DNA from: Candidatus Omnitrophota bacterium
GTDB lineage: Bacteria; Omnitrophota; Gorgyraeia; Gygaellales; Profunditerraquicolaceae
Reading direction: 5' to 3'
Length of the DNA: 64,000 nt
NCBI GenBank assembly: GCA_029561735.1
Contig: JAKQWZ010000019.1
Location: 19,388 to 83,387 of the forward strand
How positions within the stretch are numbered: position 1 is the first letter of the stretch; every line of letters begins with the position of its first letter. Positions 1-64,000 of the stretch are shown piece by piece. A program made the position numbers and the translations under genes. The notes under the pieces were generated by a model. It was not told the origin of the DNA. It saw only the letters and a list, made by a program, of their open reading frames with translations, and did not search any database.

Positions 1-1112
1 CGTCCGTTCTCGCCGAGCCTTTTGGCATAACCCGGGCTGTTCAATAACTGCTTTATCGCAAAACCCGCCCCGTCTATTGAATGGCAGAGCAAGCCCGAAT
101 ACTTATGTTTTATCTGCAAAGGAATACCGCCCACATTAGAAGCTACGACCGGCTTGGCTTTCCATAGCGCCTCGGCAACAGTAAGGCCAAAACCCTCTTT
201 CAGCGACTTCTGGATAATAACATCCGAGGCCCTCTGCAAGGCATTCACCTCTATATCATTTTGAGACAATAATAATATATGGATATCGCTGTCGCCCTTG
301 GCTTTTTCTATAACTTCATCAATGACCTTTGCGCCTTCCGGGTCATCGGCAGCTGTGCCTCCGGCAAGTATCAACTGGCAATCAATATATTTCTTAACCA
401 GAGAATACGCATCTATTACCCCTAACGGATCTTTTAAGCGGTCAAAACGCGATATCTGAGTTATAATCGGTTTATTTCTGATAATGCCGTATTTTTTCAA
501 TACAGCATCAATTATTTCAGGCGCAAGCTCCATATTTTTCTCGCTTAAGGGGTCAATTGAGGGAGAAATAAGAAATTGCCTTATCGGCAGCTTCTGGGCA
601 AAAGACGGAGAGGAAAAAACAGCCGAATCATATTTAACGATAAAATCCATCAGGAATTCCCATACCCTTTTATTCGGGTTTGAAACATCTATGTGGCAGC
701 GCCAGATCCATTTATTGCCGGATTTTTTATTTACCAGGGCTATCGGCTGAGGGTCATGGATAAACATTATGTCTGCCTGGGTTTCCATGCTTTCTATATT
801 ATGCCGGCTTGTTTCCATAAATACCTCAAAATCCTTATCCGTTACCTCTTCCGGCCTGCCGTGCAGGACATTATGGAATTTTTTTGTCACTTCAAAAAAC
901 TGCTCGCCGCCTTTTATCACATCCCATTTTGCGTCTACACCTAAATCTTTTATCAAAGGAGACATGCGGCTTAATATCTCGGCGACCCCGCCACCTACAG
1001 AAGTAGAATTTATATGCTGGATAGTTTTGCCTTTCAGCTTATCTGCCAGCAATCTCAAATCATCAATAATAGACTGTCCTACTATGGGGATATATTCTTC
1101 AAGCTTTGCCAT
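1..1112 (-). CDS. treT: Trehalose glycosyltransferring synthase TreT (GT4 family). The 3' end is cut by the window edge. ATG at 1110-1112.
   Basis: Hand translation of the minus strand from 1112 gives MAKLEEYIPIVGQ...INSTSVGGGVAEIL...WRCHIDVSNPN...SPSIDPLSEKN...PIITQISRFD...KEGFGLTVAEALWKAKPV. From memory these match the conserved blocks of archaeal and bacterial TreT. The gene is absent from the ORF track because no stop codon falls inside the window. Confidence 0.75.
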   Translation of the reverse strand, partial: MAKLEEYIPIVGQSIIDDLRLLADKLKGKTIQHINSTSVGGGVAEILSRMSPLIKDLGVDAKWDVIKGGEQFFEVTKKFHNVLHGRPEEVTDKDFEVFMETSRHNIESMETQADIMFIHDPQPIALVNKKSGNKWIWRCHIDVSNPNKRVWEFLMDFIVKYDSAVFSSPSFAQKLPIRQFLISPSIDPLSEKNMELAPEIIDAVLKKYGIIRNKPIITQISRFDRLKDPLGVIDAYSLVKKYIDCQLILAGGTAADDPEGAKVIDEVIEKAKGDSDIHILLLSQNDIEVNALQRASDVIIQKSLKEGFGLTVAEALWKAKPVVASNVGGIPLQIKHKYSGLLCHSIDGAGFAIKQLLNSPGYAKRLGENG

Positions 1113-1784
1113 TTATTCTAAGATCCTTTTTTCAATTATATGGATTATATTATTGCGCAGGTCTTCCAGGGTGCGGGTATACGGGTCAAAAGAACAAATC
1201 TCATCTGCCAGCAGTTTATCCCCCAGGGAATCCTCTATCCAGAAAGAAAAATCATTTGACGACCTTTCAAGCCTGAGCCGCGCCTCAAAAATATGAAAAT
1301 AAATAGAATCAATAGTGATCTTTTTCAATATTTGTACAAAATCTTCCAGATTATAAGCAACATAATCTGTGGGCAGGATAAAACTTACGGATTTGACAAA
1401 ATGGAACTCTTCTCCGGACCTGGCAAATTTAAGCTTGGCCATAGGGTTATTTTGCAGGTACTCCTCTATTGTCCGGGTTATTTTCGCCCTCAAGCCGCTG
1501 ATAGTTGAAAACTCCATAGTGTCAATACTCGCCAAGTTCTCTCCTAATTCATCTTCTCCTAATATTTCGCTCACCCAATAGGCGAAATCATTGGGCGGTT
1601 CCGGAGAAAGATACTGATGCTGCTGTAGAAACCTGTGGGTATGGTGGTAGATGCATGAACCGGGCACTTCTTTAATAAGCGTTACAAACTGGCTTAGGGT
1701 CGTTGCCCTTAAGCCGGTTAATTCCGAAAGATGCAATCTTGTGCTGAATCTAAACGGGCCCTTTGCTTGCCGGTGTTTAATCAT
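1113..1784 (-). CDS. Hypothetical 223-aa protein inside the trehalose operon, with no recognised motif.
   Basis: Complete ORF. Its stop overlaps the treT start and its start overlaps the otsB stop (ATGA-type coupling). No signal peptide or transmembrane segment. Confidence 0.5.
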   Translation of the reverse strand: MIKHRQAKGPFRFSTRLHLSELTGLRATTLSQFVTLIKEVPGSCIYHHTHRFLQQHQYLSPEPPNDFAYWVSEILGEDELGENLASIDTMEFSTISGLRAKITRTIEEYLQNNPMAKLKFARSGEEFHFVKSVSFILPTDYVAYNLEDFVQILKKITIDSIYFHIFEARLRLERSSNDFSFWIEDSLGDKLLADEICSFDPYTRTLEDLRNNIIHIIEKRILE

Positions 1785-2578
1785 TTTTCTTTTATCAACT
1801 CCAGATCCTGTAATAATTGCGCAACCTGCGCAGGGTTTTTTACATAATATTGGGCTTCGGATTGCCCGGATTCGCCCACAAATACAGTCAGCCCTTTGCC
1901 CCTTAGCGCCTTAAAAGCATCCTCATCCGTAACATCATCTCCTATATAAATGGGAAAGACCTGCTTATCTTTGGATGCAAATACCTGCCGGGATAAAAGC
2001 CATAACACAACTTTGCCCTTGTCCCATTGCACTGCAGGGCAAACCTCAAATATCTTCTTGCCGTACTTGACTTTGAGCCCTGCATTCTCCTTATACGGCG
2101 CTAATGCCTCCTCAAATATTGCTTTTATCTGCGGTATTTGGCTCTCTTCTGCCATCCGGTAATGCAGGCTTAAACTCAAGCCCTTGTCCTCAATCAGCAG
2201 GCCTTTAATAGAAGAATAATTCCCGGCCAAAACACCTTTTATTTGTTCAAGATTTTTCCTGAAATCCGCGGCAACGGTATAGACAAACTTTATTTTCGGC
2301 CCTTCAATCTCCAGGCCATGGTTGCCGGAATATATTATATTATCTATCTTTATTTTTTCTTTCAGGTCGCTTATACTGCGGCCGCTAATAAAAGCCAGGC
2401 AGATTTGGGGGTTAGCGGCCAGCTTTTTGATCAGCCCGCTGGTTTCATCGCTAAGGGTAGCCTGGTCCGGAGTTGCGGTAATAGGCGCTACTGTGCCGTC
2501 AAAATCCAGAAATATGAACAGATATTTATCTTTGAGGCTTTCCTGGATCCGGCCCCAATTATCAAACAGATAATCCAT
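1781..2578 (-). CDS. otsB: Trehalose-6-phosphate phosphatase (HAD family)
   Basis: HAD motif I FLDFDGTV near the N-terminus, a C-terminal GDDVTDEDAF motif, 265 aa. Translationally coupled to otsA upstream. Confidence 0.8.
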   Translation of the reverse strand: MDYLFDNWGRIQESLKDKYLFIFLDFDGTVAPITATPDQATLSDETSGLIKKLAANPQICLAFISGRSISDLKEKIKIDNIIYSGNHGLEIEGPKIKFVYTVAADFRKNLEQIKGVLAGNYSSIKGLLIEDKGLSLSLHYRMAEESQIPQIKAIFEEALAPYKENAGLKVKYGKKIFEVCPAVQWDKGKVVLWLLSRQVFASKDKQVFPIYIGDDVTDEDAFKALRGKGLTVFVGESGQSEAQYYVKNPAQVAQLLQDLELIKEK

Positions 2579-2582
2579 ATTT

Positions 2583-4823
2583 TTATGGCTGGTTTTTGTT
2601 TAAAGCGGTTAATTCCGTGATTATGTTGCCTGCCCAGCGGTAAATGTTATTTTCTGCCACTATCTTGCGCATATTCTGCATACGCCGCAGCCTTTCCTCT
2701 ACGGGCATTTCCACGGTAAACTTAATAGCGTCAGCGAATTCTTCTATTGAATACGGGTTTATCTGCACTGCATCAGTCAATTCTCTGGCAGCTCCGGTAA
2801 AGCGGCTAAGCATCAAAGCGCCGCTTGAATCAGACCGCGAAGATACATATTCTTTTGCCACCAGGTTCATTCCGTCGTGCAATGAGCTGACAATACAGAT
2901 ATCCGCCAAAAGATAATATGGCTTGACTTCTTCAGGAGAGAAATACCTCTTAAGATAAATTATCGGCCTCCAGATACCGTCGGAATATTTCCAATTTTTC
3001 TTTTCCACCAGCTCATCTATCTCGCCTATGAGGTCATGATAACGTTTTATGTGCGTACGGCTGGGGGCGGCCAGCTGGATAAAGACAAATTTATCCTTGT
3101 ATTGAGGGTATTTTTCTAAAAACCGGTCAATAGCAAGTATCCGCTCGACTATCCCCTTGGTATAATCTATCCTGTCAACTCCGACGGCGACTATCTTATC
3201 CTGCAGCTGCAATTCATGGCGGATTGATTCTATCTTTTCTGTCTCAGCTTTAGTCGTTTTAACATTGGCGTACCCGTCAACGCTGATCGGAAAAGACCTG
3301 ACAAACGTCTCCCTGCTGCCCCTGATAACGCTGAACTTTTCCGTATCAACGCGGCATTCAATCAGCCGGTTTGCCGTATCCAAAAAGTTATTGCAATGCA
3401 CCTGCACATGAAAACCGATCAGATCGCATGAGAGCATACCGTCAAGTATCTCATGCTGATAAGGACAGATGGCAAATACTTCGGGGTTCGGCCATGGTAT
3501 ATGCCAGAATAAGGCTATAGTGACATCAGGCCTTTTCTCCTTAATCATTTTGGCCAGCAGAGTAAAATGATAATCCTGTATGAAAACAAAGGGGTTCTTT
3601 GCAGGCAGTTCTTCTAAAACGCTATTGGCAAATTTCTGGTTGACCTCTTTATACATCTGCCAGTCAGTTTCCCTGAATATAGGGCGCGTATGGGTAACAT
3701 GGCATAGCGGCCACAGGCCTTCGTTGGAAAAACCATAGTAGTAACCGTCCTCTTCTTCTTTGTTCAGCCAGACCCTTTTTAGAATATAACGGTTATCTTC
3801 CGGAGGAACGCCTAATTTGTTCTTGGAGTTTATGAATTTTCTATCTGCATCGCCGCTCCCGTGGGCAATCCAGGTGCCACCGCATGCGCGTAATATCGGG
3901 TCTATGGCAGTGACAACGCCGCTGGCAGGGCGCACGCACTTAGGCGTGCCGCTTATATCATTAGAAACATGCATATAAGGCTCCCTGTTAGATACTACAA
4001 TAAAAGTATTCTCTCCGAGCTTGGCATGAATGAGGTCCCTTAATTTATCTTCTGTCCAGGCCTCTTCTTTTTGAATGCGGGCATGCGCTTTTTCGGATAC
4101 GGCCTTGCGGGCAACCCTCAAGCCCAATGCCACCTGCTCCACTTCGCTTACCAGTTTGCCAAATTCTCCCTTTTCCTCAAATGGGCGGAGTTTTTCCAGC
4201 TCGCCTTTTTGAAAATGAGTAAACCATTGCGTAAGCCTTCGCACAGGCAGAATAAAAATCTGCCTCTGGATTAACAGGGCAATCCCAATAATAGATACTA
4301 TTAGAATAATCAGGGTAATGCTTATCCTTTTCCACAAAACAGCCAGAGTGGTGAACAAATAGGATGTATCATAAACAACCTCTACTGCTCCCAGTAAACT
4401 TTCATCGTCTCCTAAAATCGGCAGGATATAGCTATACACCGAATAATCCCCGAATTTTTCTATTCCCCCGCGGGCAGCCCTGGCATTAAAAGAATCTTTG
4501 ACATAAGGCTTATCTTTCTGCCCCCAGCCGGAGATCCTTTCGGTAATAGCCAGGATCGCGCCTTCCTTATCATAAACTACGCAACCCTGCATCCTCTCTC
4601 TCTTCTGGAAGCTTTCCGCCAGGCGCTTAATTGATTTTAAATCATTATTAATCAGCGCATACCTTGCTGATAATTCAACGCTTTCAGCAACGGTCTTGGC
4701 CTTCCTTTTCAGGTCATCCATCAGCTTATCCTCTTCGTATTTGACCTGAATTATGCCGAAAATGGTCAATGCAGCCGATACTATAATCAAAATCGGCAAT
4801 ATGAATAATAAAATCCTCTTCAT
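2583..4823 (-). CDS. otsA: Trehalose-6-phosphate synthase (GT20) with an N-terminal TM-sensor-TM-HAMP module
   Basis: The C-terminal ~470 aa carry the GT20 signatures VVSNREPY, GGLWPLCH and IQDYHFTLL. The N-terminal ~280 aa contain two hydrophobic helices (about residues 5-25 and 165-188) around a ~140-aa predicted extracytoplasmic domain. A HAMP-like stretch follows (PVRRLTQWF...GEFGKLVSEVEQVALGL). Confidence 0.8.
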   Translation of the reverse strand: MKRILLFILPILIIVSAALTIFGIIQVKYEEDKLMDDLKRKAKTVAESVELSARYALINNDLKSIKRLAESFQKRERMQGCVVYDKEGAILAITERISGWGQKDKPYVKDSFNARAARGGIEKFGDYSVYSYILPILGDDESLLGAVEVVYDTSYLFTTLAVLWKRISITLIILIVSIIGIALLIQRQIFILPVRRLTQWFTHFQKGELEKLRPFEEKGEFGKLVSEVEQVALGLRVARKAVSEKAHARIQKEEAWTEDKLRDLIHAKLGENTFIVVSNREPYMHVSNDISGTPKCVRPASGVVTAIDPILRACGGTWIAHGSGDADRKFINSKNKLGVPPEDNRYILKRVWLNKEEEDGYYYGFSNEGLWPLCHVTHTRPIFRETDWQMYKEVNQKFANSVLEELPAKNPFVFIQDYHFTLLAKMIKEKRPDVTIALFWHIPWPNPEVFAICPYQHEILDGMLSCDLIGFHVQVHCNNFLDTANRLIECRVDTEKFSVIRGSRETFVRSFPISVDGYANVKTTKAETEKIESIRHELQLQDKIVAVGVDRIDYTKGIVERILAIDRFLEKYPQYKDKFVFIQLAAPSRTHIKRYHDLIGEIDELVEKKNWKYSDGIWRPIIYLKRYFSPEEVKPYYLLADICIVSSLHDGMNLVAKEYVSSRSDSSGALMLSRFTGAARELTDAVQINPYSIEEFADAIKFTVEMPVEERLRRMQNMRKIVAENNIYRWAGNIITELTALNKNQP

Positions 4824-4886
4824 TAAGCTCTCCTTAAAATAAAATTGCCACCTTGCCCTTAATGCAAGATGGCGGCCCGGCCATCT

Positions 4887-4914
4887 GAAAAAATCCTCCG
4901 GGAATATACCCCGG
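4887..4914 (-). terminator. Putative intrinsic terminator downstream of nadE
   Basis: On the minus strand there is a CCGGG/CCCGG stem with a 7-nt loop, followed by AGGAUUUUUU. It lies between the nadE stop (4955) and the otsA start (4823). Confidence 0.3.
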
Positions 4915-4954
4915 ACCCTTATTTATTATAACATTATATTAACAATTATCAAGC

Positions 4955-6631
4955 CTACCCCTTATACCCGTTAGTGATGGGCATGCGGCGGTCCCTGCCG
5001 AATGCCTTGGGCGTAATCTTAATGCCCGGCGGAGACTGCCTGCGTTTATATTCGCTCCTGTCCACTAAACGCATTACATCCAAAACCGTTTCTTTTTTAA
5101 AGCCGGACTTTACAATCTGATTTAACTCCTTATCTTCTTCCACATATGCTTTTAAAATAGGATCTAATTCCGCATAAGGCGGTAGCGTATCTTCGTCTTT
5201 CTGGTTATGCCTGAGTTCTGCCGTAGGCGGCTTGGTAAAAATACGTTCCGGAATGATCTGATGCACGGAATTTTTCCACCTGCAGATCTTATAAACCAGC
5301 GTCTTAGGGACATCTTTGACTACGGCCAGGCCTCCTGCCATATCCCCGTAAAGAGTGGCATATCCTGTGCTCATCTCGGATTTATTTCCTGTGGTAAGCA
5401 CCAGCCAGTGGAATTTATTAGATAAAGCCATAAGGATATTGCCGCGTATGCGGGCCTGAAGGTTTTCTTCGGTGATGTTTCTTTCCAGGCCAGCAAAATG
5501 AGGCTCTAATATCATCAAATACATCTTATATGCCTGCTCAATAGAAATATTTATAAATTGTATCCCTAAATTCCGGCAAAGCTGCTTAGCGTCAATCTCG
5601 GATTCCGGGGAAGAATAATGCGTAGGCATAAAAACGCCCGTAACATTATCTTTTCCCAATGCATCGGCAGCCACAGAAGCAACCAGCGCCGAATCAATCC
5701 CTCCGCTTACGCCGATAACTGCTTTGCCAAAACCGTTTTTACCCGCATAATCCTTTACTCCCAGCACCAGGGCCCGGTAGACCTCTTCCGGAGCAGTCAA
5801 AGCCTGAAAATGCCGTTTTGGCAATTTAGGTTTTTTCCGTAACGCCGGGTATTTTTCCAATAATATAACTTTTTTCGATCCAGCCCTGGCAGGAACCACC
5901 TTGAGGTCAACCATAAGCAAGTCCTCTTCAAAAGCAGCAGCCTTTTGAATAATATTCCCTTTTGCCGATACAACCATGCTTTGGCCGTCGAAAACCAGTT
6001 CATCCTGCCCTCCGGAAAGGTTCACATAAGCAATATCCACCCGGCTCTTTTTTGCCTGCCCTCTTAATATGGATTCCCTTAACTTTACTTTTCCGGCATA
6101 ATACGGCGAGGCATTAATATTTAAGACAAGTTTTGCGCCCAATTTCGCATGCATCATTGCCGGGCCGTCTTTATGCCAGATATCCTCGCAAATATTCACT
6201 GCGAACACCAATCCGCCGTAATTAAAAACCATGGTTTTTTCACCAGGTTCAAAATACCGCTCTTCGTCAAACACGCCGTAATTAGGCAAGAACATTTTAT
6301 GGTATATTCCGCGGATTTTGCCTTTATATACAATTGCTGCCGCATTATATAAAGACCCTCCATGCCGGTCTACAAAACCGATAACTGCGACTATGTCCCT
6401 GACTTCTCCGGCCAACTGCTTAAGTTCATGGATATTATCGGCGATAAATTTAGGTTTTAACAATAGATCTTCCGGCGGATAACCGGTAACTGCCAATTCC
6501 GGAAAACAGGCTATATCCACTCCGGCGTCTTCGCACCTTTTAAGATAATAGCGTATCTTGGAACAATTTGCCTCCAAGTCGCCGACTCGGCAATTAATCT
6601 GGGCTAAAGCTATTCTTATATTATTTTTCAT
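4955..6631 (-). CDS. nadE: Glutamine-dependent NAD+ synthetase (N-terminal nitrilase/CN-hydrolase domain plus C-terminal NAD synthetase domain)
   Basis: 558 aa. N-terminal carbon-nitrogen hydrolase region (CFPELAVTGYPPEDL). C-terminal PP-loop GVSGGIDSALVASVAA. Confidence 0.85.
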   Translation of the reverse strand: MKNNIRIALAQINCRVGDLEANCSKIRYYLKRCEDAGVDIACFPELAVTGYPPEDLLLKPKFIADNIHELKQLAGEVRDIVAVIGFVDRHGGSLYNAAAIVYKGKIRGIYHKMFLPNYGVFDEERYFEPGEKTMVFNYGGLVFAVNICEDIWHKDGPAMMHAKLGAKLVLNINASPYYAGKVKLRESILRGQAKKSRVDIAYVNLSGGQDELVFDGQSMVVSAKGNIIQKAAAFEEDLLMVDLKVVPARAGSKKVILLEKYPALRKKPKLPKRHFQALTAPEEVYRALVLGVKDYAGKNGFGKAVIGVSGGIDSALVASVAADALGKDNVTGVFMPTHYSSPESEIDAKQLCRNLGIQFINISIEQAYKMYLMILEPHFAGLERNITEENLQARIRGNILMALSNKFHWLVLTTGNKSEMSTGYATLYGDMAGGLAVVKDVPKTLVYKICRWKNSVHQIIPERIFTKPPTAELRHNQKDEDTLPPYAELDPILKAYVEEDKELNQIVKSGFKKETVLDVMRLVDRSEYKRRQSPPGIKITPKAFGRDRRMPITNGYKG

Positions 6632-6736
6632 GATATGAATATTCTACTCTTACTGCCAACTACTTCAAGCGGAAAAATCACCTTAAAGCCGCTTTGCAGG
6701 TCAGGCTTAAACCTGCCCTGCAATAATCTCCTGAAG

Positions 6737-7231
6737 CTAATTAGATTCTTTAATTAACTCTTGGATTATTTCTTTTAAATGCATTACAGCGTGCTTGACC
6801 TCTTCGCTTACTTGAGCAGAAAATTTGACTGATTTAGGCTGGATACCGATGACCATTATATCGCTCTTCAGGCTCATCCGCAAATATTGCGCAAGCATCT
6901 TCAGCGGCAGGCGGTGTGTAGAAAACGAGTCTCCCGCAGTTTGTTCCGGGTCAAAAATCCTGATTGTCCCCGGTTTTTCCTGCAAGTCAGCGCAATCTAT
7001 AATAATTAAATGTGTGGGGCTATACTTTTTTATTTCACCGGTGAGGTTTTCCGGGGCAGTGGCTCCGATAAAAATGCGGAATTTTCCGGTATTCTCCAGC
7101 CCTTGAACAGCCAAAAGCCCTGCCGCATCATCGCCTTTTAAATCCGAACCTATTGCCAAAAGCGCGACTCTCTGTGCTGATCCCAGCCTATTCTCCAGAG
7201 CTTTCTTTATTTCCTGCAATACTTGGGCCAT
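6737..7231 (-). CDS. [NiFe] hydrogenase maturation endopeptidase (HycI/HyaD-like)
   Basis: 164 aa with LLAIGSDLKGDDAAGL (the GNxxxGDDGxG-like motif of this protease family). It is the last gene of the hydrogenase operon. The annotated start overlaps the upstream gene by 44 nt, so the true start is probably internal. Confidence 0.6.
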   Translation of the reverse strand: MAQVLQEIKKALENRLGSAQRVALLAIGSDLKGDDAAGLLAVQGLENTGKFRIFIGATAPENLTGEIKKYSPTHLIIIDCADLQEKPGTIRIFDPEQTAGDSFSTHRLPLKMLAQYLRMSLKSDIMVIGIQPKSVKFSAQVSEEVKHAVMHLKEIIQELIKESN

Positions 7232-7580
7232 CGGTCAGGGTAATTTTTAACTTCTTGGGGTCTAATTGGGCGAGCTCAAATTCAGAGGTTAACCCTAAGG
7301 CTTTTTTCAGGCAAGAATCAACGCACTGGCCGCAATAAATACATTTACCCAAATCAAGGTCAGCTTCAAATTTTTTCTCTCCTACCTGCCTGATCACTAT
7401 AGCGCCTGTGGGGCAGTCTTTCATGCACATCTTACATCCTATGCACTTAGATGCGTCAAATTTTAATTTGCCGCGAAACCCTTTAGGCATGCCTGACTTA
7501 TCAGCCGGATAATTCACAGTTGCCGGTTTTTTAGTCAAAGAGCTCAAAAGTTGCCTGATCATTGCCCCGGGCCAGATCAT
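7188..7580 (-). CDS. 2x[4Fe-4S] ferredoxin-like hydrogenase subunit (NuoI/MbhN/EchF-like)
   Basis: Two cysteine clusters, CIGCKMCMKDCP and CIYCGQCVDSC, in a 130-aa protein. Confidence 0.7.
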   Translation of the reverse strand: MIWPGAMIRQLLSSLTKKPATVNYPADKSGMPKGFRGKLKFDASKCIGCKMCMKDCPTGAIVIRQVGEKKFEADLDLGKCIYCGQCVDSCLKKALGLTSEFELAQLDPKKLKITLTDGPSIAGNKESSGE

Positions 7581-8518
7581 TTGAATAAAGCTCCTTTAAG
7601 AATAAGGTTTATTATAACCTGCAAGAACGCCAGCGGAGCAAACACTCTCCAGCATAAATTGATCATCTGGTCAAGCCTCAAGCGGGCAAAAAGCGAACGC
7701 AGTAATGAAACCAGAGAAATAAGCGCCGCGACTTTTAACACATAGATAATAAAACCGGCGATTGGCCCGGCATCCAACCACCATGGCATAAATACCGCTG
7801 CCAAAAGGCTGATACCGACTACCATCTCAATATTTATGGATAATCTGAATAATGCCAGGAGCCGGCCGCTATATTCGGTAAAACTGCCGGCAACGATCTC
7901 TGTTTCAGCTTCGGGTATATCAAAAGGGACTTTTTCCAATTTTCCTAAAAGCGTAATTTGAGCGATTACAAACCCAAGGATATTAAATACCCAATACCCC
8001 GGATGCGCGCTGTAAAATGCGGCCATTTTGCTTAAAGACCAGGTATCTGCCAAAAGCGCTGCAGCAAGTATGGTCATAAATAGCGGGACTTCATAGGCAA
8101 AAAGCTGGGTCAAAGACCTGACTGCCCCGATCATTGAAAACACCGAACGCGAATACCACCCTCCGAGAAAATAAGTCAAGATCGGCACAGTCAACAGGTA
8201 TAATACAACAACTACGTCGCCGTTAAACGAATAAAGCGCATTTTTTCCCCAAAGCGGGATATAGAAAAAAGCGCAAGACACAGAAGTAAGCGCAAAAACC
8301 GGCATCAGTTTAAAAACCCGGTTATCTGCCTCTTCAGGAATAATATCCTCCTTGCCCAAAAGTTTGATAAAATCAGCCAGCGGCTGAAACCACGGAGGGC
8401 CGACCCTGTTTTGCAGGCGAGCACCCAATTTACGGTCGAAGAACTCAGCAGCTAAGCTGAAAAAAAACAAAAACAGCAAACCGGGGAATATCAGGATATT
8501 AAAAATCGGCATTAACAT
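7577..8518 (-). CDS. Membrane subunit of group-4 hydrogenase (NuoH/MbhM/EchB-like)
   Basis: 313 aa, polytopic. The NuoH-family motif RKLGARLQNRVGPP is present. Confidence 0.75.
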   Translation of the reverse strand: MLMPIFNILIFPGLLFLFFFSLAAEFFDRKLGARLQNRVGPPWFQPLADFIKLLGKEDIIPEEADNRVFKLMPVFALTSVSCAFFYIPLWGKNALYSFNGDVVVVLYLLTVPILTYFLGGWYSRSVFSMIGAVRSLTQLFAYEVPLFMTILAAALLADTWSLSKMAAFYSAHPGYWVFNILGFVIAQITLLGKLEKVPFDIPEAETEIVAGSFTEYSGRLLALFRLSINIEMVVGISLLAAVFMPWWLDAGPIAGFIIYVLKVAALISLVSLLRSLFARLRLDQMINLCWRVFAPLAFLQVIINLILKGALFK

Positions 8519-8521
8519 TTT

Positions 8522-9739
8522 TTAGAAAGTTTTATTCAATTTTGCAAAATCTATCCCCCGCTTCTTGTACCACTCAATACTATCGCGGTGGATCTTTTCC
8601 CATTCAAATGTATTTTTGGAATTATGATCAACATAATTTATGCTAACCAGCCTGTCTGTGCATGAAAAACACGGGTCAATTGCCGCTACCACTATCGGCA
8701 TATCAGCCAGGTACCTGTCCTCAAGCATAAGCGCGACTGCCTGCACATTAGCTAAAGTCGGAGCGCGCACTTTTACGCGGTCCGGTTTATCTGTCCCGTT
8801 GGCCCTGACATAATGCAGGTCTTCTCCTCTGGGCGCTTCATAACGGCTGACAGCTTCTCCAACAGGGATCTTCCTTGGCGCCCGCACTGAAATCGGCCCC
8901 TCAGGCAATTTAGCCAGCAGCTGGCGTATTATTTGAAAAGATTCCATCAGCTCTAGCACCCTCACAATGGTCCTGCCATAAACATCGCAGGTATTGTGCG
9001 TGATCACTTTAAAATCAATATCAGCATAAGCAGCATAGGGATCGTCTTTTCTTACATCGCGCTGCACTCCTGATGCGCGCGCAGTCGGGCCTACCGCGCC
9101 CATGCGTATTGCGTCTTCATAAGAAAGCATGCCTACTTTGGACAGCCTGTTGATCAGGGTAGGCTCCTCGCCGGCAATCTTAATATAATATTTTGTCCTT
9201 TCTTCCAGCGTATCCACTCCCTTAAGGACTTGAGGTATCTGCTCAGCTTTTATATCGCGCCTTACTCCGCCGATAGTATTCATACCATAATTCACCCGGT
9301 TCCCGGTCAGTTGTGCCAGAATATCCATAACCACTTCCCTGTCGCGCCAGGTATACATCAATAAAGTGTCAAATCCGATCTCATGCCCGGCAACGCCCAA
9401 CCACAAAAGATGGCTGTGGACCCTTTCTAATTCAGCGACTATTGTGCGGATATACTTTGCCCGGGCCGGTATCTCAATACCGGCAATCTCTTCCACTGCC
9501 TGAGCAAAAGCAGTTGAATGCGAATGCGAGCAAATCCCGCATATCCGTTCAATCAAATAAAGATCTTGAATATAAGTCCTGCCCTCGCAGGCCTTTTCTA
9601 TACCGCGGTGATTATAACCGATTTTAACCGAAGCGGCGGTGATCTTTTCGCCGCGCAAGGTCAGCAAAAAACTCTCCGGTTCTTTTAATGCCGGGTGCTG
9701 CGGGCCTATAGGGACTTTCACATCTCCTGTATTATGCAT
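8522..9739 (-). CDS. [NiFe] hydrogenase large subunit, group 4 (MbhL/EchE/NuoD-like)
   Basis: N-terminal Ni-binding motif RICGICSHSH and C-terminal DPCFSCTDR. Both Ni-Fe ligand cysteine pairs are present. Confidence 0.85.
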   Translation of the reverse strand: MHNTGDVKVPIGPQHPALKEPESFLLTLRGEKITAASVKIGYNHRGIEKACEGRTYIQDLYLIERICGICSHSHSTAFAQAVEEIAGIEIPARAKYIRTIVAELERVHSHLLWLGVAGHEIGFDTLLMYTWRDREVVMDILAQLTGNRVNYGMNTIGGVRRDIKAEQIPQVLKGVDTLEERTKYYIKIAGEEPTLINRLSKVGMLSYEDAIRMGAVGPTARASGVQRDVRKDDPYAAYADIDFKVITHNTCDVYGRTIVRVLELMESFQIIRQLLAKLPEGPISVRAPRKIPVGEAVSRYEAPRGEDLHYVRANGTDKPDRVKVRAPTLANVQAVALMLEDRYLADMPIVVAAIDPCFSCTDRLVSINYVDHNSKNTFEWEKIHRDSIEWYKKRGIDFAKLNKTF

Positions 9740-10211
9740 CTGCGCCCTCCAGTTTCATCTCAAGGCCTGCCCCTTTCCAATCTTTGCGTAAGGGGTGCTC
9801 GCCTTTTGGCCATCCATCAGGAAGCGGGTATCTTCTTCCTTCAGGCAGGCCATCAACATGAATACCTAAAAGATCTTCCAGCTCTCTCTCATACATCTCG
9901 GCTATCGGAAAATACTGCATGATGCTTTTGATATGAGGTTTTTCGCGGGAAATCTTTACTTTTAGATTAACCATAATTTTACCTTCCGGGCTCATATGAT
10001 AGATCGCGGCAAAATTCTCTACCTCGTCTAAACCGGTAATGCCCGAAAGCATAGCACAGCGCATTTTCTTGATCATGTAATCCAGCACATCGTGAAAACG
10101 CTCAAAAGGCACATCAACAAAAATACGCCTTGCCCTTTTAATCGTTATATTGCCATTCAAAAAATCAAATTTTCTTTCCAGATCGTTCTTAATTGCCTCT
10201 TCCGGGCTCAT
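9732..10211 (-). CDS. NuoC/MbhK/EchD-like 30-kDa subunit
   Basis: 159 aa with ERELEDLLGIHVDGLP, a NuoC-type motif, sitting between the small and large subunit genes. Confidence 0.7.
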   Translation of the reverse strand: MSPEEAIKNDLERKFDFLNGNITIKRARRIFVDVPFERFHDVLDYMIKKMRCAMLSGITGLDEVENFAAIYHMSPEGKIMVNLKVKISREKPHIKSIMQYFPIAEMYERELEDLLGIHVDGLPEGRRYPLPDGWPKGEHPLRKDWKGAGLEMKLEGADA

Positions 10212-10257
10212 ATATTATCCTCCAATAAAATACCATAATTGCCAATAGGGCATTATG

Positions 10258-10704
10258 CTATTTTTTCTTGGGGCTCTCCTCCAAACTGTTAAGCAGCTTC
10301 GTTACCCCGTCAATAAGCGCCTTTGGGCTTGCCGGGCATCCGGGAATATACGCTGACACCGGAATAACCGTATTTATTCCGGCTTTTACATTATAACAGC
10401 CTTTAAAAACCCCTCCTGTGCAGGCACAAGTCCCTACGGCAACAACAAATTTCGGTTCAGGCATCTGTTCATAAATCATTTTCAAACGGGATTCAATCTG
10501 GCGCGTAACCGGTCCGGAACATAAAAGCACATCCGCATGCCGGGGGGTACCTTTAAGCAAGACCCCGAAACGCTCCAGGTCATATGTCGGCGTCAGGCCG
10601 GCAATGATTTCTATATCGCAGGCATTACAAGCCCCGGTATTAAAATGCAATACCCACGGAGATTTACGCCTGCCCCAATTGACTATTTTTGTAATAACCC
10701 CCAT
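10258..10704 (-). CDS. Hydrogenase small subunit / NuoB-like [4Fe-4S] subunit (MbhJ/EchC)
   Basis: CNACDIE...GTCACTGGVF...IPGCPASP cysteine pattern typical of NuoB or group-4 small subunits. Confidence 0.8.
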   Translation of the reverse strand: MGVITKIVNWGRRKSPWVLHFNTGACNACDIEIIAGLTPTYDLERFGVLLKGTPRHADVLLCSGPVTRQIESRLKMIYEQMPEPKFVVAVGTCACTGGVFKGCYNVKAGINTVIPVSAYIPGCPASPKALIDGVTKLLNSLEESPKKK

Positions 10705-11052
10705 TTATTCTCCCTTCTTGCCCAATAAGACAAATAAGCCCGTAACCGCGCCCATAATATAAAAAAGCGCTATAGTAAAGGTATTGACGCTTTCAATAGG
10801 CACGGTAGCAATAACCAGCGCAACCACATGCAGGATAGTAAAGAAAAAAGCAAAAGGAAAAAACTGGCTGTAATCCGGCTGGATCATATGGCCTGTAAAT
10901 TCTTCGCCGCAGGAATAGGCTTTTTTCTCATCAGCGCTCTGGGCGGTCTTTCTCCTGAAAGAAAGCCGCGAAAACAAAAGTGCCGTAAAAAATATCACCA
11001 CAAAAAGTATTGTAAATGCGACTGCCGGGGACAATAGAAAATCTCTGGGCAT
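10705..11052 (-). CDS. Small integral membrane subunit of the hydrogenase/Mrp module
   Basis: 115 aa with three hydrophobic helices, in operon context. Confidence 0.4.
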   Translation of the reverse strand: MPRDFLLSPAVAFTILFVVIFFTALLFSRLSFRRKTAQSADEKKAYSCGEEFTGHMIQPDYSQFFPFAFFFTILHVVALVIATVPIESVNTFTIALFYIMGAVTGLFVLLGKKGE

Positions 11053-11053
11053 A

Positions 11054-11377
11054 TTATCCTTTAAGGTTCTTTAATTTTCTGGTATCAATGGAGTGGTTAT
11101 GCTTATACAGGCACAGGATAACCCCTCCTGCAGCCACCATTATAACTACTTCAATGACAATTAGAGTAATGACTATTGCCTGGGCCAAAGCCTGGCGCCC
11201 GGTTAACTGGCCGCAGACGATTATCAACAGAGTAGCTGCCTTGATCAAGATCTCTACTCCAACCAAAACCCGGATAAGATTAAAAGTCGCCAAAACGCAA
11301 TAAAGCCCGGTTATGAATAAAAGGGCGGCAAATATGCTGTATAACCAAAATACCTGCGATAATTCCGGGGTCATCAT
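11054..11377 (-). CDS. MnhC/MrpC/NuoK-like membrane subunit
   Basis: 107 aa, three TM helices, typical size and hydropathy. Confidence 0.5.
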   Translation of the reverse strand: MMTPELSQVFWLYSIFAALLFITGLYCVLATFNLIRVLVGVEILIKAATLLIIVCGQLTGRQALAQAIVITLIVIEVVIMVAAGGVILCLYKHNHSIDTRKLKNLKG

Positions 11378-11859
11378 TTACGCGGCTCCTTAAATAAAAT
11401 AACCACTGCAAAAGCCCCTGCTAAAAGTATAACAATCTGGCCCAGTAAATCCAAATGCCGCACATTCCAAAGCAACAGGCGCACATCAGTTTCACCTGCG
11501 GCAGCAGGAAGCATCAACGCCGGTATCTTTAACCAGCGTAAAAGCGCTAAACCCGCTACGACTACGATGACGGGCAAAAGAAAAAACCTGATAAAACGTT
11601 CTCTCCTGCGTTCCTGTATCTGCGACTTGGCAATACGCTGAGTAAAACTTATCGTGGTAATAAATATGACCGGGATAAGCCCTGCGCAAACCGATAATTC
11701 AAAAACAGCAGCTACGGGAGAATTCAGCCGGAAGATGATTATTGATAATACCGCGCTGGTCAGCGCCAGCCCGACCACAGAACGCAATAACCGCGTGGTC
11801 ATAACCGTCCACAATGCCGCTGCAAGAAGGCCCAGTAATAATAAAATTTCCATCGCCAT
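11374..11859 (-). CDS. MnhB/MrpB-like membrane subunit
   Basis: 161 aa, polytopic, overlapping neighbours by 4 nt. Confidence 0.45.
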   Translation of the reverse strand: MAMEILLLLGLLAAALWTVMTTRLLRSVVGLALTSAVLSIIIFRLNSPVAAVFELSVCAGLIPVIFITTISFTQRIAKSQIQERRRERFIRFFLLPVIVVVAGLALLRWLKIPALMLPAAAGETDVRLLLWNVRHLDLLGQIVILLAGAFAVVILFKEPRK

Positions 11860-11860
11860 A

Positions 11861-13288
11861 TTATCTTAAAATTTCCTGTATCGGTAAAATTAATTTATCC
11901 AGCACCCAAAAAAAGCCTACTCCTGCTGCCACGGTAATTCCCGCCAGTAATGCCGCCGGAATAGTTATTCCGGCGCCGGCCTCTTTAACAGATTCCAGGC
12001 TTAACGCAAGCTTGCCAAAGAAAACCCTTCGCTGCATAGAAAGAAAATATGCCAGGGTCACCACGCTGAATATGACCGCTATATAAGCATAAGCAAAATT
12101 CCCGGCGCTCCACAAAGCCATTATTATGATCAGCTTGCTCCAGAACCCGGCTAAAGGCGGTATCCCGGCTGTAGATAATAAGGCAATAACCGAAGTGGCC
12201 CCGGTCACAGGCATTTTTTCCGAAAGGCCTCCAAGATTATCCATATGGATTGACCCGGCCTGTTTCTCAACTGCTGCGGCATTGATAAAAAGAAGGGTCT
12301 TGAATATTGTATGGTTAAAAAAATGGAATGCCGCGCCCGCAATAGCCAAAGGAGTTGCGCAGCCCAGGCCTAAAATTATATACCCGACCTGGCTGATACT
12401 TGAATATGCCAGCATACGCTTAAAATCATGCTGGGTCAATGCTGCCAATGCCCCGAAGGCAATAGAAACTGCCCCGGCCAGCATAAGCAGGTTTTGTATC
12501 GCCGGATTTATTCCAAAGACCGAAATCACCAGCCGCATCAATACATAGACGCCGGTGACTTTAGTAATAATGCCTGCCAACAGCACTGATACTGCTGACG
12601 GCGCTGCTGAATACGCATCCGGCAGCCATCCGTGAAACGGCACAAGCCCGGATTTAATAAACAAGCCGCATAAGAAAAGCCCGATTGCCAGCTTGACTAT
12701 CGGATTTCCTGACTGCGCGCACAAACCCGAAGCAACTACTCCGAAATCAGTGTCCCCGCAAACCAGAATTATCAAAGCTATTGAAACCAGCATTAAACAA
12801 GTGGCTATGGAAGACATTACCATATACTTAAATGCCCCTTCCAAAGCCAGGCGGTCTTTCTGTATTGATATAAGCACAAAAGACGATACGGCAACAATCT
12901 CCATAAAGATATACACCGAAAATAAATCCGCGGCCAGGACAGTCGCATTCATCCCTATCACTGCAACCATCAATAAATTAATAAAATTGCTCTTCTGGGA
13001 TTTTTCCCTGAACAGGTTATTTCCTGCCAACAGGGCGGCAAAAGCCGCAACGCCGATAGAAAGAAGCAATAACAGGCTTAGAGGGTCCAGCGACAGTTTA
13101 AAAATAAAAATCCGGCTCAACTGCCTGGCAACCGGATTAATTATGCCGGTTGAGAATAGTAATGCCAGGGCCGACTGGGCTATGAATAAAAAAGCGGACC
13201 AGAACAAAGCCAGCCGGGTAGAATGCTTCCCCGGAATATTGAATACAATCAAACTTAAAAAAGGTATTGAAACAAACAACGACAACAC
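11861..13288 (-). CDS. NuoN/MrpD-like antiporter-type subunit
   Basis: 475 aa, polytopic, with the conserved block WLPDAY..AP found in the NuoL/M/N proton-pumping family. Confidence 0.7.
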   Translation of the reverse strand: MLSLFVSIPFLSLIVFNIPGKHSTRLALFWSAFLFIAQSALALLFSTGIINPVARQLSRIFIFKLSLDPLSLLLLLSIGVAAFAALLAGNNLFREKSQKSNFINLLMVAVIGMNATVLAADLFSVYIFMEIVAVSSFVLISIQKDRLALEGAFKYMVMSSIATCLMLVSIALIILVCGDTDFGVVASGLCAQSGNPIVKLAIGLFLCGLFIKSGLVPFHGWLPDAYSAAPSAVSVLLAGIITKVTGVYVLMRLVISVFGINPAIQNLLMLAGAVSIAFGALAALTQHDFKRMLAYSSISQVGYIILGLGCATPLAIAGAAFHFFNHTIFKTLLFINAAAVEKQAGSIHMDNLGGLSEKMPVTGATSVIALLSTAGIPPLAGFWSKLIIIMALWSAGNFAYAYIAVIFSVVTLAYFLSMQRRVFFGKLALSLESVKEAGAGITIPAALLAGITVAAGVGFFWVLDKLILPIQEILR

Positions 13289-13304
13289 TTTATCTGGCTC
13301 CTTT

Positions 13305-15134
13305 TTATTGCTTCAGCAGAAAAATAACCGCTGCTACACTGGCTAATATTGCCCAAAAAACATATACCGCGTAATACCCGGACTGGAACTGCCGTAGCCT
13401 TAAAGAAGAAAAATGCGCCACCTTAACAATAAGCCCGTCATAAACCCAGTCTATTGCCCGGTCAACCCTCCAAAGCGCTTGAGACCCGGCTACAGCCAGC
13501 TTTAATCCTATGTCATAAGGATCAAACATTCTCTTTTCTGCCCGATCATAGACGCCGATAAGAACCGGAGAATAATGGATATGGTCAACTGCCTTAAGGC
13601 CGCTTCCTCCGATTTTTACCCCTATCACATGGTTGATCAAAGCCGCGATCAAAACTACAATAGTCATAACAATCAGCATTACATTTGACGGCATTCCATA
13701 AAAAACATGGCCTCCCAACTTTTCAGCCCCTAAGACCGGCTGGATCAGAGTTTCCAAGGGCAGGCGGTTATATAACCCGAACAGGACACAAACGCCGGCT
13801 ATTGTAACCATCGGGGCAAGCATAGGCCAGGAGGATTCCTTGACGTTATTGTTTTCCGAACTTATTTTTCCCAGAAACGCGGCATGGCCTAATTTTAAAA
13901 ATGACGCCGCAGTCAAGAAAGAACCGACAAGTGCGGCTAAATAAAATATAACGCCCCTCTCCAAAGCCCCGTCATAAACCAGCTCTTTAGAGAAAAACCC
14001 GTTAAAAGGCGGCACGCCGGAGATCGAAGCCGCTGCAATAATAAAGCAGATAAAAGTTACCGGCATCTTCAATCCTAATCCGCCGAGTTTTTCTAAATTG
14101 GTAGTGCCGGCCTGCTTCTCCACTGAACCGCCTGTCAAAAATAAACAGGATTTATAAAGCGCGTGGTTTATCATATGGAATAATCCGCCGATAATACCGG
14201 CAGGTACGCACGTGCCGATACCCAAGATCATGTATCCGACCTGGCTGATGGCGTGGTAAGAAAGCAGGCGCTTGTAATCTTTCTGGATCAAGGCCATCAT
14301 CACTGCCAGCAGGATTGTCACGCAGCCAATAACCATTAAAAGCATGCTTAAACTGCTTGCCGGGTTTAATTTAAACATATCAAGGCTGATACGGGCCAGA
14401 AAATATATTCCCAAAAGCTTCTCCAAAGAAGCCGGTAAAAACGCCATAAACGGCAGCGGGGCATCATTTGCCGCGTCCGGTATCCAGCTATGAAAAGGCA
14501 TTGCCCCGGCCTTAGCAATCGCGCCGATCATCAGCAGTATAAACGCAATACCGCCCAGTTTTGTTATCGGCAGGCTGATCTGAGAAATATTCAAAGTGCC
14601 TGCCAGATATCCGGTCAATCCTATCCCTGCCATCAAGCACAGGTCGGAAATACCCACTATGATAAAGGCCTTGGTTGCGGTTTTAAACGCGGACTTATTT
14701 CCGATAGCGATCATTCCAAAAAGCGTCAACAATAACCCTTCCCAGAAAAATAACATCAGTATCAGGTTATCCGCAAGCACTGCACCGCTGGTAAGCCCTA
14801 ACGTAATTAACAGGTACGAATAAAACTGCTTATGCGCGGGCTTTTCGCGCATAAAGCTTAAAGAATAAACACAGACGCAGGCAGCGAAGAACGCCGCAGC
14901 CAGCAGGATAAAACCGCTGAACTGATAAATCCTTAATTTAAATTCCATGCCAAACCCCAACCAGGGCATCTGGAAAACCGCATCTGCCTTAAACAAGGCA
15001 ATTGCGCAAGCCAGATTAATAGCCACAGCCAGAATAGACAATGCCTCCCGGGCCCGGCGCCAGGCAGCCGGAGTAACCAAGGCTGCCAAAGCAAAAACAA
15101 CAGGTAAAAGTACAGGTAAAAGTAATAGTTTCAT
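13305..15134 (-). CDS. NuoL/MrpA-like antiporter-type subunit
   Basis: 609 aa, polytopic, with HSWIPDAANDAPLP and HAISQVGYM blocks. Confidence 0.7.
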   Translation of the reverse strand: MKLLLLPVLLPVVFALAALVTPAAWRRAREALSILAVAINLACAIALFKADAVFQMPWLGFGMEFKLRIYQFSGFILLAAAFFAACVCVYSLSFMREKPAHKQFYSYLLITLGLTSGAVLADNLILMLFFWEGLLLTLFGMIAIGNKSAFKTATKAFIIVGISDLCLMAGIGLTGYLAGTLNISQISLPITKLGGIAFILLMIGAIAKAGAMPFHSWIPDAANDAPLPFMAFLPASLEKLLGIYFLARISLDMFKLNPASSLSMLLMVIGCVTILLAVMMALIQKDYKRLLSYHAISQVGYMILGIGTCVPAGIIGGLFHMINHALYKSCLFLTGGSVEKQAGTTNLEKLGGLGLKMPVTFICFIIAAASISGVPPFNGFFSKELVYDGALERGVIFYLAALVGSFLTAASFLKLGHAAFLGKISSENNNVKESSWPMLAPMVTIAGVCVLFGLYNRLPLETLIQPVLGAEKLGGHVFYGMPSNVMLIVMTIVVLIAALINHVIGVKIGGSGLKAVDHIHYSPVLIGVYDRAEKRMFDPYDIGLKLAVAGSQALWRVDRAIDWVYDGLIVKVAHFSSLRLRQFQSGYYAVYVFWAILASVAAVIFLLKQ

Positions 15135-16579
15135 TATTTAAATATCCCCGGCAGCCCTGCGCAGGACAACTGCGCGATTTCATTCGGATAGCGGATAAAT
15201 ATTCCGCCTGCCAATGAAAGAACCGCCAAAAGTGCAACGCTAAAGACCATGACCGGCTCCTTCTCTCCCGGCGCAGAAGTTTTCACTTGGCCTAAAAATA
15301 CCATATTAAAAGCGCGGAACAGGTAAAGAATAGTCAGGAACGCTCCGATAATAAAAATTGCCGCGATTATAAAATGCCTGCCGCCTAAAGTAGCCGCGAT
15401 TACCATGTATTTAGCAAAGAAACCGCCGAACGGAGGGATCCCCATAACTGAAAAAGCACAGAATAAAAATGAAATTGCAGTAACCGGCATTGCCGTAATC
15501 AGTCCTCCGAGCTTGGTGATATCTTTGGTCCGGGTATTTTGTTCAACAATACCGGCGCATAAAAATAATCCGGCTTTGGCCAGGCCGTGCATCAGTATAT
15601 ACAGCAAACCTCCGGCAAAACCCAATTCGCTGCCCATAGAAAGGCCTAAAAATATGAATCCGATCTGGCTGATAGTAGAATACGCTATAATCCTCTTTAA
15701 ATCCGTCTCCACTAACGCAGCCCCTGCGGCAACTAAGGCGCTTATCCCGGCAGCCATAGGTACTGCCGCGTGCCAAAATTGCGTCAAAGGTATTGTAGCT
15801 ACAAAAATCCGGGCAAAAACATAAACGCCGATCTTAACCAGAACTGCTGCGTGCAGCAAAGCCGTAACCGGCGAAGGCGCCACGCCCGCATCCGGCAGCC
15901 ATGTTTGAAACGGCAGGGTCGCTGATTTAGAAAATATTCCTGCCAATATTAAAGCGATCGTAACATTGGACACAGGATGAATACTTATTGCGTCCTTAAT
16001 CACAAAAAGATCATACGAGCCCATTTCCTGTCCCAGCCTGATAAAACCGACCAGCATTAAAAGCGCGCCAAACACAGTGACCATAAAAGCCTTGTCTGCG
16101 CGTAAAACATGCTGTTTTTCCCGGAAGAAACCGATCAGGCGCCAGCTGGTAATCGCGGTAATCTCCCAGAATATATATAGGAATATAAGATTGGCTGAAA
16201 ATACCAGCCCCATCATCGCCCCCAAAAAGAGCACGACCATCAGATAATATTCATTTTGATTTTTGTAATGGCTGATATAGCCGAAGGAATAAAGAATGAT
16301 TACTGCGCTGATAAAAGACGATACTATTGCCATAAAAACCGCCAGCGGATCAGCAATAAAACTGAAATTAAAACCCAGCTGCAGGGCCTTAAAGACATTG
16401 ATAATATCGCCCTTTAAAACAGCGGGCAAGAGCGCTGTTGAGCAGGCAAACGCAGCCAGCGCCAGCAGCAAGGCAAATACATTCCGGGCATTCTGGCGCA
16501 GCTTGCCGATAAACGGCAAGGCAAAAGCCAGGCATAAAGGGATAAAAACCGCCGATAAGATCAGATTTTGATTAGTCAT
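15134..16579 (-). CDS. NuoM/MrpD-like antiporter-type subunit (first gene of the hydrogenase operon)
   Basis: 481 aa, polytopic, with TWLPDAGVAPSPVTALLHAA. Confidence 0.7.
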   Translation of the reverse strand: MTNQNLILSAVFIPLCLAFALPFIGKLRQNARNVFALLLALAAFACSTALLPAVLKGDIINVFKALQLGFNFSFIADPLAVFMAIVSSFISAVIILYSFGYISHYKNQNEYYLMVVLFLGAMMGLVFSANLIFLYIFWEITAITSWRLIGFFREKQHVLRADKAFMVTVFGALLMLVGFIRLGQEMGSYDLFVIKDAISIHPVSNVTIALILAGIFSKSATLPFQTWLPDAGVAPSPVTALLHAAVLVKIGVYVFARIFVATIPLTQFWHAAVPMAAGISALVAAGAALVETDLKRIIAYSTISQIGFIFLGLSMGSELGFAGGLLYILMHGLAKAGLFLCAGIVEQNTRTKDITKLGGLITAMPVTAISFLFCAFSVMGIPPFGGFFAKYMVIAATLGGRHFIIAAIFIIGAFLTILYLFRAFNMVFLGQVKTSAPGEKEPVMVFSVALLAVLSLAGGIFIRYPNEIAQLSCAGLPGIFK

Positions 16580-16707
16580 ATTCAGGCGCTAAAAATAAAA
16601 AAGCCTTCCAGGAAACATATATGCCAGAAGACTTCTGTGTCTTTGACTTGCGTAAATTATTTACGCAGAATTGTAACACTTATTGCTGATATGTCAAAAC
16701 AAAAATT

Positions 16708-17424
16708 CTATTTGCCTTTGATATCTTTCGCCAAAATAATAGCTTCGGCTACTTCGCGCATAGTTTTGCGCTTATCCATGCTTTGTTTCTGGATCAGCCT
16801 GTAGGCCTCAAAAGGCGGGATGTTGGCTTCCTGCGCAAGTATGTCCTTAGCCCGTTCCACCACCTTGCGGGTAACAAGGGCTTCTTCGGCGCTGCGCGCC
16901 TTCAGATCCAGCTCTGCGTTTTCAATGGCTACTGCTGCCTGATTAGCCAAAGCAGTTAAAACCTGTATTTCGTGCCTGGTAAATTCATGTTTTTTGGAAG
17001 TATAGCAGTTAAGCACGCCTATAATCTTACCCTTTACCGCCATGGGCACGCTGGCCAAAGACACCAGGGATTCTTTTTTGGCAATATCGCGGCTGACATA
17101 CCGCTGGTCCTTACGCACATCCAAAACAACTATCGGCTTATTCATTGAAGCAACTTTGCCGGCAATACCTTCGCCTAATTTTATATTTGCTTTTTTATTA
17201 TAAGCTTCGGAAATGGACTGCGTTGCCCTTACCACCAGCTCTTTACTTTCCGGGTCCAAAAGCATAAGCGAGCTGACCTTAGAATTCATTACCTCGGCAG
17301 TTACCTGCACGATAAGGCGCAATAACTCGTCAAGATATAACCCGGAGGTGATCAAATTGGCTATCTTTGAGATAGCCTCAATCTGCTTAAGGTAAGCATC
17401 GTATTTGTGGACTGTCTTTGCCAT
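16708..17424 (-). CDS. GAF-ANTAR RNA-binding antitermination-type regulator
   Basis: N-terminal GAF-like region and C-terminal ANTAR helix pattern (AKDILAQEANIPPFEAYRLIQKQSMDKRKTMREVAEAIIL). Confidence 0.7.
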   Translation of the reverse strand: MAKTVHKYDAYLKQIEAISKIANLITSGLYLDELLRLIVQVTAEVMNSKVSSLMLLDPESKELVVRATQSISEAYNKKANIKLGEGIAGKVASMNKPIVVLDVRKDQRYVSRDIAKKESLVSLASVPMAVKGKIIGVLNCYTSKKHEFTRHEIQVLTALANQAAVAIENAELDLKARSAEEALVTRKVVERAKDILAQEANIPPFEAYRLIQKQSMDKRKTMREVAEAIILAKDIKGK

Positions 17425-18602
17425 TACTTTTTATTCTTTAAAAAAGTTTCAATCCTGCTTATTGCCTCTTTTAAATTGTCCAGGCTGGAGGCATAAGAAA
17501 TCCTGATATAATCTTTGGTGTTTTCGCCAAAAGCTGTCCCCGGGACAATAGCTACTTTCTGCTCCTTAAGCAGTTTCTGGCAAAACTCCATTGAACTCAT
17601 CCCTGTTTTCTTTAGCGTCGCAAAAGCATAAAAAGCGCCCTGCGGCTTGGAACAAACAAGGCCGATGCGGTTTAATTCGCCAATAATATATTCCCTGCGC
17701 CTTTTATATTCCCGTTTCATCTCTTCCACAGAGCGCCTTCCTGCCTGTAAAGCCTCGCAAGCAGCCATTTGGCTGGTTATCGGCACGCACATTATGGAAT
17801 ACTGGTGGATCTTGGTCATAGCCGCAATTATTTCTTTGGGGCCGCAGGCAAAACCTACGCGCCATCCGGTCATAGCATAGCTTTTAGAAAATCCGTTCAA
17901 GTATACTGTATTATTTTTTGCCCCTTTTAGAGACGCAAAACAGGTATGCTCAAAATCATAGGTAAGGTCTGCGTAGACTTCATCCACTATGCAGATCAGG
18001 CCGTGCTTTAACAGGATTTTTTTAATCTCTTCCAGTTCTTTGCGGGTATACGACACACCCGTAGGATTAGCCGGATAGTTCAAAATTATCCCTTTAACTT
18101 TCTTATCAATATGTTTTTCAAGGACGCCGGGCTTTAATTTAAACCCGTCTTTGGATGTATCAATATAAACCGGCTCTCCACCTGCCAATTCGGTCATCGG
18201 GCCGTAAGATACATAGCAAGGCGTGGGTATCAAAATCTTGTCTCCGGGGTTAAGCAGGGCGCGCAAAGCCAGATCCAGCCCTTCACTGACCCCTACGGTA
18301 ATAAGCATCTCCTCGTCCGGGCAATATTCCACGCCGTATTCGGATTTTAAAAAACGGTTCAGGCCCAACCTTAATTTATACAGCCCCTTATTAGATGTAT
18401 ACGAAGTATAACCCTGTTCAAGAGAATAGATCCCTGCCTCGCGGATCTGCCAGGGAGTAACAAAATCCGGCTCTCCTACTCCGAGGGAAATCACCTCTTT
18501 CATCCCCAGGACAAGGTCAAAAAACGCCCTTATCCCAGAAGGCTGCATGTTTTTTACTTTGGTTGAAATAATATTTTTCATCTTCCTAATATGATATTGC
18601 AA
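17424..18602 (-). CDS. Class I/II pyridoxal-phosphate aminotransferase (aspartate/aromatic type)
   Basis: 392 aa with NGFSKSYAMTGWRVG, the Lys-bearing motif of the family. Confidence 0.8.
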   Translation of the reverse strand: MQYHIRKMKNIISTKVKNMQPSGIRAFFDLVLGMKEVISLGVGEPDFVTPWQIREAGIYSLEQGYTSYTSNKGLYKLRLGLNRFLKSEYGVEYCPDEEMLITVGVSEGLDLALRALLNPGDKILIPTPCYVSYGPMTELAGGEPVYIDTSKDGFKLKPGVLEKHIDKKVKGIILNYPANPTGVSYTRKELEEIKKILLKHGLICIVDEVYADLTYDFEHTCFASLKGAKNNTVYLNGFSKSYAMTGWRVGFACGPKEIIAAMTKIHQYSIMCVPITSQMAACEALQAGRRSVEEMKREYKRRREYIIGELNRIGLVCSKPQGAFYAFATLKKTGMSSMEFCQKLLKEQKVAIVPGTAFGENTKDYIRISYASSLDNLKEAISRIETFLKNKK

Positions 18603-19071
18603 TCCTCTTATTCTCTTCTCTATGTTTAAGCACTACTCCGTCTTCCTTATATTTTTTGAGCAGAAAATGCGTTGCCGTACCCCTGATATTCTCCAGAGGC
18701 GCTAACTTTTCCGAAACAAATCCGGCTACCGAATGCAGGTCCTTGCCTTCAACTATCAAAAGCAGGTCATACGTGCCTGAAATCAGGTAACAGCTGGTAA
18801 CTTCAGGAAAAGAATATATCCTTTCAGCTATTTTCTCAAAACCAAGGTCTTTTTGCGGAGTAATATTGACTTCAATCAAGGCCCGGACGCGGGAACCGGC
18901 ATCTTTTATTAATTCCTTGTTAATCATAGCCTTATAGCCTAAGATAACCCCTTCTTTTTCATATTTCTTGATTGCCTGTTTAATGTTTTCAGGCTTTTTC
19001 TTAAGCATTTTAGCTATATCCTGGGCAGTTGCGCAACCGTCTTTCTCCAGAATCTCAAGTATCTCGTCCAT
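18586..19071 (-). CDS. Lrp/AsnC family transcriptional regulator
   Basis: 161 aa with an N-terminal HTH (ILEILEKDGCATAQDIAKML) and a C-terminal RAM/AsnC_trans region. Overlaps the aminotransferase gene by 17 nt. Confidence 0.7.
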   Translation of the reverse strand: MDEILEILEKDGCATAQDIAKMLKKKPENIKQAIKKYEKEGVILGYKAMINKELIKDAGSRVRALIEVNITPQKDLGFEKIAERIYSFPEVTSCYLISGTYDLLLIVEGKDLHSVAGFVSEKLAPLENIRGTATHFLLKKYKEDGVVLKHREENKRIAISY

Positions 19072-19153
19072 TTTGCCTCCTGTTTATAGTGGATTATAAG
19101 ACATTCAATGATAACACACTCATTGGCAAGGGTCAAGGCTATCTTAGGCGGGA

Positions 19154-19819
19154 TTAAGCCAGGCTTTCGGGGTGGTGTTTGACTACTTTAGCCTCAACCA
19201 TATAAATGACATCTTCGGCTATATTAGTTGTATGATCGCAGATGCGCTCAAGATAGCGGGCAATCAGCAATAAGGCCACTGCCCTTTCGGCGCTTTTACT
19301 GTCTTTCTTCAGCAATTCAACCAATTCATCCACAATCATATTGCGCAATTTGTCAGCTTCAGGGTCAGTGAGCATGACCTTTCTGGCTAAATCCGCGTCT
19401 TTCTTGATAAACGCTTCAATTGAATCCCGGACCATATTCTGGGCTATTCCGGAGAGTTTCGGGATATCAATCAGGGGTTTAAGCAGCGGTTTATCCGCAA
19501 TTTCCAATACCCGCTGGCAGATATCCACGGAAATATCGGCAATGCGCTCCAGTTCCGCATTTATCTTCATTCCGGTGGTGATAAAACGCAAATCTCCTGC
19601 CATAGGCTGATACCGGGCAATAAGGTCAATACAACGCTCATCAATCAAAAGTTCCAGCTCGTCTATTTTATCGTCATTATCTATTACTGCCTGCGCCTGG
19701 GCCTTATCCCTGTTTTTCAGGGATTCAATTGATTTATAAATCGCTTCTTCAGTCATCACCCCGATCTTGAGGATGTCTTTGTGAAGTTCCTGCAATGCTT
19801 CGTCAAAATGCCTTTCCAT
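19154..19819 (-). CDS. phoU: Phosphate signalling regulator PhoU
   Basis: Two PhoU repeats. Start chosen at the internal ATG (19817-19819), which is preceded by GGGAGG and gives ~221 aa. The longer ORF start would overlap pstB. Confidence 0.8.
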   Translation of the reverse strand: MERHFDEALQELHKDILKIGVMTEEAIYKSIESLKNRDKAQAQAVIDNDDKIDELELLIDERCIDLIARYQPMAGDLRFITTGMKINAELERIADISVDICQRVLEIADKPLLKPLIDIPKLSGIAQNMVRDSIEAFIKKDADLARKVMLTDPEADKLRNMIVDELVELLKKDSKSAERAVALLLIARYLERICDHTTNIAEDVIYMVEAKVVKHHPESLA

Positions 19820-19829
19820 GGGGCCTCCC

Positions 19830-20585
19830 TTAACCAAACCTTCCCGTAATATAATCTTCAGTTTGCTTGTTTTTTGGTGCTGTAAATATGTCTTGTGTCT
19901 TGCCGAATTCAATCAGTTCGCCTAAAAGCATAAATCCGGTATCGTCGGAAACCCTTGCTGCCTGCTGCATGCTGTGCGTGACTATTATTATAGTATAATT
20001 ATTTTTTAGTTCACGCATTAATTCTTCTATTCTGGCAGTTGCCTGCGGATCCAGCGTTGAACACGGCTCATCCATAAGCACTATATCCGGCTGCACGGCG
20101 ATTAACCGGGCAATGCATAACCTCTGCTTTTGCTCCAAAGAAAGGCTTAGCGCTGATTTTCTTAATTTATCCTTTAATTCATCCCATAAAAGCACGGATT
20201 TAAGGCTGTATTCCACGATGCCGTCAAGTTTGTCCCGGCTGATTTTGCCGGCATGCACCTTTTCTCCAAAAACAATATTTTCATAAATACTCAAGGGAAA
20301 AGGATTGGGCCGCTGAAAAACCATACCTACCTTTTTACGCAGCGCCACTAAGTCAACTCCCGGTTCAACCGCATTCCGGCCATCAATTAAAATCTGCCCG
20401 CCTATGCGCACGCCGTCAATCAGGTCATTCATCCGGTTGAATGTGCGCAACAGCGTAGACTTACCGCATCCGGATGGACCGATAATAGCGGTTATCCTGC
20501 GCTCCTCTATGCTTATATTGACATCTTTAAGGGCGTGGAAGTCTGCGTACCAGAGATTCAAACTATTAGTTGATATCTTAGCCAT
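19830..20585 (-). CDS. pstB: Phosphate ABC transporter ATPase, second copy, with a degenerate ABC signature motif
   Basis: Walker [10 protein letters not shown]. The signature reads [11 protein letters not shown] instead of the LSGGQQQRL seen in the adjacent copy. Confidence 0.8.
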
Positions 20586-21331
20586 TAGCCAAACCTTCCC
20601 CTGATATACCCGTCGGTGCGCTGGTCTTTAGGGACCGTGAATATCCTGTCAGTGGTATCAATTTCAATTAATTCGCCTGATAGAAAAAACGCAGTCCTGT
20701 CTCCTACGCGCGCAGCCTGTTTAACATTGTTAGTGACAAGCACGATAGTGTATTCTTTTTTCAGCTCCAGCATCGCCTCTTCCACCTTGGCAGTAGAAAT
20801 CGGGTCCAGCCCTGAACAAGGCTCATCAAATAATATGACCTCCGGAGCTACTGCCAACGTCCGGGAAATGCACAAACGCTGCTGCTGGCCGCCGGACAGC
20901 TTAAATGCCGATTCATCAAGGCGGTCTTTTACTTCATCCCATAAGTATGATTGTTTTAAAGAACGTTCTACTATCTGGCCAATCTTTGCCTTATTTTTTA
21001 ATCCGTGCATCCTTATCCCGTAAGCGATATTTTCATAAATAGATAACGGCAGCGGCAGCGGCAAAGCAAATACCATTCCCACTCTTTTGCGTAAAGCTTC
21101 AACATCGGTATTCCTGATATTTAACCTGTCTAACTCAACGATCCCGCTCATCCTGAAATGCGGATTAAGCTCATTCAGCCGGTTTAGCATTCTGATAAAA
21201 GTGGTTTTTCCGCTATTAGAAGGCCCGATAATGCTAAGGATCTCATTCTGGCGCACCTCTATATTGACATTCTTAAGCGCCTGGGCTTTTTCAAACCACA
21301 CATTCAAATCATGCACTTCGAATTTTACCAT
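20585..21331 (-). CDS. pstB: Phosphate ABC transporter ATPase (canonical)
   Basis: Walker [10 protein letters not shown] and signature [13 protein letters not shown]. Confidence 0.85.
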
Positions 21332-22173
21332 TTTTTCTTTTTCCTAAACCGGTAACGGATGATAATTGCCACTAAATTCATAAATAAAACTAAAACTAAT
21401 AACACCAGCGCAGTTCCATAGCGCACTTTCTCATCCACATTCGGGACCTGCGTCGAGATAACATACAAATGATACGGCAGGGCCATTGCCTGATCAAAGA
21501 TTGACTTGGGCAGCTGAGGCAGATAAAATGCCGCAACAGTAAAAAGTATCGGCGCAGTTTCTCCTGCGGCGCGGCCCAAACCAAGAATAGTTCCGGTCAA
21601 TATTCCGGGAATGGCATTGGGCAAGACAATGTGGCGGATAGTCTGCCATTTGCTTGCGCCCAAAGAAAGGCTTACTTCTCGAAATGACTGCGGAACACTT
21701 TCCAACGCTTCCCGCGACGTAGTAATTATTATCGGCAAGATCATTATGCCCAGAGTCAAAGAGCCGGAAAGAATAGACGCCCCGAATTTAAAGAATACAA
21801 CGAATAATGCCAGGCCAAAAAGTCCGTAGACCACAGACGGAACTCCGGATAAATTTACAATCGCCAGCCGGATAATCCGGGTCAAGAAATTATCCCGGGA
21901 ATATTCGCTTAAATATATGACCGCCAGCAGCCCTATAGGCAAAGCAAATACTATTGCCCCCAATACAAGATAAATCGTCCCTATTATTGCCGGAAAAATC
22001 CCCCCGGTACGCATGCCCTGGCGCGGGATATCCGATAAAAACTGCCAGTTTATCGCCGGCAAACCTTTTTGCACAATGATAACCACGATCATCCCTACCG
22101 GCACGACTATCAGAAGCGTTGCCAGAAGCATAAGGAAAAAAGCGATTTTTTGTGTCCTTTTAGTATTGCGCAT
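21325..22173 (-). CDS. pstA: Phosphate ABC transporter permease PstA
   Basis: 282 aa, polytopic, in pst operon order. Confidence 0.8.
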   Translation of the reverse strand: MRNTKRTQKIAFFLMLLATLLIVVPVGMIVVIIVQKGLPAINWQFLSDIPRQGMRTGGIFPAIIGTIYLVLGAIVFALPIGLLAVIYLSEYSRDNFLTRIIRLAIVNLSGVPSVVYGLFGLALFVVFFKFGASILSGSLTLGIMILPIIITTSREALESVPQSFREVSLSLGASKWQTIRHIVLPNAIPGILTGTILGLGRAAGETAPILFTVAAFYLPQLPKSIFDQAMALPYHLYVISTQVPNVDEKVRYGTALVLLVLVLFMNLVAIIIRYRFRKKKKW

Positions 22174-23036
22174 TATTGCCTCTTATGCAAAAATAAATCT
22201 GCCGTCACATTAATAATAAAACTTATCACAAACAAAACAATCCCTATTGCAAATAATGCAAAATAGTGTTCGCTCCCTACTACTGCCTCGCCCATTTCAG
22301 CGGCAATCGTAGCGGTTAAAGTACGCACCGGCTGCAAAATACTGTGCGGGATTATTGCGGAATTCCCGGTTATCATCATCACAGCCATAGTCTCGCCGAT
22401 AACCCTTCCTATCCCCAGCATCACAGCTGCCACAATGCCGCTGGATGCCGCAGGCAGCATTACGCGGTATATTGTCTGCCAATGAGTCGCACCAAGGGCA
22501 AAAGCCCCTTCTTTGTAATTTTTTGGCACTGAATATAAAGCATCTTCGGCAACTGAGACGATCGTCGGCATAGCCATAAAGGCAAGCATAATTGAGCCGG
22601 ACAAAGCAGTTAAACCTGTGGGCAGATGAAAAACGCTCTTTACCCACGGAACAAGAGTAACCATTCCGATAAAACCCAAAACAACACTGGGTATAGCGGC
22701 CAAAAGCTCAATTCCGGATTTTAATATTTCTTTGGTCTTTGAGGGCGCAACTTCGGAAATATATACGGCGCAGGCAACGCCTATAGGTATAGAAATTATA
22801 GCCGCGCCCAAAGTGACTAACAGAGAGCCTAAGATCAAGGGCATGATCCCCAGCTGGGCCGGTTCAGAAATAGGATACCAGCTCTTTCCGAAAATAAAAG
22901 CAAAGGGATTGACGCTCTTAAAAAGCGCCAATCCCTCTTTTAGCAGAAATAAAAAAATCAATACTACAAAAAATATTGCGGCTAAACCGCAGACAAGTAT
23001 TAATTTTTCTATGATAAATTCTTTCAGTTTACGCAT
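22173..23036 (-). CDS. pstC: Phosphate ABC transporter permease PstC
   Basis: 287 aa, polytopic, in pst operon order. Confidence 0.8.
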   Translation of the reverse strand: MRKLKEFIIEKLILVCGLAAIFFVVLIFLFLLKEGLALFKSVNPFAFIFGKSWYPISEPAQLGIMPLILGSLLVTLGAAIISIPIGVACAVYISEVAPSKTKEILKSGIELLAAIPSVVLGFIGMVTLVPWVKSVFHLPTGLTALSGSIMLAFMAMPTIVSVAEDALYSVPKNYKEGAFALGATHWQTIYRVMLPAASSGIVAAVMLGIGRVIGETMAVMMITGNSAIIPHSILQPVRTLTATIAAEMGEAVVGSEHYFALFAIGIVLFVISFIINVTADLFLHKRQ

Positions 23037-23053
23037 CTATTCCCGGTTTCCGG

Positions 23054-23905
23054 TTATTTTACCGGAACAAAATCCGTCTGCAGGACTATCTCCTGCCCTT
23101 CTTTTGACAGCGCATAATCTATGAATTTCTTTACCGCGCCTTGCGGCGCACCGTCAGTATATATAAACAGCGGCCTGGATATAGGATACTTTCCGCTGAC
23201 AACATTGCTTATTATAGGTTCTTCATATTCAGATTTTTCATCCTTGGCCACAAAAACAGCTTTCTGTTTAGGTGAAATATAACCCATACCATAATAACCG
23301 ATTGCCGACGGATTAGAAGCCACTTCATCTGCAATTGCCTGCGACGAAGGCAGCATAAGGGCTGAAGGAGCAAACTCCTCCCTGCTGTTAGGGTTATTGC
23401 CTCTTAACACATGTTCCTTAAAATAAACATGCGTCCCGGAATTGACTTCCCGCGATAATATTACTATTTTCTGGTCAACTCCGCCCACATCCTTCCAGTT
23501 GGTAATTCTTCCGCTAAAAATACCGGCCAGCTGTGCCAAAGTAAGCCTGCTTACGGGATTTTTCGGGCTGACTACTACTGCCAAGCCATCAAGGCCGACC
23601 TTTATCTCATTTGGATTTTTTCCCTTTTTTTGAGCAAGAGCTATCTCTTTTTCTTTGATATTTCTTGAACTCATCGCTATATCGCATGTTCCGCTGATAA
23701 GGCTGGAGAACCCGGTACCTGAACCACCCCCGGTTACTGCAATAAATTCAGCCGGGTTTTTTTCCATATACCTCTCTGCCCACGCCTGGGCAAGGTTAAC
23801 CATGGTGTCCGAACCTTTGATTTGTATCGCATCGCCGGCAGCAACAGACCTTATTAAACCTAACACTAATGATAGTATTAAAACTAAAATTGATTTTCTA
23901 AACAT
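23054..23905 (-). CDS. pstS: Phosphate-binding protein PstS
   Basis: 283 aa with a signal peptide and periplasmic binding-protein fold motifs (TGGGSGTG, SR). Confidence 0.8.
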   Translation of the reverse strand: MFRKSILVLILSLVLGLIRSVAAGDAIQIKGSDTMVNLAQAWAERYMEKNPAEFIAVTGGGSGTGFSSLISGTCDIAMSSRNIKEKEIALAQKKGKNPNEIKVGLDGLAVVVSPKNPVSRLTLAQLAGIFSGRITNWKDVGGVDQKIVILSREVNSGTHVYFKEHVLRGNNPNSREEFAPSALMLPSSQAIADEVASNPSAIGYYGMGYISPKQKAVFVAKDEKSEYEEPIISNVVSGKYPISRPLFIYTDGAPQGAVKKFIDYALSKEGQEIVLQTDFVPVK

Positions 23906-23953
23906 AGCTCCTCCCCTGTTTTAAATAGTATATGCTGTTTTGTTTAAATATAG

Positions 23954-23979
23954 ATGTAATCAATGTTAAATCAATGTAA
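23954..23979 (-). promoter_or_regulatory. Candidate Pho box upstream of pstS
   Basis: On the minus strand the sequence TTACATtgatt-TAACATtgat-TACATC gives three direct hexamer repeats at 10-11 bp periodicity, 50-75 nt upstream of the pstS ATG. This is the architecture of OmpR/PhoB/PhoP-family sites. Confidence 0.35.
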
Positions 23980-23981
23980 AA

Positions 23982-24650
23982 TCAGAAAGCTAACTTTAGG
24001 CGGGTGCCGAGTATATTGGCATCTATCCATTTACCATTACTGCCTTTATCGCTTTTGAGCATATAATAAAGCTCGGCTTTGAGATTTTTAAGCAGGCTCA
24101 TGCCTAACCCTGCTGAAAACCGGTTTTGATTTATTTGAGTAGTGCCTGCGCTGGCAAAGGGAGCCAGTATTTCATCGCTGATATACGGCCGAAGCTCTAA
24201 TTTCGTAAACTTCCATGGAAATTTAAGGGTAAATTTATTGCGGTATCTCCAGGAATCTGTTTTGAAATCAAAATTCCTGTATTCCAGGCGGCTGCGGCTA
24301 TCAAAAGAAAAACCAAACTTTTCTAAAAATAACGTGGCGGTTAAAAACGGCTCATTGGACTGCCTCCATTTATTCCCGGACAGTTCATAAACATCGCGGT
24401 ACCCGGCTCCAAGACCCCAATTCTGATTTAACCTATAGGATAACCCGATATCATAATGCTGATAAGAAAATTCGCCGGCATTGTCCATCCAACGGAATTC
24501 CTGCTCATAGGCGATTTTTAATTTTTTACTTACGCTCCACTCTAGAATATCGGTATTCCAGACTTGAAAATCATGGTTATCATAAGCATAAATACCGGAC
24601 GCAAACGAAAAAAATAATAACCCCAAAACCGCAAACTTAACCTTACGCAT
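23982..24650 (-). CDS. Putative small outer-membrane beta-barrel protein (possible Pho-regulated channel)
   Basis: 222 aa with a signal peptide (MRKVKFAVLGLLFFSFASGIYA), alternating amphipathic strands, an aromatic-rich sequence and a C-terminal Phe. Confidence 0.45.
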   Translation of the reverse strand: MRKVKFAVLGLLFFSFASGIYAYDNHDFQVWNTDILEWSVSKKLKIAYEQEFRWMDNAGEFSYQHYDIGLSYRLNQNWGLGAGYRDVYELSGNKWRQSNEPFLTATLFLEKFGFSFDSRSRLEYRNFDFKTDSWRYRNKFTLKFPWKFTKLELRPYISDEILAPFASAGTTQINQNRFSAGLGMSLLKNLKAELYYMLKSDKGSNGKWIDANILGTRLKLAF

Positions 24651-24729
24651 ATTGCCCTCCTTATTTGTAATTATACCACAGCCATTGATACCGATTATAA
24701 AATATGGCTATTAAATAGTATTGAGGAAT

Positions 24730-24752
24730 GGGTTAAATGTAGGTTAAATAAT
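24730..24752 (-). promoter_or_regulatory. Second candidate Pho-box-like direct repeat upstream of the outer-membrane protein gene
   Basis: The minus strand reads ATTTAACctacATTTAACc, a 7-nt repeat with a 4-nt spacer, ~85 nt upstream of the ATG. It shares the TTTAAC core with the pstS site and overlaps the phoR stop. Confidence 0.25.
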
Positions 24753-25856
24753 TAAAGGAAGGGTAAACCAAAATTTTGAACCGGCGCCTTCAACGCTGTC
24801 AACGCCTACTGTGCCCGCATGAAGCTCTACAATATGTTTGACTATGGATAATCCCAGGCCTGTACCGCCTAATTCCCGGGAGCGGGCCTTATCCACACGG
24901 TAAAAACGCTCAAATATCCGCGCAATATCCTTTGCCGGGATCCCTGCGCCTGAATCTTCAATTATAATCTTTATTTTATCACCAAGATCCTCTGCGGATA
25001 TCTTGATAAAACCTTTATCTTGGTTAAACTTAATAGCATTGTCAATCAAGTTAACTAAAACCTGCTCCAGCCTGTTTTTATCGGCCTTTACCGATAAGCC
25101 CTGCGGGATAATGTTTTCAGTAAGTATAGTTTTTTTCTTAAGCTGGGATTTAAAAGCCGACAAAATTTTATCTACAAACCCGCTTAACTTGATTTCTTCA
25201 AGCTCAAGCCCCGAATTTGAGGATTCTATGCAAGATAATTCCAACAAATCATTGATCAGGCTGTTTAATCTTCGGGTATGCTCTTTTATTATTTCCAAAA
25301 AATGCCGGCTGTTTTCTTTGTCTTCCAACGCACCTTCAAGCAGCGTTTCTACAAAACCGCTTATTGAGGTAAGCGGGGTCTTTAATTCATGCGAAACATT
25401 AGCTACAAAATCCCTGCGCATTGCTTCAAGCCTGCGTATTTCAGTTATGTCGTGAATAGCCAAGAGGCAGCCGCTGACTGCGCCTGCCTCAAAAAGAGGT
25501 GTAGCATTTAGCTGAAATATCCGCTTCACCGGCCAGACTAAATCCAGCTCCTTAGAGGCAGTTTGAGCGCTGCTTAAGACTGCGCTGGCTATCTCAAAAA
25601 TGTCATTATTTTTTATAACCTCAAGCAGGAGCCTGCCTTCAGCGTCTTTTTTTGAAATACCGAATATCTGCTCAATAGCCGGATTTATTGAAATGATATT
25701 AGCATGCCTGTCCACGGCAATAACGCCCTCAATCATACTATTTAAAATGGCCTGGATCTGATTGGCCTGTTTCTCAAGCTCTTGAATGCGGGAATTCAAG
25801 CCGGCAACCGCTGAATCAATTTTACGCTGAATTTCTTTATTGGTAGTAATTAACAT
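24744..25856 (-). CDS. phoR: Sensor histidine kinase, PhoR-like (PAS, HisKA, HATPase)
   Basis: H-box SHELKTPLTSI. N-box, G1 and G2 (GGTGLGLSIV) are present. Confidence 0.75.
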   Translation of the reverse strand: MLITTNKEIQRKIDSAVAGLNSRIQELEKQANQIQAILNSMIEGVIAVDRHANIISINPAIEQIFGISKKDAEGRLLLEVIKNNDIFEIASAVLSSAQTASKELDLVWPVKRIFQLNATPLFEAGAVSGCLLAIHDITEIRRLEAMRRDFVANVSHELKTPLTSISGFVETLLEGALEDKENSRHFLEIIKEHTRRLNSLINDLLELSCIESSNSGLELEEIKLSGFVDKILSAFKSQLKKKTILTENIIPQGLSVKADKNRLEQVLVNLIDNAIKFNQDKGFIKISAEDLGDKIKIIIEDSGAGIPAKDIARIFERFYRVDKARSRELGGTGLGLSIVKHIVELHAGTVGVDSVEGAGSKFWFTLPLII

Positions 25857-25858
25857 TT

Positions 25859-26554
25859 TTATTCTTCGCCCATTTCAAAACGGTATCCGTAATTCTTAAC
25901 TGTTGTTATCCGCTTGGCCTCGGATTTCAATTTTTTACGTAAAGTCCTGATATGGACATCCACTGTGCGGGTCTGAATCTCAATGGCATGGTCATAACCC
26001 CATATTGTATCAAGCAAAAAATCCCGGGATAAAACCCTGCCTTTAGCGCCAATCAATGTCTTTAACAGTTCAAATTCCTTGGAAGTCAATTCAACAGGCT
26101 TATTATTGATGCTTACAGCTATCCTGGAAAAATCAATGCTTATATTGCCGATATTTAATATCTCCGGCAGCTTCTCTTTATCTTTTACCCGCCGTAAAAC
26201 CGCCTTAATCCGGGCAATTATCTCCCGCGGGCTAAACGGCTTAGTAACATAATCATCCGCGCCCAATTCCAAACCCACGATTTTATCCGCTTCTTTAGAT
26301 TTAGCAGTAAGCATGATTATCGGGATACGGGAAGTTTTGTCCTCTTTTTTCAGCTGGCGGCACACCTCTAAACCGTCTATTTCCGGCAACATCAGGTCTA
26401 GCAAAATTATATCCGGCCGCTCACGCACAGCCATATCCAGGGCGTCCTCTCCGTCATAAGCAAGAAGCGTTCGATACCCTTCTTTTTTTAAATTATAATC
26501 CAGTAACTTAACAATGTCTTTCTCGTCATCCACAATCAGGATTTTCTCTTTCAT
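25859..26554 (-). CDS. phoB: OmpR/PhoB-family response regulator
   Basis: Receiver domain (DDEKDIV...LLDLMLP...K) and C-terminal winged helix (TVKNYGYRFE). Confidence 0.8.
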   Translation of the reverse strand: MKEKILIVDDEKDIVKLLDYNLKKEGYRTLLAYDGEDALDMAVRERPDIILLDLMLPEIDGLEVCRQLKKEDKTSRIPIIMLTAKSKEADKIVGLELGADDYVTKPFSPREIIARIKAVLRRVKDKEKLPEILNIGNISIDFSRIAVSINNKPVELTSKEFELLKTLIGAKGRVLSRDFLLDTIWGYDHAIEIQTRTVDVHIRTLRKKLKSEAKRITTVKNYGYRFEMGEE

Positions 26555-27237
26555 AGCATTCTCGCTTTACGGTCCTGCCGGCAGGCATTAACGCACACAC
26601 CGCAGATATACTGATCCACTAATTTATTTTTCTGAAATTCCTTCAATTTTTCAAAACACTTAATATGGTCAAAATCCTGCGGGCTATTTTTTATAGCTCC
26701 TGCCGGGCATAGATTAACACATAAACAACAGGCGCCGCAATCTCTTTTTAACGGTTTATCGGTTTTTAAAGGCATATCGGTCAGAATAGTGGCAAGCCTT
26801 AACTGGCTGCCCAGTTTTTCGCTGACTAGCAGATTATTCCTTCCTATCCATCCCAACCCGGCTAATTGCGCTAATTTTTTATGCGATAAATGCGCGGTCT
26901 GGTTCTGCCAATCAAGTATTACCGAAGCCGGTATAGGAAAAGCCAGAAAGCCTTTTCTTTGGATGTAATTGGCGATTCTTAAAGCCGTTTGGTCCAGAAA
27001 AGCATTGGCTGTACGGTAATGATGAAAATAAATTTTGGTAGGAGCGTCAATTATTTCCTCTAATACCGCCTTTGAAAGCCGCGCACCTAAACAGACGGCC
27101 TTATCCAGTTTTTTTGAAACATCCTCCTTAATTGCAAATTCTTTACGTATGGCCGAAATATCCGCCACACCAAATAGATCAAGCCCTGCCGCAAGGCTGA
27201 ATTTCTTCAGGTCAGAGTAGTTTTTATTTTTATCCAT
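26551..27237 (-). CDS. queG: Epoxyqueuosine reductase QueG-like short protein (4Fe-4S)
   Basis: AGLGWIGRNNLLVSEKLGSQL block and CGACCLCVNLCPAGAI ferredoxin motif. At 228 aa it is shorter than canonical QueG, which usually carries an additional N-terminal cobalamin-binding domain. Confidence 0.45.
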   Translation of the reverse strand: MDKNKNYSDLKKFSLAAGLDLFGVADISAIRKEFAIKEDVSKKLDKAVCLGARLSKAVLEEIIDAPTKIYFHHYRTANAFLDQTALRIANYIQRKGFLAFPIPASVILDWQNQTAHLSHKKLAQLAGLGWIGRNNLLVSEKLGSQLRLATILTDMPLKTDKPLKRDCGACCLCVNLCPAGAIKNSPQDFDHIKCFEKLKEFQKNKLVDQYICGVCVNACRQDRKARML

Positions 27238-29089
27238 GTATTTTTCTTAAATAAACCATCAGCAAGCTGATTGCCGCCGGAGTCACCCCTGAAATTCGGG
27301 ATGCCTGCCCCAGATTTACCGGTTTAAAATTCTTAAGTTTTTCTTTTATTTCCCGGGATAAACCGTTTATCCCGGAATAATCAATATTGCCGGGGATACG
27401 GATCTTTTCCAGATTTTTAAACTTAGCCACCTGCGCAGACTGCCTTTTAATGAACCCTTCATATTTTACCTCAATTTCTATCTCTTGTTTAGCAAAATCC
27501 GGGATGTTAACCCGGCTTATCCGGGAGATTTTATCCAGGCCCATCTGCGGGCGCCTTAATAATTCGGCCAGGCTGACAGGATGGCTTATTTCAGCTGTGT
27601 TAAAATCAGCTAAAGCAGAATTTATCTGCGTATTGGGTTTGACCCGGGTAGTTTTTAACAATCTTATTCCGCTAAGAATCGCTTTTTGTTTTCTTTGGTT
27701 AGCCAGATATACTTTTTTGTTAACCAGCCCGTATTCATAGCCGGTTTTGCACAACCGCAGGTCAGCATTATCTTCTCTTAGAAGCAGCCGGTATTCTACG
27801 CGCGAAGTAAACATCCTGTAAGGCTCTTCAGTGCCTTTGGTTGTCAGGTCATCAATCAATACGCCGATGTAACTTGACGCGCGGTCTAAAATTAATGCCC
27901 TTTTGCCTTTGATTTTGGCTGCGGCATTAATCCCGGCAATCAGGCCTTGAGCAGCTGCTTCTTCATAACCGGTTGTGCCGTTGATCTGGCCGGCCAGAAA
28001 TAAATTTTTGATTAATTTTGTTTCCAAAGTCGGGTATAACTGGGTCGGCTCAACCACAGCATGCTCTATGCCGTAACCGAACCGTAATACCTTTGCCTTT
28101 TCCAGCCCCTGTATTGAATGTATAATCTGAAGTTGGACTTCCTCCGGCAAACTGGTAGATATTCCATTGGGGTATATTCTGCTGCAATGTAGGCCTTCCG
28201 GCTCCAGGAACACCTGGTGGCGCGGCCTGTCAGGGAATTTTACTATCTTATCTTCTATTGACGGGCAATACCTTACTCCGGTTGCCTTGATAATCCCGGC
28301 ATAAAGAGGCGACTTGTCCAGATTATCCATTATAATCTTGTGGGTCTGGGGATTAGTATAAACAATATGGCAGGGGACCTGCCGGCGTGTTATTTTTTTA
28401 GTTAAGAATGAAAACGGCTTGGCCGGATTATCCGGCTCCTGGATAACAGCCTTTGAAAAATCAATGGTATTCTTATCCAGCCTGGGGCAGGTGCCTGTTT
28501 TAAACCTTAATAAATTAAAACCCAGACTTTTTAGCGATTCCCCCAGCCCTATGCTTGCCGGCTCATCAATGCGCCCGGCACTGCAATGTTTCATCCCCAC
28601 ATGGATAACTCCGTCAAGGAATGTCCCGGTACAGATAATTACTGTTTTAGAATAAAACTCTTGGCCTTCAGTGGCAACTCCGCTTGTTATGCCATCGCGG
28701 ACTAAAATCCTTTTGACTTCTGCTTCTTTAATATCAAGATTTTTTTGTTTTTTAAGCCTCTGCTGCATGTATTGAGAATACAGCTGCATATCAATTTGAG
28801 CGCGCGAAGAATGTACTGCTTTACCTTTAGAGGCATTCAAGATGCGGAACTGTATGCCGCAGGCATCTGCTGCCTTGGCCATTTCCCCGCCTAATGCGTC
28901 AATCTCCTTGACCAGCTGACCCTTGCCCACGCCGCCGATTGCCGGATTACAACTCATCAAGCCAATATTATTCTTTTTAAAAGTCAATACCAGCGTTTTA
29001 CAACCAAGGCGCGAGCTTGCCAGGGCAGCTTCAATACCAGCATGCCCAGCACCAATTATAATCACATCATACTCAGGGACGGTTCTCAT
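27230..29089 (-). CDS. mnmG: tRNA uridine 5-carboxymethylaminomethyl modification enzyme MnmG (GidA)
   Basis: 619 aa with FAD-binding N-terminus YDVIIIGAGHAGIEAA and MnmG blocks throughout. Confidence 0.9.
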   Translation of the reverse strand: MRTVPEYDVIIIGAGHAGIEAALASSRLGCKTLVLTFKKNNIGLMSCNPAIGGVGKGQLVKEIDALGGEMAKAADACGIQFRILNASKGKAVHSSRAQIDMQLYSQYMQQRLKKQKNLDIKEAEVKRILVRDGITSGVATEGQEFYSKTVIICTGTFLDGVIHVGMKHCSAGRIDEPASIGLGESLKSLGFNLLRFKTGTCPRLDKNTIDFSKAVIQEPDNPAKPFSFLTKKITRRQVPCHIVYTNPQTHKIIMDNLDKSPLYAGIIKATGVRYCPSIEDKIVKFPDRPRHQVFLEPEGLHCSRIYPNGISTSLPEEVQLQIIHSIQGLEKAKVLRFGYGIEHAVVEPTQLYPTLETKLIKNLFLAGQINGTTGYEEAAAQGLIAGINAAAKIKGKRALILDRASSYIGVLIDDLTTKGTEEPYRMFTSRVEYRLLLREDNADLRLCKTGYEYGLVNKKVYLANQRKQKAILSGIRLLKTTRVKPNTQINSALADFNTAEISHPVSLAELLRRPQMGLDKISRISRVNIPDFAKQEIEIEVKYEGFIKRQSAQVAKFKNLEKIRIPGNIDYSGINGLSREIKEKLKNFKPVNLGQASRISGVTPAAISLLMVYLRKIHG

Positions 29090-29097
29090 TTTACCTT

Positions 29098-29134
29098 GGG
29101 GACGGTTCTGAAATACCTCACAGAAGTGTCCCCT
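29098..29134. repeat. REP hairpin element (family A), left flank of the RAYT gene
   Basis: gggacggttctgaaatacctcacagaagtgtcccct. An imperfect palindrome in which GGGACGGTTCTG pairs with CAGAAGTGTCCC. Confidence 0.6.
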
Positions 29135-29196
29135 ATTTTAAAAATTATGTTAGAAATTAACATTTGTTGCGTCTATTATCATAGGAGGTGATAGAT

Positions 29197-29673
29197 ATGC
29201 CCAGAACAGCGCGGTTTACAATCGAAAATGGATATTACCATATTATCACAAGGGGAAATCAAAAACAAATTGTTTTCAAGGAAGAGACCGATTACACTAT
29301 TTACTTAAATATTCTAAACAAATACAGGAAGCGCTATAAGGCCAAACTCTACTGCTACTGCTTAATGCCAAATCATGTTCACTTGCTTTTAGAAGTTTCT
29401 GAACCTCAAGCTTTACGCAAATTCATGAGTGGATTAAACTTAAGCTATACGATATATTTCAATGCAAAATACAATAAAGTTGGTCATCTTTGGCAAGATA
29501 GATATATAAGCAGACTGATTCATAAAGATAAATATCTGCTGGATTGTATAAACTATATTGAAACCAATCCAATCCGGGCAAATCTGGTCCAAGATATCAC
29601 AATATATCCCTGGAGTAGCTATACGGCTAAAATGGATCAAAATAACAAAATGTTAGATGTACCCGAGATTTAA
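29197..29673 (+). mobile_element. REP-associated tyrosine transposase (RAYT, IS200/Y1 HUH family). The only plus-strand gene in the window.
   Basis: The HUH motif HVHLL and a downstream WQDRY tyrosine are present. AGGAGGTG lies 6 nt upstream of the ATG. The gene is flanked by inverted family-A REP hairpins, so it is not a TIR-bounded IS. Confidence 0.75.
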
Positions 29674-29685
29674 TAATTAGGCTAG

Positions 29686-29745
29686 AGGGGACACTTCTCA
29701 GCACAAAATCAGAACCGTCCCTAGAGTAATTTGAGAACCGTCCCT
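29686..29745. repeat. REP element (family A), right flank of the RAYT gene in inverted orientation, plus a partial 13-nt copy
   Basis: aggggacacttctcagcacaaaatcagaaccgtccct (29686-29722) and gagaaccgtccct (29733-29745). The partial copy overlaps the apgM stop codon. Confidence 0.6.
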
Positions 29746-31027
29746 ATTCTTTGGCGAACTTCACTAGTAAAGGCATAATATCCATGCCTTTAATTTCACC
29801 AATTGAGCCAAGTTTGGCGGCATTTTCAGAATAAGACTTAGTCCCGTCGGGCTTGATTTTGCCTCCGGCGACTAATAACGGAACGGGGTCTGCTGAATGC
29901 GCTTTTATCGCGCATACAGTAGAATGATCTGCGGTAACTGCAACTATTGTATTATCAATATCTAATTTCGGTAAAATATTGGCAAAAAAATACTTATCAA
30001 TCGCTTCAATAATCTCTTTTTTTAATTTAAAATCTCCGTCGTGTGCTGGCTCATCAGGCCCTTTGATATGCACATAGATACCATCAAAAGTTTTTAAGGA
30101 ATCCAGCGCGATCTTTGCCCAGACCGGATAATCCACGTCAAGATGCCCTGTGGATGAAGGGATATCAATGATATCCATTCCGGTAAGCAGCGCAATCCCT
30201 TTTTCCACCGGCATCTGCACAAAAGAGCCGAATTTCATATTAAACAAACTGGTAATATCCGGGAATTTCGGCAAGTGGTCTCCGGCGTCACGGGATAAAA
30301 TCACGTTACCGGGCATTTTCTTTTCGGAAACTCTTTTTTTATTTATTGCCGCCTCATTTAACACCTGATTGGATTTCTGGGTAAACTCATTTAAAAGCGC
30401 TGCCGCCTCTTTTGCTTCAGCTGAATTCTCATATCCGGGCATGGCTTGAGAAACCGCAACCAGATTCTCAAATTTCTCTTTAGCCACTCCAAAAACGCCT
30501 TCGCGGTCATATGCCGGGTCTGTATTGGTGATCCAACCTGATAATTTTGAACGCATCCCCCTGATAACCAATATTCCGCGGTGGCCTATAGTATTTTTAA
30601 ATTCAAAAGTTCCGTTGGAAAGCGTAACCTTGGAATTGATTTCTTTAGATAATGCGGTTGCCTCTTCAGTAGTCAGATTCCTGCCTACTCTGCGGTCAAT
30701 AATCTTCTTGCCGTCTTGGGCAACAGTGGCAAAATTAACCCGAAACGCCACATCGCCGTCGTTTACCTTTAAGCCTTCGGCAAAAGATTCCAGCGGACCC
30801 CTGCCGGTATAATATTTATGCGCATCGTATCCTAATAAGCTAATAACCGCAATATCTGATTCCGGGGCAATACCTTTGGCAACCGGATAAACTATTCCTG
30901 TTTTACCGCTTTGCGCCAGTTGATCAAGGTTTGTAGTTACGGCTGCCTCAAGCGGGGTTTTATTCCCCAGCTCTTTTACCGGAAGATCGCCTAAACCATC
31001 AAGGACTACATAGAGTATTTTTTTCAT
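29744..31027 (-). CDS. apgM: Cofactor-independent phosphoglycerate mutase, archaeal ApgM type
   Basis: MKKILYVVLDGLGD N-terminus and metalloenzyme-superfamily blocks. Start set at the internal ATG, which abuts the nrdJ stop. The longer ORF start would overlap nrdJ. Confidence 0.65.
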   Translation of the reverse strand: MKKILYVVLDGLGDLPVKELGNKTPLEAAVTTNLDQLAQSGKTGIVYPVAKGIAPESDIAVISLLGYDAHKYYTGRGPLESFAEGLKVNDGDVAFRVNFATVAQDGKKIIDRRVGRNLTTEEATALSKEINSKVTLSNGTFEFKNTIGHRGILVIRGMRSKLSGWITNTDPAYDREGVFGVAKEKFENLVAVSQAMPGYENSAEAKEAAALLNEFTQKSNQVLNEAAINKKRVSEKKMPGNVILSRDAGDHLPKFPDITSLFNMKFGSFVQMPVEKGIALLTGMDIIDIPSSTGHLDVDYPVWAKIALDSLKTFDGIYVHIKGPDEPAHDGDFKLKKEIIEAIDKYFFANILPKLDIDNTIVAVTADHSTVCAIKAHSADPVPLLVAGGKIKPDGTKSYSENAAKLGSIGEIKGMDIMPLLVKFAKE

Positions 31028-31031
31028 AGTT

Positions 31032-33329
31032 TTAACATTTTGAATAACCGCAGGCATGGCATTTAACGCATCCTTCTTCATGCCTGAGCGCTCCCCCGCA
31101 ATCAGGGCATACGCCTATAATATCACCATGGGCAGCATTACTCACCGGTATTTCAGCCACATCGGTATGCGAATGTTTCATCGGCACCTCCACTTCCATG
31201 GCGGCTAATTGTTCGGCTTCATCGCTAACCAGCCTTTTTTCCACTACCCGGGCAATCGCGTCAGAACAAGAAAATATCCTCTGGCCTTTTTCCCACGAAG
31301 GAGACGGGCAACGTATATTACGCAACTGTTCAATGATAGCTTTTACTTCAATCCCTGACCTAAAACCCAGAGAAACCAGCCTTCCGATCGCCTCAAGCTG
31401 GCTGGCAGCGCATCCGCCGGCTTTACCCATCTGGGTAAATAATTCAAAGGGTTTACCGTCTCCATCAGCATTAATAGTCACATAAAGATTACCGCAGCCG
31501 GTTGCAACTTTTGTAGTTGTCCCGGTAACCACTTCCGGCCTTGGCCGCGGGGCAATTTTACCTGCCTCAACTATCTGGGCAGGCTGTTGTTTTAAAGCCT
31601 GCTTGCCGACATTGAGCACCTGTTCTTCGCGGCTTCCGTCGCGGTAAATTGTTATCCCCTTGCATCCAAGCTCATAAGCCGATAAATAAGCATTTCTGAC
31701 GTCTTCAATGCCGGCTTCATGGGAAAAATTGATTGTTTTACTAACGGCATTATTCGTAAACTCCTGAAAAGCCGCCTGCATCTTAACATGCCATTCCGGA
31801 GTGATATCATGCGAGGTAACAAAAACTTTTTTGATATCTTCCGGAATCCCTTCAATATCTTTTAATGAAGAGCTTTCGGCAATCTTTTCCATCAACTGGC
31901 GGCTGTAAAACCCTCTTTCGCGGGCCGCTTCTTCAAAAAGAGGCTCCACCTCAACCAGCTTATCATTATCCATTACATTGCGGTAATAGGAAATAGCAAA
32001 AAGCGGCTCTATGCCGGAAGAGGTCGGGCCGGCAATAATGCTGATAGTGCCGGTAGGAGCGATCGTAGTCAGGGTAGCATTTCTCAATTTTAGCGGATTT
32101 TCTTTTTTATCAAAAATACTGTCCTTAAATGCCGGGAAGGTGCCTTTTTCTTTGGCTAATTCCTGAGATTTCTTCGTAGCTTCTTTGAGTATAAAACCCA
32201 TTACTTTTCTGCCCAACTCAACTGCATCTTGCGAATTATAAGGTATGCCTAAACGTATAAGCATGCTTGCCCAGCCCATTACGCCCAAACCGATTTTACG
32301 CGTGCGTTTAGTGGCTTTTTCAATCTCCGGAATCGGGAATTTATTCACATCAATCAGATTATCCAGAAAATGCACTGCAACGCGTACTACTTCTTTTAAC
32401 CTGTCCCAGTCTATTTCATACCTTGCAGGCCCGACCTTTTTACAGAATTTAATCAGGTTAATTGAACCAAGGTCGCAGCTTTCATAAGGCAATATAGGCT
32501 GCTCTCCGCAGGGATTAGTGCTTTCAATCTTACCTAATTTAGGCGTAGGGTTATCTTTATTCAGCCGGTCAATGAAAATTATTCCCGGCTCTCCGTTTTT
32601 ATGCGCCTGCTTTACCACCAAATCAAATACGTCTTTAGGATTCAGCCTCTGCACGGGCTTTTGCGTATGCGGGTCAATTACATCATACTCCTGCCCCGAT
32701 TTTAACTTCTCCATAAACTCATCGGTTATGGCCACCGATATATTAAAATTATTTATATCCTTATTATTGTCCTTGCATACGATAAATTCCATAATATCAG
32801 GATGGTCTACCCGCAATATACCCATATTTGCGCCTCTGCGGGTGCCGCCCTGTTTTACTGCTTCGGTAGCTGCATCATAAACCTTCATAAAAGAGACCGG
32901 GCCGCTGGCCACTCCTCCGGTAGTTTTGACAACGGAATTTTTTGCGCGCAGCCTTGAAAAAGAAAACCCTGTTCCGCCGCCGGATTTATGGATCATCGCC
33001 GTAGCCTTCAGGGTCTCAAAGATAGATTCCATTGAATCTTCAACAGGAAGCGTAAAACAGGCACTTAATTGCCCTAAGTGGCGGCCTGCATTCATCAGGC
33101 AGGGGGAATTCGGCATAAACTCAAATTCGCTCATTACGCGCAGAAAATCTTTTTCCAGCTCAGCAATCTGTTTTTCTGTTTTATTGTAAAGCTTTTCTGC
33201 GCTTGCCATGGCGCGTGCCACTCTGGTAAGCATTTCCAAAGGAGTCTCTACTACTTTGCCGTTTTCATCCTTCTTCAGGTACCTTCTCTCCAAAACCTTT
33301 AAGGCATTTTCCGATAATTTCAGCGCCAT
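31032..33329 (-). CDS. nrdJ: Adenosylcobalamin-dependent ribonucleotide reductase (class II, NrdJ) with a C-terminal Zn-ribbon
   Basis: 765 aa with an NPCGEQP active-site block and C-terminal CPDCGG...CVKCHACG. Confidence 0.85.
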   Translation of the reverse strand: MALKLSENALKVLERRYLKKDENGKVVETPLEMLTRVARAMASAEKLYNKTEKQIAELEKDFLRVMSEFEFMPNSPCLMNAGRHLGQLSACFTLPVEDSMESIFETLKATAMIHKSGGGTGFSFSRLRAKNSVVKTTGGVASGPVSFMKVYDAATEAVKQGGTRRGANMGILRVDHPDIMEFIVCKDNNKDINNFNISVAITDEFMEKLKSGQEYDVIDPHTQKPVQRLNPKDVFDLVVKQAHKNGEPGIIFIDRLNKDNPTPKLGKIESTNPCGEQPILPYESCDLGSINLIKFCKKVGPARYEIDWDRLKEVVRVAVHFLDNLIDVNKFPIPEIEKATKRTRKIGLGVMGWASMLIRLGIPYNSQDAVELGRKVMGFILKEATKKSQELAKEKGTFPAFKDSIFDKKENPLKLRNATLTTIAPTGTISIIAGPTSSGIEPLFAISYYRNVMDNDKLVEVEPLFEEAARERGFYSRQLMEKIAESSSLKDIEGIPEDIKKVFVTSHDITPEWHVKMQAAFQEFTNNAVSKTINFSHEAGIEDVRNAYLSAYELGCKGITIYRDGSREEQVLNVGKQALKQQPAQIVEAGKIAPRPRPEVVTGTTTKVATGCGNLYVTINADGDGKPFELFTQMGKAGGCAASQLEAIGRLVSLGFRSGIEVKAIIEQLRNIRCPSPSWEKGQRIFSCSDAIARVVEKRLVSDEAEQLAAMEVEVPMKHSHTDVAEIPVSNAAHGDIIGVCPDCGGALRHEEGCVKCHACGYSKC

Positions 33330-33438
33330 TTGCTTCTCCCCGTTGTTAGAAGCCTGCTTATGGACAGGCAGGTGTTAAAGGTTTAATAAAATTATGCCCA
33401 AAGTATAACAGCCTCAATAATTCTTGTCAACAAAAAAA

Positions 33439-33483
33439 TACAATATATTGTGGTTTTTTTTATACACTATACTATCAATTGTG
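33439..33483. promoter_or_regulatory. Candidate NrdR boxes upstream of nrdJ
   Basis: Perfect palindrome ACAATATATTGT inside tACAATATATTGTGg fits the NrdR consensus acaCwAtATaTwGtgt. A weaker second copy, acactatactatcaattgtg, lies ~25 bp away. Both are 110-150 bp upstream of the ATG. Confidence 0.3.
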
Positions 33484-33517
33484 CCTGTAGACCTGCGTTG
33501 CGCCGCGAGGGGCAAGC

Positions 33518-34534
33518 TTAGAGCTTGCGGCAGGACTCTCTGATGACAAGTTCCGTCGGCAAAACAATCTTTTCTACTTTTGCCTCTTTTTTGCTTATAA
33601 TAACGTTTAAACGCTTAACGCTTTCCTGTGCCATCTGCGATAACGGCTGCCTGACTGTAGTAAGCGCAACTGGCCCGTAAAGGCCTGAAGGATTATCATC
33701 AAAACCGACTATTGATAAATCATCCGGAATATGTTTTCCGCTCTCCCTTGCCACAGCCATTACTTCCAAAGCCATAGAATCCGACGCCACAAATACAGCA
33801 GTCGCCGGGTTCGGCATATTGATCAGTTTTTCGGCAGCTGAGCGCGCCTGCCCGCGCGAATAATCAGTCTTAAAAATATACTTCTCTTCCAAAGCAATGC
33901 CGTGTTTCTTTAGCGATTTTTTATAGCCTTCAAACCGTTGCGCCGCCCCTTGCGTAACTATATCCCCGGTAATATGCGCGATTTTCTTATGGCCCAGACT
34001 GACCAGATAATCCACCGCGCTTTCAGCTCCGCCGGTATTATCAATGGAAATGCTGTTTACGTTCAGGTCTTTTACGTAATTATTAATAACCACGCAAGGC
34101 GTGCCTGAGTCAACAGCTTCCTGAATCTGGTCAAGGTTACCGATGACATCAGCAAAAATAATCCCACCCACCCCCCTTAAGTTAAGCGGTGAGCGGCTGT
34201 CCGTCAGATGCAGCAGTAAATCCAGTTTAAGGGCCTCGCAAAGGGTGCCTATGCCGCGGATAAGCTCAAGCGCGTAGAAAGAATAAAAAATCCCCTCATA
34301 CCGGGGGATTATCAAAGCAATAACATTGCTTTTTCCGCTGGCCAGCCGCTGGGCAAATACAGAAGGCTTAAATTTAAGCTGCTTTACAGCCTCAAGAACC
34401 GCGGTTTTATTCCTTGTTTTTACCGAACCGCTGTTATTTATAACCCTGGATACCGTGGTAATTGAAACTCCGGCAAGGCGGGCAACATCTTCAATGGAGA
34501 TATTCTTGGAAGGGCCGACTCTTTTGTGAACCAT
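33518..34534 (-). CDS. LacI-family transcriptional regulator
   Basis: N-terminal HTH ISIEDVARLAGVSITTVSRVINN and a periplasmic-binding-fold sugar domain. Confidence 0.8.
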   Translation of the reverse strand: MVHKRVGPSKNISIEDVARLAGVSITTVSRVINNSGSVKTRNKTAVLEAVKQLKFKPSVFAQRLASGKSNVIALIIPRYEGIFYSFYALELIRGIGTLCEALKLDLLLHLTDSRSPLNLRGVGGIIFADVIGNLDQIQEAVDSGTPCVVINNYVKDLNVNSISIDNTGGAESAVDYLVSLGHKKIAHITGDIVTQGAAQRFEGYKKSLKKHGIALEEKYIFKTDYSRGQARSAAEKLINMPNPATAVFVASDSMALEVMAVARESGKHIPDDLSIVGFDDNPSGLYGPVALTTVRQPLSQMAQESVKRLNVIISKKEAKVEKIVLPTELVIRESCRKL

Positions 34535-34554
34535 ATATGATTATGAAAACTTTT

Positions 34555-35736
34555 TTATCTTATAGTATCGCCGACGGCAAGCGTGGCGCTTTCGTTTTTT
34601 ATATCGCAGGCGGATATATTTTTACGCGTCTGGATTACTTCTAAACTGGCAATAGGTACGCCTTCTCTGTTGTAGGCCTGAAAGGTATCGCCTAGTTTTA
34701 TTCCGGCATCATCGCCCAGGTCAATTACTACAAAATTATTCTCCCTGTTTATGGCTACGATCTTACCGGCAACCGAAAGCATGGCCGGCGAGGGCATTGT
34801 TTGTTTCTGGGCTGCTTTTTCCGGCTGCGGCCTGACAGTTATCGGCGGTAATTCTACGGGCACATCCTTCTTCATCCCGCCTGAAGGCGGCAGGCCTGCG
34901 ACCATGTTCTCTACTTTTGTTTTCAACCCTTCGATCTGGGTGTTCCTGTCCTGAAGAATATTCTGCATTTCATCAATGCGCCTGTTCAGGGACTGATTTT
35001 GCTGCTGCATAGAAACAAGCTTCTCTTCCAGATTATCCTTGCGGTTATTAATAGCCTTGAGCTGTCGGCGTAGCAGTGTATTATCGCTTTTGATTTCTTT
35101 GACGCTGCCTTCAATGGCAAATTTATCGTTCTTTTCCCTTACCAGCTCCTGCGCAATGCTGTCCATTAACTTCTGATTATAGCTTAACTGGCGGCGCAAT
35201 TCAGAAGCCTCCCTGCTCAAATTAGTTACTTCCAACTCCATATTGGCCTTTTCTCTCATTAAGGCGCCGTTCTTTGCCTGGGCATTTTTAAATTCTACGC
35301 GTAAATTTTCCAGCTGGAACTCTAAGTCTGTCTTGGCTTTAACTAAACTGGCCCAATAAGCGTCTTCAGAAGCCGGCATTGAGGATATAGCGGAAGATGC
35401 CTGCATAATCTGGCGCTGTGATTTAGCCGCAGTCAATTGGTCTGCCAGGTCCTGCCTTTCTTTATTTATGATCTGGAATTTCTTTTCCAGCTCTTCCTTT
35501 TCCTGATTAACCCGGCTTAAATCCGTGTTGAAAGAATTCAGCTTATCCGCCAGTCTGCGAGTCTCTCCCATTGCCTCATCGGCTTTGCGCGAAAGAGCCA
35601 TATTCTCTTTCCTAAGCTGGTCCCTTTCTTTCTCAACTGTCTGTTTGGAAGAAAAAGTCTGCAGAGTCACAAAAAGGCTGACGATCAAGATTGCAACTAA
35701 CCCTAAAATAATAATTTTAGTTTTCTGTTCCATCAA
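34555..35736 (-). CDS. Membrane-anchored coiled-coil protein of unknown function
   Basis: One N-terminal TM helix, about 250 aa of heptad-rich Q/E/K/L sequence, and a C-terminal ~80-aa beta-rich domain. Confidence 0.5.
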   Translation of the reverse strand: MMEQKTKIIILGLVAILIVSLFVTLQTFSSKQTVEKERDQLRKENMALSRKADEAMGETRRLADKLNSFNTDLSRVNQEKEELEKKFQIINKERQDLADQLTAAKSQRQIMQASSAISSMPASEDAYWASLVKAKTDLEFQLENLRVEFKNAQAKNGALMREKANMELEVTNLSREASELRRQLSYNQKLMDSIAQELVREKNDKFAIEGSVKEIKSDNTLLRRQLKAINNRKDNLEEKLVSMQQQNQSLNRRIDEMQNILQDRNTQIEGLKTKVENMVAGLPPSGGMKKDVPVELPPITVRPQPEKAAQKQTMPSPAMLSVAGKIVAINRENNFVVIDLGDDAGIKLGDTFQAYNREGVPIASLEVIQTRKNISACDIKNESATLAVGDTIR

Positions 35737-35752
35737 CCCTCCTCATACTAAA

Positions 35753-36985
35753 TCACAATTGGGCGAACAATCTCTGCATAACTATACTGGCAGAGCCTAA
35801 TGCAACCGAATTTTCCCTAAGCTGAGAATAAACTATTTTCAGGTCCTGGCTTATCTCTCTAAAAGTCCAGTCTTTTACCGCCTGAGCCACCTGTTTTAAA
35901 AATTCTTCGCCTGCCTCTTCCAGCCCGCCGCCGATAACCACTACTTCCGGATCCAGCAGGTTAGCCAGATAAGCAATTTTTATCCCCAGCCTTTTTGCCG
36001 CTGCTTCTAGCGCGGATAAAGCAATCGGATTTTTACTGCGCGCGGCTATAAATACGCTTTTTAAATCTATATTTTCTATATTACTGGAGGTCAACTTAAA
36101 GAATTCCAGCGCTGTTTCCTTGTCATTAACCAATAAATTCTTTACGTGGCTGACTATGCCCAGGTCTGTTTCCCAGCGCTTTACAAAGCAGGGGTTTCCG
36201 GCGTTACAATTAAAAGAATCATTTTCTTTATAATTATCTATTGCGATCTCTCCGGCAAATCCATGGGCGCCGTTATAGACCGTGCCGTTAATCATTATTC
36301 CGCAGCCGACCCCGGAAAACATATATATAACGTCTTTATATCCCCGCTCAAGGTCAAGCCAGTGTTCGCCGAAACACGCCGCTGTCGCGTCATTCTCTAT
36401 AAGGACAGGCAGATTGAATTCTTTTTCCAGCATTGCCCGCAAAGGAAGGTCAACTGAAGCGTAAGTATAGACATTGTTCATCTTTTGCGGCCAGCTAATC
36501 GAACCGTCTTTCTTATTGATCAGGCCTGCAATACCCACGCCGATTCCTTTGATATTGGAATCGTAATCTTTAGAGCGGCGCATTATCTCTCGGATAACAT
36601 CAAGGATAGATTCGGCTATATCTTTGACAGAAGAGCGCGGCCGGGCAATCTGGGTTTTAGTTACAATATTGCCCTTGAGGTCAACTAAAAGCCCAACCAT
36701 GCTCATTAGGTTTACGCCTACGCCTATAATGTACCCTGCGCGCGGATTAAGGTCTAAGAGCGCCGGCGGCCTGCCGCCTTCAGATACATCCAGTTCTTTC
36801 TCGTAAACTAAATCGTGTTTTATGAATTCGTCAATATAATTTGAGATGGTGACCACATTTATACCCATCTCTTTGGAGATTTCAGGCCTGCTGATCGGGC
36901 CTTGCTTGCGCAATATCTCTAAAATATCAATATTGCGTTTTTCCTTCTCCGAAAAATCCTCTCTTTGAAGATTTAGCTGGCGCAT
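35753..36985 (-). CDS. ROK-family transcriptional regulator (NagC/XylR-like)
   Basis: N-terminal winged HTH plus a ROK sugar-kinase-like domain with glycine-rich segments (GVGVNL, GVGCG) and a CNAGNPC cysteine motif. Confidence 0.75.
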   Translation of the reverse strand: MRQLNLQREDFSEKEKRNIDILEILRKQGPISRPEISKEMGINVVTISNYIDEFIKHDLVYEKELDVSEGGRPPALLDLNPRAGYIIGVGVNLMSMVGLLVDLKGNIVTKTQIARPRSSVKDIAESILDVIREIMRRSKDYDSNIKGIGVGIAGLINKKDGSISWPQKMNNVYTYASVDLPLRAMLEKEFNLPVLIENDATAACFGEHWLDLERGYKDVIYMFSGVGCGIMINGTVYNGAHGFAGEIAIDNYKENDSFNCNAGNPCFVKRWETDLGIVSHVKNLLVNDKETALEFFKLTSSNIENIDLKSVFIAARSKNPIALSALEAAAKRLGIKIAYLANLLDPEVVVIGGGLEEAGEEFLKQVAQAVKDWTFREISQDLKIVYSQLRENSVALGSASIVMQRLFAQL

Positions 36986-37102
36986 TAAGCTTTCTGCCTT
37001 TCTTATAGATTTAAAAATACTTTTATTATCTTTTATTTATACAACCAAAAGGAATATAAGTCAAGCAATTTTAACAAGTTGGCGAAAAGCGAGGGTTACG
37101 GA

Positions 37103-38719
37103 TTACTTAATATCTACGATGGCTATGCTGCGGTCAATAATTCCGGTGGGAGTCATTACAACCACTGATATAACCTTGGTTCCGGGTTCGGAAAACTGTG
37201 TGGAGAAATCCGGATCCTTGCTGGAAGGCGAACCTGCCCCCAGGTCTCCGCTCCAAAGATAATCCATCTGCACCTGCATACATCCGCTCTGCTCGGCAAA
37301 GGCAGTTGAGCCAAGCTCAACCGCAGAATCAATAGCCGCAGAAACCGGCTTTGCCGCTAAATCCACTTTGCTCATATTTAAATTAGAATTTTCTTCTTTA
37401 AAAGTTGCGTCAAGAAAGACTTTCAGGTTATATTCCATTGGCTTTCCGTTTTCTATCTCGCCGAGCCTTGCCTGAGCCATTGACAGTGTTTGAGGAAAAT
37501 CTGTTTTTGCCAATTCAATTAATTTACCGTAATATTTCCCGGCAGACTCATCTTCTTCCTGCCACTGGCTCAATAATCCCAGCTGATACAAAGAAGCAAT
37601 ACGGTATGCAGCAGCAGTATCATCCCCGGAAAGGGCGGAAAAGGCCTCTGTTGCCGCTTTAATATCGCGCAAAACATAAGCATTTATAACCGCGACCTTA
37701 AAACGGGCTTCGTTAGCATATATACCCTCGGGAAAACGCATCAATAACTCCGAATACCTGTCTTTGGCACCGCTGAATTCCTTACTCTTCTCTAAGTTAT
37801 AAGCGCGCTGATAAAGCAGCTCTTCATCAAAATCCTGAGCAATACCCAAACCGTCAAGTTTCTGGAACAATTTTTCGGAGTATACCGGATCAGGCAAAAG
37901 CGAATTCGCATAAGAATAAGCAAAGCCGAATGACTTAGCTATATCGCTTAGGATCAACCCGGACTTTTCCTTAGGCAGTGTCTTTAAGAACCTATCAATA
38001 TAAATATCATAAATTGTTTCGGATAATTCCAGATTGCCGTCTTTGCGGAATTCGCCGGCTGATTTGATCAGGTCATCGTCGCTTATATTAGATATAACCA
38101 GATTATCAGCATAGATCTTATACAGCTGCTGGGCCTTTGCCTTTTCGCCCAGAGCCTGTAATTGTGCTGCAATTTCTTTGACCAGCTGCATATCCACAGG
38201 GCCTTTTGCGTATTCCTGCACGCCGCTCATTAAAGATGCCAGCGCCTGCTGGCTGAATGCATCCTGCTGGCTGGCGTGGAACTGCCAGAGAATAAACCTT
38301 GTCTTCAGGTTCAGCTCATCTTTGGCTTGCGTGGATTCCAGCACCTTCTGCGCGCTTTCAGTTATATCACTGCGGTAATCATTGCCTTTAGAAAAATATT
38401 CGTCCCAGTTCTGCTCCTGTTCCAGGTATTTAAGCTGGCTAAAGCGGCTAAGGGCAATATAATAATTTGCACACAGGTTTAGCCCCTGTTTTTTGGCAAT
38501 AAGCGATTTAAGAAAATCTGCAAATTCAGAATATTTATAATTTTTAAAATATAAATCTTTTGCCTGCTCCAAATAGGGCATGGCCTGAGCACAATCACCG
38601 GAGTCCATTATCTGTTTGCTTAAAACAGCAATCCTGTCCTCTTGGGAATAGGCGCTTGCAACCAAACCGGAAAATAGAATAATTAAAGTTAATAATACGG
38701 ACAATTTAGCGGTTTTCAT
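37103..38719 (-). CDS. Secreted hypothetical protein (signal peptide, helical repeat-rich)
   Basis: Signal peptide MKTAKLSVLLTLIILFSGLVASAYS. 538 aa with no catalytic motif recognised. Confidence 0.5.
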   Translation of the reverse strand: MKTAKLSVLLTLIILFSGLVASAYSQEDRIAVLSKQIMDSGDCAQAMPYLEQAKDLYFKNYKYSEFADFLKSLIAKKQGLNLCANYYIALSRFSQLKYLEQEQNWDEYFSKGNDYRSDITESAQKVLESTQAKDELNLKTRFILWQFHASQQDAFSQQALASLMSGVQEYAKGPVDMQLVKEIAAQLQALGEKAKAQQLYKIYADNLVISNISDDDLIKSAGEFRKDGNLELSETIYDIYIDRFLKTLPKEKSGLILSDIAKSFGFAYSYANSLLPDPVYSEKLFQKLDGLGIAQDFDEELLYQRAYNLEKSKEFSGAKDRYSELLMRFPEGIYANEARFKVAVINAYVLRDIKAATEAFSALSGDDTAAAYRIASLYQLGLLSQWQEEDESAGKYYGKLIELAKTDFPQTLSMAQARLGEIENGKPMEYNLKVFLDATFKEENSNLNMSKVDLAAKPVSAAIDSAVELGSTAFAEQSGCMQVQMDYLWSGDLGAGSPSSKDPDFSTQFSEPGTKVISVVVMTPTGIIDRSIAIVDIK

Positions 38720-40068
38720 TTTTTATTATTTTTTTTACCGTTAGAAAAATTAGGGTTCTTCCAGAATTCTTTTATAACATAATACGCCTTGCGCGGAACA
38801 CGTTTATTTACGCCGTCTTTTAGCTCCGGAGAAAGCGCTACAATGCCAAACCACTCTTCATTCATATTTTTATTATCTTTGGCTTTGATATCAAAATAAT
38901 AGCTCCCGTTAGACCAATTGGAAACAGTATCATGCCTTTCCCAGCCTTGCGGGTTTGATTCATCGTGTTTCCACCACTCATCATTCCATTCAAAACTCGT
39001 CCCGCCTATGCAGTTGCCGGAGCCGTCTTTATTCGTAGCCAGATTCTGGTATATCAGCCGCCACTGCGACTCAAGGAAAAAGGCCTGCATATTCTGGTCC
39101 TCTTTATCCAGATAAGCATCGTAAGCATCAGCGCCGAATTCGCTCAAATACAACGGCTTATCAAAAGTGGCTTTTAAAGAATTAAAAAGGTTACCGAAAG
39201 TCTTGCCGCGATAGATAATACAAGCCACTACATCCACATCCTGACAATATTTATTTGCCTGATCCAGCCCGATCAGCTCGCCGTTACCCAAAGCAACCGG
39301 ATGGTCCGGGTCAATTGCATGTATTGCTTTGCTTATCTCATTGACAAAAGAATAATATATCTTATAACGCATTTCTTTCTGCTTCTGGGGGTTTATTTCT
39401 TTATCTATTTCCGGAGTTGACCAGGCATTGACCTGCCCAAGGCAGGAATAATTGTTCTCATTGCCCAAAACCCACATCAATACCCCGGGCTCATCTTTCA
39501 GGGCTTTGACCATATCAAGGATTTCCTGTTTTATCTTATCTTCAAACCCTTTATCCCCGTAAAACGGGCAGGGATACTGCCAAAACCCCAGCCAATTACC
39601 GATAATTGTGCGTATGCCGAATTTTTCATATAAATCCCTAATGACTATTTTGACTTTTTCAGCATCTTCATGAGATTCATAAAGCCTGATGGTATTGACA
39701 CCCATCTCTTTCATCAATTTTCCGTCAACTAGCCACGGCTTATTCGGGTCTGACCACCAGTCATACGAACTGGTCTGGCCGATCGGAATAGGGCTGTAAC
39801 AGACGCCTTTAATTACGTACGGCTTGCCGTCAACAATAAGCTGATAACGGCTTCCCGGAAGTTTTTTGATAAAGGCTTTGGGCTGTGGCCTTTTAGCCAT
39901 GCCCAATAAAAAAGCCGCCAATACACAAATACACAAAGTCACCGGGATAAATCCGGTGACCTTGTGATTTGCGGCTTGCCTGCCTGCCGGACAGGCAGGC
40001 AGCTTGCGGTTTTTTTTATTCGTACTTAATTTCGTCAAGATAGAATGTGCAGCCTTCGGGATTAGCAT
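38716..40068 (-). CDS. Putative clan GH-A (TIM-barrel, GH5-like) glycoside hydrolase. The N-terminus is uncertain.
   Basis: Candidate acid/base WVLGNENNY and nucleophile LYLSEFGADAY motifs. It is a paralogue of the C-terminal domain of 41254..43611. The 5' 170 nt carries a palindromic element and hairpins, and an alternative start exists at 39900. Confidence 0.55.
   Translation of the reverse strand: MLIPKAAHSILTKLSTNKKNRKLPACPAGRQAANHKVTGFIPVTLCICVLAAFLLGMAKRPQPKAFIKKLPGSRYQLIVDGKPYVIKGVCYSPIPIGQTSSYDWWSDPNKPWLVDGKLMKEMGVNTIRLYESHEDAEKVKIVIRDLYEKFGIRTIIGNWLGFWQYPCPFYGDKGFEDKIKQEILDMVKALKDEPGVLMWVLGNENNYSCLGQVNAWSTPEIDKEINPQKQKEMRYKIYYSFVNEISKAIHAIDPDHPVALGNGELIGLDQANKYCQDVDVVACIIYRGKTFGNLFNSLKATFDKPLYLSEFGADAYDAYLDKEDQNMQAFFLESQWRLIYQNLATNKDGSGNCIGGTSFEWNDEWWKHDESNPQGWERHDTVSNWSNGSYYFDIKAKDNKNMNEEWFGIVALSPELKDGVNKRVPRKAYYVIKEFWKNPNFSNGKKNNKK
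39920..39960 (-). terminator. Hairpin plus U-rich tract downstream of the tandem-domain gene, inside the annotated 5' end of the GH ORF
   Basis: On the minus strand GUCACCGG-auuuauc-CCGGUGAC (8-bp stem) is followed by UUUGUGUAUUUGUGUAU. Confidence 0.3.
39975..40003. repeat. Family-C palindrome in the 5' region of the GH gene
   Basis: gcctgcctgccggacaggcaggc followed by cttgcgg and T8. The same core, cctgcc(t)gccgg(a)caggcagg, occurs at 48677-48696 and 63269-63288. If translated it reads LPACPAGRQAA. Confidence 0.5.
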
Positions 40069-41263
40069 CTAAGTTAGTTGCCCAGCAGAAACCTCCTATA
40101 ATATAGGAAAGGTCTTTGCCTTTCAGGTCAATCGTATACTGGGTCCATTCCTTATTCAGGATAACCGGGCCCACTCCGGCTGTATCAGAGTCGGAAAACT
40201 CTCCCATGATACCGCCGATTTTAAACTCCTCTATGCGCTCGCCGCCGTTTGCGCCTCGCGCCCAGAAAGTGACTTTCGTTGCTTTAGAAAGGTCAAAACC
40301 TGCATCAACATTTCCCCAGTTATTTGCGGGATTCTGCCAATAAATGCCTGCCCAGCGCGCGCCCTGAGAAGCCTTGCCTGAATAAACAATCTTTAAACAG
40401 GTATCTCCCAGATACGGATCGTCACTTGAAGCAGTATCAATTTTGATATCGCCGTAATCACCCATCCAGCCTGAAGGGATGAAGTGGTTATTCATTGACC
40501 TCTTGTCAGCATAAACATAAAACGGCATGCCTTCCTGCTTCTTACCTTCCGGCTTTACAGTCGGATCAGCTTCAAATTTTATATTATCAATATAAAATCT
40601 GGCTCCGTCAGGATTGGTATCCGCATTGACTACAAAACCAAAACCGCCGATTATTGAAGAAAGGTCTTTACCGGCGAGGTTAATGGTGTACTGTTTCCAG
40701 GTATCAGTCAGCTCAATCGGGCCCATTTCAACAGTTGCCGTATCAGCATAAGTGCCCTTGATTCCGCCGACGATAAATTTCTGGATCACTTCTCCGCCTT
40801 TTGCTCCCCTTGCCCAGAAAGTTACCTTGGTCATTCCGGTAAGGTCAAAACCGCCTTTCTTAGTCCCCCAGTTATTTGCGGGATTCTGCCAATACACTCC
40901 TGCCCAACCCTGATTCTGGGTTTTTTTGCCGCTGTAGTTAATCTCAATGCTTGTTGTGCCTGCTTGAGGATTATCCGCTGACTGATCATTTAATTTGATG
41001 TCACCGTAATCGCCCATCCAGCCTGAAGGGATATAATGGTTATCGCGGGCGTTTTTATCCGTATAAACCACAAATTCCTTCAATTGAGTCTTTGCTGCCG
41101 AACCTGAAGCAGCATAATCTTCGGCTAATGCGCATACAGGCATTGCCAAAAGTAACGCTGCCAGAACTACTAATAATTTCTTCATACCTGCCTCCCTTTT
41201 AATTTTTTTTATTATAACTCTGTCAACTATTAACTGCCGGCTGATTCCCTCCTTTACCTCCAC
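40016..41263 (-). CDS. Secreted protein with two tandem ~175-aa carbohydrate-binding-like domains
   Basis: Signal peptide present. An internal duplication covers YVVYTDKNARDNHYIPSGWMGDYGDIK...GWAGVYWQNPANNWG and YVYADKRSMNNHFIPSGWMGDYGDIK...RWAGIYWQNPANNWG. Confidence 0.5.
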   Translation of the reverse strand: MEVKEGISRQLIVDRVIIKKIKREAGMKKLLVVLAALLLAMPVCALAEDYAASGSAAKTQLKEFVVYTDKNARDNHYIPSGWMGDYGDIKLNDQSADNPQAGTTSIEINYSGKKTQNQGWAGVYWQNPANNWGTKKGGFDLTGMTKVTFWARGAKGGEVIQKFIVGGIKGTYADTATVEMGPIELTDTWKQYTINLAGKDLSSIIGGFGFVVNADTNPDGARFYIDNIKFEADPTVKPEGKKQEGMPFYVYADKRSMNNHFIPSGWMGDYGDIKIDTASSDDPYLGDTCLKIVYSGKASQGARWAGIYWQNPANNWGNVDAGFDLSKATKVTFWARGANGGERIEEFKIGGIMGEFSDSDTAGVGPVILNKEWTQYTIDLKGKDLSYIIGGFCWATNLDANPEGCTFYLDEIKYE

Positions 41264-43611
41264 TCCTCTTTATACATAAAATAAGCCTTACGCAGCTGCC
41301 TTAAAAACGGGCTGAGGCTGCCATCGCCCTGACCGGCGATGCCCAGCCATTCCTCATGCATATAGCCATCAGGAAACGGGCCGGTAAACAAACCTTTTTT
41401 ATCATGCACAAACGGCTCATAAGACTTCCACCACTCATCAAGCCATTCAAAGATCACTCCGCCGATAGAATTGCCTTCGCCGCCCTTAAATGCAGAATTG
41501 CCGTATATATCGTCCCATGCGGCTTTATGGTATTCTGCCTGCATATTTTCTGCCGTTTCTTCACTCATGCCTTCGGCATATGCCGGACAGCCGTATTCGG
41601 TTATAAAAACAGGCTTATCTGCCTGTTCTTTAACATCCCTCCAAAGGCGGATAAAGCCAAAATTTCCGCGATAAGCGTTTGTTCCGAAAATATCCACATC
41701 CGGGCAGTTTTTACCGAACTTATCAAGGTAAAGGACGTCACCGTTGCATATGGCTACGGGGTGCTCCGGGTCAATTAATTTGACCGCTTGAGCAACTTCA
41801 TTGGCAAATTTAAAGAACGCGTCCGGCTCCTTATCCGCATTACAGGCATAACCATAGACGTTTTCATTGCCTAAGAGCCAGAACAGGATAAACGGCTCAT
41901 CCTTATATTCAAGGACCATGCTGATCACCGACTGCATCATCTTCTTTTTCTGCTCAGGATCGTTATAGTCGGTGCCGGGGTCCCAGGAAGCGCCTGAGCC
42001 TATGGCGTACTTCCCGAGGAAATCACCCATAATAGTAAGTATACCATAATTTTGCGCTAAATCCCGTAAAAGTTCTTTGTTTACCGGGAAAGGCTGATGA
42101 TACTGCCGGATGGTATTTATCCCCATATCCTTCATCAATTCAAAATCCCCTACTGTCGGCTCGTCTTTATCCTGAATATTATTCCGGTTTTTATCTACAA
42201 ACGAATCATAAGGCCCGTCTATCCTGCAATTTTCATTAAAATCATCAGTCATCCAGTTAGTCTGGGTCCCGTTATCAGGGGACTGTCCGACTTTTGTCGG
42301 CGCATAAGTCACTGCCTGAATCATATAGGGTTTTCCGTCCCTGATCAACTGCCAGTCGCCGTTGTGATACTGCACCAGATGCACTTTGCCTTTGCCTAAA
42401 CGCCTCTTAATGTTCAAAAGGTCGGGCGCAGGCTTAGGTTTGAATTTCTCCAGAGGGCTAACTTTGATAAATTTCCCCGGTTTGACCACAGGGACATCAT
42501 TTGATATCTCATTATCGTAACTGTTTTCAATACGGATATCCGCATCAACCAGCTTATATCCTATCTGCGGATTATGTTTTAATAAATAATTGATTTTCGC
42601 GATTGCAGCCGGGCCGATATACCACGGCGTATGCCAGTAGGTCCAGCCATAACTGCCTGGAAAATGGACAATTACCGCATAATAACATTTTAAGGCATGC
42701 TTTATTAACCCGGCTTTTTCCAGTATCAATCCGAGATAATACAGCTTTACGCCTTGCGGCTCTGTGGAAATGGCCCATTTAAGGAAAGCCGCTTCAATAT
42801 CAGGCGATTGCATAAAATCCCACTGGCTGCCCTCAAGGCGCTTTTCTTTCATTGCCTTTTTAAATTCCGGGTCCCACCTGACAGAAGTTGTATTGGGATA
42901 TATCCCTTCTCCTACAGCTGCGCTCAATCCCTCCTGATCCTTGACAATATATTTATAATCTTTGGTGCCGATATTTTTAAACTCGCCGTATTTTTCATAA
43001 TTGACAATTTCTTCTTTGCCCGGGTCATACAAAATAATCTTAGTCGGAACCTGGCTTACCTTTATCTCAGGGGCTGCAGGCCCGGCCATTATCTCTGGGC
43101 AAGGCGAAACTATTTTCTCATCAGGATTAAGTTTGAGGATGCTTTCTTTTGCCGCCTTAGCCACCTGCCAGAACCAGCCGCGCGGGTCCCAGGCCTGCGA
43201 AAAACAATATTTTTCAACTACGACTTTAAAAACTTTTATTGCTTCGGCGTTCTTGCCCTGATTCCGGAATGATTCTCCCTGAATAAAATAGCATGTTCCC
43301 ACATCGTTTAAAATCTGCACTGCTTCAATATCTTTGCGGTAAGGCGGCATAGTCTTTAACGAAGCCTGTTGCTTGGCTGCTTCAAGGCCGTAAAGATCAA
43401 TACACTCCTGGGTATATTTAAAAGTAGCCTCAACATCTTTTTTACCGTGCGCAGCCCAGGCTTTTACCGTGAGTTCGGAACTGGAAGGCTTATCCTCGGC
43501 AACAGCAGAAAGCCCTGTAAACAAAAAGGCAGCGACAAAGAGAAAACCGAGTATTTTATTTTTACTCTTCGCCGGGCTTGGCATTTTGTCCTTGTTTATC
43601 CGTAATTTCAT
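41254..43611 (-). CDS. Large secreted glycoside hydrolase with an N-terminal unknown domain and a C-terminal clan GH-A catalytic domain
   Basis: Signal peptide present. The C-terminal half carries WLLGNENVYGY and FITEYGCPAYAEG motifs homologous to 38716..40068. Confidence 0.55.
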   Translation of the reverse strand: MKLRINKDKMPSPAKSKNKILGFLFVAAFLFTGLSAVAEDKPSSSELTVKAWAAHGKKDVEATFKYTQECIDLYGLEAAKQQASLKTMPPYRKDIEAVQILNDVGTCYFIQGESFRNQGKNAEAIKVFKVVVEKYCFSQAWDPRGWFWQVAKAAKESILKLNPDEKIVSPCPEIMAGPAAPEIKVSQVPTKIILYDPGKEEIVNYEKYGEFKNIGTKDYKYIVKDQEGLSAAVGEGIYPNTTSVRWDPEFKKAMKEKRLEGSQWDFMQSPDIEAAFLKWAISTEPQGVKLYYLGLILEKAGLIKHALKCYYAVIVHFPGSYGWTYWHTPWYIGPAAIAKINYLLKHNPQIGYKLVDADIRIENSYDNEISNDVPVVKPGKFIKVSPLEKFKPKPAPDLLNIKRRLGKGKVHLVQYHNGDWQLIRDGKPYMIQAVTYAPTKVGQSPDNGTQTNWMTDDFNENCRIDGPYDSFVDKNRNNIQDKDEPTVGDFELMKDMGINTIRQYHQPFPVNKELLRDLAQNYGILTIMGDFLGKYAIGSGASWDPGTDYNDPEQKKKMMQSVISMVLEYKDEPFILFWLLGNENVYGYACNADKEPDAFFKFANEVAQAVKLIDPEHPVAICNGDVLYLDKFGKNCPDVDIFGTNAYRGNFGFIRLWRDVKEQADKPVFITEYGCPAYAEGMSEETAENMQAEYHKAAWDDIYGNSAFKGGEGNSIGGVIFEWLDEWWKSYEPFVHDKKGLFTGPFPDGYMHEEWLGIAGQGDGSLSPFLRQLRKAYFMYKEEWR

Positions 43612-44462
43612 CCTACCAGCGCTCCTTGCGTAACTCCCTTGACGATATATTTCTGCATCAGGATATAGACTATAATAATAGGTAAGGCGGTAATTGTCAG
43701 CCCTGCCATTAACAAGGGGTATTTTGTAATAAATTCTCCCTGAAAGGTCATCAAGGCCACCTGCAGAGGCATAAGGTGCTTACTGTCAAAAATAATCAAA
43801 GCCAAGACGTATTCGTTCCATACATTTAAAGCATTAAATACTACGACAACTGCCAAAACCGGTTTTGCCAGAGGCAAAGCCACATTCCACCATATGCCTA
43901 ATTTATTACAGCCGTCAATTCTGGCGGCATCCTCCAGTTCCTTTGGCATTTTATCAAAAAAGGTCTTAAGCAGGAAAATGCTGGTAGACAGCCCGACGTT
44001 AATCATGCAAAGGACATAGCCTATGCTGGTATCCCTTAAATGCAATTTATTCAGCAAAACATACAACGGAACAAAACTTCCCGGAATGGGTATCATCATT
44101 GCCGCCATAAACATTATAAAAAGAATTGTCCTGCCCGGGAATTTAAAACGGGAAAAAGCATAAGCCGCCAGTGACGAAATCACCACTATCCCTACGACTA
44201 CCAGAGACGTATAAAGAATGCTGTTTATAAAATACCTCCCGAATCCGCCTTCAATCCAGGCATGGTAATAATTCTCAAAATGAAACTCCCGCGGGATCAA
44301 AGACATATCCCTGAATATCGTCTCCTGTGTTTTCAGGCTGGAAACGACCATCCAGATCAGCGGCAAAAGGCAGGTCACTGAAACAGAAATCAAAAATAAA
44401 TGTATCAATACATTAACGCTTACTTTTTTAATTTTGTAATAAATAACCGACTTTACTTTCAT
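43608..44462 (-). CDS. Carbohydrate ABC transporter permease (MalG/UgpE-like)
   Basis: Six TM helices with the EAA loop LEDAARIDGCNKLGIWWNVALPLAKP. Confidence 0.8.
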   Translation of the reverse strand: MKVKSVIYYKIKKVSVNVLIHLFLISVSVTCLLPLIWMVVSSLKTQETIFRDMSLIPREFHFENYYHAWIEGGFGRYFINSILYTSLVVVGIVVISSLAAYAFSRFKFPGRTILFIMFMAAMMIPIPGSFVPLYVLLNKLHLRDTSIGYVLCMINVGLSTSIFLLKTFFDKMPKELEDAARIDGCNKLGIWWNVALPLAKPVLAVVVVFNALNVWNEYVLALIIFDSKHLMPLQVALMTFQGEFITKYPLLMAGLTITALPIIIVYILMQKYIVKGVTQGALVG

Positions 44463-45338
44463 TTAAGCTCTTTCCTTTTTGGAGAATCTATACTGGATAA
44501 ATGAAATGGCAACCAAAATTACGCCGAAAGTAATTCCCTGCGCGCAGGCGTAGCCAAAACGCGAGGATGCCCGCATTGACGCCAGTATCCTTAACACCGG
44601 CACCTCTGTATGGTAAGCCGGCCCGCCTCCGGTCATGGCTATGATCAAAACAAATGCCTGCATTGAACCCAATATAGTCAGGATACCCACCAGAACAGCA
44701 ACCGGTATCATCAAAGGTATAGTCACATTTTTAAAAGACTGTCCTGCATTTGCGCCGTCAACGCGCGCTGCTTCATAAAGTTCGCGGGGTATGGTCTGCA
44801 ATCCGGCGAGAAATATCAAAAAGCCCCAGCCAAATCCTTTCCAGCAATGGACTATGGCAACTGCGGTCAAAGCAGTATTGGGGTCAGACAGCCAGTTATG
44901 CGCCAGCCCGGGCAGGCCTATGCCCCGCAGCCACGTATTAAACATGCCGTAATTGCCGTCAAGTATCCACTGCCAGACCAGCCCAACGACTACTTCGGAT
45001 AATACCGGAGGGATAAAAAATATCAACCGGTAGAAATTTTTCATCTTGATTTCGCGGTCGCAGGCAAGCGCCAGTAAAAACGCCACGGCATTCTGAAAAG
45101 TCAGGGCTATCAAAGTAATGTATCCGGCGTTAAGCATCGCATTCCACCAGATCTTGTCCTGTGTGAATATCTCAATGAAATTGCTTAAGCCGATAAAAGT
45201 TTTGGTGGGCAGAATACCGTCCCATTCAAACATCCCGAGCTGAAAAACATAAAGAAACGGTATGAGGTAAAATATAGAAAATATTACTACTGCGGGTGCG
45301 ACAAAAGCGTAGTTTTCTAAAGTATCTTTTATGCGCAT
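44463..45338 (-). CDS. Carbohydrate ABC transporter permease (MalF/UgpA-like)
   Basis: Six TM helices with the EAA loop YEAARVDGANAGQSFKNVTIPLM. Confidence 0.8.
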   Translation of the reverse strand: MRIKDTLENYAFVAPAVVIFSIFYLIPFLYVFQLGMFEWDGILPTKTFIGLSNFIEIFTQDKIWWNAMLNAGYITLIALTFQNAVAFLLALACDREIKMKNFYRLIFFIPPVLSEVVVGLVWQWILDGNYGMFNTWLRGIGLPGLAHNWLSDPNTALTAVAIVHCWKGFGWGFLIFLAGLQTIPRELYEAARVDGANAGQSFKNVTIPLMIPVAVLVGILTILGSMQAFVLIIAMTGGGPAYHTEVPVLRILASMRASSRFGYACAQGITFGVILVAISFIQYRFSKKERA

Positions 45339-46636
45339 TATCTTTTTTTGGCTAATTCTCTCTCTTTAACGCTCTGCACATGCTGCGCTACCTGTTCCGG
45401 AGTTTTTTCTCCGATGATTATAGATTGTATACCTTTATCAAATGCTTCAATGACTGCCGGAAATTCCGAAACCCCCCAGACATTAGGGTGGGTGCTTGAT
45501 TCAATGGCTCCGGCAAACTGCGCCAGGACTTCAGGTAATTTATTTAAGGTATTCTTATTGGAAGGCAGGTTGTTGGTGGCTTCAGCCAGATACTGCTGCT
45601 GCTCTTTGCCGGTAAGCCACTGCAGGAACTTCACTGCCTCTTCTTTTTTACCGGATTTTGCATTAACCATAAAAGAAGAGCCTGCCCCGCCCCAAATACT
45701 CATCGGGAACTTTTCCGAAACTTTAGGCGGCAGCATTGCCCCGTAATTAAGGTTCGGGTTCATACCTTTATAAACATTTACGCACCATGAGCCGTTGAAC
45801 GCAAACACTGCCCTGCTGTTGGCAAAAAGCTGTTCGGCGTTTTTATTGATCATAGTGACCAGCCCAGTTGCCAATATTCCGGAATCCTGCATATCTTTAA
45901 ATAAAGAAAGTACTTTTACCCAGTCGGGATCAGTATAAGCAACTTTTCCTTTTATTGTATTCAAGACTTTTTCTTTGCCCATTATATTAAAGGCATAGCC
46001 ATTGGCAAAACAGTCTATCATCCAGACCTCTCCCCATCCGGAGACAAGCCCCTGCATTTTGGCCTCTTTTATCTTCTTGCCTATTTCCAGGAATTCCGCA
46101 AAATCTTTCGGAGGTTTATTAAACCCGAGCTGTTTTAAAAGGTCTTTATTGTAAAGCATCTGGATAGTCATTACATCTATGGGCACGCCGTATATCCCCG
46201 GCGGGGTTGAATAATTATTCCCGGGAGCAAACTCATTTACAGCCAAAGCCTTACTGAAAAACTGGTTTTTCCATTCGGAATTATTTGCCAGCATATAAGG
46301 AGATAGGTCAAGAATATGCCCGGCCCTGATAAATGCGCCGAAATCTCTTTTCTCGCCGAGGATACCGAAAACATCAGGAAGGGTGTTGCCTTGGGTTGCT
46401 GCGCGGACTTTCTGGGAATATGCGTCTGAAGGAGCGTAAAGCTCAAAGTTTACTCTGACCCCGGTTTTAGCTTCATAACGCTTGGCAAGCTCCATAAACG
46501 CGGCTTCCCGGTCAGTCATCCAGTGCCAGACCGTGATATAATTCGCATTTTTAGAACCATGCGGAGCGCAACCGGAAATCAATATGCCTGCCGCTACAAT
46601 ACAGATTGCAAATGAAACAAGATAAAATTTTCTCAC
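45338..46636 (-). CDS. Extracellular sugar-binding lipoprotein of the ABC transporter
   Basis: Lipobox LISGCAP. 432 aa, family-1 solute-binding protein. Confidence 0.8.
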   Translation of the reverse strand: MRKFYLVSFAICIVAAGILISGCAPHGSKNANYITVWHWMTDREAAFMELAKRYEAKTGVRVNFELYAPSDAYSQKVRAATQGNTLPDVFGILGEKRDFGAFIRAGHILDLSPYMLANNSEWKNQFFSKALAVNEFAPGNNYSTPPGIYGVPIDVMTIQMLYNKDLLKQLGFNKPPKDFAEFLEIGKKIKEAKMQGLVSGWGEVWMIDCFANGYAFNIMGKEKVLNTIKGKVAYTDPDWVKVLSLFKDMQDSGILATGLVTMINKNAEQLFANSRAVFAFNGSWCVNVYKGMNPNLNYGAMLPPKVSEKFPMSIWGGAGSSFMVNAKSGKKEEAVKFLQWLTGKEQQQYLAEATNNLPSNKNTLNKLPEVLAQFAGAIESSTHPNVWGVSEFPAVIEAFDKGIQSIIIGEKTPEQVAQHVQSVKERELAKKR

Positions 46637-46773
46637 TTGAGCTCCTTTCTCTTACCTATATTATAGAGACACGAAAATGTATTGTATCACAGAAAACCCC
46701 TCAATCAAGCGTTAATTACAACGGGTTTTCCAAATTTAACACAAGATTCGGTATCGGTCAAGGCTTAATTTAT

Positions 46774-47481
46774 CTAACATACCCTCAAAACCCGGCTCAA
46801 GCCCATAAGATCGGCTTTTTCCAGATTTACACCCATGCGGAATTCATTGACTCCGGAAGCCTTTGACCAGACTACGTTTCCGCGGGTGTACAAAGGCGCT
46901 CCCTTATCCGGAACATCCAGCCATATTTCCAGCGGAGTGCGCTCTTTAAGCTCTTCAGAAGCGGTAAATCCTACGCCTTTAGCGCTGATATCCACTGTCC
47001 GGGCTTGGATCTCGCGGTTGTTGTTCAAATCAATCAGGCGCATAGGCATGCTGGCGGCAAAACGCTCAAACACTCTCTTGTCCAGCTCTCCTAAATTCTT
47101 CATATTCTCACCCCCCTTTTCTTCTGACTTGAAATGCTGCTGGTCCATCTGCTTGCTAAAATGTTTGCGCATAAATTTATAAATATGTTCCTTATCCGCA
47201 TCCTTGATCTTAGAAAAATAAAGCCCGTAAGTATAAACTCCTTCGCTTGTCTTATGCCAGACTACCCATACCTGCACATCAATTATCAGCTCATTAGTCA
47301 GCTTTAGCTTGAATTTCACAAAAGAATCATCAGGCAATTTCATGCGTAGTTTAATTTTCATGCCTTTGAAATTCAGGTCGCTAAGCAGGCAGTCGCAAAA
47401 ATGCTCCGCCCCTTCAAGCTTTATCTTAGCCTGCCAGTCTGTCTGCCACCTGTTTATTTGCCTGCGGTTACGTATATCCAT
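46774..47481 (-). CDS. Tandem PilZ-domain protein (putative c-di-GMP receptor)
   Basis: Two RxxxR ... D/NxSxxG patterns: RRQINRW...LSDLNFKGMKIKL and RVFERF...TVDISAKGVGF. Confidence 0.6.
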   Translation of the reverse strand: MDIRNRRQINRWQTDWQAKIKLEGAEHFCDCLLSDLNFKGMKIKLRMKLPDDSFVKFKLKLTNELIIDVQVWVVWHKTSEGVYTYGLYFSKIKDADKEHIYKFMRKHFSKQMDQQHFKSEEKGGENMKNLGELDKRVFERFAASMPMRLIDLNNNREIQARTVDISAKGVGFTASEELKERTPLEIWLDVPDKGAPLYTRGNVVWSKASGVNEFRMGVNLEKADLMGLSRVLRVC

Positions 47482-50400
47482 TTATCTTATCCTACCTACA
47501 GGGACTGTCCCCGAGGAGCCATTGTTTACTTCAGGCGACGAAGGGGACTGTCCCTTACTCGGGGACACTTCTGTGAGGGATTTCAGAACCGTCCCTACTT
47601 TGCCGCGGACAAATAAATTGCAAGCAGGCGCTAATTCAACCGGCATCCGGCCCCGGCTCTCAATCCTCTGCCAATCTTGGCCAGAGCTATTAAATTTCAT
47701 CGCATCTTCAACATCAGCAATAACAGTTTCTACATATTCAAAAATACCCCGTGCCTGGCAATGAAGCAATAATGATAACTGCGGTTTGGTCAGGGGATAA
47801 CGCAAAGCCACATAATTTCCTTGTCCTGCCTGTTGGGCAGCCCAATCTACGATTTTGCACCACGTCTTTACGCGTTCATAGAAATTCTGGCAGAATGTGC
47901 TGATAGATAAATATAAGCTATTATCCGACGTGGTCAAGATTGCTCCGGCTACAGCCACAAACCTGTTGTTGTGCTCGATCAAATATACGTTCCTGTTTAA
48001 GGCGCGCATGATAAACCCTTCGCCGAGGTTCGTATCATGACCAGTAAGCGTAGTGCCCCACTGAGCCGTAGTCATGTCTGCGTATATATTAAAAGCTTCT
48101 TTTAATAATTCCAAAAACGGCAAATCTTTATCGCTGACAAATTTAATCGCAAATGCCGGATTATTAGTTTTAAAAGATAGCCACAACATCATTATCACTA
48201 TTTCGGCGATTGCGTTTTTTACCAGCCTGTCCGGATTGCTGCCAAGTATCACCAGCAGGCGGCTGGCAACCCTTTCAATAAGCAAAGGGTTATCCAGGCA
48301 AAGTTGAACTAAAGCATTTGTCAAATCATGATTAATACAGCATGGCTGCATATTGATATCAGCAGAATTAATGATCATCTGATCGATATCTTCATCAGTT
48401 GGTATAGTCAAACCATCTTTTACTTGCGATTTAGGCATGACCGAGCCCTCTTTTTCATTTTGGCGAGGGAATCCCGAGCCGCTTCCATTAGGCTTTGAGC
48501 GGCGAGGGGCTCCGCACCCCCCGTCCGCCGGCGGTTCAGGACGTTTGCCTTCTGCAGGATATGTGCCACCCAAATCTTCAATAGCTGTAGGGACTGTCCC
48601 CGCCGTGTCATTTTGCTGGGCGCTCAAAGGGGACTGTCCCTTATCCGGGGACACTTCTGTGAGAGATTTCAGAACCCTGCCTTGCCGGCAGGCAGGCGTC
48701 CCTCCTTTTATATATCCGATTTCAAAAGCATAGGTTAACAAATCAGTGTTGTTGCGCTCAAACCATCCGGATAACTCCTTGAACTCTAGCTCTATATAAT
48801 GATGCAGATACATCCTGCCGATGCTGGTATTAACATAAACGTTGTATTCAAACTGGCGCTTTGGATAACGCAACCTGTTGATCTCATCTCCGAATATTGA
48901 ATCAATATTATTCCACCAAAGATTATGGCACCCTAAAGAACAAGGATCATCGCAAGGCCGGTCTTTGCCCAGCTCATACGAAAAACTTCTACCCGCTCTA
49001 AGCATCACTATAGTAAAATCATCTTTTTGCCAGGGAATAGCCAATCGATTTTCACCGCTGACATAAAAATACCTTTGGCAAACTCTGCCCCTCCAATTTG
49101 AACGGTTAAATCTCAAATGGATGAGCGGAAATAAATTTCGCAGTAAATATTTGAAAGAGGCCGGATAGGGTATCTGTTCCCAGCAATCTACTTCTTTATA
49201 TGTAGTATCCATTAAGCCATCTCCGCCCATACTATCATCAACAAACAAAAGGTTAACAGTGCTTTGGGCTACTATCTCTGCCCATTTATCCATAAATATT
49301 AAATCCGCCTCGCTCTCATGCAGCGAAGGAAGAACTTCGATGGTTGTATCCAGATAATACTCAATTTTTCCCTCATCCAGCCACTCTTGAGCCAAGATAA
49401 ATTCTGCCTGTTTTAACGGTATTCTCCTCTGCTGCGATAACTGCGCAGCAAGCCGGTCAAACTCAAGCTTAGCCTGTTCGGGGTTTTCCAACTGCTGCCA
49501 CCATTGATCAATTGCCCAGACATACGGGACTCCGCTGCGGGCCATGCCAATGACCAATACTGATTTTTTAGTCTGCCTGCTTAAATCAATAGCTACATCA
49601 TTGACATTGCCGGCATCAGCTGCGCTGTGGGCAATCAAACCCTCCAACTGCCAGCGCCGGTAAGCGCTTCCCCGGCTAAAACGGGCTAACTTAATTTCTT
49701 CATCTAATAAATACAGCTGGCTTTTTGTTTCCTCCTGCTTTATTTCCAAACACTGCACTCCCGGGCAAGACGGAATCATTAACAACGGTTCCGGCCCTGG
49801 ATCAATACCGCGAAAAACATTGATCAGAAAATCAAATGCATCCGGATCTTGCTGCGGATAAATTTTACGGATCATGCCGGCCAATTGCTCGCCTAAACAG
49901 TATCCGATTTTGCCTTCTACTTCTTCTACTTCAATTAATTCAGTGCCTTGCGGATTAAATGCAAGGATATATTCCCGAACCCTTTTTATTGCTTCCTCTT
50001 GCGGCAATCCTACTAAAGTAGAACCAAAATTTGATCCTTGCTCATAATTATCTCCCTGCCGCACCCAGCCCGAAGCCAAAACAGCAAAACAAGTGGCAAA
50101 ACAATTATTAGTATCACTATCACACAAACCTAACGCGCATTCCAGGAAATGGCCTGCTTCATGGCAAAATGTATGTTTTTGCCAATGATCTTGCAGGCTT
50201 ATATACTTCCCATATCTGCTATGCTGGCCGTTTATCATGCAATCCGGCAGATTATTAATTTCTTTTTGTGTATCTATTACATAATCTAATGAAAACCAGG
50301 AAAACATGCCTGAAACAATTGTCATAACATAAAATATGAACCAATGATGGCTGTGGAGAACAGGATATAATAACGACAAATATAAGGATATATTAATCAG

Positions 50401-53400
50401 TTCGGCTAATGCTATGCAATTTCTCTGGCGCAACATATAATTACGCATTGAATTAATGCTATAGCCTTTTATTTTTTTGACGATTTCTGCGGCTTCCTTG
50501 GAGCCGGGATCAATAAAGCGCTTTAATAATTCTGCCAGATACGGCTTTACTTCTTGCCAATTATCTAAATTGTGATCAACCCTTACCCTTTCAACTGCTT
50601 TTTGGAAATCTACTGCCGGCGCAGGCAATGGTTTTTCAAAAAGAGAGTAATAAATTCTGACTTTATCCTGAGTAAACATATCATGGTAGAAACTGGCCGC
50701 GTGCTGTTGAACAAAGAATTCGCTCTTGCGCGCATCGCTATAACGCAAACCTAATTTTCTGCCTGCGTTTTTCAGATCTCTAACCAGCCGGGCATATTCT
50801 GTTTCTAAATATAATTTCCCTCCGGGCTTCAAAACTGCAAGAATACCGTTCAAGTTAGCGTAAAAGCTCTCCGTTGGTTTTTTTCGGGAAGTATATTTGA
50901 ATACTGCATCGTCGCCGTTTAAATTAGGGAATTGCACAATGACAAAATCCGCTGTTGAGGGTTCGATCTGCCCCTGCAGTACTCTCAAACTATCTCCGTG
51001 GAAAATATGTATATTCTTTATTCCCAGCTTATCTGCCTCAGTTTGCAATTTTTCAACCAAATATTGATCTACTTCTATCAGATAATAATCAATATCCGGA
51101 TTGTTAATCGCCCGCTGGATTGCTGCCTTGCCATTGCCAAACCCGAGCTCAATACCTATCGCCCTATCAGAACTTGTGGCTTCCTGCCCTTCAAAAAATG
51201 CCGGGTCATTGGCAAATGCGTGGCCTACACCGTAGCGTTTTTCGCTGTACTTTATGGTATAAGAATTTTCTAATTGCCTAACCTGCTCAATATCGCTGCC
51301 GGGAATCAGCACAAAAATAAAATCACCGCTGCGTAGTTCATAATATGCCTTTATTTGTGTGTTGCCGCCTAACTTGTGATAAACCTCAAAAGGATAGCGC
51401 CAGATTTTTGGCCGGGCGGTTAAAGAGCGTTTTATCCAAAGCTCGCCATCCTCATCGTCTTCTACGGAAAAAAGCAATTTATCCGCTGCTCCGGACAGAT
51501 CATTTTCATAGACTGCCAGCTCAATTGCCCCTTGCTGCCATAATTTATGCCGCGCAATCCGCACGCACATCCGGCTATCTTCGCCAGCGCCTAAACGCCA
51601 TGATGTATTGGTGAAAAATGCTCCGTCATTGGCAAATGCGTGGCCTACACCGAAACGCGGCTGTGCAAGATCAATCAATCGCTGAAGCCCAACAGGCATA
51701 CCTCTGGAAGTTTTTTCTTTTAGCCGGTAATGCATTAATAACCCGCCTAGAGTTTTGCCTGCGCATCTTTTAATCGGTACGGAAAAATCAGCCAGTTTTT
51801 CCACTGGCCTACCCAGCTCTTCTACCAATAACCTGATAAACCCTATTTGTATATCTTCCGGAACATTATCCCAGCGGTTAATTCTGCCTTTGCTTAGCTT
51901 CTTGACAAAATAATCCAGTGTCAGATTCTGGTTGAGTCCTATCCTCTCCTTAATATGAGCTAAAACATCAGCAGCGCTCTCTTTTGGATACTGCTTTCGA
52001 TAATATTTCCATAATGACATTAATGATTTATTGCCTAATGCCTTTACCTTCAAGGTAAAATCAGTGCTGCTTAATTCGCCGGCGTCTTTTTTCTTATGTT
52101 TTAAGGCAAGCTCAATAAAATATCGTTGCACATCCAAAGGCACCTGCTCCCATTTATCAAAATGCTTCTGCCTGATAAAAAATCTTATCCACTCTTCGGC
52201 GCTAACCGGATGCTCTTTGATACCTAGCACTTCTTTTATTTTTAATACCACCTCCGGGCGGGATAATTCCGGATACCTTCGGCAATAATAAGTAAGCATC
52301 CCACCCAGGCTTTTTCCCGCTAATAATTTTAATGGCGCTACAAAGTTATAAACCATCACCTGGAAAGATAATTTTCCGCGTTCTTTCGCGGCCTCTTCAA
52401 CAAATTCTCTTTGAATATCTAATGGCGCTTCCGACCAGCAATGGAGCATGCCACTCTTTACTTTTTCCACCCATTCACTAAAACTTAATCCCTGCTGCTT
52501 GATTCCTAGCTTTTTCATAATCAACCGGTTAATCTCATCAGGGGTTGCCGGCTGATGCTGACGGGCATAATAACTGAATAATCCGCTAAGCTGCCTGTTG
52601 CCTAAAATAGCGATCGGCTTGCGGTAATCCTCGCTTTTAAACTGCCCGGGCAGCTTTCCTAATTCAGCAGCTGCCAATTCAATAAATCTTTTCTGCGCTC
52701 TTTCCGGGATTTTGCGCCAAAGAGTAAATTGTCTTTTTTGAATAAAATCAGTAAATATTTTTTCCGGCATTGCCCCTATTGCTACCGGCAGGCTAACCAA
52801 ATCCTCTTGTTCTGTACCTTCTGGCTGCCTGTGATAAATCCGGACCATTGCCCGGTGAATAAAATCTTCCCAGTTATCAGGCGCTATTGCTCCTGCAGCG
52901 ATAAAATTATCCACGCAATACAATGCCCTATTAAGGCATTCGGCTAACAACTCTTCAGTTTTGCCCTCTTGGATCATCCGGTCAAGGCGGGCTAACTCTA
53001 TAATTGATTCTTTGCGCCACGGCGTTGCCTGTTGAGTAGCTTTTTCCTGCCCAAGCAATGCTCCCAGGCAAAACACCGGAGAAACGAAAAGCCCAAAGGA
53101 TGAATGATGATGGACGAGGAGCGATAGAAGGGCCAATATCAATATGCCGGCAAGCAATCCGGATTCGCCGGCTGAGCTTTGCAGCGCCTTTATAATTTTT
53201 GTTTTGGCTCTTTGCAAAGCGTTATCTATTTTTTTGACCCCGACTTTTAAAGTTTCTGCTGCTTCGGCATATGAATCGCCCATGCGCGCTTTAAGCTCAA
53301 AAGCTAGCCTCTCAATCGGCGATAAATTAGCTGCGGCTATCAATTGCCTGAGAACTTCCTGGTTAATACTATGCATAAATGCGTCTTCGGCAGGCGGATC

Positions 53401-56400
53401 AGGAAGCTGGTCGCCGATTTCTTCACTATCATCTTCAAACCTGTATCCGTTTAAAGAAAGATTATTCGGATCCCTTAAGTAGCTCTTAATAGCGCTGCGC
53501 ATAGCATTTTGAGCTGCCCCGCGTAAGTACTTCGCTAAGCTTCCCTTATTATGGTCATATCTTCCGGAGCGTAGCGCCTGATCCATCCTTTCTTCGCATA
53601 GAACAATTAATTCATCTGTTTCCAAACCCGGATAATCTCTGTGTGTTTTCACAGCCTCTATGCGGGCTATCCATCTGTGCTTTTCTAAAATATCTTCTTC
53701 ACTTTCGCCAAATCCGTTTAGCTCATTACTCCTTCTGGTAATCCGGCGCAAAATATCCCGGCGCTCTTTTTTTCTGCCTGCTTCGATAAATAAAGCCACC
53801 TCATCATTGGCTAATTGTTTTTCGGCTTGAACTAATTCTACGTCTGACAAAGCGCTTTCTGCGGGCTGATTAGCCTCTGCAGCCATCGCCTCTGCCTCCA
53901 AAGTTAAGCCGATCTGCCTGCGCACCACATAAGCCACATACTGCTTCCACATCATTTGCTGGTGTTTAGCTACTATAGCTTCCCGGCGCCTTCTTTCTAA
54001 TCGCGCTTTCTGCTCTGCTCTTTCTTGCTGCCGGGATATCCGCGCTGCTTTACTGGCTTCTTTTTGCGCCAAGCGCTCTACTTCTTTTGCCTTTTTAAAT
54101 TCCGCAACAGCATTATCTGCATCTCTGCGGATTTCCTCCTCCCATTCCCCGGGGCTTTGCGCAATAAAATCCAATCCGGTATGGGTTTCAAAAACTTGCG
54201 GTTGCATTTCTGCTTCAATTTCAAGCTTACGCACTTCCAAGCTCTTTAAAGCCCTGCCTACTCCGGATATATGCCAACCACTCTTTCTCTGCCCAGAACT
54301 GGAATAAATCCTTACCGGAGCCATGTCAGCTAAAATAGCTCTGACTTTATCTGCATCAACGCCATATTTTTCCAGCAACTTAACCAAATTTTTAGCCGCC
54401 ACATTACGCATACTGAATACCGAATCTTTAGTTTTATCCATTGCCTGCATTATGGCCGGCATATTCTGTTTATCAACAAAATATGCTTTTAGTATCGCGG
54501 TATTGTCTTTGGTGAATTTCAAGCCGTCTATCACCCAGCCTCCGGCGATAACAGCTTCCAGCTCAACAATAATCTGGCCCAAGTATTTTGGTAAATCTGC
54601 TAACCTATCTTTAGTTAAAACCGGCCCGATTATCTTTTTATCCAGCTCCGATTCCAGTATTTGGTAAACCCTGCTTTTTGCTTCACCCAAAGCCCGGGCA
54701 ACTGCTTTTACTCCGTCGCAGCGGTAAGCAGCGATATTCTGCACTCTTTCTAACTCAAAATTTGCGGCAATCTGCTCTTCAGTTAAAGCTTCCAAATAAT
54801 ACAGTTTTAAAGTTTCCCTCCACACCGGCCTCAGGCCTTTAACCGAGGCTTGCGGATTTGTTACAATCCTGATTATTTCCCGGCTTAATTCCTGATCAGT
54901 TATTACAGGAACAACTGATCCATTTTGCACCAGCCCGAACAATACAGGTAACCCTACAAGTAGGGACGGTTCTGAAATTACCTTCAAAGGTGTCCCCGAC
55001 AGGAACGCTTCTGTGAGGGAATTCAGAACCGTCCCTAAAGAGGCAACAAGCTCGCGGCCAAAGAGCAAGGCCGCCAGAGCCAGCAAGCCTACAACCACCG
55101 CAGCAATAACTCCTATACGACCCTTGCTATCTAGAAGTAGGTTATCGGCAACCGCTTTAGCTGCCCAAAATTCTTCAGCATAAAATCTTTCCAGCTCTGC
55201 TCTTTTATTGCGATAAGCCGGATTAAAAGCAGGGATATTATGCGGCGGCACTGCGGGATACCGGAAATACCCCATCAGATCATCGATCATCGGGAATACT
55301 TCACTATGAATAGTATCATCGTCTTCTAAATACATCTGCTCCTGAGCTAGCCCTATATCCTTAAAGGCAAGGCCAAAATCAGCAACGTGCATAATTTTTA
55401 GTTTACCGTCAGGCTCTCTAATAAGCCTGAAATTACCCTTATGCATATCAGAACGCGGAGCTGTTATTGTTCCGTTTCCTAAAACAGAGGTTTTCATCCT
55501 TGAGTTAATCCAACCTAAAGCGTGCAAACGCGCAAGAATGCTTAACACCTGCTCCGACACGCTCTGCGCCTGCTCAAAATCAAGCATATCCGGACGGATA
55601 TTTTCCAGCCTTTTCGCGTCCTGATATTCAAAAGCCGTGATAACCAGCGGCCCTTGCGCAGTGTAGACGATCTGCCTGCCAAAGGCGTCAATCACACAAT
55701 CGGTATTGACTAATTTAAAAATGGGCAATGTTACCCCTGCGTTAGCGCCAAAATTATTTACCAGATCAGCAGAAACATCAAAATCACTTTCCGATAAGAG
55801 ATGCCTGCCGTATTCAAACATATCCCCGGTCATTTTAAATTCCATAGCATCAGTCACAACACCTGACTGCATGATAAAGATTATCATCCTGCGGAAAGAT
55901 TCGGTTATAGGCGTCATATATACATCTCCAAATAAATGCGTGTATATACCATTATCCAAAGCGTATTGCAACGGCGGACGCGGATCTTTGGCGCTTATTT
56001 CAGGCGGATATTCCTGACGTAATTCACTGCCCAAATGGATAAGCTCGCGCAAATTCTGCATATCAATGAACAAATTCAGGATACCCGGATGTTTCTGCGC
56101 AAAACTACTAACAGCTATATCTTCTCCGGAATCAAGGAAAGTAAATTTACTGCAGGAAGTAGCGATTACAGCAATCAAACATACCGCAAGCAGGGACGGT
56201 TCTGAAATTACCTTCAAAGGTGTCCCCTCTGGTGACAGTTGTGTAAAGAAAATCAAAACCACCCCTAACAATATCACTTGCATAGGTTTTTCACTAACAG
56301 CGGTACGGATTTTACCCGATAGCCGATAAAACCAATCTTTTACTCTGGTAAATAATTCCGGCCAGCAAGAAAGTTCTTTGGCTTCTTTATGGAGAGAAAT

Positions 56401-59400
56401 AACTCTATGGAATATTTCATCGTGGCCATGGAAAACCTGATGCTGCAGCGCCCTTAATGCGTAGTGGCATTTTACGGATTCCGGGACGTTTTCCGGGGTA
56501 AAACCGTTTTCTTCCAGTTTTTGTTCGTAGAATCTCTGGTCAGTTACAAAAGCAAGGATTTCGTCTGCGGTAATTAACTCTGCGGCATTGGCTGCGTGGC
56601 CTAATTCGTGGAACTGGGCAAGCGGATTATCAAAAATACTGCTGTGTAAGCCGACTACCGGCGCACCGTCATACATCGCGGCAAAACCGGGAATATCCAG
56701 ACTACGGTCAATTTCTATCAATAAGGAACGCGGGTCTTCGGTGATATCTACAAGGATTATCTCTAAGGCGCTGTCAATATCACTGATCCCTATACGGGTA
56801 AAATCCGCAAATCTCTCCGGAGGCGCGCGTATGCCGTGGATAGTGGCTTCTTCTTTTTGCTTAGCCCCAAACCTGCGGATCATCGCCTTGATTATCACCT
56901 GATCATCCGGCAAAATCTCCAGCGACTCTATTTCTATACTCTCATATTTTCCTATAGCACCGCATTTTGGCTCAGTTTCAGCTGATTCCCGTGCAGAAAC
57001 AGGGACAGAATTATTGCTTCCGCCTCCAGACAACTTCCAAAGCGCTAATCCGGCTATTGCAATTAATCCAGCAAACGAAGTGGCAAGTGGCAAGTTGCAA
57101 GTTACAAGTGGGATGGAAAATGCTGGAGAAGCAATAAACAATAAAACTAATAGTGGTAATACAACAAATCTAAATAGCGGAGCCCAATTTATTCGGGATT
57201 TTCCCTGCTCCACAATGCCTCTTTGTTCCAATAATTTCTCGATATTCCCGTTTGCTTCAATCAAGTCTGAATGCGTTACCACCCGGGCAAGCAATTCTTC
57301 ATATAGATCCTGAGAAATAGCCCTGCCCTCCTTTGCAACTTTTAATCCCGATTCAAAGAATTCTTTTTCTTCATCAATAATCAAGTATATGAGATGTAAT
57401 TTGCGCGGAATGCCGAATATATAATGATACCAAGGATAAGCTGCAGCTTCTTTGACAATTGCACGATATTGAAAGCCTCTCATAAATAAATAGCCGCATC
57501 GGCTGAATTCTTCAATAGTCTCACCTTCAAATCCGCGGGCAAAAGATGAACCATCGCAATAATACTTTGCCAGATAGATTAAATTACGCAAAGCAATTGC
57601 TCCTAAAAGATAAAATACAATACTATAATTACAATGATATAAACAAAATACTCCCAACCCGAATAATAGAACCAATGTAAATGACTTAACGCCTATTCTA
57701 GAATCAAGCCCGGGATGGATTCTTCCAACAAGCATAATATTAAGCAGATTATATTTCCCGCCGTAATCCGCCGCGGCTGTATGCTGCCAATAATTTGTGC
57801 TTTGCGCTAATTCTTTAATTCTCTCATTCTGACTTAGTATCTTCTCTTCTATATCATTATGCTCACGCCAATTTCGTCCTCTTTCCCACCCACCCCAACT
57901 GCCGGGAGCAATGCCAAGAAAACCTACAAGATCCATTGGCCAGCCAAATAATTTATAAATAAACTTCCTTACTTGAACAGATAAGCTATTGGCCTGACAT
58001 TTAAACTTATCAGATATATCAATTCCCAGATAGCTGTAAACTCTTTTGACGTTTTTCCAACTTTGTTGATCTAGGTAATTGATATTACAAATGACAAGTT
58101 CAGTGGCGGCAATAGATACGTCTAAAATAGAAAAAATAATTTCGTCTAAACAATGCCAATGATATTCACCTATCCTTGTTGGCCATACTAATAAGGCTTC
58201 TACGATCTGATCGGGAGAAATGATATAGCCTGCCTGTCGGCGGATAACTTCTGCGGCTATTGAGAAAGTCCTGCCGACTAACTCCGGCGGGATATCTTTT
58301 GACTTAATATCTTTAAATTCTTCCTTGAGCAATTCAATTTCCCGCTTTAGCTGATTTTCGGATATCCCTTGAAGAAGTTTTTCGCGTAAAGCAAGGATAA
58401 ACTGCGCCTGTTCTTTTAAGTCTTCCGGCCAGATATATTCTGACGCGAATACTGTTCCGTCTTCAGTTACCGGCGCAACGACCTTTGGAACCGCAGAACC
58501 AATTACATTTGGCTTTTTCTGGAAAAATCCGGCAATCACTAACATTGCCAAAACAGCTAATCCAACTATTGCAATTAATTCAGCTGCGCCTGCGGGTGGA
58601 GCGTGGGGCTGGACCGATTTCCAGAACTGCTCAAGGCCGCCCGAGTAAAAACCATCCAACATGCCGGCAAAAGGAAGGACTAATAAAAACGGCATCCCAG
58701 ATTTAGCAGCCGGCACATTAGTAACTTGGGCGGCTCTTTCTGACAGCTGCTTACCCTCCTCAATTATCTGCGAGTAAAGATGCAAGGCTTGTTGCGAGTC
58801 GCGATCCAATACAAAATAATAAATGGATAATAATTCCTTATCTGTCAGATGGGCACGCCCTTTGTAGAAATACTTAGCCAATAAGCCTTCAAAATATTTT
58901 ATTTGCATATCAGTATAGCCGCTGCGGGCTTTGAATTCGTTTCGTTTTTGGCGGGCATACCTAGCTTCCTTAACTAATACACAGCTTACGTAAATAACCG
59001 ATATTGCTATCCATGTAATAGCCAAAATCACCAGCCACTCGGATAAACTTCCCGGCCAGCCAATAGCTACAAATCCTAAACAGCCCATGCCTTTCCATAA
59101 ATCATCAGGGTTGTCGCGCATCAGGCTGCGGATTGTTTTAGCAAATTCCTGGGGAGAAAAACTGAATTGCTTCCCGCTACTTTGGTTACCCCAGCCAGGC
59201 CATAATTTTGCCATCCTGCGATTAATGGTCAGATTAGCGCGGTAAAATCTCCCCTTGACTGTAGGCACACTTACACCCAGTAATCCGGCTATTTCTCTTA
59301 AATTGTAGCCTTGCATTGCCAAAGCCACTACTTCCCGGCGTTCTGACGGCAATGATCTAATAATATCCTGTATTGCTAAAACCTGCTCTGCACACGCCAT

Positions 59401-62400
59401 GTCCGAAGCAAAAGTATCAGCTTGCGCCGGAGTAAGTTCGTCATAAAGCTGAGCCTCGCTCTTAGGTGATCCCATTGCCTCATTATAAGGTAAATCAACG
59501 ACTAACGCCTCACGCCTGCGTTTTTTGACGGCGTTATAAATCAGGTTATGTATAGAGGCATAAATGATGGTTTTAAAGCTCGAGAGGCATTTGAAATTGC
59601 GGCAGCATTTTAAAAATACTACTTCTAGATCAGCCAGCTCAATTTCCAGCTCTTCCAATCTAAAGCCAAATCCGGCGGCGAAAGTAAAGGCAGTGCCCAT
59701 TAAATAGGTATTCAGGCCTTTTTTGCAGTCTTCATTGATAAACCTCTGTACTTCTTGACGCGCTGCCTCGCTCTTAAAGCCGATTTTATCGTCTTCTATC
59801 TGCACCCTAGCCAGATCCGGCCCGCCGCCGTAATTTATCGGGCCGTCATACGGAGCCACATCCGGCCTTGACCCGCCTTCGCTAGTAATAGAAGAAATTA
59901 CCTCGGAAGGATGCGTATAAAACACCTGTTCATAAATGCTGTAGCCTTTATCCAGATCAATGCTGCCAACGCGCTCCCTGAAACACAGAGGAAAGATTAT
60001 TTGCGGCTCCCCGGGCAATTTTGTCATTTGTAGAATAAAGTGCGCGTCTTTAGCCTCAACTGTCTTGATGCCAACTGCCCTGCATTGTTTATTAAGAAAA
60101 TCTATAATTCTGTCGTAATCAACGCTTGTGACAATGGCACTGTTATCAGTATTCCTGGAGTTTAATATCTTGCGCGGGTCAAAATGCAAAGAGGATATCC
60201 CGTCTACCTGCAAAATCCGATGCGCCTCTTCAAAAGCAATAACCGGATCATAAACGTAAGGCAAGGCATAAGTAGACATTACTATATGGAATGAATCATA
60301 GGCAAAAGGCAGGTTCTGACTGTCCGCGCAGACAACATGAATCCCTTTCCCGCGTAATTCTTCGCTGCGCTGCTGTGAACTAAAATTACGCAGCGTTGTG
60401 CCCACCACAAAGATCTTATCGCCGAAAACCTCTTTAATTTCTTCCAAGGCAACTGCCCGGCCGCAGCCGATATCGAGTATACGCAGTGGATTTTCAGCAG
60501 AAGCGTTGAAATATTTTATCATTGCCGAAATTATGTTATAGAAATTTACTCCGTGGATTTCGTTATATCCGTCCTCTCCGCGCACTCCCCGTAGAGTCTT
60601 CATCTTACCGGATAATTTTCCTGATTGAAATACTGCCCCCAGGCCCTCAATATATTGCTGGCTCGAATAGAATTTACGATATTCCGGGTCATTGCGGCGC
60701 CCATACTGACGCATAGCATGAACACTGCGCCAAACTTCATCTACAACAGGTTTAACCGGCTCTTCTGTTTCAGGAGCAACAATGCTTTCTTCTTTAATTA
60801 CTCCCTGCCAATAGGCAAAATTCTCTGTCTCCAAAGCCACAAACTCATCTATATCGCTTCTTAATCCTCTATTTCTTCCTGCGACAAAAGCCGGGAATAG
60901 AACCGCGTAATACTGCCGGCTATCCAGGAGGCCTGAATCTACCAAGGATTTTCCGAATTTAAAATAGGCGCAAGCTGCCTCAAGCACATCGTCATTGATA
61001 TTGGCTTCCTGCAAAAGATGTTCTACTGTCTCCCCTACGTAACAGAATGCCTTGGCATACTGATTGGCATCCATAACTAAATGCAGGAAACGCAGACTCT
61101 CTTCTTCGCGCATAAGGCATTCACCGCTAGCTATCATCAGAGGCAGATACAAAGGCTTGTCGCCTGCGGAATAAGAAAAATTGTATTCCGGAAAATCTTC
61201 ACAAATAAAAGCATTACTGTCTAAACCTGATAATTCTCCCAAGCCGCGCCTAATTATACGCTCGTGCATGCGCGTGCCAGGAAAAGATATAACTTGCGGG
61301 CTAATCGGGCCTAAGCCGCCTTCCAGTGCCGGCATAACAATACGGCTTACCCGGCGTAAAGCATCAATATCTTCCGAAGAAACAGAACCCGGATTAACCA
61401 GAATATAATTTGCATCCTGACTGCCGCGCATAAGCTCTATTACGCCCTCCGTAAGATCCTGCCTGTGTTCACTTGCTCCGTTTAATATAACCAGCCTCGT
61501 TTTTTCTTTGAAACTGCGGTCATCCACAGCCACCGCCAGATTACGAATAGTCTCAAGCACGTCCTTAAGCCGGGTGTCAATGTTGGTTAAAATAAGATAC
61601 TGAATACTGGGGATGCCCAGATGGCGCAGGCATACCACTACTTTTAAGATATCTTCAAACTTGTAACCCTTATTTTGCCGCGCCAATTCTTCGTCGGTAA
61701 ATGCATCTGTGCCGATGGCTAATCCCATCTCCGAGAATATATAGTTATTTTCGCCGTAAAGCGCATGCAATTTCTGCACAAAGTCCGTGTTGATCTCATT
61801 TTGTACTTTTCCCGCAGCATCACTGTGTTTCTCCAGAAATACATTATCGGAAGTCTGGATATGGCGCACGCGCAATTTCGCTAAACCCGGATCACTTGCC
61901 CATTTCCTTAATATCTCCAAACCGCGCTCACCGCACTCTGCCAGGAAAAAGTCATCATCTACAAAATCCACCACACAGAAATTTTCTATATCTATACCAT
62001 GAGTTTGTGCATACTCCGCAAACCTCTTCAACTCCCTTATCACTGCTTCAGGCGGCATTGCCCTCACATGCTTTCCATGCACGGCGGAACAGAAAACACA
62101 CCCACGGTTACAGCCGCGCGAAGTCATCAGCTGCAGAATAATTGGCGGCGTGTTGGTTAGATCAAGGAAAGAATAATCAAGTTCGAGGTTGGTTAACTCT
62201 TCGACACTAAGGCGATTGGGCTGGCCGCTTGCGCAGTCTATCAATACATTGCCCTGTCTGAAGATAAATCCTCCGAGTTCCAACAGCTCCGTTAATATCC
62301 GGCTGGGAACGCTGTGGCTACCCATGATCTTAAGCATTCCCGGAAAAACAATTTCTGCTTCTCCGGCAAAAACAATATTCGCCTCGGGAAGCTGGGCCGC

Positions 62401-63987
62401 GCAAATTTCAGGCGTCATAGTTGCCATCGGCCCGCCCACAGCAATAAGCAACTCTGGGAACCGCTTACGGATATGCGCTAATAATATCTGCATCTCATCA
62501 AGCCCGGCAGCATAAACAGTAAATCCGAGAAGAGACGGATTTGCTTTTTCAATAGCCGCGTCAATTTCAGTGAATAAAAACTTACCTTGATTTTTTTGTA
62601 TCCCCGCACAGGTTATTTCTGTAGGTATACCTGCTTTGCGCAAACTAGAGCCAAGATAATGGCTTGAGACTGAAATAGCACCCTGGTCCCTTCTATCACG
62701 AGAGAATACGGGATTGGAGAATAAAAGCACTTTGCTTTCTACTCCGGGCATAGCTAGATTACCGGCAACCCCTACTCTTGTTTCCTTTAACGCTTCTTTT
62801 GCTTGGTTAATATAAATCCTTTGCTCCTGCCTACTTAAATAAAGAAATTCCTGCTGCAGGCGGACGATCAAACGCGGATTATCCCATGAAATATCTTTCG
62901 CTATCTCTATAACTTCTTGTAGCGACTGAGAAGATCCGATATAAATGACACCGCCGCTTATTACCCTACTCTTAATCTCATCTTTAAAGATAACTTCCAT
63001 CGAGCGGATCAGCCTAAAATATGCCTGCGAAGGTATCTCTATCAATTCCGGATTAAAGGCAAGCCACTTGCCGGAACATCCTACCGGCTCCATAATAATT
63101 TTCCCCTCGTCATCAACCACAGGGATTCTTCTTATTGGTTCGCGGATCTCCTCACAAGCTGTGCCATCTTCTATTGCCGGCCCGCCGCCGTAATTTATCG
63201 GGCCGTCATAAGGTCCAACATCCGGCCTTGAGCCGCCTTCCGGATTATCCACAACGTAGGGGACTGTTCCTGCCTGCCGGCAGGCAGGTAAACCTCCCCT
63301 GCGGCTGTTAATAACTTCGAAATCCGGCGCGCCGGTAGGCGGCATTTGCTCCAGCACTTGCGGGCTTCCCAACTTATTGCTTATCCAGACATAATAATAA
63401 CGGATAAAACCGCAAAGCTCATAAAGATTGGCAGCAATTTCTCCCCAGCCGTAAAGATGCGCTGGCTCGTGAAATCTTTGTTTAGTATATTGAAGATTTT
63501 CCGGCAAATGCTTAAAGGCAGGGTCACAGAATATATGCGATATTCCTTCGTGGATAATTGATTGACTGACAGGCATAAACAGATACTTGATAATCAGCTT
63601 AACTTGCTCCAGCGGAGGGCCGCGCAAGCCATATTCTTTAATCATTGCTCTTAAAGTAAAAAGCCCGTTATACTGAAAATATATACTTGCGGCAAATATA
63701 GCCAAACCAATAATCCAGCCGTAGGCCAGTCCGATAAAAGATAAACTCAACAGATAAAGCGCACCTGCCAATGCCAGCGCTGCGGCAGCATTGGAAGGCA
63801 TAGATTGTGGCTGCCTACCTTGAGCCGGGTAATTTTTCAAATGGCTAAACATCAGAGAATATTTTGACCATAAGCGCAGGATAATTTTTACCGGGCCTTG
63901 GCCGCCGGATTTATATAATTTCCCGTCAATATATACTTGCCAATAAGCACCTGAATATTCTAATTCGGCTATATATTTATAATCCAC
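47482..63987 (-). CDS. Giant 5501-codon multi-module ORF. The upstream end is not closed within the window.
   Basis: 16,506 nt without a stop in the standard code. The ATG at 63985-63987 has no in-frame stop above it before the window edge. Recognisable modules, by protein position:
- N-terminal TM helices.
- B12-binding radical SAM at ~440-900 (CNRGCVFCSA).
- Class I SAM methyltransferase at ~1130-1330 (ILDIGCGRAVA).
- ECF-sigma-like sigma2+sigma4 at ~1395-1600 (REVVALAMQGYNLREIAGLLGVSVPTVKGR) followed by a TM helix.
- HELGH motif at ~2461.
- Kinase-like DMHKGN...ADFG at ~2780-2890.
- Second ECF-sigma-like module at ~3430-3600 (LSPIERLAFELKARMGDSYAEAAETLKV) followed by TM helices.
- Four tandem ~95-aa repeats at ~3780-4100.
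- TrmB-like MTase at ~4270-4420 (IGIELGFGNGK).
- HEAGH motif at ~4609.
- A C-terminal ~270-aa module.
REP palindromes are embedded in-frame. Whether it is translated as one polypeptide is unresolved. Confidence 0.6.
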   Translation of the reverse strand: MDYKYIAELEYSGAYWQVYIDGKLYKSGGQGPVKIILRLWSKYSLMFSHLKNYPAQGRQPQSMPSNAAAALALAGALYLLSLSFIGLAYGWIIGLAIFAASIYFQYNGLFTLRAMIKEYGLRGPPLEQVKLIIKYLFMPVSQSIIHEGISHIFCDPAFKHLPENLQYTKQRFHEPAHLYGWGEIAANLYELCGFIRYYYVWISNKLGSPQVLEQMPPTGAPDFEVINSRRGGLPACRQAGTVPYVVDNPEGGSRPDVGPYDGPINYGGGPAIEDGTACEEIREPIRRIPVVDDEGKIIMEPVGCSGKWLAFNPELIEIPSQAYFRLIRSMEVIFKDEIKSRVISGGVIYIGSSQSLQEVIEIAKDISWDNPRLIVRLQQEFLYLSRQEQRIYINQAKEALKETRVGVAGNLAMPGVESKVLLFSNPVFSRDRRDQGAISVSSHYLGSSLRKAGIPTEITCAGIQKNQGKFLFTEIDAAIEKANPSLLGFTVYAAGLDEMQILLAHIRKRFPELLIAVGGPMATMTPEICAAQLPEANIVFAGEAEIVFPGMLKIMGSHSVPSRILTELLELGGFIFRQGNVLIDCASGQPNRLSVEELTNLELDYSFLDLTNTPPIILQLMTSRGCNRGCVFCSAVHGKHVRAMPPEAVIRELKRFAEYAQTHGIDIENFCVVDFVDDDFFLAECGERGLEILRKWASDPGLAKLRVRHIQTSDNVFLEKHSDAAGKVQNEINTDFVQKLHALYGENNYIFSEMGLAIGTDAFTDEELARQNKGYKFEDILKVVVCLRHLGIPSIQYLILTNIDTRLKDVLETIRNLAVAVDDRSFKEKTRLVILNGASEHRQDLTEGVIELMRGSQDANYILVNPGSVSSEDIDALRRVSRIVMPALEGGLGPISPQVISFPGTRMHERIIRRGLGELSGLDSNAFICEDFPEYNFSYSAGDKPLYLPLMIASGECLMREEESLRFLHLVMDANQYAKAFCYVGETVEHLLQEANINDDVLEAACAYFKFGKSLVDSGLLDSRQYYAVLFPAFVAGRNRGLRSDIDEFVALETENFAYWQGVIKEESIVAPETEEPVKPVVDEVWRSVHAMRQYGRRNDPEYRKFYSSQQYIEGLGAVFQSGKLSGKMKTLRGVRGEDGYNEIHGVNFYNIISAMIKYFNASAENPLRILDIGCGRAVALEEIKEVFGDKIFVVGTTLRNFSSQQRSEELRGKGIHVVCADSQNLPFAYDSFHIVMSTYALPYVYDPVIAFEEAHRILQVDGISSLHFDPRKILNSRNTDNSAIVTSVDYDRIIDFLNKQCRAVGIKTVEAKDAHFILQMTKLPGEPQIIFPLCFRERVGSIDLDKGYSIYEQVFYTHPSEVISSITSEGGSRPDVAPYDGPINYGGGPDLARVQIEDDKIGFKSEAARQEVQRFINEDCKKGLNTYLMGTAFTFAAGFGFRLEELEIELADLEVVFLKCCRNFKCLSSFKTIIYASIHNLIYNAVKKRRREALVVDLPYNEAMGSPKSEAQLYDELTPAQADTFASDMACAEQVLAIQDIIRSLPSERREVVALAMQGYNLREIAGLLGVSVPTVKGRFYRANLTINRRMAKLWPGWGNQSSGKQFSFSPQEFAKTIRSLMRDNPDDLWKGMGCLGFVAIGWPGSLSEWLVILAITWIAISVIYVSCVLVKEARYARQKRNEFKARSGYTDMQIKYFEGLLAKYFYKGRAHLTDKELLSIYYFVLDRDSQQALHLYSQIIEEGKQLSERAAQVTNVPAAKSGMPFLLVLPFAGMLDGFYSGGLEQFWKSVQPHAPPAGAAELIAIVGLAVLAMLVIAGFFQKKPNVIGSAVPKVVAPVTEDGTVFASEYIWPEDLKEQAQFILALREKLLQGISENQLKREIELLKEEFKDIKSKDIPPELVGRTFSIAAEVIRRQAGYIISPDQIVEALLVWPTRIGEYHWHCLDEIIFSILDVSIAATELVICNINYLDQQSWKNVKRVYSYLGIDISDKFKCQANSLSVQVRKFIYKLFGWPMDLVGFLGIAPGSWGGWERGRNWREHNDIEEKILSQNERIKELAQSTNYWQHTAAADYGGKYNLLNIMLVGRIHPGLDSRIGVKSFTLVLLFGLGVFCLYHCNYSIVFYLLGAIALRNLIYLAKYYCDGSSFARGFEGETIEEFSRCGYLFMRGFQYRAIVKEAAAYPWYHYIFGIPRKLHLIYLIIDEEKEFFESGLKVAKEGRAISQDLYEELLARVVTHSDLIEANGNIEKLLEQRGIVEQGKSRINWAPLFRFVVLPLLVLLFIASPAFSIPLVTCNLPLATSFAGLIAIAGLALWKLSGGGSNNSVPVSARESAETEPKCGAIGKYESIEIESLEILPDDQVIIKAMIRRFGAKQKEEATIHGIRAPPERFADFTRIGISDIDSALEIILVDITEDPRSLLIEIDRSLDIPGFAAMYDGAPVVGLHSSIFDNPLAQFHELGHAANAAELITADEILAFVTDQRFYEQKLEENGFTPENVPESVKCHYALRALQHQVFHGHDEIFHRVISLHKEAKELSCWPELFTRVKDWFYRLSGKIRTAVSEKPMQVILLGVVLIFFTQLSPEGTPLKVISEPSLLAVCLIAVIATSCSKFTFLDSGEDIAVSSFAQKHPGILNLFIDMQNLRELIHLGSELRQEYPPEISAKDPRPPLQYALDNGIYTHLFGDVYMTPITESFRRMIIFIMQSGVVTDAMEFKMTGDMFEYGRHLLSESDFDVSADLVNNFGANAGVTLPIFKLVNTDCVIDAFGRQIVYTAQGPLVITAFEYQDAKRLENIRPDMLDFEQAQSVSEQVLSILARLHALGWINSRMKTSVLGNGTITAPRSDMHKGNFRLIREPDGKLKIMHVADFGLAFKDIGLAQEQMYLEDDDTIHSEVFPMIDDLMGYFRYPAVPPHNIPAFNPAYRNKRAELERFYAEEFWAAKAVADNLLLDSKGRIGVIAAVVVGLLALAALLFGRELVASLGTVLNSLTEAFLSGTPLKVISEPSLLVGLPVLFGLVQNGSVVPVITDQELSREIIRIVTNPQASVKGLRPVWRETLKLYYLEALTEEQIAANFELERVQNIAAYRCDGVKAVARALGEAKSRVYQILESELDKKIIGPVLTKDRLADLPKYLGQIIVELEAVIAGGWVIDGLKFTKDNTAILKAYFVDKQNMPAIMQAMDKTKDSVFSMRNVAAKNLVKLLEKYGVDADKVRAILADMAPVRIYSSSGQRKSGWHISGVGRALKSLEVRKLEIEAEMQPQVFETHTGLDFIAQSPGEWEEEIRRDADNAVAEFKKAKEVERLAQKEASKAARISRQQERAEQKARLERRRREAIVAKHQQMMWKQYVAYVVRRQIGLTLEAEAMAAEANQPAESALSDVELVQAEKQLANDEVALFIEAGRKKERRDILRRITRRSNELNGFGESEEDILEKHRWIARIEAVKTHRDYPGLETDELIVLCEERMDQALRSGRYDHNKGSLAKYLRGAAQNAMRSAIKSYLRDPNNLSLNGYRFEDDSEEIGDQLPDPPAEDAFMHSINQEVLRQLIAAANLSPIERLAFELKARMGDSYAEAAETLKVGVKKIDNALQRAKTKIIKALQSSAGESGLLAGILILALLSLLVHHHSSFGLFVSPVFCLGALLGQEKATQQATPWRKESIIELARLDRMIQEGKTEELLAECLNRALYCVDNFIAAGAIAPDNWEDFIHRAMVRIYHRQPEGTEQEDLVSLPVAIGAMPEKIFTDFIQKRQFTLWRKIPERAQKRFIELAAAELGKLPGQFKSEDYRKPIAILGNRQLSGLFSYYARQHQPATPDEINRLIMKKLGIKQQGLSFSEWVEKVKSGMLHCWSEAPLDIQREFVEEAAKERGKLSFQVMVYNFVAPLKLLAGKSLGGMLTYYCRRYPELSRPEVVLKIKEVLGIKEHPVSAEEWIRFFIRQKHFDKWEQVPLDVQRYFIELALKHKKKDAGELSSTDFTLKVKALGNKSLMSLWKYYRKQYPKESAADVLAHIKERIGLNQNLTLDYFVKKLSKGRINRWDNVPEDIQIGFIRLLVEELGRPVEKLADFSVPIKRCAGKTLGGLLMHYRLKEKTSRGMPVGLQRLIDLAQPRFGVGHAFANDGAFFTNTSWRLGAGEDSRMCVRIARHKLWQQGAIELAVYENDLSGAADKLLFSVEDDEDGELWIKRSLTARPKIWRYPFEVYHKLGGNTQIKAYYELRSGDFIFVLIPGSDIEQVRQLENSYTIKYSEKRYGVGHAFANDPAFFEGQEATSSDRAIGIELGFGNGKAAIQRAINNPDIDYYLIEVDQYLVEKLQTEADKLGIKNIHIFHGDSLRVLQGQIEPSTADFVIVQFPNLNGDDAVFKYTSRKKPTESFYANLNGILAVLKPGGKLYLETEYARLVRDLKNAGRKLGLRYSDARKSEFFVQQHAASFYHDMFTQDKVRIYYSLFEKPLPAPAVDFQKAVERVRVDHNLDNWQEVKPYLAELLKRFIDPGSKEAAEIVKKIKGYSINSMRNYMLRQRNCIALAELINISLYLSLLYPVLHSHHWFIFYVMTIVSGMFSWFSLDYVIDTQKEINNLPDCMINGQHSRYGKYISLQDHWQKHTFCHEAGHFLECALGLCDSDTNNCFATCFAVLASGWVRQGDNYEQGSNFGSTLVGLPQEEAIKRVREYILAFNPQGTELIEVEEVEGKIGYCLGEQLAGMIRKIYPQQDPDAFDFLINVFRGIDPGPEPLLMIPSCPGVQCLEIKQEETKSQLYLLDEEIKLARFSRGSAYRRWQLEGLIAHSAADAGNVNDVAIDLSRQTKKSVLVIGMARSGVPYVWAIDQWWQQLENPEQAKLEFDRLAAQLSQQRRIPLKQAEFILAQEWLDEGKIEYYLDTTIEVLPSLHESEADLIFMDKWAEIVAQSTVNLLFVDDSMGGDGLMDTTYKEVDCWEQIPYPASFKYLLRNLFPLIHLRFNRSNWRGRVCQRYFYVSGENRLAIPWQKDDFTIVMLRAGRSFSYELGKDRPCDDPCSLGCHNLWWNNIDSIFGDEINRLRYPKRQFEYNVYVNTSIGRMYLHHYIELEFKELSGWFERNNTDLLTYAFEIGYIKGGTPACRQGRVLKSLTEVSPDKGQSPLSAQQNDTAGTVPTAIEDLGGTYPAEGKRPEPPADGGCGAPRRSKPNGSGSGFPRQNEKEGSVMPKSQVKDGLTIPTDEDIDQMIINSADINMQPCCINHDLTNALVQLCLDNPLLIERVASRLLVILGSNPDRLVKNAIAEIVIMMLWLSFKTNNPAFAIKFVSDKDLPFLELLKEAFNIYADMTTAQWGTTLTGHDTNLGEGFIMRALNRNVYLIEHNNRFVAVAGAILTTSDNSLYLSISTFCQNFYERVKTWCKIVDWAAQQAGQGNYVALRYPLTKPQLSLLLHCQARGIFEYVETVIADVEDAMKFNSSGQDWQRIESRGRMPVELAPACNLFVRGKVGTVLKSLTEVSPSKGQSPSSPEVNNGSSGTVPVGRIR
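47501..47596. repeat. REP cluster (two family-B gggactgtcccc units plus one family-A unit) inside the 3' end of the giant ORF, immediately before the PilZ start
   Basis: gggactgtcccc (47501-47512), ggggactgtccc (47543-47554), ggggacacttctgtgagggatttcagaaccgtccct (47561-47596). Translated as VGTVLKSLTEVSPSKGQSPSSPEVNNGSSGTVP. Confidence 0.6.
48590..48705. repeat. REP cluster (B, B, A) with a nested family-C palindrome inserted into the A unit
   Basis: The cluster has the same B...B...A organisation as 47501-47596. The A unit ggggacacttctgtgagagatttcagaacc is interrupted by ctgccttgccggcaggcagg (48677-48696), then resumes with cgtccct. Confidence 0.6.
54963..55036. repeat. Family-A REP dimer (REPIN-like: forward unit, 11-nt spacer, reverse unit) in-frame in the giant ORF
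   Basis: gggacggttctgaaattaccttcaaaggtgtcccc gacaggaacgc ttctgtgagggaattcagaaccgtccct. Encodes GTVLNSLTEAFLSGTPLKVISEPSLL between two hydrophobic segments. Confidence 0.6.
56193..56266. repeat. Family-A REP unit plus a decayed partner copy in-frame in the giant ORF
   Basis: gggacggttctgaaattaccttcaaaggtgtcccc followed by the degenerate gtgtaaagaaaatcaaaaccacccct. Encodes EGTPLKVISEPSLL. Confidence 0.55.
59817..59880. repeat. 64-nt coding repeat, copy 1 (copy 2 at 63177..63240)
   Basis: ccggcccgccgccgtaatttatcgggccgtcata is identical in both copies and ~90% identity holds over 64 nt. Encodes GGSRPDV(A/G)PYDGPINYGGGP at giant-ORF residues ~1371-1390 and ~251-270. Confidence 0.7.
63177..63240. 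repeat. 64-nt coding repeat, copy 2
   Basis: See 59817..59880. This copy lies directly adjacent to the B/C element at 63258-63300. Confidence 0.7.
63258..63300. repeat. Family-B-like unit fused to a family-C palindrome in-frame in the giant ORF
   Basis: ggggactgttcc tgcctgccggcaggcagg taaacctcccct. Encodes GGLPACRQAGTVPYV. Confidence 0.5.
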
Positions 63988-64000
63988 TTCATTTTTCCAT

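Follow-up and report, generated by a model that had tools for sequence, protein, structure and literature searches.

The gene at positions 2583..4823 (stop codon included) of a Candidatus Omnitrophota genome segment encodes a 746-aa protein, here called sensor-OtsA, in which a predicted trehalose-6-phosphate synthase of family GT20 is fused to a membrane sensor module. Positions refer to the window, the whole 64-kb stretch of DNA that was analysed, and all features described below lie on its minus strand. It is probable that the protein is a receptor-enzyme, adding control of trehalose synthesis at the protein level to the control of transcription by a cation riboswitch. The fusion is not a one-off but an old and widespread family.

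The reading frame starts with ATG, and a ribosome-binding site AAGGAG (4830..4835) is located 6 nt 5' of the start codon. The GT20 domain is preceded by 273 residues arranged in the order TM-Cache-TM-HAMP-linker. Kyte-Doolittle hydropathy revealed exactly two hydrophobic segments in the protein, at aa ~4-26 and ~167-189, corresponding to TM1 (aa 4-26; 4746..4814; hydropathy peak 2.96) and TM2 (aa 167-189; 4257..4325; peak 3.11). They enclose a 140-aa extracytoplasmic domain of the single-Cache/PDC fold (aa 27-166; 4326..4745), identified by AF2 modelling, Foldseek and weak Pfam matches. TM2 is directly followed by a divergent HAMP domain of about 50 aa (aa 190-238; 4110..4256), with AS1 starting at Pro193, the connector at Gly207 and AS2 at Glu227. 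Next comes a conserved helical linker (aa 239-273; 4005..4109), including Ala246, Arg249, Trp256-Thr257 and Leu261, which continues into strand beta-1 of the GT20 catalytic domain (aa 274-739; 2607..4004; Pfam E 3e-118).

The original prediction had contrasted a canonical OtsA of ~470 aa (the E. coli enzyme has 474 aa) with a protein where a TM helix, a ~140-aa extracytoplasmic domain, a second TM helix and a HAMP domain precede GT20, and the hydropathy, AF2, Foldseek and Pfam GT20 results agree with this layout. The N-terminal region matches an extracytoplasmic sensor module and not a known soluble regulatory domain, the finding that would have spoken against that layout. The positive-inside rule is ambiguous, with five Lys/Arg residues right after TM1; the Cache domain is placed outside because of the homology to kinase sensors and because the substrates of the enzyme are cytoplasmic. 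TM1 is less likely to be a cleaved signal peptide, an equivalent helix being kept in the homologous kinases. An assembly chimera was ruled out by the existence of an identical protein and of more than 100 homologues of the same length at 74-85% identity.

In single-sequence Pfam searches, sCache_3_2 matched the window protein at 17.6 bits (E 0.004) and the protein with its relatives at 17.6-20 bits, the gathering cut-off being 28.4. The predicted HAMP domain was borne out by its Pro/Gly/Glu signature and by profile-profile homology, and fell short in the Pfam score, PF00672 giving 13.5 bits against a gathering cut-off of 25. Among 20 diverse family members, HAMP was detected at E <= 0.01 in two and sCache_3_2 in four; the best Pfam HAMP match in other members reached E 1.7e-6, and precomputed matches to sCache_3_2, dCache or CHASE8 exist for some close homologues. 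Pro193, Gly207 and Glu227 are invariant or nearly so across the family.

These weak scores are offset by the hhalign, Foldseek and NCBIfam WalK matches. An hhalign comparison of the N-terminal module with histidine kinase sensor modules, picked because they already matched the query, gave a probability of 99.9% (E 2.8e-32, 250 columns) and aligned the HAMP Pro/Gly/Glu positions, column for column, with the HAMP domains of five kinases, each of which passes Pfam HAMP at E 1e-13 to 1e-15. Foldseek retrieved the WalK integrative model 9a5d (E 1.3e-12, 266 columns) and, with probability 1.00, the extracellular crystal structures of WalK/YycG, DcuS and CitA (5is1, 4ywz, 3by8, 2j80), with TM-scores of 0.66-0.79 (normalised by target length) and rmsd of 2.5-3.9 A. 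In NCBIfam, aa 2-241 align with the WalK N-terminus (E 7.5e-7), DgcN and SiaA being weak matches to the same region. The nearest non-GT20 relatives of the module are kinases with the order sCache/Cache_WalK-HAMP-HisKA-HATPase. WalK/DcuS-type histidine kinases possess a homologous sensor module. Neither Pfam nor NCBIfam detects HisKA/DHp or HATPase_c domains in the 746-aa protein, which, to judge by its sequence, is not a kinase, though it shares the kinase input module.

In the AF2 model, which is that of a monomer, the Cache domain is predicted with a pLDDT of about 85-90 and consists of a long helix followed by a helix-strand-helix-strand PDC-type core. The HAMP region is modelled as helix 154-205, a loop and helix 220-250, that is, as helix-connector-helix, and the predicted helices of the linker region are 220-250 and 258-268. 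Conserved residues in the periplasmic domain are few (G80, Y84, G88, P135, G145, D152 and Y155), and no ligand pocket or conserved pocket motif was recognised among the family-conserved residues of this domain.

A survey of the distribution of the fusion, carried out with the back-translated junction motif EARLR-x6-WTxERL, found it in at least 119 species genomes, the titles of which name 11 phylum-level groups; this count is a lower bound favouring members with the exact motif, which most Omnitrophota members do not have. More than 100 Omnitrophota homologues exist besides this set. One carrier, Niastella soli, is a cultured strain. Soil Acidobacteriota and hard-to-culture phyla often carry members of the family. 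The literature search, which covered sources other than subscription journals, found no published description of a sensor-OtsA fusion, and a survey of such enzymes (Chem Rev, 2024) does not mention HAMP or membrane-bound OtsA.

The junction between the sensor and the enzyme is conserved to an unusual degree of precision. The N-terminal region of the window protein shares 20-28% identity with those of 66 members from other phyla, and the distance from Glu227 to Trp256 is 29 residues in all 67 aligned proteins, that from Trp256 to Arg280 (the SNR arginine) being 24 residues in 63 of them. Other lengths vary in this alignment, with 18-27 residues in the HAMP connector and 129-155 in the periplasmic domain. 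The length of TM1 is fixed in 67/67 members (22 aa between boundary columns) and that of TM2 in 66/67. The motif EEARLR-x6-WTxERL-x16-SNR is among the best-conserved stretches of the N-terminal half. A member from Elusimicrobia has the order TM-TM-HAMP-linker-GT20 with no periplasmic domain, and a member from Vicinamibacterales carries a short loop in its place. As an input, this domain behaves like an exchangeable module.

These observations bear on a simpler reading, according to which the N-terminal half is only a membrane anchor that sites trehalose-6-phosphate synthesis at the inner membrane face without transmitting any signal, the HAMP and Cache domains being relics of a kinase. For instance, the enzyme would sit beside channels, transporters or membrane lipids protected by trehalose. 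The weak Pfam scores of both domains, the small number of conserved periplasmic residues, the lack of the periplasmic domain in some members and the frequent proximity of MscS and transporter genes are consistent with anchoring. However, one TM helix would suffice for an anchor, and it is the whole TM-domain-TM-HAMP arrangement that is conserved; the HAMP Pro/Gly/Glu signature and the linker belong to the best-conserved N-terminal positions, and the members devoid of the periplasmic domain keep TM2, HAMP and the linker. A linker length that stays invariant at such low identity is predicted by register-dependent coupling and not by tethering. Because the HAMP-to-enzyme spacing is fixed and the periplasmic domain is variable or missing, register-dependent signalling fits better than plain anchoring, which appears unlikely.

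The enzymatic half matches Pfam Glyco_transf_20 with 396 bits (cut-off 32.5) over profile positions 3-472 of 473 and is 32% identical to E. coli OtsA, the reference sequence of which was checked to be identical to PDB 2wtx. Residues R9, G22, Y76, W85, D130, H154, R262, K267, R300, D361 and E369 of E. coli OtsA, which presumably bind the donor diphosphate/sugar and glucose-6-phosphate, recur unchanged in the window protein and in all members of the family (67/67). The best solved relative of the domain is the OtsA chain 5jij (E 2e-87), and the best relatives of solved structure are all trehalose-6-phosphate synthases. The best reading of these intact catalytic residues is that the domain would be a catalytically competent trehalose-6-phosphate synthase.

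The genes downstream point in the same direction. The gene otsB (1781..2578), located 4 nt 3' of the fusion gene, encodes a 265-aa trehalose-6-phosphate phosphatase that passes the cut-off of the trehalose-phosphatase equivalog TIGR00685 (169 bits, cut-off 68; Pfam Trehalose_PPase E 2e-47). The start of the next gene (1113..1784) overlaps the otsB stop by 4 nt; its product is a 223-aa protein of the DUF5752/OrfY family (Pfam DUF5752 E 1.6e-67; PDB 4cso, 'ORFY protein, transcription factor', E 2.2e-21). A treT-like gene (3..1112) begins immediately after the DUF5752 stop and continues, at its 3' side, past the end of the window. It encodes a GT4 trehalose glycosyltransferring synthase (TreT_GT1 E 4e-55; PDB 6zj4 E 2.7e-113; 2x6q TreT E 2e-94), scoring 349 bits with an NCBIfam TreT equivalog cut-off of 775. 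The order of this four-gene operon, sensor-otsA, otsB, OrfY/DUF5752 and treT, is conserved as a cassette, and among the 76 loci whose downstream sequence reaches 900 bp or more, 42 have otsB directly behind the fusion gene. The immediate upstream neighbours in Omnitrophota relatives are genes for MscS, a Na+/H+ exchanger with TrkA_C, an SNF transporter or a P-type cation ATPase.

The GT20 domain belongs to a divergent subfamily, and to judge from its sequence the donor or acceptor preference could differ from that of the OtsAs studied. The NCBIfam models TIGR02400 (the OtsA equivalog; 418.8 bits, cut-off 564.85), PRK14501 (480.3 vs 634) and PRK10117 (265.1 vs 759) stay below their cut-offs, the GgpS model matches the domain too (306 bits), the residue aligned with E. 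coli F339 varies, and 63 positions, three cysteines among them, are invariant specifically in this family. This leaves some room for a sensor-linked synthase of another solute, making glucosylglycerol-phosphate or another sugar-phosphate, or using an unusual donor. However, the OtsA models outscore GgpS by far, and none of the positions at which E. coli OtsA contacts glucose-6-phosphate and the donor diphosphate varies in the family. Together with the solved relatives, the equivalog-grade phosphatase next to the gene and the treT and OrfY partners in the operon, this makes another product improbable. It is highly improbable that GT20 serves as a ligand-binding or regulatory domain informing the membrane module or partner proteins of the sugar-nucleotide status, a role proposed for class II plant TPS: catalytically weak GT20 proteins do exist in eukaryotes, which is the sole and unspecific point in its favour, but the catalytic residues are invariant throughout the family, a dedicated phosphatase gene lies directly 3' in many lineages, and no other GT20 gene was found in the 64-kb window, the only region that this search covered.

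Upstream of the fusion gene, which heads the operon, lies the leader. A putative sigma-70-like promoter (4925..4952; TTGATA, 16-nt spacer, TG-TATAAT) is located directly after the nadE stop codon; with 11/12 hexamer matches and an extended -10 TG it is, as a consensus match alone, the best site in 1..5200. It is followed by a riboswitch aptamer of the nhaA-I (Li+-I/Na+-II) class (4867..4918), which matches the full Rfam model RF03057 (1-55 of 55) with 47.3 bits (gathering score 37, E 1.2e-8). The expression platform is an intrinsic-terminator hairpin with a U-run (4837..4873), formed by a 10-bp stem and then AAUUUUAUUUU. The 5' arm of the terminator, GCCAUCU, is at the same time the 3' arm of aptamer stem P2, and the same mutually exclusive terminator/P2 design was found in homologous leaders. 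The folding of the leader gave z = -2.65. The P2 loop in the window is GGCCGGGCC, with C at the position where the Rfam consensus has U, as in the validated Na+-II RNA of D. propionicus (AGCCGGGCC); the validated Li+-I RNA of R. eutropha has U (GGUCGGGCC). This C/U position presumably corresponds to 'position 54' of PMC9646797, the stored construct being 67 nt and not 71 nt long.

The riboswitch is present in 10/17 related loci. A regex search of 103 non-Omnitrophota loci returned three true cases, all from Elusimicrobia, and one probable false match. In the study of White et al. (2022; PMC9646797), RNAs of the nhaA-I class were validated as sensors of Li+ and their terminator-bearing variants as sensors of Na+; the latter came solely from Deltaproteobacteria, where they precede genes with no known function. 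The study listed 16 nhaA-I RNAs upstream of 'otsA' and suggested an osmotic role. The architecture of the associated otsA genes was outside the scope of that study, and these genes probably are sensor-otsA fusions. By its terminator platform and the C in the P2 loop, the window leader appears to have the features of Na+-II RNAs, so that terminator-type variants of the class would now extend to Omnitrophota and Elusimicrobiota. The osmotic role suggested in the original prediction fits the context of the operon, the riboswitch and the upstream neighbours.

A mechanism may be proposed on this basis. The Cache domain would be held outside the cell by the two TM helices, with TM2 running into the cytoplasmic HAMP domain. 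The second HAMP helix would lead, through the linker of fixed length, into the first beta-strand of GT20, which carries the SNR arginine predicted to bind the phosphate of glucose-6-phosphate. If HAMP-linked kinases and cyclases are a guide, sensor-OtsA would be a dimer. TM2 and the HAMP bundle may relay a change in the membrane or the outside domain in the form of a shift in helix register or packing; the two GT20 domains may thereby change in geometry, openness or pairing, and trehalose-6-phosphate would be made at a different rate. OtsB would then free trehalose, and TreT with its OrfY-family partner would provide a second route to trehalose within the operon. The leader would allow read-through only at elevated Na+ (or Li+). 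It seems that the operon may form a salt- or osmotic-stress module of two layers, where the cytoplasmic cation would act on transcription and the sensor module on the activity of the enzyme. Control of catalysis by the module, whether positive or negative, the formation of dimers and the kind of stimulus are all points that we infer.

The idea of a membrane sensor with an enzyme in place of a kinase as its output, put forward in the original prediction, gains support from the kinase relatives of the N-terminal module, the intact catalytic residues, the invariant HAMP-to-enzyme linker length and the swappable input domain. Chances are about even that the family constitutes an undescribed class of bacterial receptor-enzymes, present in at least 11 phylum-level groups, in which a Cache domain (or the membrane) and HAMP directly gate a glycosyltransferase of primary metabolism. 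The control of OtsA known so far is mostly transcriptional or exerted by metabolites, and the way from osmotic or dehydration sensing to the rapid post-translational control of compatible solutes in bacteria is still poorly understood. If the proposal is true, a cue from outside or from the envelope would switch the synthesis of a compatible solute in a matter of seconds, bypassing kinases, second messengers and new transcription, and Omnitrophota and Elusimicrobiota would possess a two-input controller, internal Na+ acting on transcription and an external cue on activity. To our knowledge, there is no precedent for a HAMP domain controlling a GT-B glycosyltransferase; HAMP outputs would extend from signalling enzymes to a biosynthetic one. 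A synthase on a kinase-type sensor would be a one-protein system with stimulus and output measurable in vitro, and would allow HAMP mechanics to be studied in a new setting where the readout is simple chemistry. The cultured carrier Niastella soli makes genetics feasible.

Compared with the soluble OtsA proteins (E. coli 1gz5/1uqu/2wtx; mycobacterial 5jij), sensor-OtsA has the same GT-B GT20 fold, colinear from strand beta-1 to the C-terminal helix, the same donor-diphosphate and glucose-6-phosphate residues and an adjacent otsB. The soluble enzymes, however, are cytosolic proteins of about 455-490 aa beginning at strand beta-1, whereas sensor-OtsA has its 273 additional N-terminal residues. 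With the kinases WalK/YycG, DcuS and CitA it shares a homologous module and the TM-single Cache/PDC-TM order (with HAMP next in WalK), and it differs from them by having no DHp/HisKA, ATPase or partner response regulator, its output being a biosynthetic glycosyltransferase. The diguanylate cyclase DgcN/YfiN and the PP2C phosphatase SiaA likewise combine a sensor, HAMP and an enzyme in one polypeptide, and the mycobacterial HAMP adenylyl cyclase Rv3645 similarly unites a membrane sensor, HAMP and an enzymatic output. What these three proteins produce or remove are signalling molecules or protein modifications that work on further targets, in contrast to sensor-OtsA, where the output would be an end-product pathway with no second messenger.

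In its Rfam score, terminator platform and P2-loop C, the window leader resembles the nhaA-I/Na+-II RNAs described (PMC9646797), the differences being the host, here a member of Omnitrophota, and the target, a sensor-otsA operon. Another system linking trehalose-6-phosphate synthesis to a membrane stress device with control at the protein level is the msc-gt-tpsp operon of Thermoproteus tenax (Zaparty et al. 2013, PMC3634074), whose synthase gains activity when it forms a complex with a glycosyltransferase. T. tenax has the TreT pathway too, and PDB 4cso, the 'ORFY protein', is a homologue of the DUF5752 gene product of the window. In T. tenax, however, the membrane device is a separate mechanosensitive channel with a proposed role in trehalose release, and the activator is a separate protein; the synthase of T. 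tenax is fused to a phosphatase, whereas that of the window is fused to a sensor.

The minus-strand gene at 2583-4823 of the window (746 aa, ATG start) encodes a trehalose-6-phosphate synthase preceded by a membrane sensor module, here called sensor-OtsA. The best-supported reading is that of a receptor-enzyme, in which an input module of the kinase type would directly control the synthase, and that of a gene placed in a salt- or osmotic-stress operon itself gated by a cation riboswitch. An AAGGAG ribosome-binding site lies 6 nt 5′ of the start codon. The homologue search revealed an identical protein already present in public metagenome data; the best 120 homologues share 74-100% identity with the window protein, nearly all are 743-746 aa long, and those with names are recorded as ‘trehalose-6-phosphate synthase’ of Candidatus Omnitrophota. 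The identical protein and the near-constant length of the homologues indicate that the gene is real and rule out an assembly chimera, and the homologues place the window in an Omnitrophota genome.

The original prediction placed a transmembrane (TM) helix, an extracytoplasmic domain, a second TM helix and a HAMP-like linker before the enzyme, and this order, with a single-Cache domain as the extracytoplasmic part, was borne out by hydropathy, AlphaFold2, Foldseek and profile-profile alignment. The window protein has exactly two strong hydrophobic segments, aa 4-26 and aa 167-189, with 140 residues between them. The single-sequence Pfam search with the N-terminal 273 residues gave sCache_3_2 (E 0.004) and HAMP (E 0.09), both under the gathering score, and in NCBIfam the N-terminus of the WalK kinase aligned with aa 2-241 (E 7.5e-7). 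For aa 1-272, AlphaFold2 (39 sequences, mean pLDDT 81) predicts that a long helix (aa 2-58) leads to a PDC-type core of helices and strands (aa 62-152), from which another long helix runs over aa 154-205; after 14 connector residues come a helix at aa 220-252 and a short one at aa 258-269. The top Foldseek match of this model in the PDB is a full-length integrative WalK model (9a5d, E 1.3e-12, 266 columns); next come crystal structures of the WalK/YycG (5is1, 4ywz, 7dud), DcuS (3by8) and CitA (2j80) extracellular domains, with target-length-normalised TM-scores of 0.66-0.79 and rmsd of 2.5-3.9 Å. Over 250 columns, a profile of 20 diverse N-termini of the family aligned with the sensor modules of five true histidine kinases (probability 99.9%, E 2.8e-32). 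In this alignment Pro193, Gly207 and Glu227 fall onto the Pro, Gly and Glu of the kinase HAMP domains, which themselves pass Pfam with E of about 1e-13 to 1e-15. The positive-inside rule by itself is ambiguous for the window protein; a sensor-out, enzyme-in topology is supported by the known topology of the homologous kinase sensors and by the need of GT20 for its cytoplasmic substrates, NDP-glucose and glucose-6-phosphate.

The coupling of the two halves was assessed by comparing the window protein with 66 full-length fused proteins from other phyla, whose N-terminal regions are 20-28% identical to it. Among these 67 members, the distance from HAMP Glu227 to Trp256 is always 29 residues (67/67), and that from Trp256 to the arginine of the SNR motif in GT20 strand β1 is 24 residues in 63/67, versus 18 to 27 residues for the HAMP connector (Gly207 to Glu227) and 129 to 155 residues for the periplasmic domain. 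In an independent set of 50 database proteins containing both WTxERL and SNR, the two motifs are exactly 16 residues apart in every one. Few features of the N-terminal half are as well conserved as the linker motif (A238, A246, R249, W256, T257, L261). In the full-length model (pLDDT 82) the second HAMP helix (AS2) extends to residue 250; the helical path is briefly interrupted at the Trp-Thr motif, after which come a helix (aa 258-268) and β1 (aa 274-278). The N-terminal module could be thought of as an anchor only, but the conservation of the HAMP signature and of the linker length speaks against this: a fixed length between HAMP and output is a requirement of register-dependent signalling, which is thereby favoured, and is needless for a tether.

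The natural variants of the architecture resemble those of signalling proteins. A gene of Elusimicrobia (locus L051, 3272-5116) encodes two TM helices joined by a 3-residue loop, then HAMP, linker and GT20, without a periplasmic domain; the periplasmic loop is short in a Vicinamibacterales protein (L115, 2915-5149), and further members bear insertions. TM2-HAMP-linker-GT20 forms the invariant core. In locus L020 (2961-5102), TM2 and the first HAMP helix (AS1) are apparently absent, a possible sign of a pseudogene or of misassembly. The stimulus of a receptor-enzyme of this kind could either activate or inhibit, and it may be a Cache-domain ligand, ionic strength or a membrane property, the last being suggested by the existence of loop-less variants. 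It is plausible that HAMP movement would reach the GT-B active site via β1 and the SNR arginine (Arg280), which binds the acceptor phosphate, or, alternatively, would change how the two GT20 domains of a dimer are placed towards each other.

The GT20 domain is full-length (aa 274-739, Pfam E 3e-118), and its closest solved relative is an OtsA chain (5jij, E 2e-87). Its score falls short of the NCBIfam equivalog cut-offs for OtsA, its identity is 32% to E. coli OtsA versus 49-57% to fused members of other phyla, and it shares with the family 63 invariant positions absent from E. coli OtsA, including Cys453, Cys477 and Cys643; by these features it is a divergent subfamily. The donor- and glucose-6-phosphate-binding residues of the E. 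coli OtsA structures (R9, G22, Y76, W85, D130, H154, R262, K267, R300, D361 and E369; reference identical to PDB 2wtx) all occur unchanged in the window protein as well as in 67/67 family members, and the enzyme part is thus predicted to be intact. A different product of this domain is argued against by the conserved acceptor-binding residues and by the accompanying otsB and treT, and a non-catalytic GT20 domain by the invariance of the catalytic residues. The three cysteines (nt about 3463-3465, 3391-3393 and 2893-2895) are invariant in 67/67, and Cys374 (63/67) and Cys314 (58/67) are nearly so; together they could make up a redox or metal site. At aa 628, the position of E. coli Phe339, which is presumably near the donor nucleotide, Phe is found in the window protein and E. 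coli OtsA, and His (55/67) or Cys (9/67) in most of the family; this variation may mark differing NDP-glucose preferences.

The fused gene heads four tightly packed minus-strand genes. It is followed after 4 nt by otsB (1781-2578), which scores above the trehalose-phosphatase equivalog cut-off, and then by a DUF5752 gene (1113-1784) overlapping otsB by 4 nt and homologous to PDB 4cso (E 2e-21), titled ‘ORFY protein, transcription factor’. The operon is completed by a treT-like GT4 gene (3-1112) cut by the window end. The closest solved relatives of its product are trehalose synthases (6zj4, E 3e-113, and 2x6q); its score is under the NCBIfam TreT equivalog cut-off (349 versus 775 bits), so the real acceptor could differ. 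A single transcript would thus encode two independent trehalose routes, OtsA/OtsB and TreT. The four-gene order is kept in 5/5 loci from three Omnitrophota relatives (four distinct contigs). Of 53 loci from other phyla whose downstream sequence extends for 2.6 kb or more, 13 have otsB, DUF5752 and treT in this order, 18 only otsB, four DUF5752 and treT, one two otsB-like ORFs, and 17 none of these arrangements. A treT-like gene follows DUF5752 in 17/17 of these other-phylum loci and in 5/5 Omnitrophota loci; the DUF5752 protein looks like an obligate TreT partner, in bacteria too.

The immediate upstream genes vary among the Omnitrophota relatives, and all have to do with ions or osmotic balance: a Na+/H+ exchanger with TrkA_C (L121, 3343-4815), an SNF-family transporter and MscS (L123, 1159-2727 and 3874-4923) and a P-type cation ATPase (L124, 1519-4215). 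In the window, minus-strand ORFs 5′ of nadE (6737-13288) resemble by eye a hydrogenase maturation protease, Ech/Mbh-type [NiFe] hydrogenase subunits and Mrp-antiporter-like membrane subunits, recalling the H+/Na+-translocating ‘Hun’ complex reported in Atribacteria and Omnitrophica (bioRxiv 10.1101/536078).

The 131 nt separating nadE from the sensor-otsA start contain three minus-strand elements, the whole leader unit spanning 4837-4952: a strong match to a sigma-70-like promoter (4952-4925), a full-length Rfam match to the nhaA-I riboswitch (4867-4918; 47.3 bits versus a gathering score of 37, E 1.2e-8) and a hairpin with a U-run, an intrinsic terminator (4873-4847). The 5′ arm of the hairpin, GCCAUCU, is also the 3′ arm of aptamer stem P2, so the aptamer and terminator folds are mutually exclusive; the design would be that of an ON switch acting through antitermination. 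The nhaA-I RNAs were validated as Li+ riboswitches, and 16 of 944 lie 5′ of ‘otsA’, for which an osmotic role was speculated (White et al. 2022, PMC9646797). In the rare Na+-II variants, which have a terminator platform and carry C where U is otherwise conserved, the response is to Na+ instead, and terminator-type variants were earlier reported from Deltaproteobacteria only (PMC9646797). The window RNA (GGCCGGGCC) has a C in the P2 loop, in common with the D. propionicus Na+-II construct and unlike the R. eutropha Li+-I construct; this C probably corresponds to ‘position 54’ of White et al. Rfam detected the riboswitch in 10 of 17 related loci of Omnitrophota and Elusimicrobiota (L124 4871-4930, L125 3706-3765, L123 3775-3829, and L028, L031, L039, L041, L067, L091 and L095), each time with a hairpin that overlaps P2 coming after it and, in most cases, a U-run. 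It lies directly 5′ of sensor-otsA in five and 5′ of an intervening gene in five (MscS in L123), and the variant loop position is U in 10/10, versus C in the window. The pattern search of 103 non-Omnitrophota loci did not find it 5′ of acidobacterial sensor-otsA genes.

Sensor-OtsA is a family rather than an oddity. When 1.84 billion cluster representatives were searched exhaustively with aa 1-270 (HMMER), 586 proteins matched at E ≤ 1e-3. The distant whole-module matches (21-30% identity) are mostly GT20 fusions too, and the other long matches are classical kinases (sCache_3_2 or Cache_WalK, HAMP, HisKA, HATPase), which indicates one input module with two kinds of output. Scanning one genome per species with the back-translated junction motif EARLR-x6-WTxERL yielded at least 120 loci. 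Among the matches listed, the sensor module is present in 119/120, and module and GT20 share one ORF wherever the locus is uncut. By record titles, Acidobacteriota (Terriglobia, Bryobacterales, Vicinamibacterales) make up the majority of these matches, which also include Elusimicrobiota, Omnitrophota, Bacteroidota (Bacteroidales and Chitinophagaceae, with the cultured strain Niastella soli MAH-29), Methylomirabilota/Rokubacteria, Planctomycetota, Verrucomicrobiia, Gemmatimonadota, Eremiobacterota (Elarobacter, Baltobacteraceae), Dormibacterota and, to be taken cautiously, one ‘Saccharimonadales’ bin. The full-length fused gene of this Candidatus Saccharimonadales bin (L075, contig DATHFT010000033.1, 104 kb) is unexpected in a reduced CPR genome and may reflect a binning error or horizontal transfer.

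No description of the fusion was found in full-text literature outside subscription journals, and it is absent from a 2024 review of trehalose-6-phosphate synthases. In databases the fused proteins are labelled simply as trehalose-6-phosphate synthase, and fragments as ‘cache domain-containing protein’ or even ‘sensor histidine kinase’. Both halves of the protein are of well-known kinds, and HAMP-linked enzymes such as cyclases and phosphatases are known; what is new is a glycosyltransferase of primary metabolism as the output of a HAMP-linked sensor, and the breadth of the family.

Follow-up and report, generated by a model that had tools for sequence, protein, structure and literature searches.

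Open frames of 100 aa or more on the minus strand cover 97.7% of the window, the whole 64,000-nucleotide stretch from Candidatus Omnitrophota that was analyzed here. A gene for a tyrosine transposase (RAYT) is the sole gene on the plus strand, as the original prediction had recognized, and the other sizeable plus-strand open reading frames are all shadows of minus-strand frames. The RAYT gene is present in one copy in the window. It is located between mnmG and apgM and bracketed by two inverted ends of 59 nt, 29075 to 29133 and 29687 to 29745, each composed of a REP hairpin plus an additional outer half-site. The features are, in order of position:

769 to 1296, plus strand: example of a shadow open reading frame, overlapping a 370-aa minus-strand open reading frame and a DUF5752 gene.
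29075 to 29087, plus strand: left outer half-site AGGGACGGTTCTC, which on the minus strand is the G of the mnmG ATG and codons 2 to 5 (RTVP).
29088 to 29097, minus strand: spacer between half-site and hairpin, comprising AT of the mnmG start codon as well as AAGG, a motif resembling a Shine-Dalgarno sequence.
29098 to 29133, plus strand: left REP hairpin, GGGGACGGTTCTG, the 10-nt loop aaatacctca, and CAGAAGTGTCCCC.
29148 to 29196, plus strand: RAYT upstream block, TGTTAGAAA-N13-CGTCTATTAT-N3-AGGAGGTGA.
29197 to 29673, plus strand: RAYT gene, 158 aa, with the HUH residues H60 and H62, W99-Q100, and the catalytic Tyr120 in YIETNP.
29687 to 29722, plus strand: right REP hairpin, inverted with respect to the left one, GGGGACACTTCTC, loop, and CAGAACCGTCCCT.
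29733 to 29745, plus strand: right outer half-site GAGAACCGTCCCT, the last two bases of which form, with A29746, the TAG stop codon of apgM on the minus strand.

The only domain found in the RAYT protein was Pfam Y1_Tnp (E = 1.6e-18). The NCBIfam model REP_Tyr_transpos (NF047646) was passed marginally, with 81.6 bits at a cut-off of 80, and the score for the NCBIfam IS200 model was below the cut-off, 24.4 versus 55 bits. The top match of a PDB sequence search was 4ER8, TnpA-REP of E. coli, which was also the top match of a fold search with the AlphaFold model of the protein (pLDDT 84.6; E = 7e-8, TM 0.67), and the predicted fold additionally matched TnpA of IS608 and ISDra2. NHVH, with H60 and H62, and Y120-IETNP represent the Y1 HUH core with the tyrosine in a Y-x-x-x-N-P context, and the residues H60, H62, W99, Q100, Y120, N124, and P125 were unchanged in an alignment of 20 homologues. 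The dN/dS ratio was 0.12 in comparison to a 91% identical relative and 0.07 to an 82% identical relative, about 0.1 overall, which indicates that the purifying selection acting on this gene is strong. Scans for tRNAs and Rfam families in the window gave no match at or near the RAYT locus.

The REP hairpins have an imperfect stem that is interrupted internally by a conserved GG/GT mismatch, and the left hairpin folds with −11.4 kcal/mol (z = −2.7). When the two 59-nt ends were compared, the arms were identical at 37 of 38 positions, the spacer at 6 of 11, and the loop at 3 of 10, and REP arms are likewise conserved across Omnitrophota species while the loops vary. GGGGACAC is part of the inner arm on both sides of the gene. 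Both sides consist of a hairpin, 11 nt, and GAGAACCGTCCCT, which makes the whole unit, 29075 to 29745, symmetric. The original prediction, which had overlooked the left outer half-site as the mirror of the right one, had correctly located the element 8 nt upstream of the mnmG start (the ATG is the reverse complement of 29087 to 29089, the gap 29090 to 29097) and overlapping the apgM stop (half-site 29733 to 29745, TAG at 29744 to 29746). It had also noticed that the first mnmG codons, M-R-T-V-P, repeat 11 nt of the REP terminus, and positions 29075 to 29087 do contain the 11-nt core of the hairpin arm. Coincidence, one of the explanations that it had offered, does not account for this agreement, since these codons correspond to the outer half-site in an extended REP unit, which is mirrored at apgM. 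Target-site capture is not needed because the arrangement is common to the relatives with 82 to 91% identity and the unit recurs elsewhere as a mobile unit of 70 nt.

The left outer half-site is present in the window, in L074 (91% RAYT identity), and in L075 (82%). It is missing in the 60 to 69% identical relatives, in which mnmG begins with MNDYDV, MYDV, or MEKYDV, compared to MRTVPEYDV in the window. The overlap of the right half-site with the apgM stop codon exists likewise in L074, L075, L076, and L029. The gap between hairpin and ATG is 8 to 10 nt in the seven syntenic genomes with an ATG start, L076 being without one. The block upstream of the RAYT gene may combine a sigma-70-like promoter (TAGAAA-17-TATTAT) with a strong ribosome-binding site downstream of it, as judged from the match to the consensus, and promoter-like matches in a scan of the window were not above shuffle expectation; the block is kept in eight genomes despite saturated synonymous sites in the RAYT gene. 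No T-run follows the REP hairpins, and a terminator scan was empty at the REPs, which means that the hairpins are not intrinsic terminators. The 102 distinct arm flanks shared only a Y at −2 and an A at −1 and showed no G at −3 or −4, and the GT[AG]G tetranucleotide was absent from the hairpin foot.

The gene order mnmG-RAYT-apgM-RNR is kept in eight other Omnitrophota genomes (L074, L075, L076, L077, L029, L030, L079, and L078, the last a second assembly with neighboring genes near-identical to those of L077), with RAYT proteins 60 to 91% identical. One further syntenic Omnitrophota locus among the matches listed, that of L079, was contributed by a metagenome scan for RAYT relatives, from which 80 loci, mostly 32 to 60% identical, were kept among the matches listed. 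The same repeat arms flank the RAYT gene in nine of nine other genomes inspected, the eight syntenic ones and L021 with the gene at a different locus, which agrees with the association of gene and hairpins in the original prediction. Since locus and arms are the same in eight other genomes, the RAYT unit is evidently not a recent insertion between mnmG and apgM, and the description of an element “wedged” between these genes does not apply.

If up to 1 mismatch is allowed, the window contains eight copies of the REP core GGGACGGTTCT, compared to 0.39 in shuffled windows, an excess of about 20-fold, and 0 of 100 shuffles reached eight matches. The original prediction had rightly assigned repeats in the giant open reading frame (ORF) to the same family but under-counted them. 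Four sites are located away from the RAYT gene, all inside the giant ORF and read through in frame:

47500 to 47596, minus strand: composite repeat AGGGACTGTCCCC-N30-GGGGACTGTCCCT-N5-REP, located within the final 38 codons of the giant ORF.
48589 to 48681, minus strand: second composite repeat, partly degenerate, in frame in the giant ORF.
54962 to 55036, no strand assigned: REPIN of two inverted REPs with 4 nt between them, in frame with the giant ORF (GTVLNSLTEAFLSGTPLKVISEPSL).
56192 to 56266, no strand assigned: REPIN with one arm decayed, in frame in the giant ORF.

The translation of the composite repeat at 47500 to 47596 includes GTVLKSLTEVSPSKGQSPSS, and the REPIN at 54962 to 55036 folds as one long hairpin (−23.6 kcal/mol, z −6.6). 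Four of the six reading frames of the REP repeats are open. An exhaustive homologue search yielded P0121, a 64% identical orthologue of the giant ORF, which retains the peptides encoded by both REPINs; consequently, no empty site for these REPINs was found in this orthologue. By this comparison, at least two copies in the giant ORF are old, predating the split from the 64% identical orthologue, and they are for this reason uninformative on present activity. Another protein, P0122, 78 to 83% identical, has 13 aa fewer at the 55-kb site. The REP-coded peptides of the giant protein include GTVLNSLTEAFLSGTPLK.

A search with a strict REP pattern gave matches at about 50 loci from at least 12 Omnitrophota MAGs, most of them REPIN doublets. 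With a pattern of 19 specified bases, 68 loci were found. Lower bounds for single relatives are about 18 strict matches (MAG JAHISH01) and about 14 (CAZXJX01). Across the Omnitrophota loci, 48 of 63 copies were extragenic compared to 17% expected, 83% of random positions being genic. In the window, all four of the sites distant from RAYT are inside the giant ORF, and at least 12 clusters in MAG JAHISH01 are likewise located in a giant ORF. The REPs occupy different loci in different genomes, often as REPIN doublets, and lineage-specific loops together with constant arms indicate copying within a genome. One site in the window was informative in this respect:

21325 to 21331, no strand assigned: empty site TTACCAT, at the overlapping stop and start of two phosphate-ABC-type genes.

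At this position, the 99% identical strain L001 contains a 70-nt unit of half-site and hairpin, which the window does not. The REP repeats, thus, apparently move, as indicated by this one case of gain or loss between 99% identical strains. The single polymorphism could also be a deletion or an import by recombination, because the identity of L001 to the window shifts from 99.4% right of the site to 96.8% left of it. The unit in L001 is flanked by an imperfect 7-nt duplication. Y1 transposases normally do not make a target duplication, so that this feature is unlike their usual outcome. The strain polymorphism and the purifying selection support the RAYT as the active mobilizer that the original prediction had seen in it, but the giant-ORF copies, from which it had argued, include at least two old ones.

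According to its sequence, the window protein should not be a classical RAYT but a member of the branch named TIRYT or “TIRtron” (Di Nocera 2013, PMC3733652), TnpA-Y1 subclass 2.1 (Quentin 2018, PMC6006769), or RAYT Group 1 (Bertels 2017, PMC5581495). This placement follows from the protein motifs, the relatives, and the GGGGWSAS-type inverted repeats. The motifs NHVH, WQ, and YIETNP of the window protein, with YIELNP in orthologues and FQ and WE variants in distant relatives, fit NHVH (or NH[YF]H), W[EQ]/FQ, and YIELNP or Y[IV][EH]LNP of this branch, as judged against the published reference table for subclass 2.1. The flanking inverted repeats share GGGG[AT][CG]A[CG], in the window as GGGGACAC, and those of the relatives contain GGGGTCAG, GGGGACAC, or GGTGACAG; a Clostridiales relative with a C-terminal HTH has GGGGACGGTTCTG in its repeats. 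The nearest relatives outside the clade of 158-aa proteins have 195 to 340 aa, some of them with a Bac_DnaA_C HTH, which was detected in relatives with an identity of 46%. In contrast to the branch, with its median of 238 aa and an HTH (Bac_DnaA_C, HTH_23, or HTH_28), the window protein has 158 aa and no HTH, and a C-terminal HTH is also missing in more than 1,000 Omnitrophota homologues, those listed being nearly all about 158 aa long. Moreover, genes of subclass 2.1 were reported to have no REPs (Quentin 2018, PMC6006769), and REPINs were assigned only to Group 2 and 3 RAYTs, with Group 1 co-opted and without REPINs (bioRxiv 10.1101/2021.07.10.451892), whereas the ends in the window are hairpin REPs with a dispersed REPIN population. 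The original assignment to a “classical REP/RAYT” arrangement consequently stands for a Y1 HUH gene between inverted, genome-dispersed hairpins and fails at the hairpin foot, which lacks GT[AG]G, and at the 2.1-type motifs.

The locus can be recognized as a variant of the REP/RAYT system already known, although an unusual one. It shares with the REPtron of E. coli (TnpA-REP, 4ER8; subclass 2.2, Group 2) a Y1 HUH protein that has a single domain and a similar length, 158 versus 165 aa, the position of the gene between inverted imperfect hairpins with an internal mismatch, and repeats that are dispersed in the genome, often as inverted doublets. It differs from the REPtron by an identity of only about 14 to 22% between the proteins, by NHVH, WQ, and YIETNP instead of DHLH, WE, and YIHYNP, by a hairpin foot without the GTAG guide tetranucleotide, and by the extra tandem half-site on each end. 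As in the REPIN-RAYT system of Pseudomonas (Bertels & Rainey 2011, PMC3116915), long hairpins arise from REP doublets (54962 to 55036, z −6.6), the RAYT gene is apparently single (one copy in 64 kb) and vertically inherited and is under purifying selection, and the repeat populations are lineage specific. The RAYT nevertheless belongs to another group, the arms are shared by many species of the phylum instead of being species specific, and the window copies away from the RAYT gene are all intragenic.

Palindromic elements of Rickettsia, reportedly described by Ogata in 2000, are said to sit in frame in protein-coding genes. These elements and the intragenic REPs of Opitutus terrae (Di Nocera 2013) are similar to the repeats of the giant ORF in being in-frame palindromes translated as 12 to 30 extra residues, some located at N-termini, but in Omnitrophota they reside mainly in giant multi-enzyme ORFs and are accompanied by a cognate RAYT. 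For the CGTC-tagged rickettsial repeats, no dedicated transposase was reported (Di Nocera 2013, PMC3733652). CGTC-tagged REPs possess an unpaired terminal CGTC, a stem of 8 to 9 bp starting from AT, a loop of 4 to 5 nt, and a CCA tail (Di Nocera 2013); assignment to this class was rejected, since CGTC in the window is inside a stem of 13 positions and the loop has 10 nt.

Taken together, the locus can with good confidence be regarded as a REP/RAYT system that is resident in Candidatus Omnitrophota, is inherited vertically, and encodes a single-domain Y1 HUH nuclease or transposase. By analogy to TnpA-REP of E. coli and TnpA of IS608, the window protein would be the responsible enzyme, binding the imperfect REP hairpin on single-stranded DNA, and the conserved internal mismatch would allow it to distinguish the two strands. 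Tyr120 and the metal site of H60 and H62 may cut and rejoin the DNA beside the hairpin, the putative cleavage site. REP units would thereby be copied or moved as lone hairpins, as hairpins with the tandem outer half-site, or as REPIN doublets, and the RAYT gene itself would stay in place. It may have been fixed because the 59-nt inverted ends grew into the neighboring genes, where they would supply the ribosome-binding site, start codon, and codons 2 to 5 of mnmG and the stop codon of apgM.

Alternatively, the gene product may be an HUH protein that was domesticated by the host, for instance for regulation or for processing of single-stranded DNA at the replication fork. The hairpins would then be cis-elements that are no longer mobilized, acting as protein-binding sites or as 5' and 3' structures of the mnmG and apgM mRNAs, and the other REPs would be relics. 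This is unlikely. It would agree with the fixed locus, with a purifying selection as in a housekeeping gene, with the hairpin 8 to 10 nt ahead of mnmG in the seven syntenic genomes with ATG, with the age of the giant-ORF copies, and with the co-opted state described for Group 1 RAYTs lacking REPINs (bioRxiv 10.1101/2021.07.10.451892). The arms, almost unchanged between species, could likewise reflect a host function of the hairpins and not recognition by a transposase. Against it, REPs are gained or lost among strains about 99% identical, constant arms with lineage-specific loops imply copying within genomes, REP loci differ between genomes with frequent REPIN doublets, and hairpins without T-runs do not serve as intrinsic terminators.

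A recently inserted autonomous element of the IS200/IS605 type, such as IS608 or ISDra2, would also have a transposase gene between inverted hairpin ends. The HUH/Tyr fold, matching TnpA of both, the subterminal hairpins, and a single-strand DNA chemistry, presumed for the window protein, would be shared. It is very improbable and effectively refuted by synteny, as eight other genomes, with identities as low as 60%, have the gene at this locus. Moreover, the unit has a fixed locus and is not multi-copy, being single in the window, no tnpB gene is present, YIETNP (Y-x-x-x-N-P) is the class 2 signature and not Y-x-x-x-Q, the IS200 model gave 24.4 bits at a cut-off of 55, and the ends overlap essential start and stop signals of both neighbors. 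Chance or low-complexity similarity unrelated to the gene, for which nothing speaks except that each arm is short, is refuted by the count reached in 0 of 100 shuffles, the arms flanking orthologues in nine other genomes, and the 68 loci matching 19 specified bases.

The resident REP/RAYT system challenges two generalizations, the limitation of REPINs to Group 2 and 3 RAYTs and the absence of REPs from subclass 2.1. It provides a counter-example from an uncultured phylum, an HTH-less 2.1-type core flanked by hairpin repeats, which occur dispersed and as doublets and differ between strains. With a protein of 158 aa, a putative DNA substrate of 36 to 59 nt, and strands distinguished by a conserved mismatch, it is a tractable system that could reveal how repeats without GTAG are recognized. 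The locus illustrates in addition how a gene becomes unlosable, its ends holding the mnmG start and the apgM stop. A more far-reaching and rather doubtful reading is that this HTH-less offshoot of Group 1/2.1 sustains phylum-wide REPINs that were absorbed in frame as linkers, providing starts and stops of genes as well as segments between domains, and that may have aided fusion of adjacent genes into the multi-enzyme giant ORFs typical of Omnitrophota. Coding sequences would take up the repeats because almost no intergenic space exists. The giant-gene literature searched contained no mention of palindromic repeats translated within giant proteins, as they occur here in Omnitrophota.

The system of a REP-associated tyrosine transposase (RAYT) and its REP hairpins in the window is real and well explained. 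The features of the locus, in window positions, are:

27230-29089, minus strand: mnmG, by its Pfam domains in identical contigs
29098-29133: left REP hairpin, GGGGACGGTTCTG / 10-nt loop / CAGAAGTGTCCCC
29197-29673, plus strand: RAYT ORF, 158 aa, from direct reading of the region and the ORF listing
29687-29722: right REP hairpin, inverted counterpart of the left one
29744-31081, minus strand: apgM, by its Pfam domains in identical contigs

The RAYT protein matched Pfam Y1_Tnp (E=1.6e-18), scored narrowly above the cut-off of the NCBIfam model for REP-associated tyrosine transposases (81.6 bits vs 80), and had E. coli TnpA-REP (4ER8) as the top sequence match in solved structures. In a fold search with the AlphaFold model of RAYT (pLDDT 84.6), 4ER8 was ranked first (E=7e-8, TM 0.67), followed by the IS608 and ISDra2 transposases, and the residues H60, H62, W99, Q100, Y120, N124 and P125 showed no variation in 20 homologues. 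RAYT is the sole plus-strand gene of the window, as originally noticed; minus-strand frames of at least 100 aa cover 97.7% of it. The only other sizeable plus-strand ORF, 769-1296, is a shadow of a minus-strand ORF (370 aa) and of a DUF5752 gene. A motif of the Rfam nhaA-I riboswitch type (4867-4918, minus strand; 47.3 bits vs a gathering score of 37) is located directly upstream of a 746-aa minus-strand ORF (2583-4823).

Both sides of RAYT are built alike, with the hairpin followed by 11 nt and GAGAACCGTCCCT, so that 59-nt inverted ends (29075-29133 and 29687-29745) delimit the unit. The two are identical at 37 of 38 arm positions, 6 of 11 spacer positions and 3 of 10 loop positions. Because of a fixed internal stem mismatch, the strands of the left end fold differently, with -11.4 and -9.1 kcal/mol. 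The first codons of mnmG reproduce a REP terminus, as originally noticed: the left outer half-site, an extra arm copy beyond the hairpin, provides codons 2 to 5 (RTVP) of mnmG as well as the G of its ATG, and this is mirrored on the apgM side, where the right outer half-site overlaps the TAG stop. An AAGG ribosome-binding motif is within the left spacer.

The contig L001 of a strain about 99% identical encodes an identical RAYT protein and carries a 70-nt insert (L001 region 2052-2135, aligned with 21325-21331 of the window) that the window does not have. It consists of AGGGACGGTTCTC, 10 nt, AGGGACGGTTCTC, a loop and CAAAGGTGTCCCC plus 11 nt, and its spacer agrees with the right-end spacer of RAYT at 10 of 11 positions. 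The insert shares the half-site-plus-hairpin form with the RAYT ends, which shows the half-site in mnmG to belong to the element and disposes of coincidence as a reading of the mnmG codons. The insert site is exactly TTACCAT, where the stop of one phosphate-transporter-type gene overlaps the start of another, and an imperfect 7-nt duplication (TAATCAT / TTACCAT) flanks the insert and leaves the stop of one gene and the start of the other intact. A target duplication is not expected of Y1 enzymes. The DNA identity to the window is 99.4% right of 21325 and 96.8% left of it, a change suggestive of a recombination boundary at the repeat, and recombination may have carried the insert into L001. This insert is the best evidence for ongoing gain or loss of repeats.

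RAYT homologues number more than 1000; among the matches listed, nearly all are about 158 aa long, and the named ones are from Candidatus Omnitrophota. RAYTs 91, 82, 69, 67, 66, 60 and 60% identical to that of the window are found in an unchanged gene order, mnmG / RAYT / apgM / class II ribonucleotide reductase, apart from one inserted gene (below). Consequently, RAYT is an old resident and not, as the picture of an element "wedged" between mnmG and apgM had implied, a recent insertion. Hairpins around the relatives' RAYTs, which the original prediction had proposed to look for, were present as same-arm inverted repeats in every syntenic case inspected and likewise in a 54% identical relative, whose RAYT is at another locus adjoining a cinA-like gene. 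The distance from hairpin end to mnmG start is 8 to 10 nt in the seven syntenic genomes with an ATG start. The RTVP half-site occurs only in the 82-100% subclade, mnmG of other lineages starting with MNDYDV, MYDV or MEKYDV, and the apgM-stop half-site is distributed more widely (five genomes). In the 69% relative (L076, 675-2579), mnmG is without an ATG at the usual place and the frame is open through the REP arm (…SPEPSLINDVIVVGAG). This mnmG seems to start inside the hairpin, with TTG as candidate start and the arm read as PEPSL; if true, this would be a second, independent route for the repeat to supply the mnmG N terminus. In the 67% relative (L077, 10523-10849), a PilZ-domain gene is located between RAYT and apgM, and neither outer half-site is present. 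In L076, the ribonucleotide reductase (4485-9428) is 1647 aa long and contains intein and LAGLIDADG domains; its window orthologue (31032-33329) has 765 aa and no intein.

The most likely mechanism, and one that we consider quite probable, is that Tyr120 and the HUH site would cut and join single strands as directed by the hairpin, which would disperse REP units, while the overlaps with mnmG and apgM would keep the RAYT gene itself where it is. A fully domesticated protein with hairpins serving the host is the main rival and rather improbable. The dN/dS of RAYT was 0.12 against the 91% relative (L074) and 0.07 against the 82% relative (L075), with synonymous sites saturated for relatives below 82% identity, and these ratios point to strong purifying selection. 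A non-coding block upstream of RAYT (29148-29196; TGTTAGAAA…CGTCTATTAT…AGGAGGTGA) is conserved at an equal position in the syntenic loci L029, L030 and L074-L077 and the non-syntenic L021, which suggests a conserved promoter or operator; this block and the repeat arms are conserved even in genomes with saturated RAYT synonymous sites. An autonomous insertion sequence is effectively excluded; RAYT scored below the cut-off of the IS200 NCBIfam model (24.4 vs 55). Chance similarity of the repeats is effectively excluded, too, the 11-nt core GGGACGGTTCT being found 8 times in the window vs 0.39 expected and 0 of 100 shuffles reaching 8. Systems of this kind are already known. New here are the phylum and the family branch, the extension of the ends by a half-site, the overlap of these ends with start and stop signals of neighboring genes, and the translation of copies that lie in giant genes.

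When one genome per species was scanned for exact matches to the pattern GGGACGGTTCTG-N15-GTGTCCC, 68 loci were obtained, about 50 of them in at least 12 Omnitrophota MAGs. Several of these MAGs are labelled Planctomycetia, which was taken to be a mislabelling because two carry RAYT homologues 54-55% identical to that of the window. Arms are constant, loops vary by species, and the majority of copies are inverted REP doublets (REPINs). Extragenic copies were 48 of 63, vs 83% genic for random positions in the same loci, which is expected REP behavior. Several copies had the extra tandem half-site, which makes it a standard component of one element form. A unit of approximately 46 nt, starting with GGGGACGGTTCTGTTCC, was seen in tandem arrays at the loci L069 (7735-7907), L018 and L035 (Propionicimonas MAG).

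The key motifs of RAYT (NHVH, WQ and YIETNP, the latter YIELNP in orthologues) fit subclass 2.1 as tabulated by Quentin et al. 2018 (PMC6006769), so that RAYT is filed as belonging to, or derived from, this branch. Subclass 2.1 equals Bertels Group 1, and Quentin et al. equate it with the TIRYTs of Di Nocera, which have GGGGWSAS in common in their inverted repeats (PMC6006769); the inner arm in the window is GGGGACAC. With these motifs, and with only YA and no GT[AG]G foot found 5' of the repeat arms, RAYT is not a member of the classical REP/RAYT arrangement that had been proposed, although the Omnitrophota system is filed as working like those of E. coli and Pseudomonas. REPs and REPINs were reported absent from subclass 2.1 / Group 1 (bioRxiv 10.1101/2021.07.10.451892), whereas the Omnitrophota RAYT has them; this and its missing HTH speak against membership in that branch. 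Among the matches listed in a metagenome scan, most were distant RAYT relatives (32-52% identical, 195-340 aa) that have the motif variants FQ and WE known in subclass 2.1, and their flanking inverted repeats contain GGGGTCAG, GGGGACAC or GGTGACAG. Bac_DnaA_C was found in two of five distant relatives scanned, once above and once below the Pfam cut-off, and a Clostridiales relative is an HUH-deleted remnant with a C-terminal HTH and repeats containing GGGGACGGTTCTG; in contrast, the Omnitrophota RAYT is without HTH. Rumen Clostridia MAGs (L037 4180-4960, L039, L045, L050, L053, L057, L062, L067 and L073) have a multi-copy composite repeat, GGGACAnTGGGGACGGTTCTGCTGTGTCTGTCCCCAGTGTCCC, which in L037 flanks a RAYT-like gene that lost the HUH region and retained the C-terminal HTH.

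All four window repeat sites away from RAYT fall within a giant ORF:

47482 (or 47485) to at least 63999, minus strand: giant ORF, >5500 codons, running off the window end
47500-47596 and 48589-48681: composite element copies
54962-55036 and 56192-56266: REPINs

No repeat was found in the window's seven remaining intergenic gaps of 60 nt or more. The giant ORF strings together unrelated enzyme domains (Methyltransf_4, Methyltransf_11, two Sigma70_r4_2, and B12-binding plus Radical_SAM), which agrees with the "multi-enzyme" class described for giant proteins of Omnitrophota (bioRxiv 10.64898/2026.06.07.730766). Palindromes, hairpins and RAYTs were not mentioned in the Omnitrophota giant-gene literature searched, including that preprint; intragenic REPs have been described in Opitutus terrae and Rickettsia (PMC3733652). 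The frame reads through at 4 of 4 repeat sites. Four of six frames of the REP consensus are open, and both REPINs are flanked by hydrophobic, transmembrane-like stretches. In a 5714-aa orthologue, 64% identical, the peptide encoded by the REPIN is retained at each of the two sites, indicating that these REPINs are old and give no sign of current activity; in a 78-83% identical fragment, one of the two sites is shorter by 13 aa. RAYT as active mobilizer, originally suggested from the giant-ORF copies, thus loses the two REPINs as a basis, and the gain or loss seen in the L001 insert polymorphism speaks for it instead. In another Omnitrophota MAG, JAHISH01, at least 12 repeat clusters are in frame within giant ORFs (L026, L027, L038, L040, L041, L044), using several frames and encoding recurrent peptides such as GTVLKPRSEVSP and GTLLSTASEPSL; at least six clusters are in one 17-kb contig that consists entirely of one open frame. 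Short perfect palindromes, GGGACTGTCCC, are present in the window as inverted pairs adjoining REP (47500-47512, 47543-47555, 48589-48601 and 48629-48641) and resemble REPs that have collapsed, their interior gone and the ends of their arms fused. Motifs of this type were seen beside REPs in other MAGs (L006, L017, L023 and L034).

Follow-up and report, generated by a model that had tools for sequence, protein, structure and literature searches.

The window, by which we mean the whole 64,000-nt stretch of DNA that was analysed, carries on its minus strand a giant open reading frame (47482..>63999) of at least 5,505 codons, which runs to the window edge without a stop. That this frame is open had been proposed from a sequence-only reading of the window, and it was borne out: the minus strand is stop-free over 16.5 kb from 63999 to 47485, and the same open frame was found in contigs assembled independently from separate samples (L001, L004 and L005 at 100% identity, L036 at 98%). 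Codon usage was coding-like in 107 of the 109 segments scored along the ORF. Pfam searches placed B12-binding, Radical_SAM, Methyltransf_11, Methyltransf_4 and two Sigma70_r4_2 domains in it, giving two SAM-methyltransferase domains and two sigma-70 region-4 HTH domains, and hydropathy analysis revealed about 13 hydrophobic helices, most of them paired. By Pfam, the functions of these modules are unrelated to one another. The sequence is almost without homologues, and the lone one returned in the first protein search was annotated as Omnitrophota. The window appears to come from an Omnitrophota genome and the giant ORF to be one of the modular 'multi-enzyme' giant genes of that phylum, its soluble enzyme and regulator modules being set apart by pairs of hydrophobic helices and by flexible linkers.

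REPs are small mobile DNA hairpins that normally lie between genes. A gene for a REP-associated tyrosine transposase (RAYT) was found on the plus strand at 29188..29673; it matches Pfam Y1_Tnp (1.7e-18) and NCBIfam NF047646, 'REP-associated tyrosine transposase', at 81.6 bits, passing the cut-off of 80, and HUH (HVH) and Y..NP motifs were seen in its sequence. Inverted REPs flank the gene on both sides, an arrangement kept in relatives. On the upstream side a half REP and a full REP (29074..29134) are kept in relatives L037 and L046, and the start codon of MnmG sits within the half REP; on the downstream side a full REP and a half REP (29686..29745) are present, and the half REP provides the phosphoglycerate mutase gene with its TAG stop codon. 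The hairpins in the giant ORF had been assigned to this RAYT-flanking family, correctly so, as all belong to one family. The 34-nt REP pattern gave four matches against 0 expected, and the ten REP units in the window, inverted doublets included, are confined to the RAYT surroundings and the giant ORF. Most units begin TAG-GGAC; the full GTAG is present in some units only (e.g. 47597-47600, 54957-54963 and the mini-palindrome at 48586), and others have TTAG, CTAG, ATAG, GCAG or GGAG. Beyond the window we collected 47 non-redundant exact copies from Omnitrophota genome and metagenome loci, 34 of which lie either between genes or at the 5' margin of an open frame, and every MAG in which the family occurred bore Omnitrophota or uncultured Planctomycetia/Planctomycetales in its title. 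Presence/absence differences between close genomes, which point to mobility, concern the L044 doublet, the L029 tail and the L036 21-nt palindrome; in L044 a 78-nt doublet lies directly 3' of a stop codon, where the window (16698-16707) has no such element. The copies within the 5,505-codon frame do not have the extragenic location that is usual for REPs.

Four REP clusters had been reported inside the giant ORF, and all four are indeed in frame and free of stops. Read in the giant frame, the copies give (V/Q)G(T/R)VLKSLTEVSP, LGTVLNSLTEAFL, LGVVLIFFTQLSP and (E/S)GTPLKVISEPSL, and since one or two of the three sense frames are open per cluster, their openness is non-trivial. The C-terminal tail contains a REP hairpin (47561..47597, minus strand) read as VGTVLKSLTEVSP, for which a single unit gave an RNA fold of -16.4 kcal/mol (z = -2.7), and a second hairpin (47500..47555, minus strand) read as KGQSP...GTVP, built from GGGACAGTCCC mini-palindrome arms at 47544-47554 and 47501-47511. 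The internal cluster likewise comprises two minus-strand hairpins: a REP hairpin with a nested palindrome (48647..48705, read as GGTPACRQGRVLKSLTEVSP), in which the REP copy proper spans 48647-48683 and the 21-nt palindrome GCCTGCCTGCCGGCAAGGCAG occupies 48677-48697 inside the REP arm, and a hairpin with two GGGACAGTCCC arms (48589..48641, read as KGQSPLSAQQNDTAGTVP). The other two clusters, also on the minus strand, are REPIN-type doublets. The inverted doublet at 54961..55037, read as LGTVLNSLTEAFLSGTPLKVISEPSL, folds at -41.5 kcal/mol (z = -6.4); the one at 56191..56267, read as LGVVLIFFTQLSPEGTPLKVISEPSL, has one degenerate arm; this arm no longer has its charged residues and falls inside a predicted hydrophobic helix. 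A further minus-strand palindrome cluster (63260..63292), consisting of a perfect 20-nt CCTGCCTGCCGGCAGGCAGG and a mini-palindrome and read as GLPACRQAGTVP, is located at the joint preceding the B12/radical-SAM module. A 64-nt non-palindromic repeat (EGGSRPDVGPYDGPINYGGGP) occurs in two minus-strand copies that are 92% identical, at a module joint (63177..63240) and where the methyltransferase module meets its sigma-like neighbour (59817..59880); its fold was not significant (z = 0.38), and it was absent from all other loci searched. The second hairpins (GGGACAGTCCC twice) of both C-terminal clusters, the nested 21-nt palindrome, the cluster at 63260-63292 and the 64-nt repeat at its two joints had gone unmentioned in the sequence-only reading.

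The placement of the copies at module joints, also claimed earlier, agrees with the boundaries of homologue alignments and with the positions of the hydrophobic helices. The alignment of the module preceding the internal cluster with its sole homologue stops exactly at the REP cluster. Homologue alignments of the last module begin at query residue 54-67, just past MPKSQ, and extend to LFVRG, right before the REP tail, and the Gly/Pro/Ser-rich linker from the REP cluster to the last module (48439..48588, minus strand) is conserved in no homologue. Both doublets (54961-55037 and 56191-56267) fall between paired hydrophobic helices. The settings of the copies are a low-complexity Gly/Pro/Ser-rich linker, loops between paired hydrophobic helices and a C-terminal tail, and the REP sites are predicted to be places where the host protein is permissive, in a loop, a linker or at its end. 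The pattern recurs in another Omnitrophota MAG, JAHISH01: giant ORFs unrelated to this one and open from edge to edge contain, far from their ends, five exact REP copies, always in the GGG|ACx frames seen in the window.

Related strains were then compared for indels. Against L036, four indels were found inside the ORF, all multiples of three (+3, -3, -24, -21); the last removes exactly the 21 nt of the nested palindrome (48677-48697) and leaves the REP arm intact. L002 carries one extra mini-palindrome in the tail (+21 nt, in frame), and L029 is missing the REP of the C-terminal tail (47561..47597). The tail is 38 nt in L029, 113 nt in the window and 134 nt in L002, in steps of 75 and 21 nt, and all three share the TAA end. 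The multiple-of-three rule suggested as a check thus fits every ORF-preserving indel at or near the clusters (21, 21 and 75 nt), the independent events being few, with four in the comparison with L036 and two among the tails. Part of the frame bias may come from copying of whole linkers rather than from independent insertions. A strain without either doublet was not found among those compared, so the doublets are regarded as insertions by family resemblance. The last module differs from that of L002 by 12 synonymous and 7 non-synonymous changes and shares 91% nucleotide and 92% amino acid identity with that of L029; it shows purifying selection.

The last joint differs between strains. An in-frame ATG (MPKSQ...) at 48436..48438 on the minus strand follows an SD-like AAGAGGG and a 7-nt spacer, so that every element of the internal start proposed from sequence is present. 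In L029, whose flanking genes are 98% identical, the linker at 48439..48588 is only 62% identical, a net 46-nt difference breaks the frame, and the last module forms an ORF of its own, which starts at the conserved ATG-CCA-AAG (MPK) and shares 40 nt with the upstream frame. Because the L029 module has its own ATG, which is also present in the window, the last joint is best taken as a genuine cistron boundary. The frame break could be an assembly error, but such errors do not typically take the form of a rearranged linker with a net 46-nt difference. As judged from these assemblies, the last joint appears fused in the window, L036 and L002 and split in L029, within one species, and small linker indels would switch it between the two states. 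The last-module family also occurs elsewhere as proteins of 320-370 aa.

The giant ORF ends where the PilZ gene (46774..47481, minus strand) begins. The TAA (47482-47484) touches the PilZ ATG, as had been noticed, and this abutment is kept in L002, L029 and L036 despite unequal tail lengths. The frame of the REP tail would be kept so as to end the giant ORF always at the TAA touching the PilZ ATG, and the terminating ribosome would open the hairpins and then restart on PilZ. We infer, purely from this arrangement, that the giant ORF and PilZ are probably translationally coupled.

In-frame REPs and Rickettsia palindromic elements (RPEs) have been documented in linkers, loops and termini of proteins of Rickettsia, Opitutus and other bacteria (PMC3733652), so the earlier statement that coding or stop-free REPs would be highly unusual was too strong. 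Intragenic GTAG/CGTC REPs were most numerous in Opitutus terrae of the PVC group (Di Nocera et al. 2013, PMC3733652), where they occur as singles, as dimers encoding 20-30 aa and as clusters encoding 43-82 aa, were suggested to be neutral because they are placed in linkers or loops of modular proteins, and give neighbouring genes their stop codons through their ends. The present family shares with them the association with a RAYT, copies wholly inside ORFs and in frame, REP-end stop codons and a host likewise in the PVC group; it differs in that at least four clusters sit in one giant gene, itself no shorter than 5,505 codons, that the family recurs in giant ORFs of another Omnitrophota MAG, that strain comparison yielded presence/absence alleles in multiples of three, and that one joint is polymorphic, fused versus split. 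RPEs (Ogata et al., cited in PMC3733652), palindromic mobile repeats lying in frame in protein-coding genes, similarly add a peptide segment without destroying the protein, but they are 100-150 nt long and have no known dedicated transposase, whereas here 35-nt REPs and 80-nt doublets share the window with their cognate RAYT. With the classical enterobacterial REP/BIME and Pseudomonas REPINs the family has in common imperfect palindromes, inverted doublets, a RAYT that is single, inherited vertically and bordered by REPs, and, outside the giant gene, REPs right after stop codons; unlike them, it has copies within a coding frame. The host gene resembles the Omnitrophota giant 'multi-enzyme' proteins of two preprints (bioRxiv 10.1101/2023.11.21.568195; 10.64898/2026.06.07.730766) in its very long domain-tiled ORF with radical SAM, methyltransferases and transmembrane helices, and both its closest homologue and its REP family are found in Omnitrophota MAGs. 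In word searches, 'palindrom' and 'linker' were absent from both preprints and 'RAYT' from the one searched for it, and words beginning with 'rep' occurred 81 times in the 2026 preprint. The giant-gene REPs are a well-documented new example of a phenomenon already described in other bacteria.

The repeats inside the ORF might instead be a conserved peptide motif, with their likeness to the RAYT REPs secondary. True junction motifs with synonymous codon variation do exist in other Omnitrophota giant proteins (SSP, RRSPSG). However, the copies here are conserved as nucleotide palindromes and occur in both orientations, giving two different peptides; the 35-nt pattern is mostly intergenic in relatives, and copies are polymorphic for presence and absence. 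These three observations contradict the motif reading, which we regard as very improbable. It is also rather improbable that the hairpins are kept for a role in the long mRNA or DNA, as RNase barriers, as pauses for module folding or as recombination seams for module swapping. Three outer-stem substitutions in the doublet at 56191-56267 all still pair via G.U in the sense RNA, yet three wobble-compatible transitions are weak evidence, and hairpins would be melted by translating ribosomes. The tract divergent in L029 runs from the REP cluster to the REP-tail site, whereas the identity breakpoint in L036 lies away from any REP. The L002 contig start joins a module end, a REP cluster and a module start, much as a REP-mediated tandem duplication would, but at this very point lies a 55-nt overlap of the sort that assembly graphs typically produce. 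Finally, the restriction of the window REPs to the RAYT surroundings and the giant ORF would suit such a role, while two other giant genes with the last-module family bear no REP-like repeats.

A stop-less polycistron was the first of two models offered by the sequence-only reading: formerly separate genes whose REP-bearing spacers are all open in one frame. Each module would then still be made mostly from its own start, with the open spacers functionally intergenic and tolerated. The L029 arrangement, the window ATG with its SD-like AAGAGGG, the free-standing relatives of the last module and the unrelated module functions agree with it, and for the last joint it is supported. Elsewhere the observations speak against it. 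Only nine in-frame starts with a good SD were found in the 5,505 codons, of which MPK alone follows a REP joint; no own start with an SD was found in the giant ORF after the other five joints; and neighbouring hydrophobic helices enclose the doublets, which is no place for a gene boundary. No selection on frame would be expected, yet each indel that keeps the frame has a length divisible by three, and the chance of four in-phase stop-free spacers is roughly (1/3)^4 x 0.05. As an account of the whole gene we judge this model unlikely. The second model, REPs captured as coding linkers, fits most joints, given their settings and the multiple-of-three indels, and gives way at the last joint, a cistron boundary.

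Taken together, the frame-keeping indels in multiples of three and the recurrence in JAHISH01 point to REPs that are translated and serve a modular giant protein as linkers, loops and tails, with the last joint fused or split by strain; we put the probability of this reading at about 0.7. Support for read-through is indirect, coming from frame conservation and codon statistics. A REP/REPIN family served by a resident single-copy RAYT would insert at many places and, in a tightly packed genome, would survive mainly where harmless. Some copies would settle just past stop codons, and in the giant gene copies would be tolerated at joints that take 12-40 extra residues if they are in frame and stop-free. 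Ribosomes would read through these copies, so that REP-derived peptides such as GTVLKSLTEVSP, GTPLKVISEPSL, GQSP...GTVP and PACRQGR would be part of the protein. Some copies may have been adapted later, as with the arm that is now hydrophobic and lies in a predicted membrane helix.

Beyond translated linkers, a more speculative and rather doubtful idea is that REP clusters are seams for building and remodelling Omnitrophota giant genes. REPs would first settle at cistron ends; afterwards small indels in the REP-bearing spacers would join adjacent cistrons or separate them, two states that the strains compared here appear to show within one species. The repeated clusters would, in addition, bound recombination events that duplicate or swap entire modules. 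If this were true, the REP/RAYT system would go beyond a passenger role and help bacterial genes to reach tens of thousands of codons.

The giant frame runs on the minus strand from the window edge at 63999 to a TAA at 47482-47484, giving 5,505 uninterrupted sense codons, and this TAA directly abuts the start codon (ATG) of a PilZ-domain gene (46774-47481, minus strand). Pfam domains along the frame comprise B12-binding and Radical_SAM, a class-I SAM methyltransferase, a TrmB-like Methyltransf_4 and two copies of Sigma70_r4_2, and a hydropathy scan found about 13 hydrophobic helices, mostly paired, that separate the soluble parts. In a codon-usage test trained on the window's 32 other genes, the frame was coding-like in 107 of 109 sliding windows. 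The identical frame was present in independently assembled contigs from other samples, of which L001, L004 and L005 match the window exactly and that of the close strain L036 is 98% identical, so the absence of in-frame stops held up on independent assembly. An alternative genetic code was dismissed, as stop recoding would make table-11 ORFs shorter, not longer. The sole homologue found with a 4,995-residue query was a 3,643-aa hypothetical protein from a Candidatus Omnitrophota MAG, with 35% identity confined to one module. A 44-nt in-frame repeat (51194-51237 and 51614-51657; 89% identical, 140 codons apart) encodes (R)(F/Y)GVGHAFAND and flanks a segment upstream of the Methyltransf_4 domain. 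Two papers describe Omnitrophota giant proteins in which membrane helices and enzyme domains of unrelated kinds, radical SAM among them, are tiled (bioRxiv 10.1101/2023.11.21.568195; bioRxiv 10.64898/2026.06.07.730766). A word search found neither 'palindrom' nor 'linker' in the two papers, and 'RAYT' was absent from the 2026 preprint (bioRxiv 10.64898/2026.06.07.730766), where 81 word-start matches to 'rep' were partly examined.

The RAYT gene at 29188-29673 carries the Pfam domain Y1_Tnp and matched the NCBIfam 'REP-associated tyrosine transposase' equivalog at 81.6 bits against a cut-off of 80, and inverted copies of an imperfect 35-nt palindrome, GGGACGGTTCTGA-N14-GTGTCCCC, lie on both sides of it. 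The sequence-only reading had placed REPs of this family in frame within the giant ORF, and every checkable detail of that claim was confirmed: single units lie at 47561-47597 and 48647-48683, an inverted doublet at 54961-55037 and a doublet with one degenerate arm at 56191-56267. A 34-nt REP pattern gave four matches against 0 expected, and the units form stable hairpins, with the doublet at 54961-55037 reaching -41.5 kcal/mol (z = -6.4). Each of the two C-terminal clusters (47500-47597 and 48589-48705) holds an additional hairpin whose arms are GGGACAGTCCC mini-palindromes, and a further palindrome cluster is located at 63260-63292. All of these elements are read in frame, as are the two copies of a 64-nt repeat (59817-59880 and 63177-63240; 92% identical), which lie at two other module joints and encode EGGSRPDV(A/G)PYDGPINYGGGP. 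This repeat was rejected as a member of the REP family, since it is not palindromic (z = 0.38) and was absent from every other locus examined. Elsewhere in the window, a half REP at 29074-29097 holds the MnmG start codon, so that the MnmG N-terminus MRTVPE is REP-derived, and another at 29724-29746 provides the phosphoglycerate mutase gene with its TAG stop; relatives 78-84% identical keep both. A CCTGCCGGCAGG-type palindrome at 26566-26592 lies within the last 5-14 codons of the ORF 26551..27237, a short way upstream of where the next, overlapping gene starts, and is thus another palindrome translated as a C-terminal tail.

The REP copies were found at joints between protein modules. Alignment to the Omnitrophota homologue stops exactly at the start of the internal REP cluster, and the last module, which follows this cluster, was used in an exhaustive profile-free search that returned 13 relatives, whose alignments extend from directly after MPKSQ to LFVRG, immediately before the REP tail. 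The 50 residues from the REP cluster to MPKSQ are Gly/Pro/Ser-rich and conserved in none of the 13. Both doublets lie between adjacent hydrophobic helices. Residues 2300-3300, with both doublets inside, gave no homologue by search and no relative in a metagenome scan, hence no empty-site allele of either doublet. The degenerate arm of the 56-kb doublet (56231-56267) reads GVVLIFFTQLSP rather than GTVLKSLTEVSP, with all charged residues gone; it falls within a predicted hydrophobic helix and carries the substitutions K to I, E to Q, T to V and S to F, and its outer stem keeps pairing with the partner arm via G.U in the sense RNA. From these substitutions we infer what looks like an adaptation of REP-derived codons to a membrane setting.

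The evidence that ribosomes pass through the REP clusters came chiefly from comparison between strains and is good, though indirect. In L036 the frame is intact through both C-terminal clusters, and the four indels that separate it from the window inside the ORF measure +3, -3, -24 and -21 nt. The 21-nt indel is a clean presence/absence: the window's REP carries the palindrome GCCTGCCTGCCGGCAAGGCAG (48677-48697) inside its 5' arm, which adds PACRQGR to the frame, while the L036 arm is intact. Measured from where the conserved module ends, the PilZ start lies 38 nt away in the close strain L029, where the REP hairpin is missing, 113 nt away in both the window and L036, and 134 nt away in a further close strain, L002, with one additional mini-palindrome; the tails thus differ by 75 and 21 nt, and all versions stop at the same TAA adjoining the PilZ ATG. 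The suggested test of whether insertion lengths are multiples of three gave multiples of three, at 21, 21 and 75 nt, from a small number of informative indels. Each cluster leaves just one or two of its three sense frames open, so that in-phase, stop-free copies are no free outcome. Judged from its substitutions, the last module is under purifying selection, with 12 synonymous and 7 non-synonymous differences from L002, and 91% nucleotide and 92% amino-acid identity to L029.

The last joint differs between strains in another way. Gap-free identity between L029 and the window is 97.9% from PilZ onward, but the last module reaches only 90.9%, and the linker before this module matches at 62% and differs by a net 46 nt in length, in consequence of which the upstream frame of this short-read assembly stops at L029:198-200 and the module becomes a separate ORF. 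It opens with ATG-CCA-AAG (MPK) at L029:161, the same start codon as 48436-48438 in the window. Elsewhere the family of this module occurs both as standalone proteins of 320-370 aa and within proteins of 1,471-4,305 aa. Taken together with the separate ORF in L029, these occurrences indicate that the last joint is a cistron boundary whose state varies within the species: some strains have it fused, another has it split. The internal start suggested at 48436-48438 was upheld to the extent that this ATG opens a separate ORF in L029; its use in the window itself is plausible. Only nine in-frame starts with a good SD occur in the whole ORF, none besides MPK follows a joint, and SD-plus-start candidates were not enriched after joints (one seen near a joint, about 0.6 expected by chance).

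The idea that the REP cluster is conserved beyond its surroundings in L029 was rejected, as its 97.9% identity is the genome background; the module and linker, not the cluster, depart from this background and are unusually diverged. When 47600-49800 is compared with L029 and L036, the giant gene stands out as an island of locally high divergence. L036 is 98% identical up to 49069, but identity upstream of that point is 88%, and the sequence at 49069-49220 is scrambled. This pattern suggests mosaic alleles or recombination. At L002:1-150 the end of the last module (…LFVRGKV) is followed by a REP cluster, after which the module begins again, an order that a tandem module duplication via REP clusters could produce; however, the first 55 nt of this short-read contig are the exact C-terminal junction, and an assembly-graph overlap would give the same arrangement. 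A broader role for REPs in helping to build or reshuffle giant genes found little support, as the L036 breakpoint is not at a REP and such repeats are missing from L055 and L056, two further giant genes in which the same module family is present, for which reason 'REP-bounded cassettes' were also rejected as a general rule.

When 185,579 species genomes were scanned for the exact pattern, the REP family turned up at 21 loci; each belongs to a MAG with Omnitrophota or uncultured Planctomycetia/Planctomycetales in its title, and none to the window genome. In JAHISH01, another Omnitrophota MAG, five exact copies lie deep in open frames that span contigs edge to edge (1,254 to 2,666 codons) and encode HAD hydrolase, PEP-utilising, aminotransferase, HTH and TPR domains with no similarity to the window protein. 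Among 47 non-redundant exact copies over all loci, 26 were in stop-rich intergenic DNA, 8 at the 5' edge of open frames, 5 in ORF 3' tails and 8 deep in giant ORFs. The deep copies are all read in the GGG|ACx frame, despite a second open frame in each orientation, which for nine events would arise by chance about once in 500 if they were independent, an independence that is not assured. In a relative about 80-84% identical (L044:3804-3891), a 78-nt REP doublet directly follows the TAG stop of the gene ending at 16708, and the site is empty in the window (16698-16707); outside giant genes the family thus behaves like classical REPs, and this pair helps to define the insertion footprint.

Other Omnitrophota giants carry short junction motifs whose peptide is conserved and whose codons vary synonymously (L019, L021, L014 and L015 of JAHISH01; P0003/L055; P0005; P0001/L007). 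The motif [A/S/V]SSP[V/A] was observed 17 times in JAHISH01 giants (about 1.6 expected), 8 times in P0003 (0.6) and 18 times in P0005 (0.8), and all 7 REP sites of JAHISH01 lie within 8 codons of an SSP motif. P0001, a distant Omnitrophota homologue, has 12 copies of (R/K)RSPSG at module borders, 200-540 residues apart. The RRSPSG hairpin repeat of L007 was rejected as a second case of translated REPs, because its synonymous codon variation marks a peptide-level motif. Both motifs could be processing or modification sites.

We propose that the joints of this modular giant gene were permissive sites for colonisation by a REP family served by the RAYT, of whose copies selection would have retained only those in frame and free of stops. 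The same situation is found with intragenic GTAG/CGTC REPs and Rickettsia RPEs, where the REPs (dimers of 20-30 aa, clusters of 43-82 aa) are found in modular proteins at linkers or loops and stop codons come from REP ends (PMC3733652). New here are the host, the Omnitrophota giant genes, together with the recurrence across genomes, the direct filled/empty alleles and the fused/split polymorphism. With this, in-frame REP insertion is known from one more phylum and from giant genes, and the latter appear to be the main tolerated sink for REPs in a compact genome. Gene calls in these genomes will be distorted both where REPs break assemblies and where they code for protein tails. For metaproteomes, the exact predicted junction peptides are VLKSLTEVSPDK, GTPACR, GQSPLSAQQNDTAGTVPTAIEDLGGTYPAEGK, ...FLSGTPLK and VISEPSLL..., and the one internal start codon to seek would give N-terminal (f)MPKSQVK. 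The natural alleles, with filled and empty sites differing by multiples of three and a fused versus a split cistron, bear on whether giant Omnitrophota ORFs are truly translated as one chain and on how such ORFs grow.
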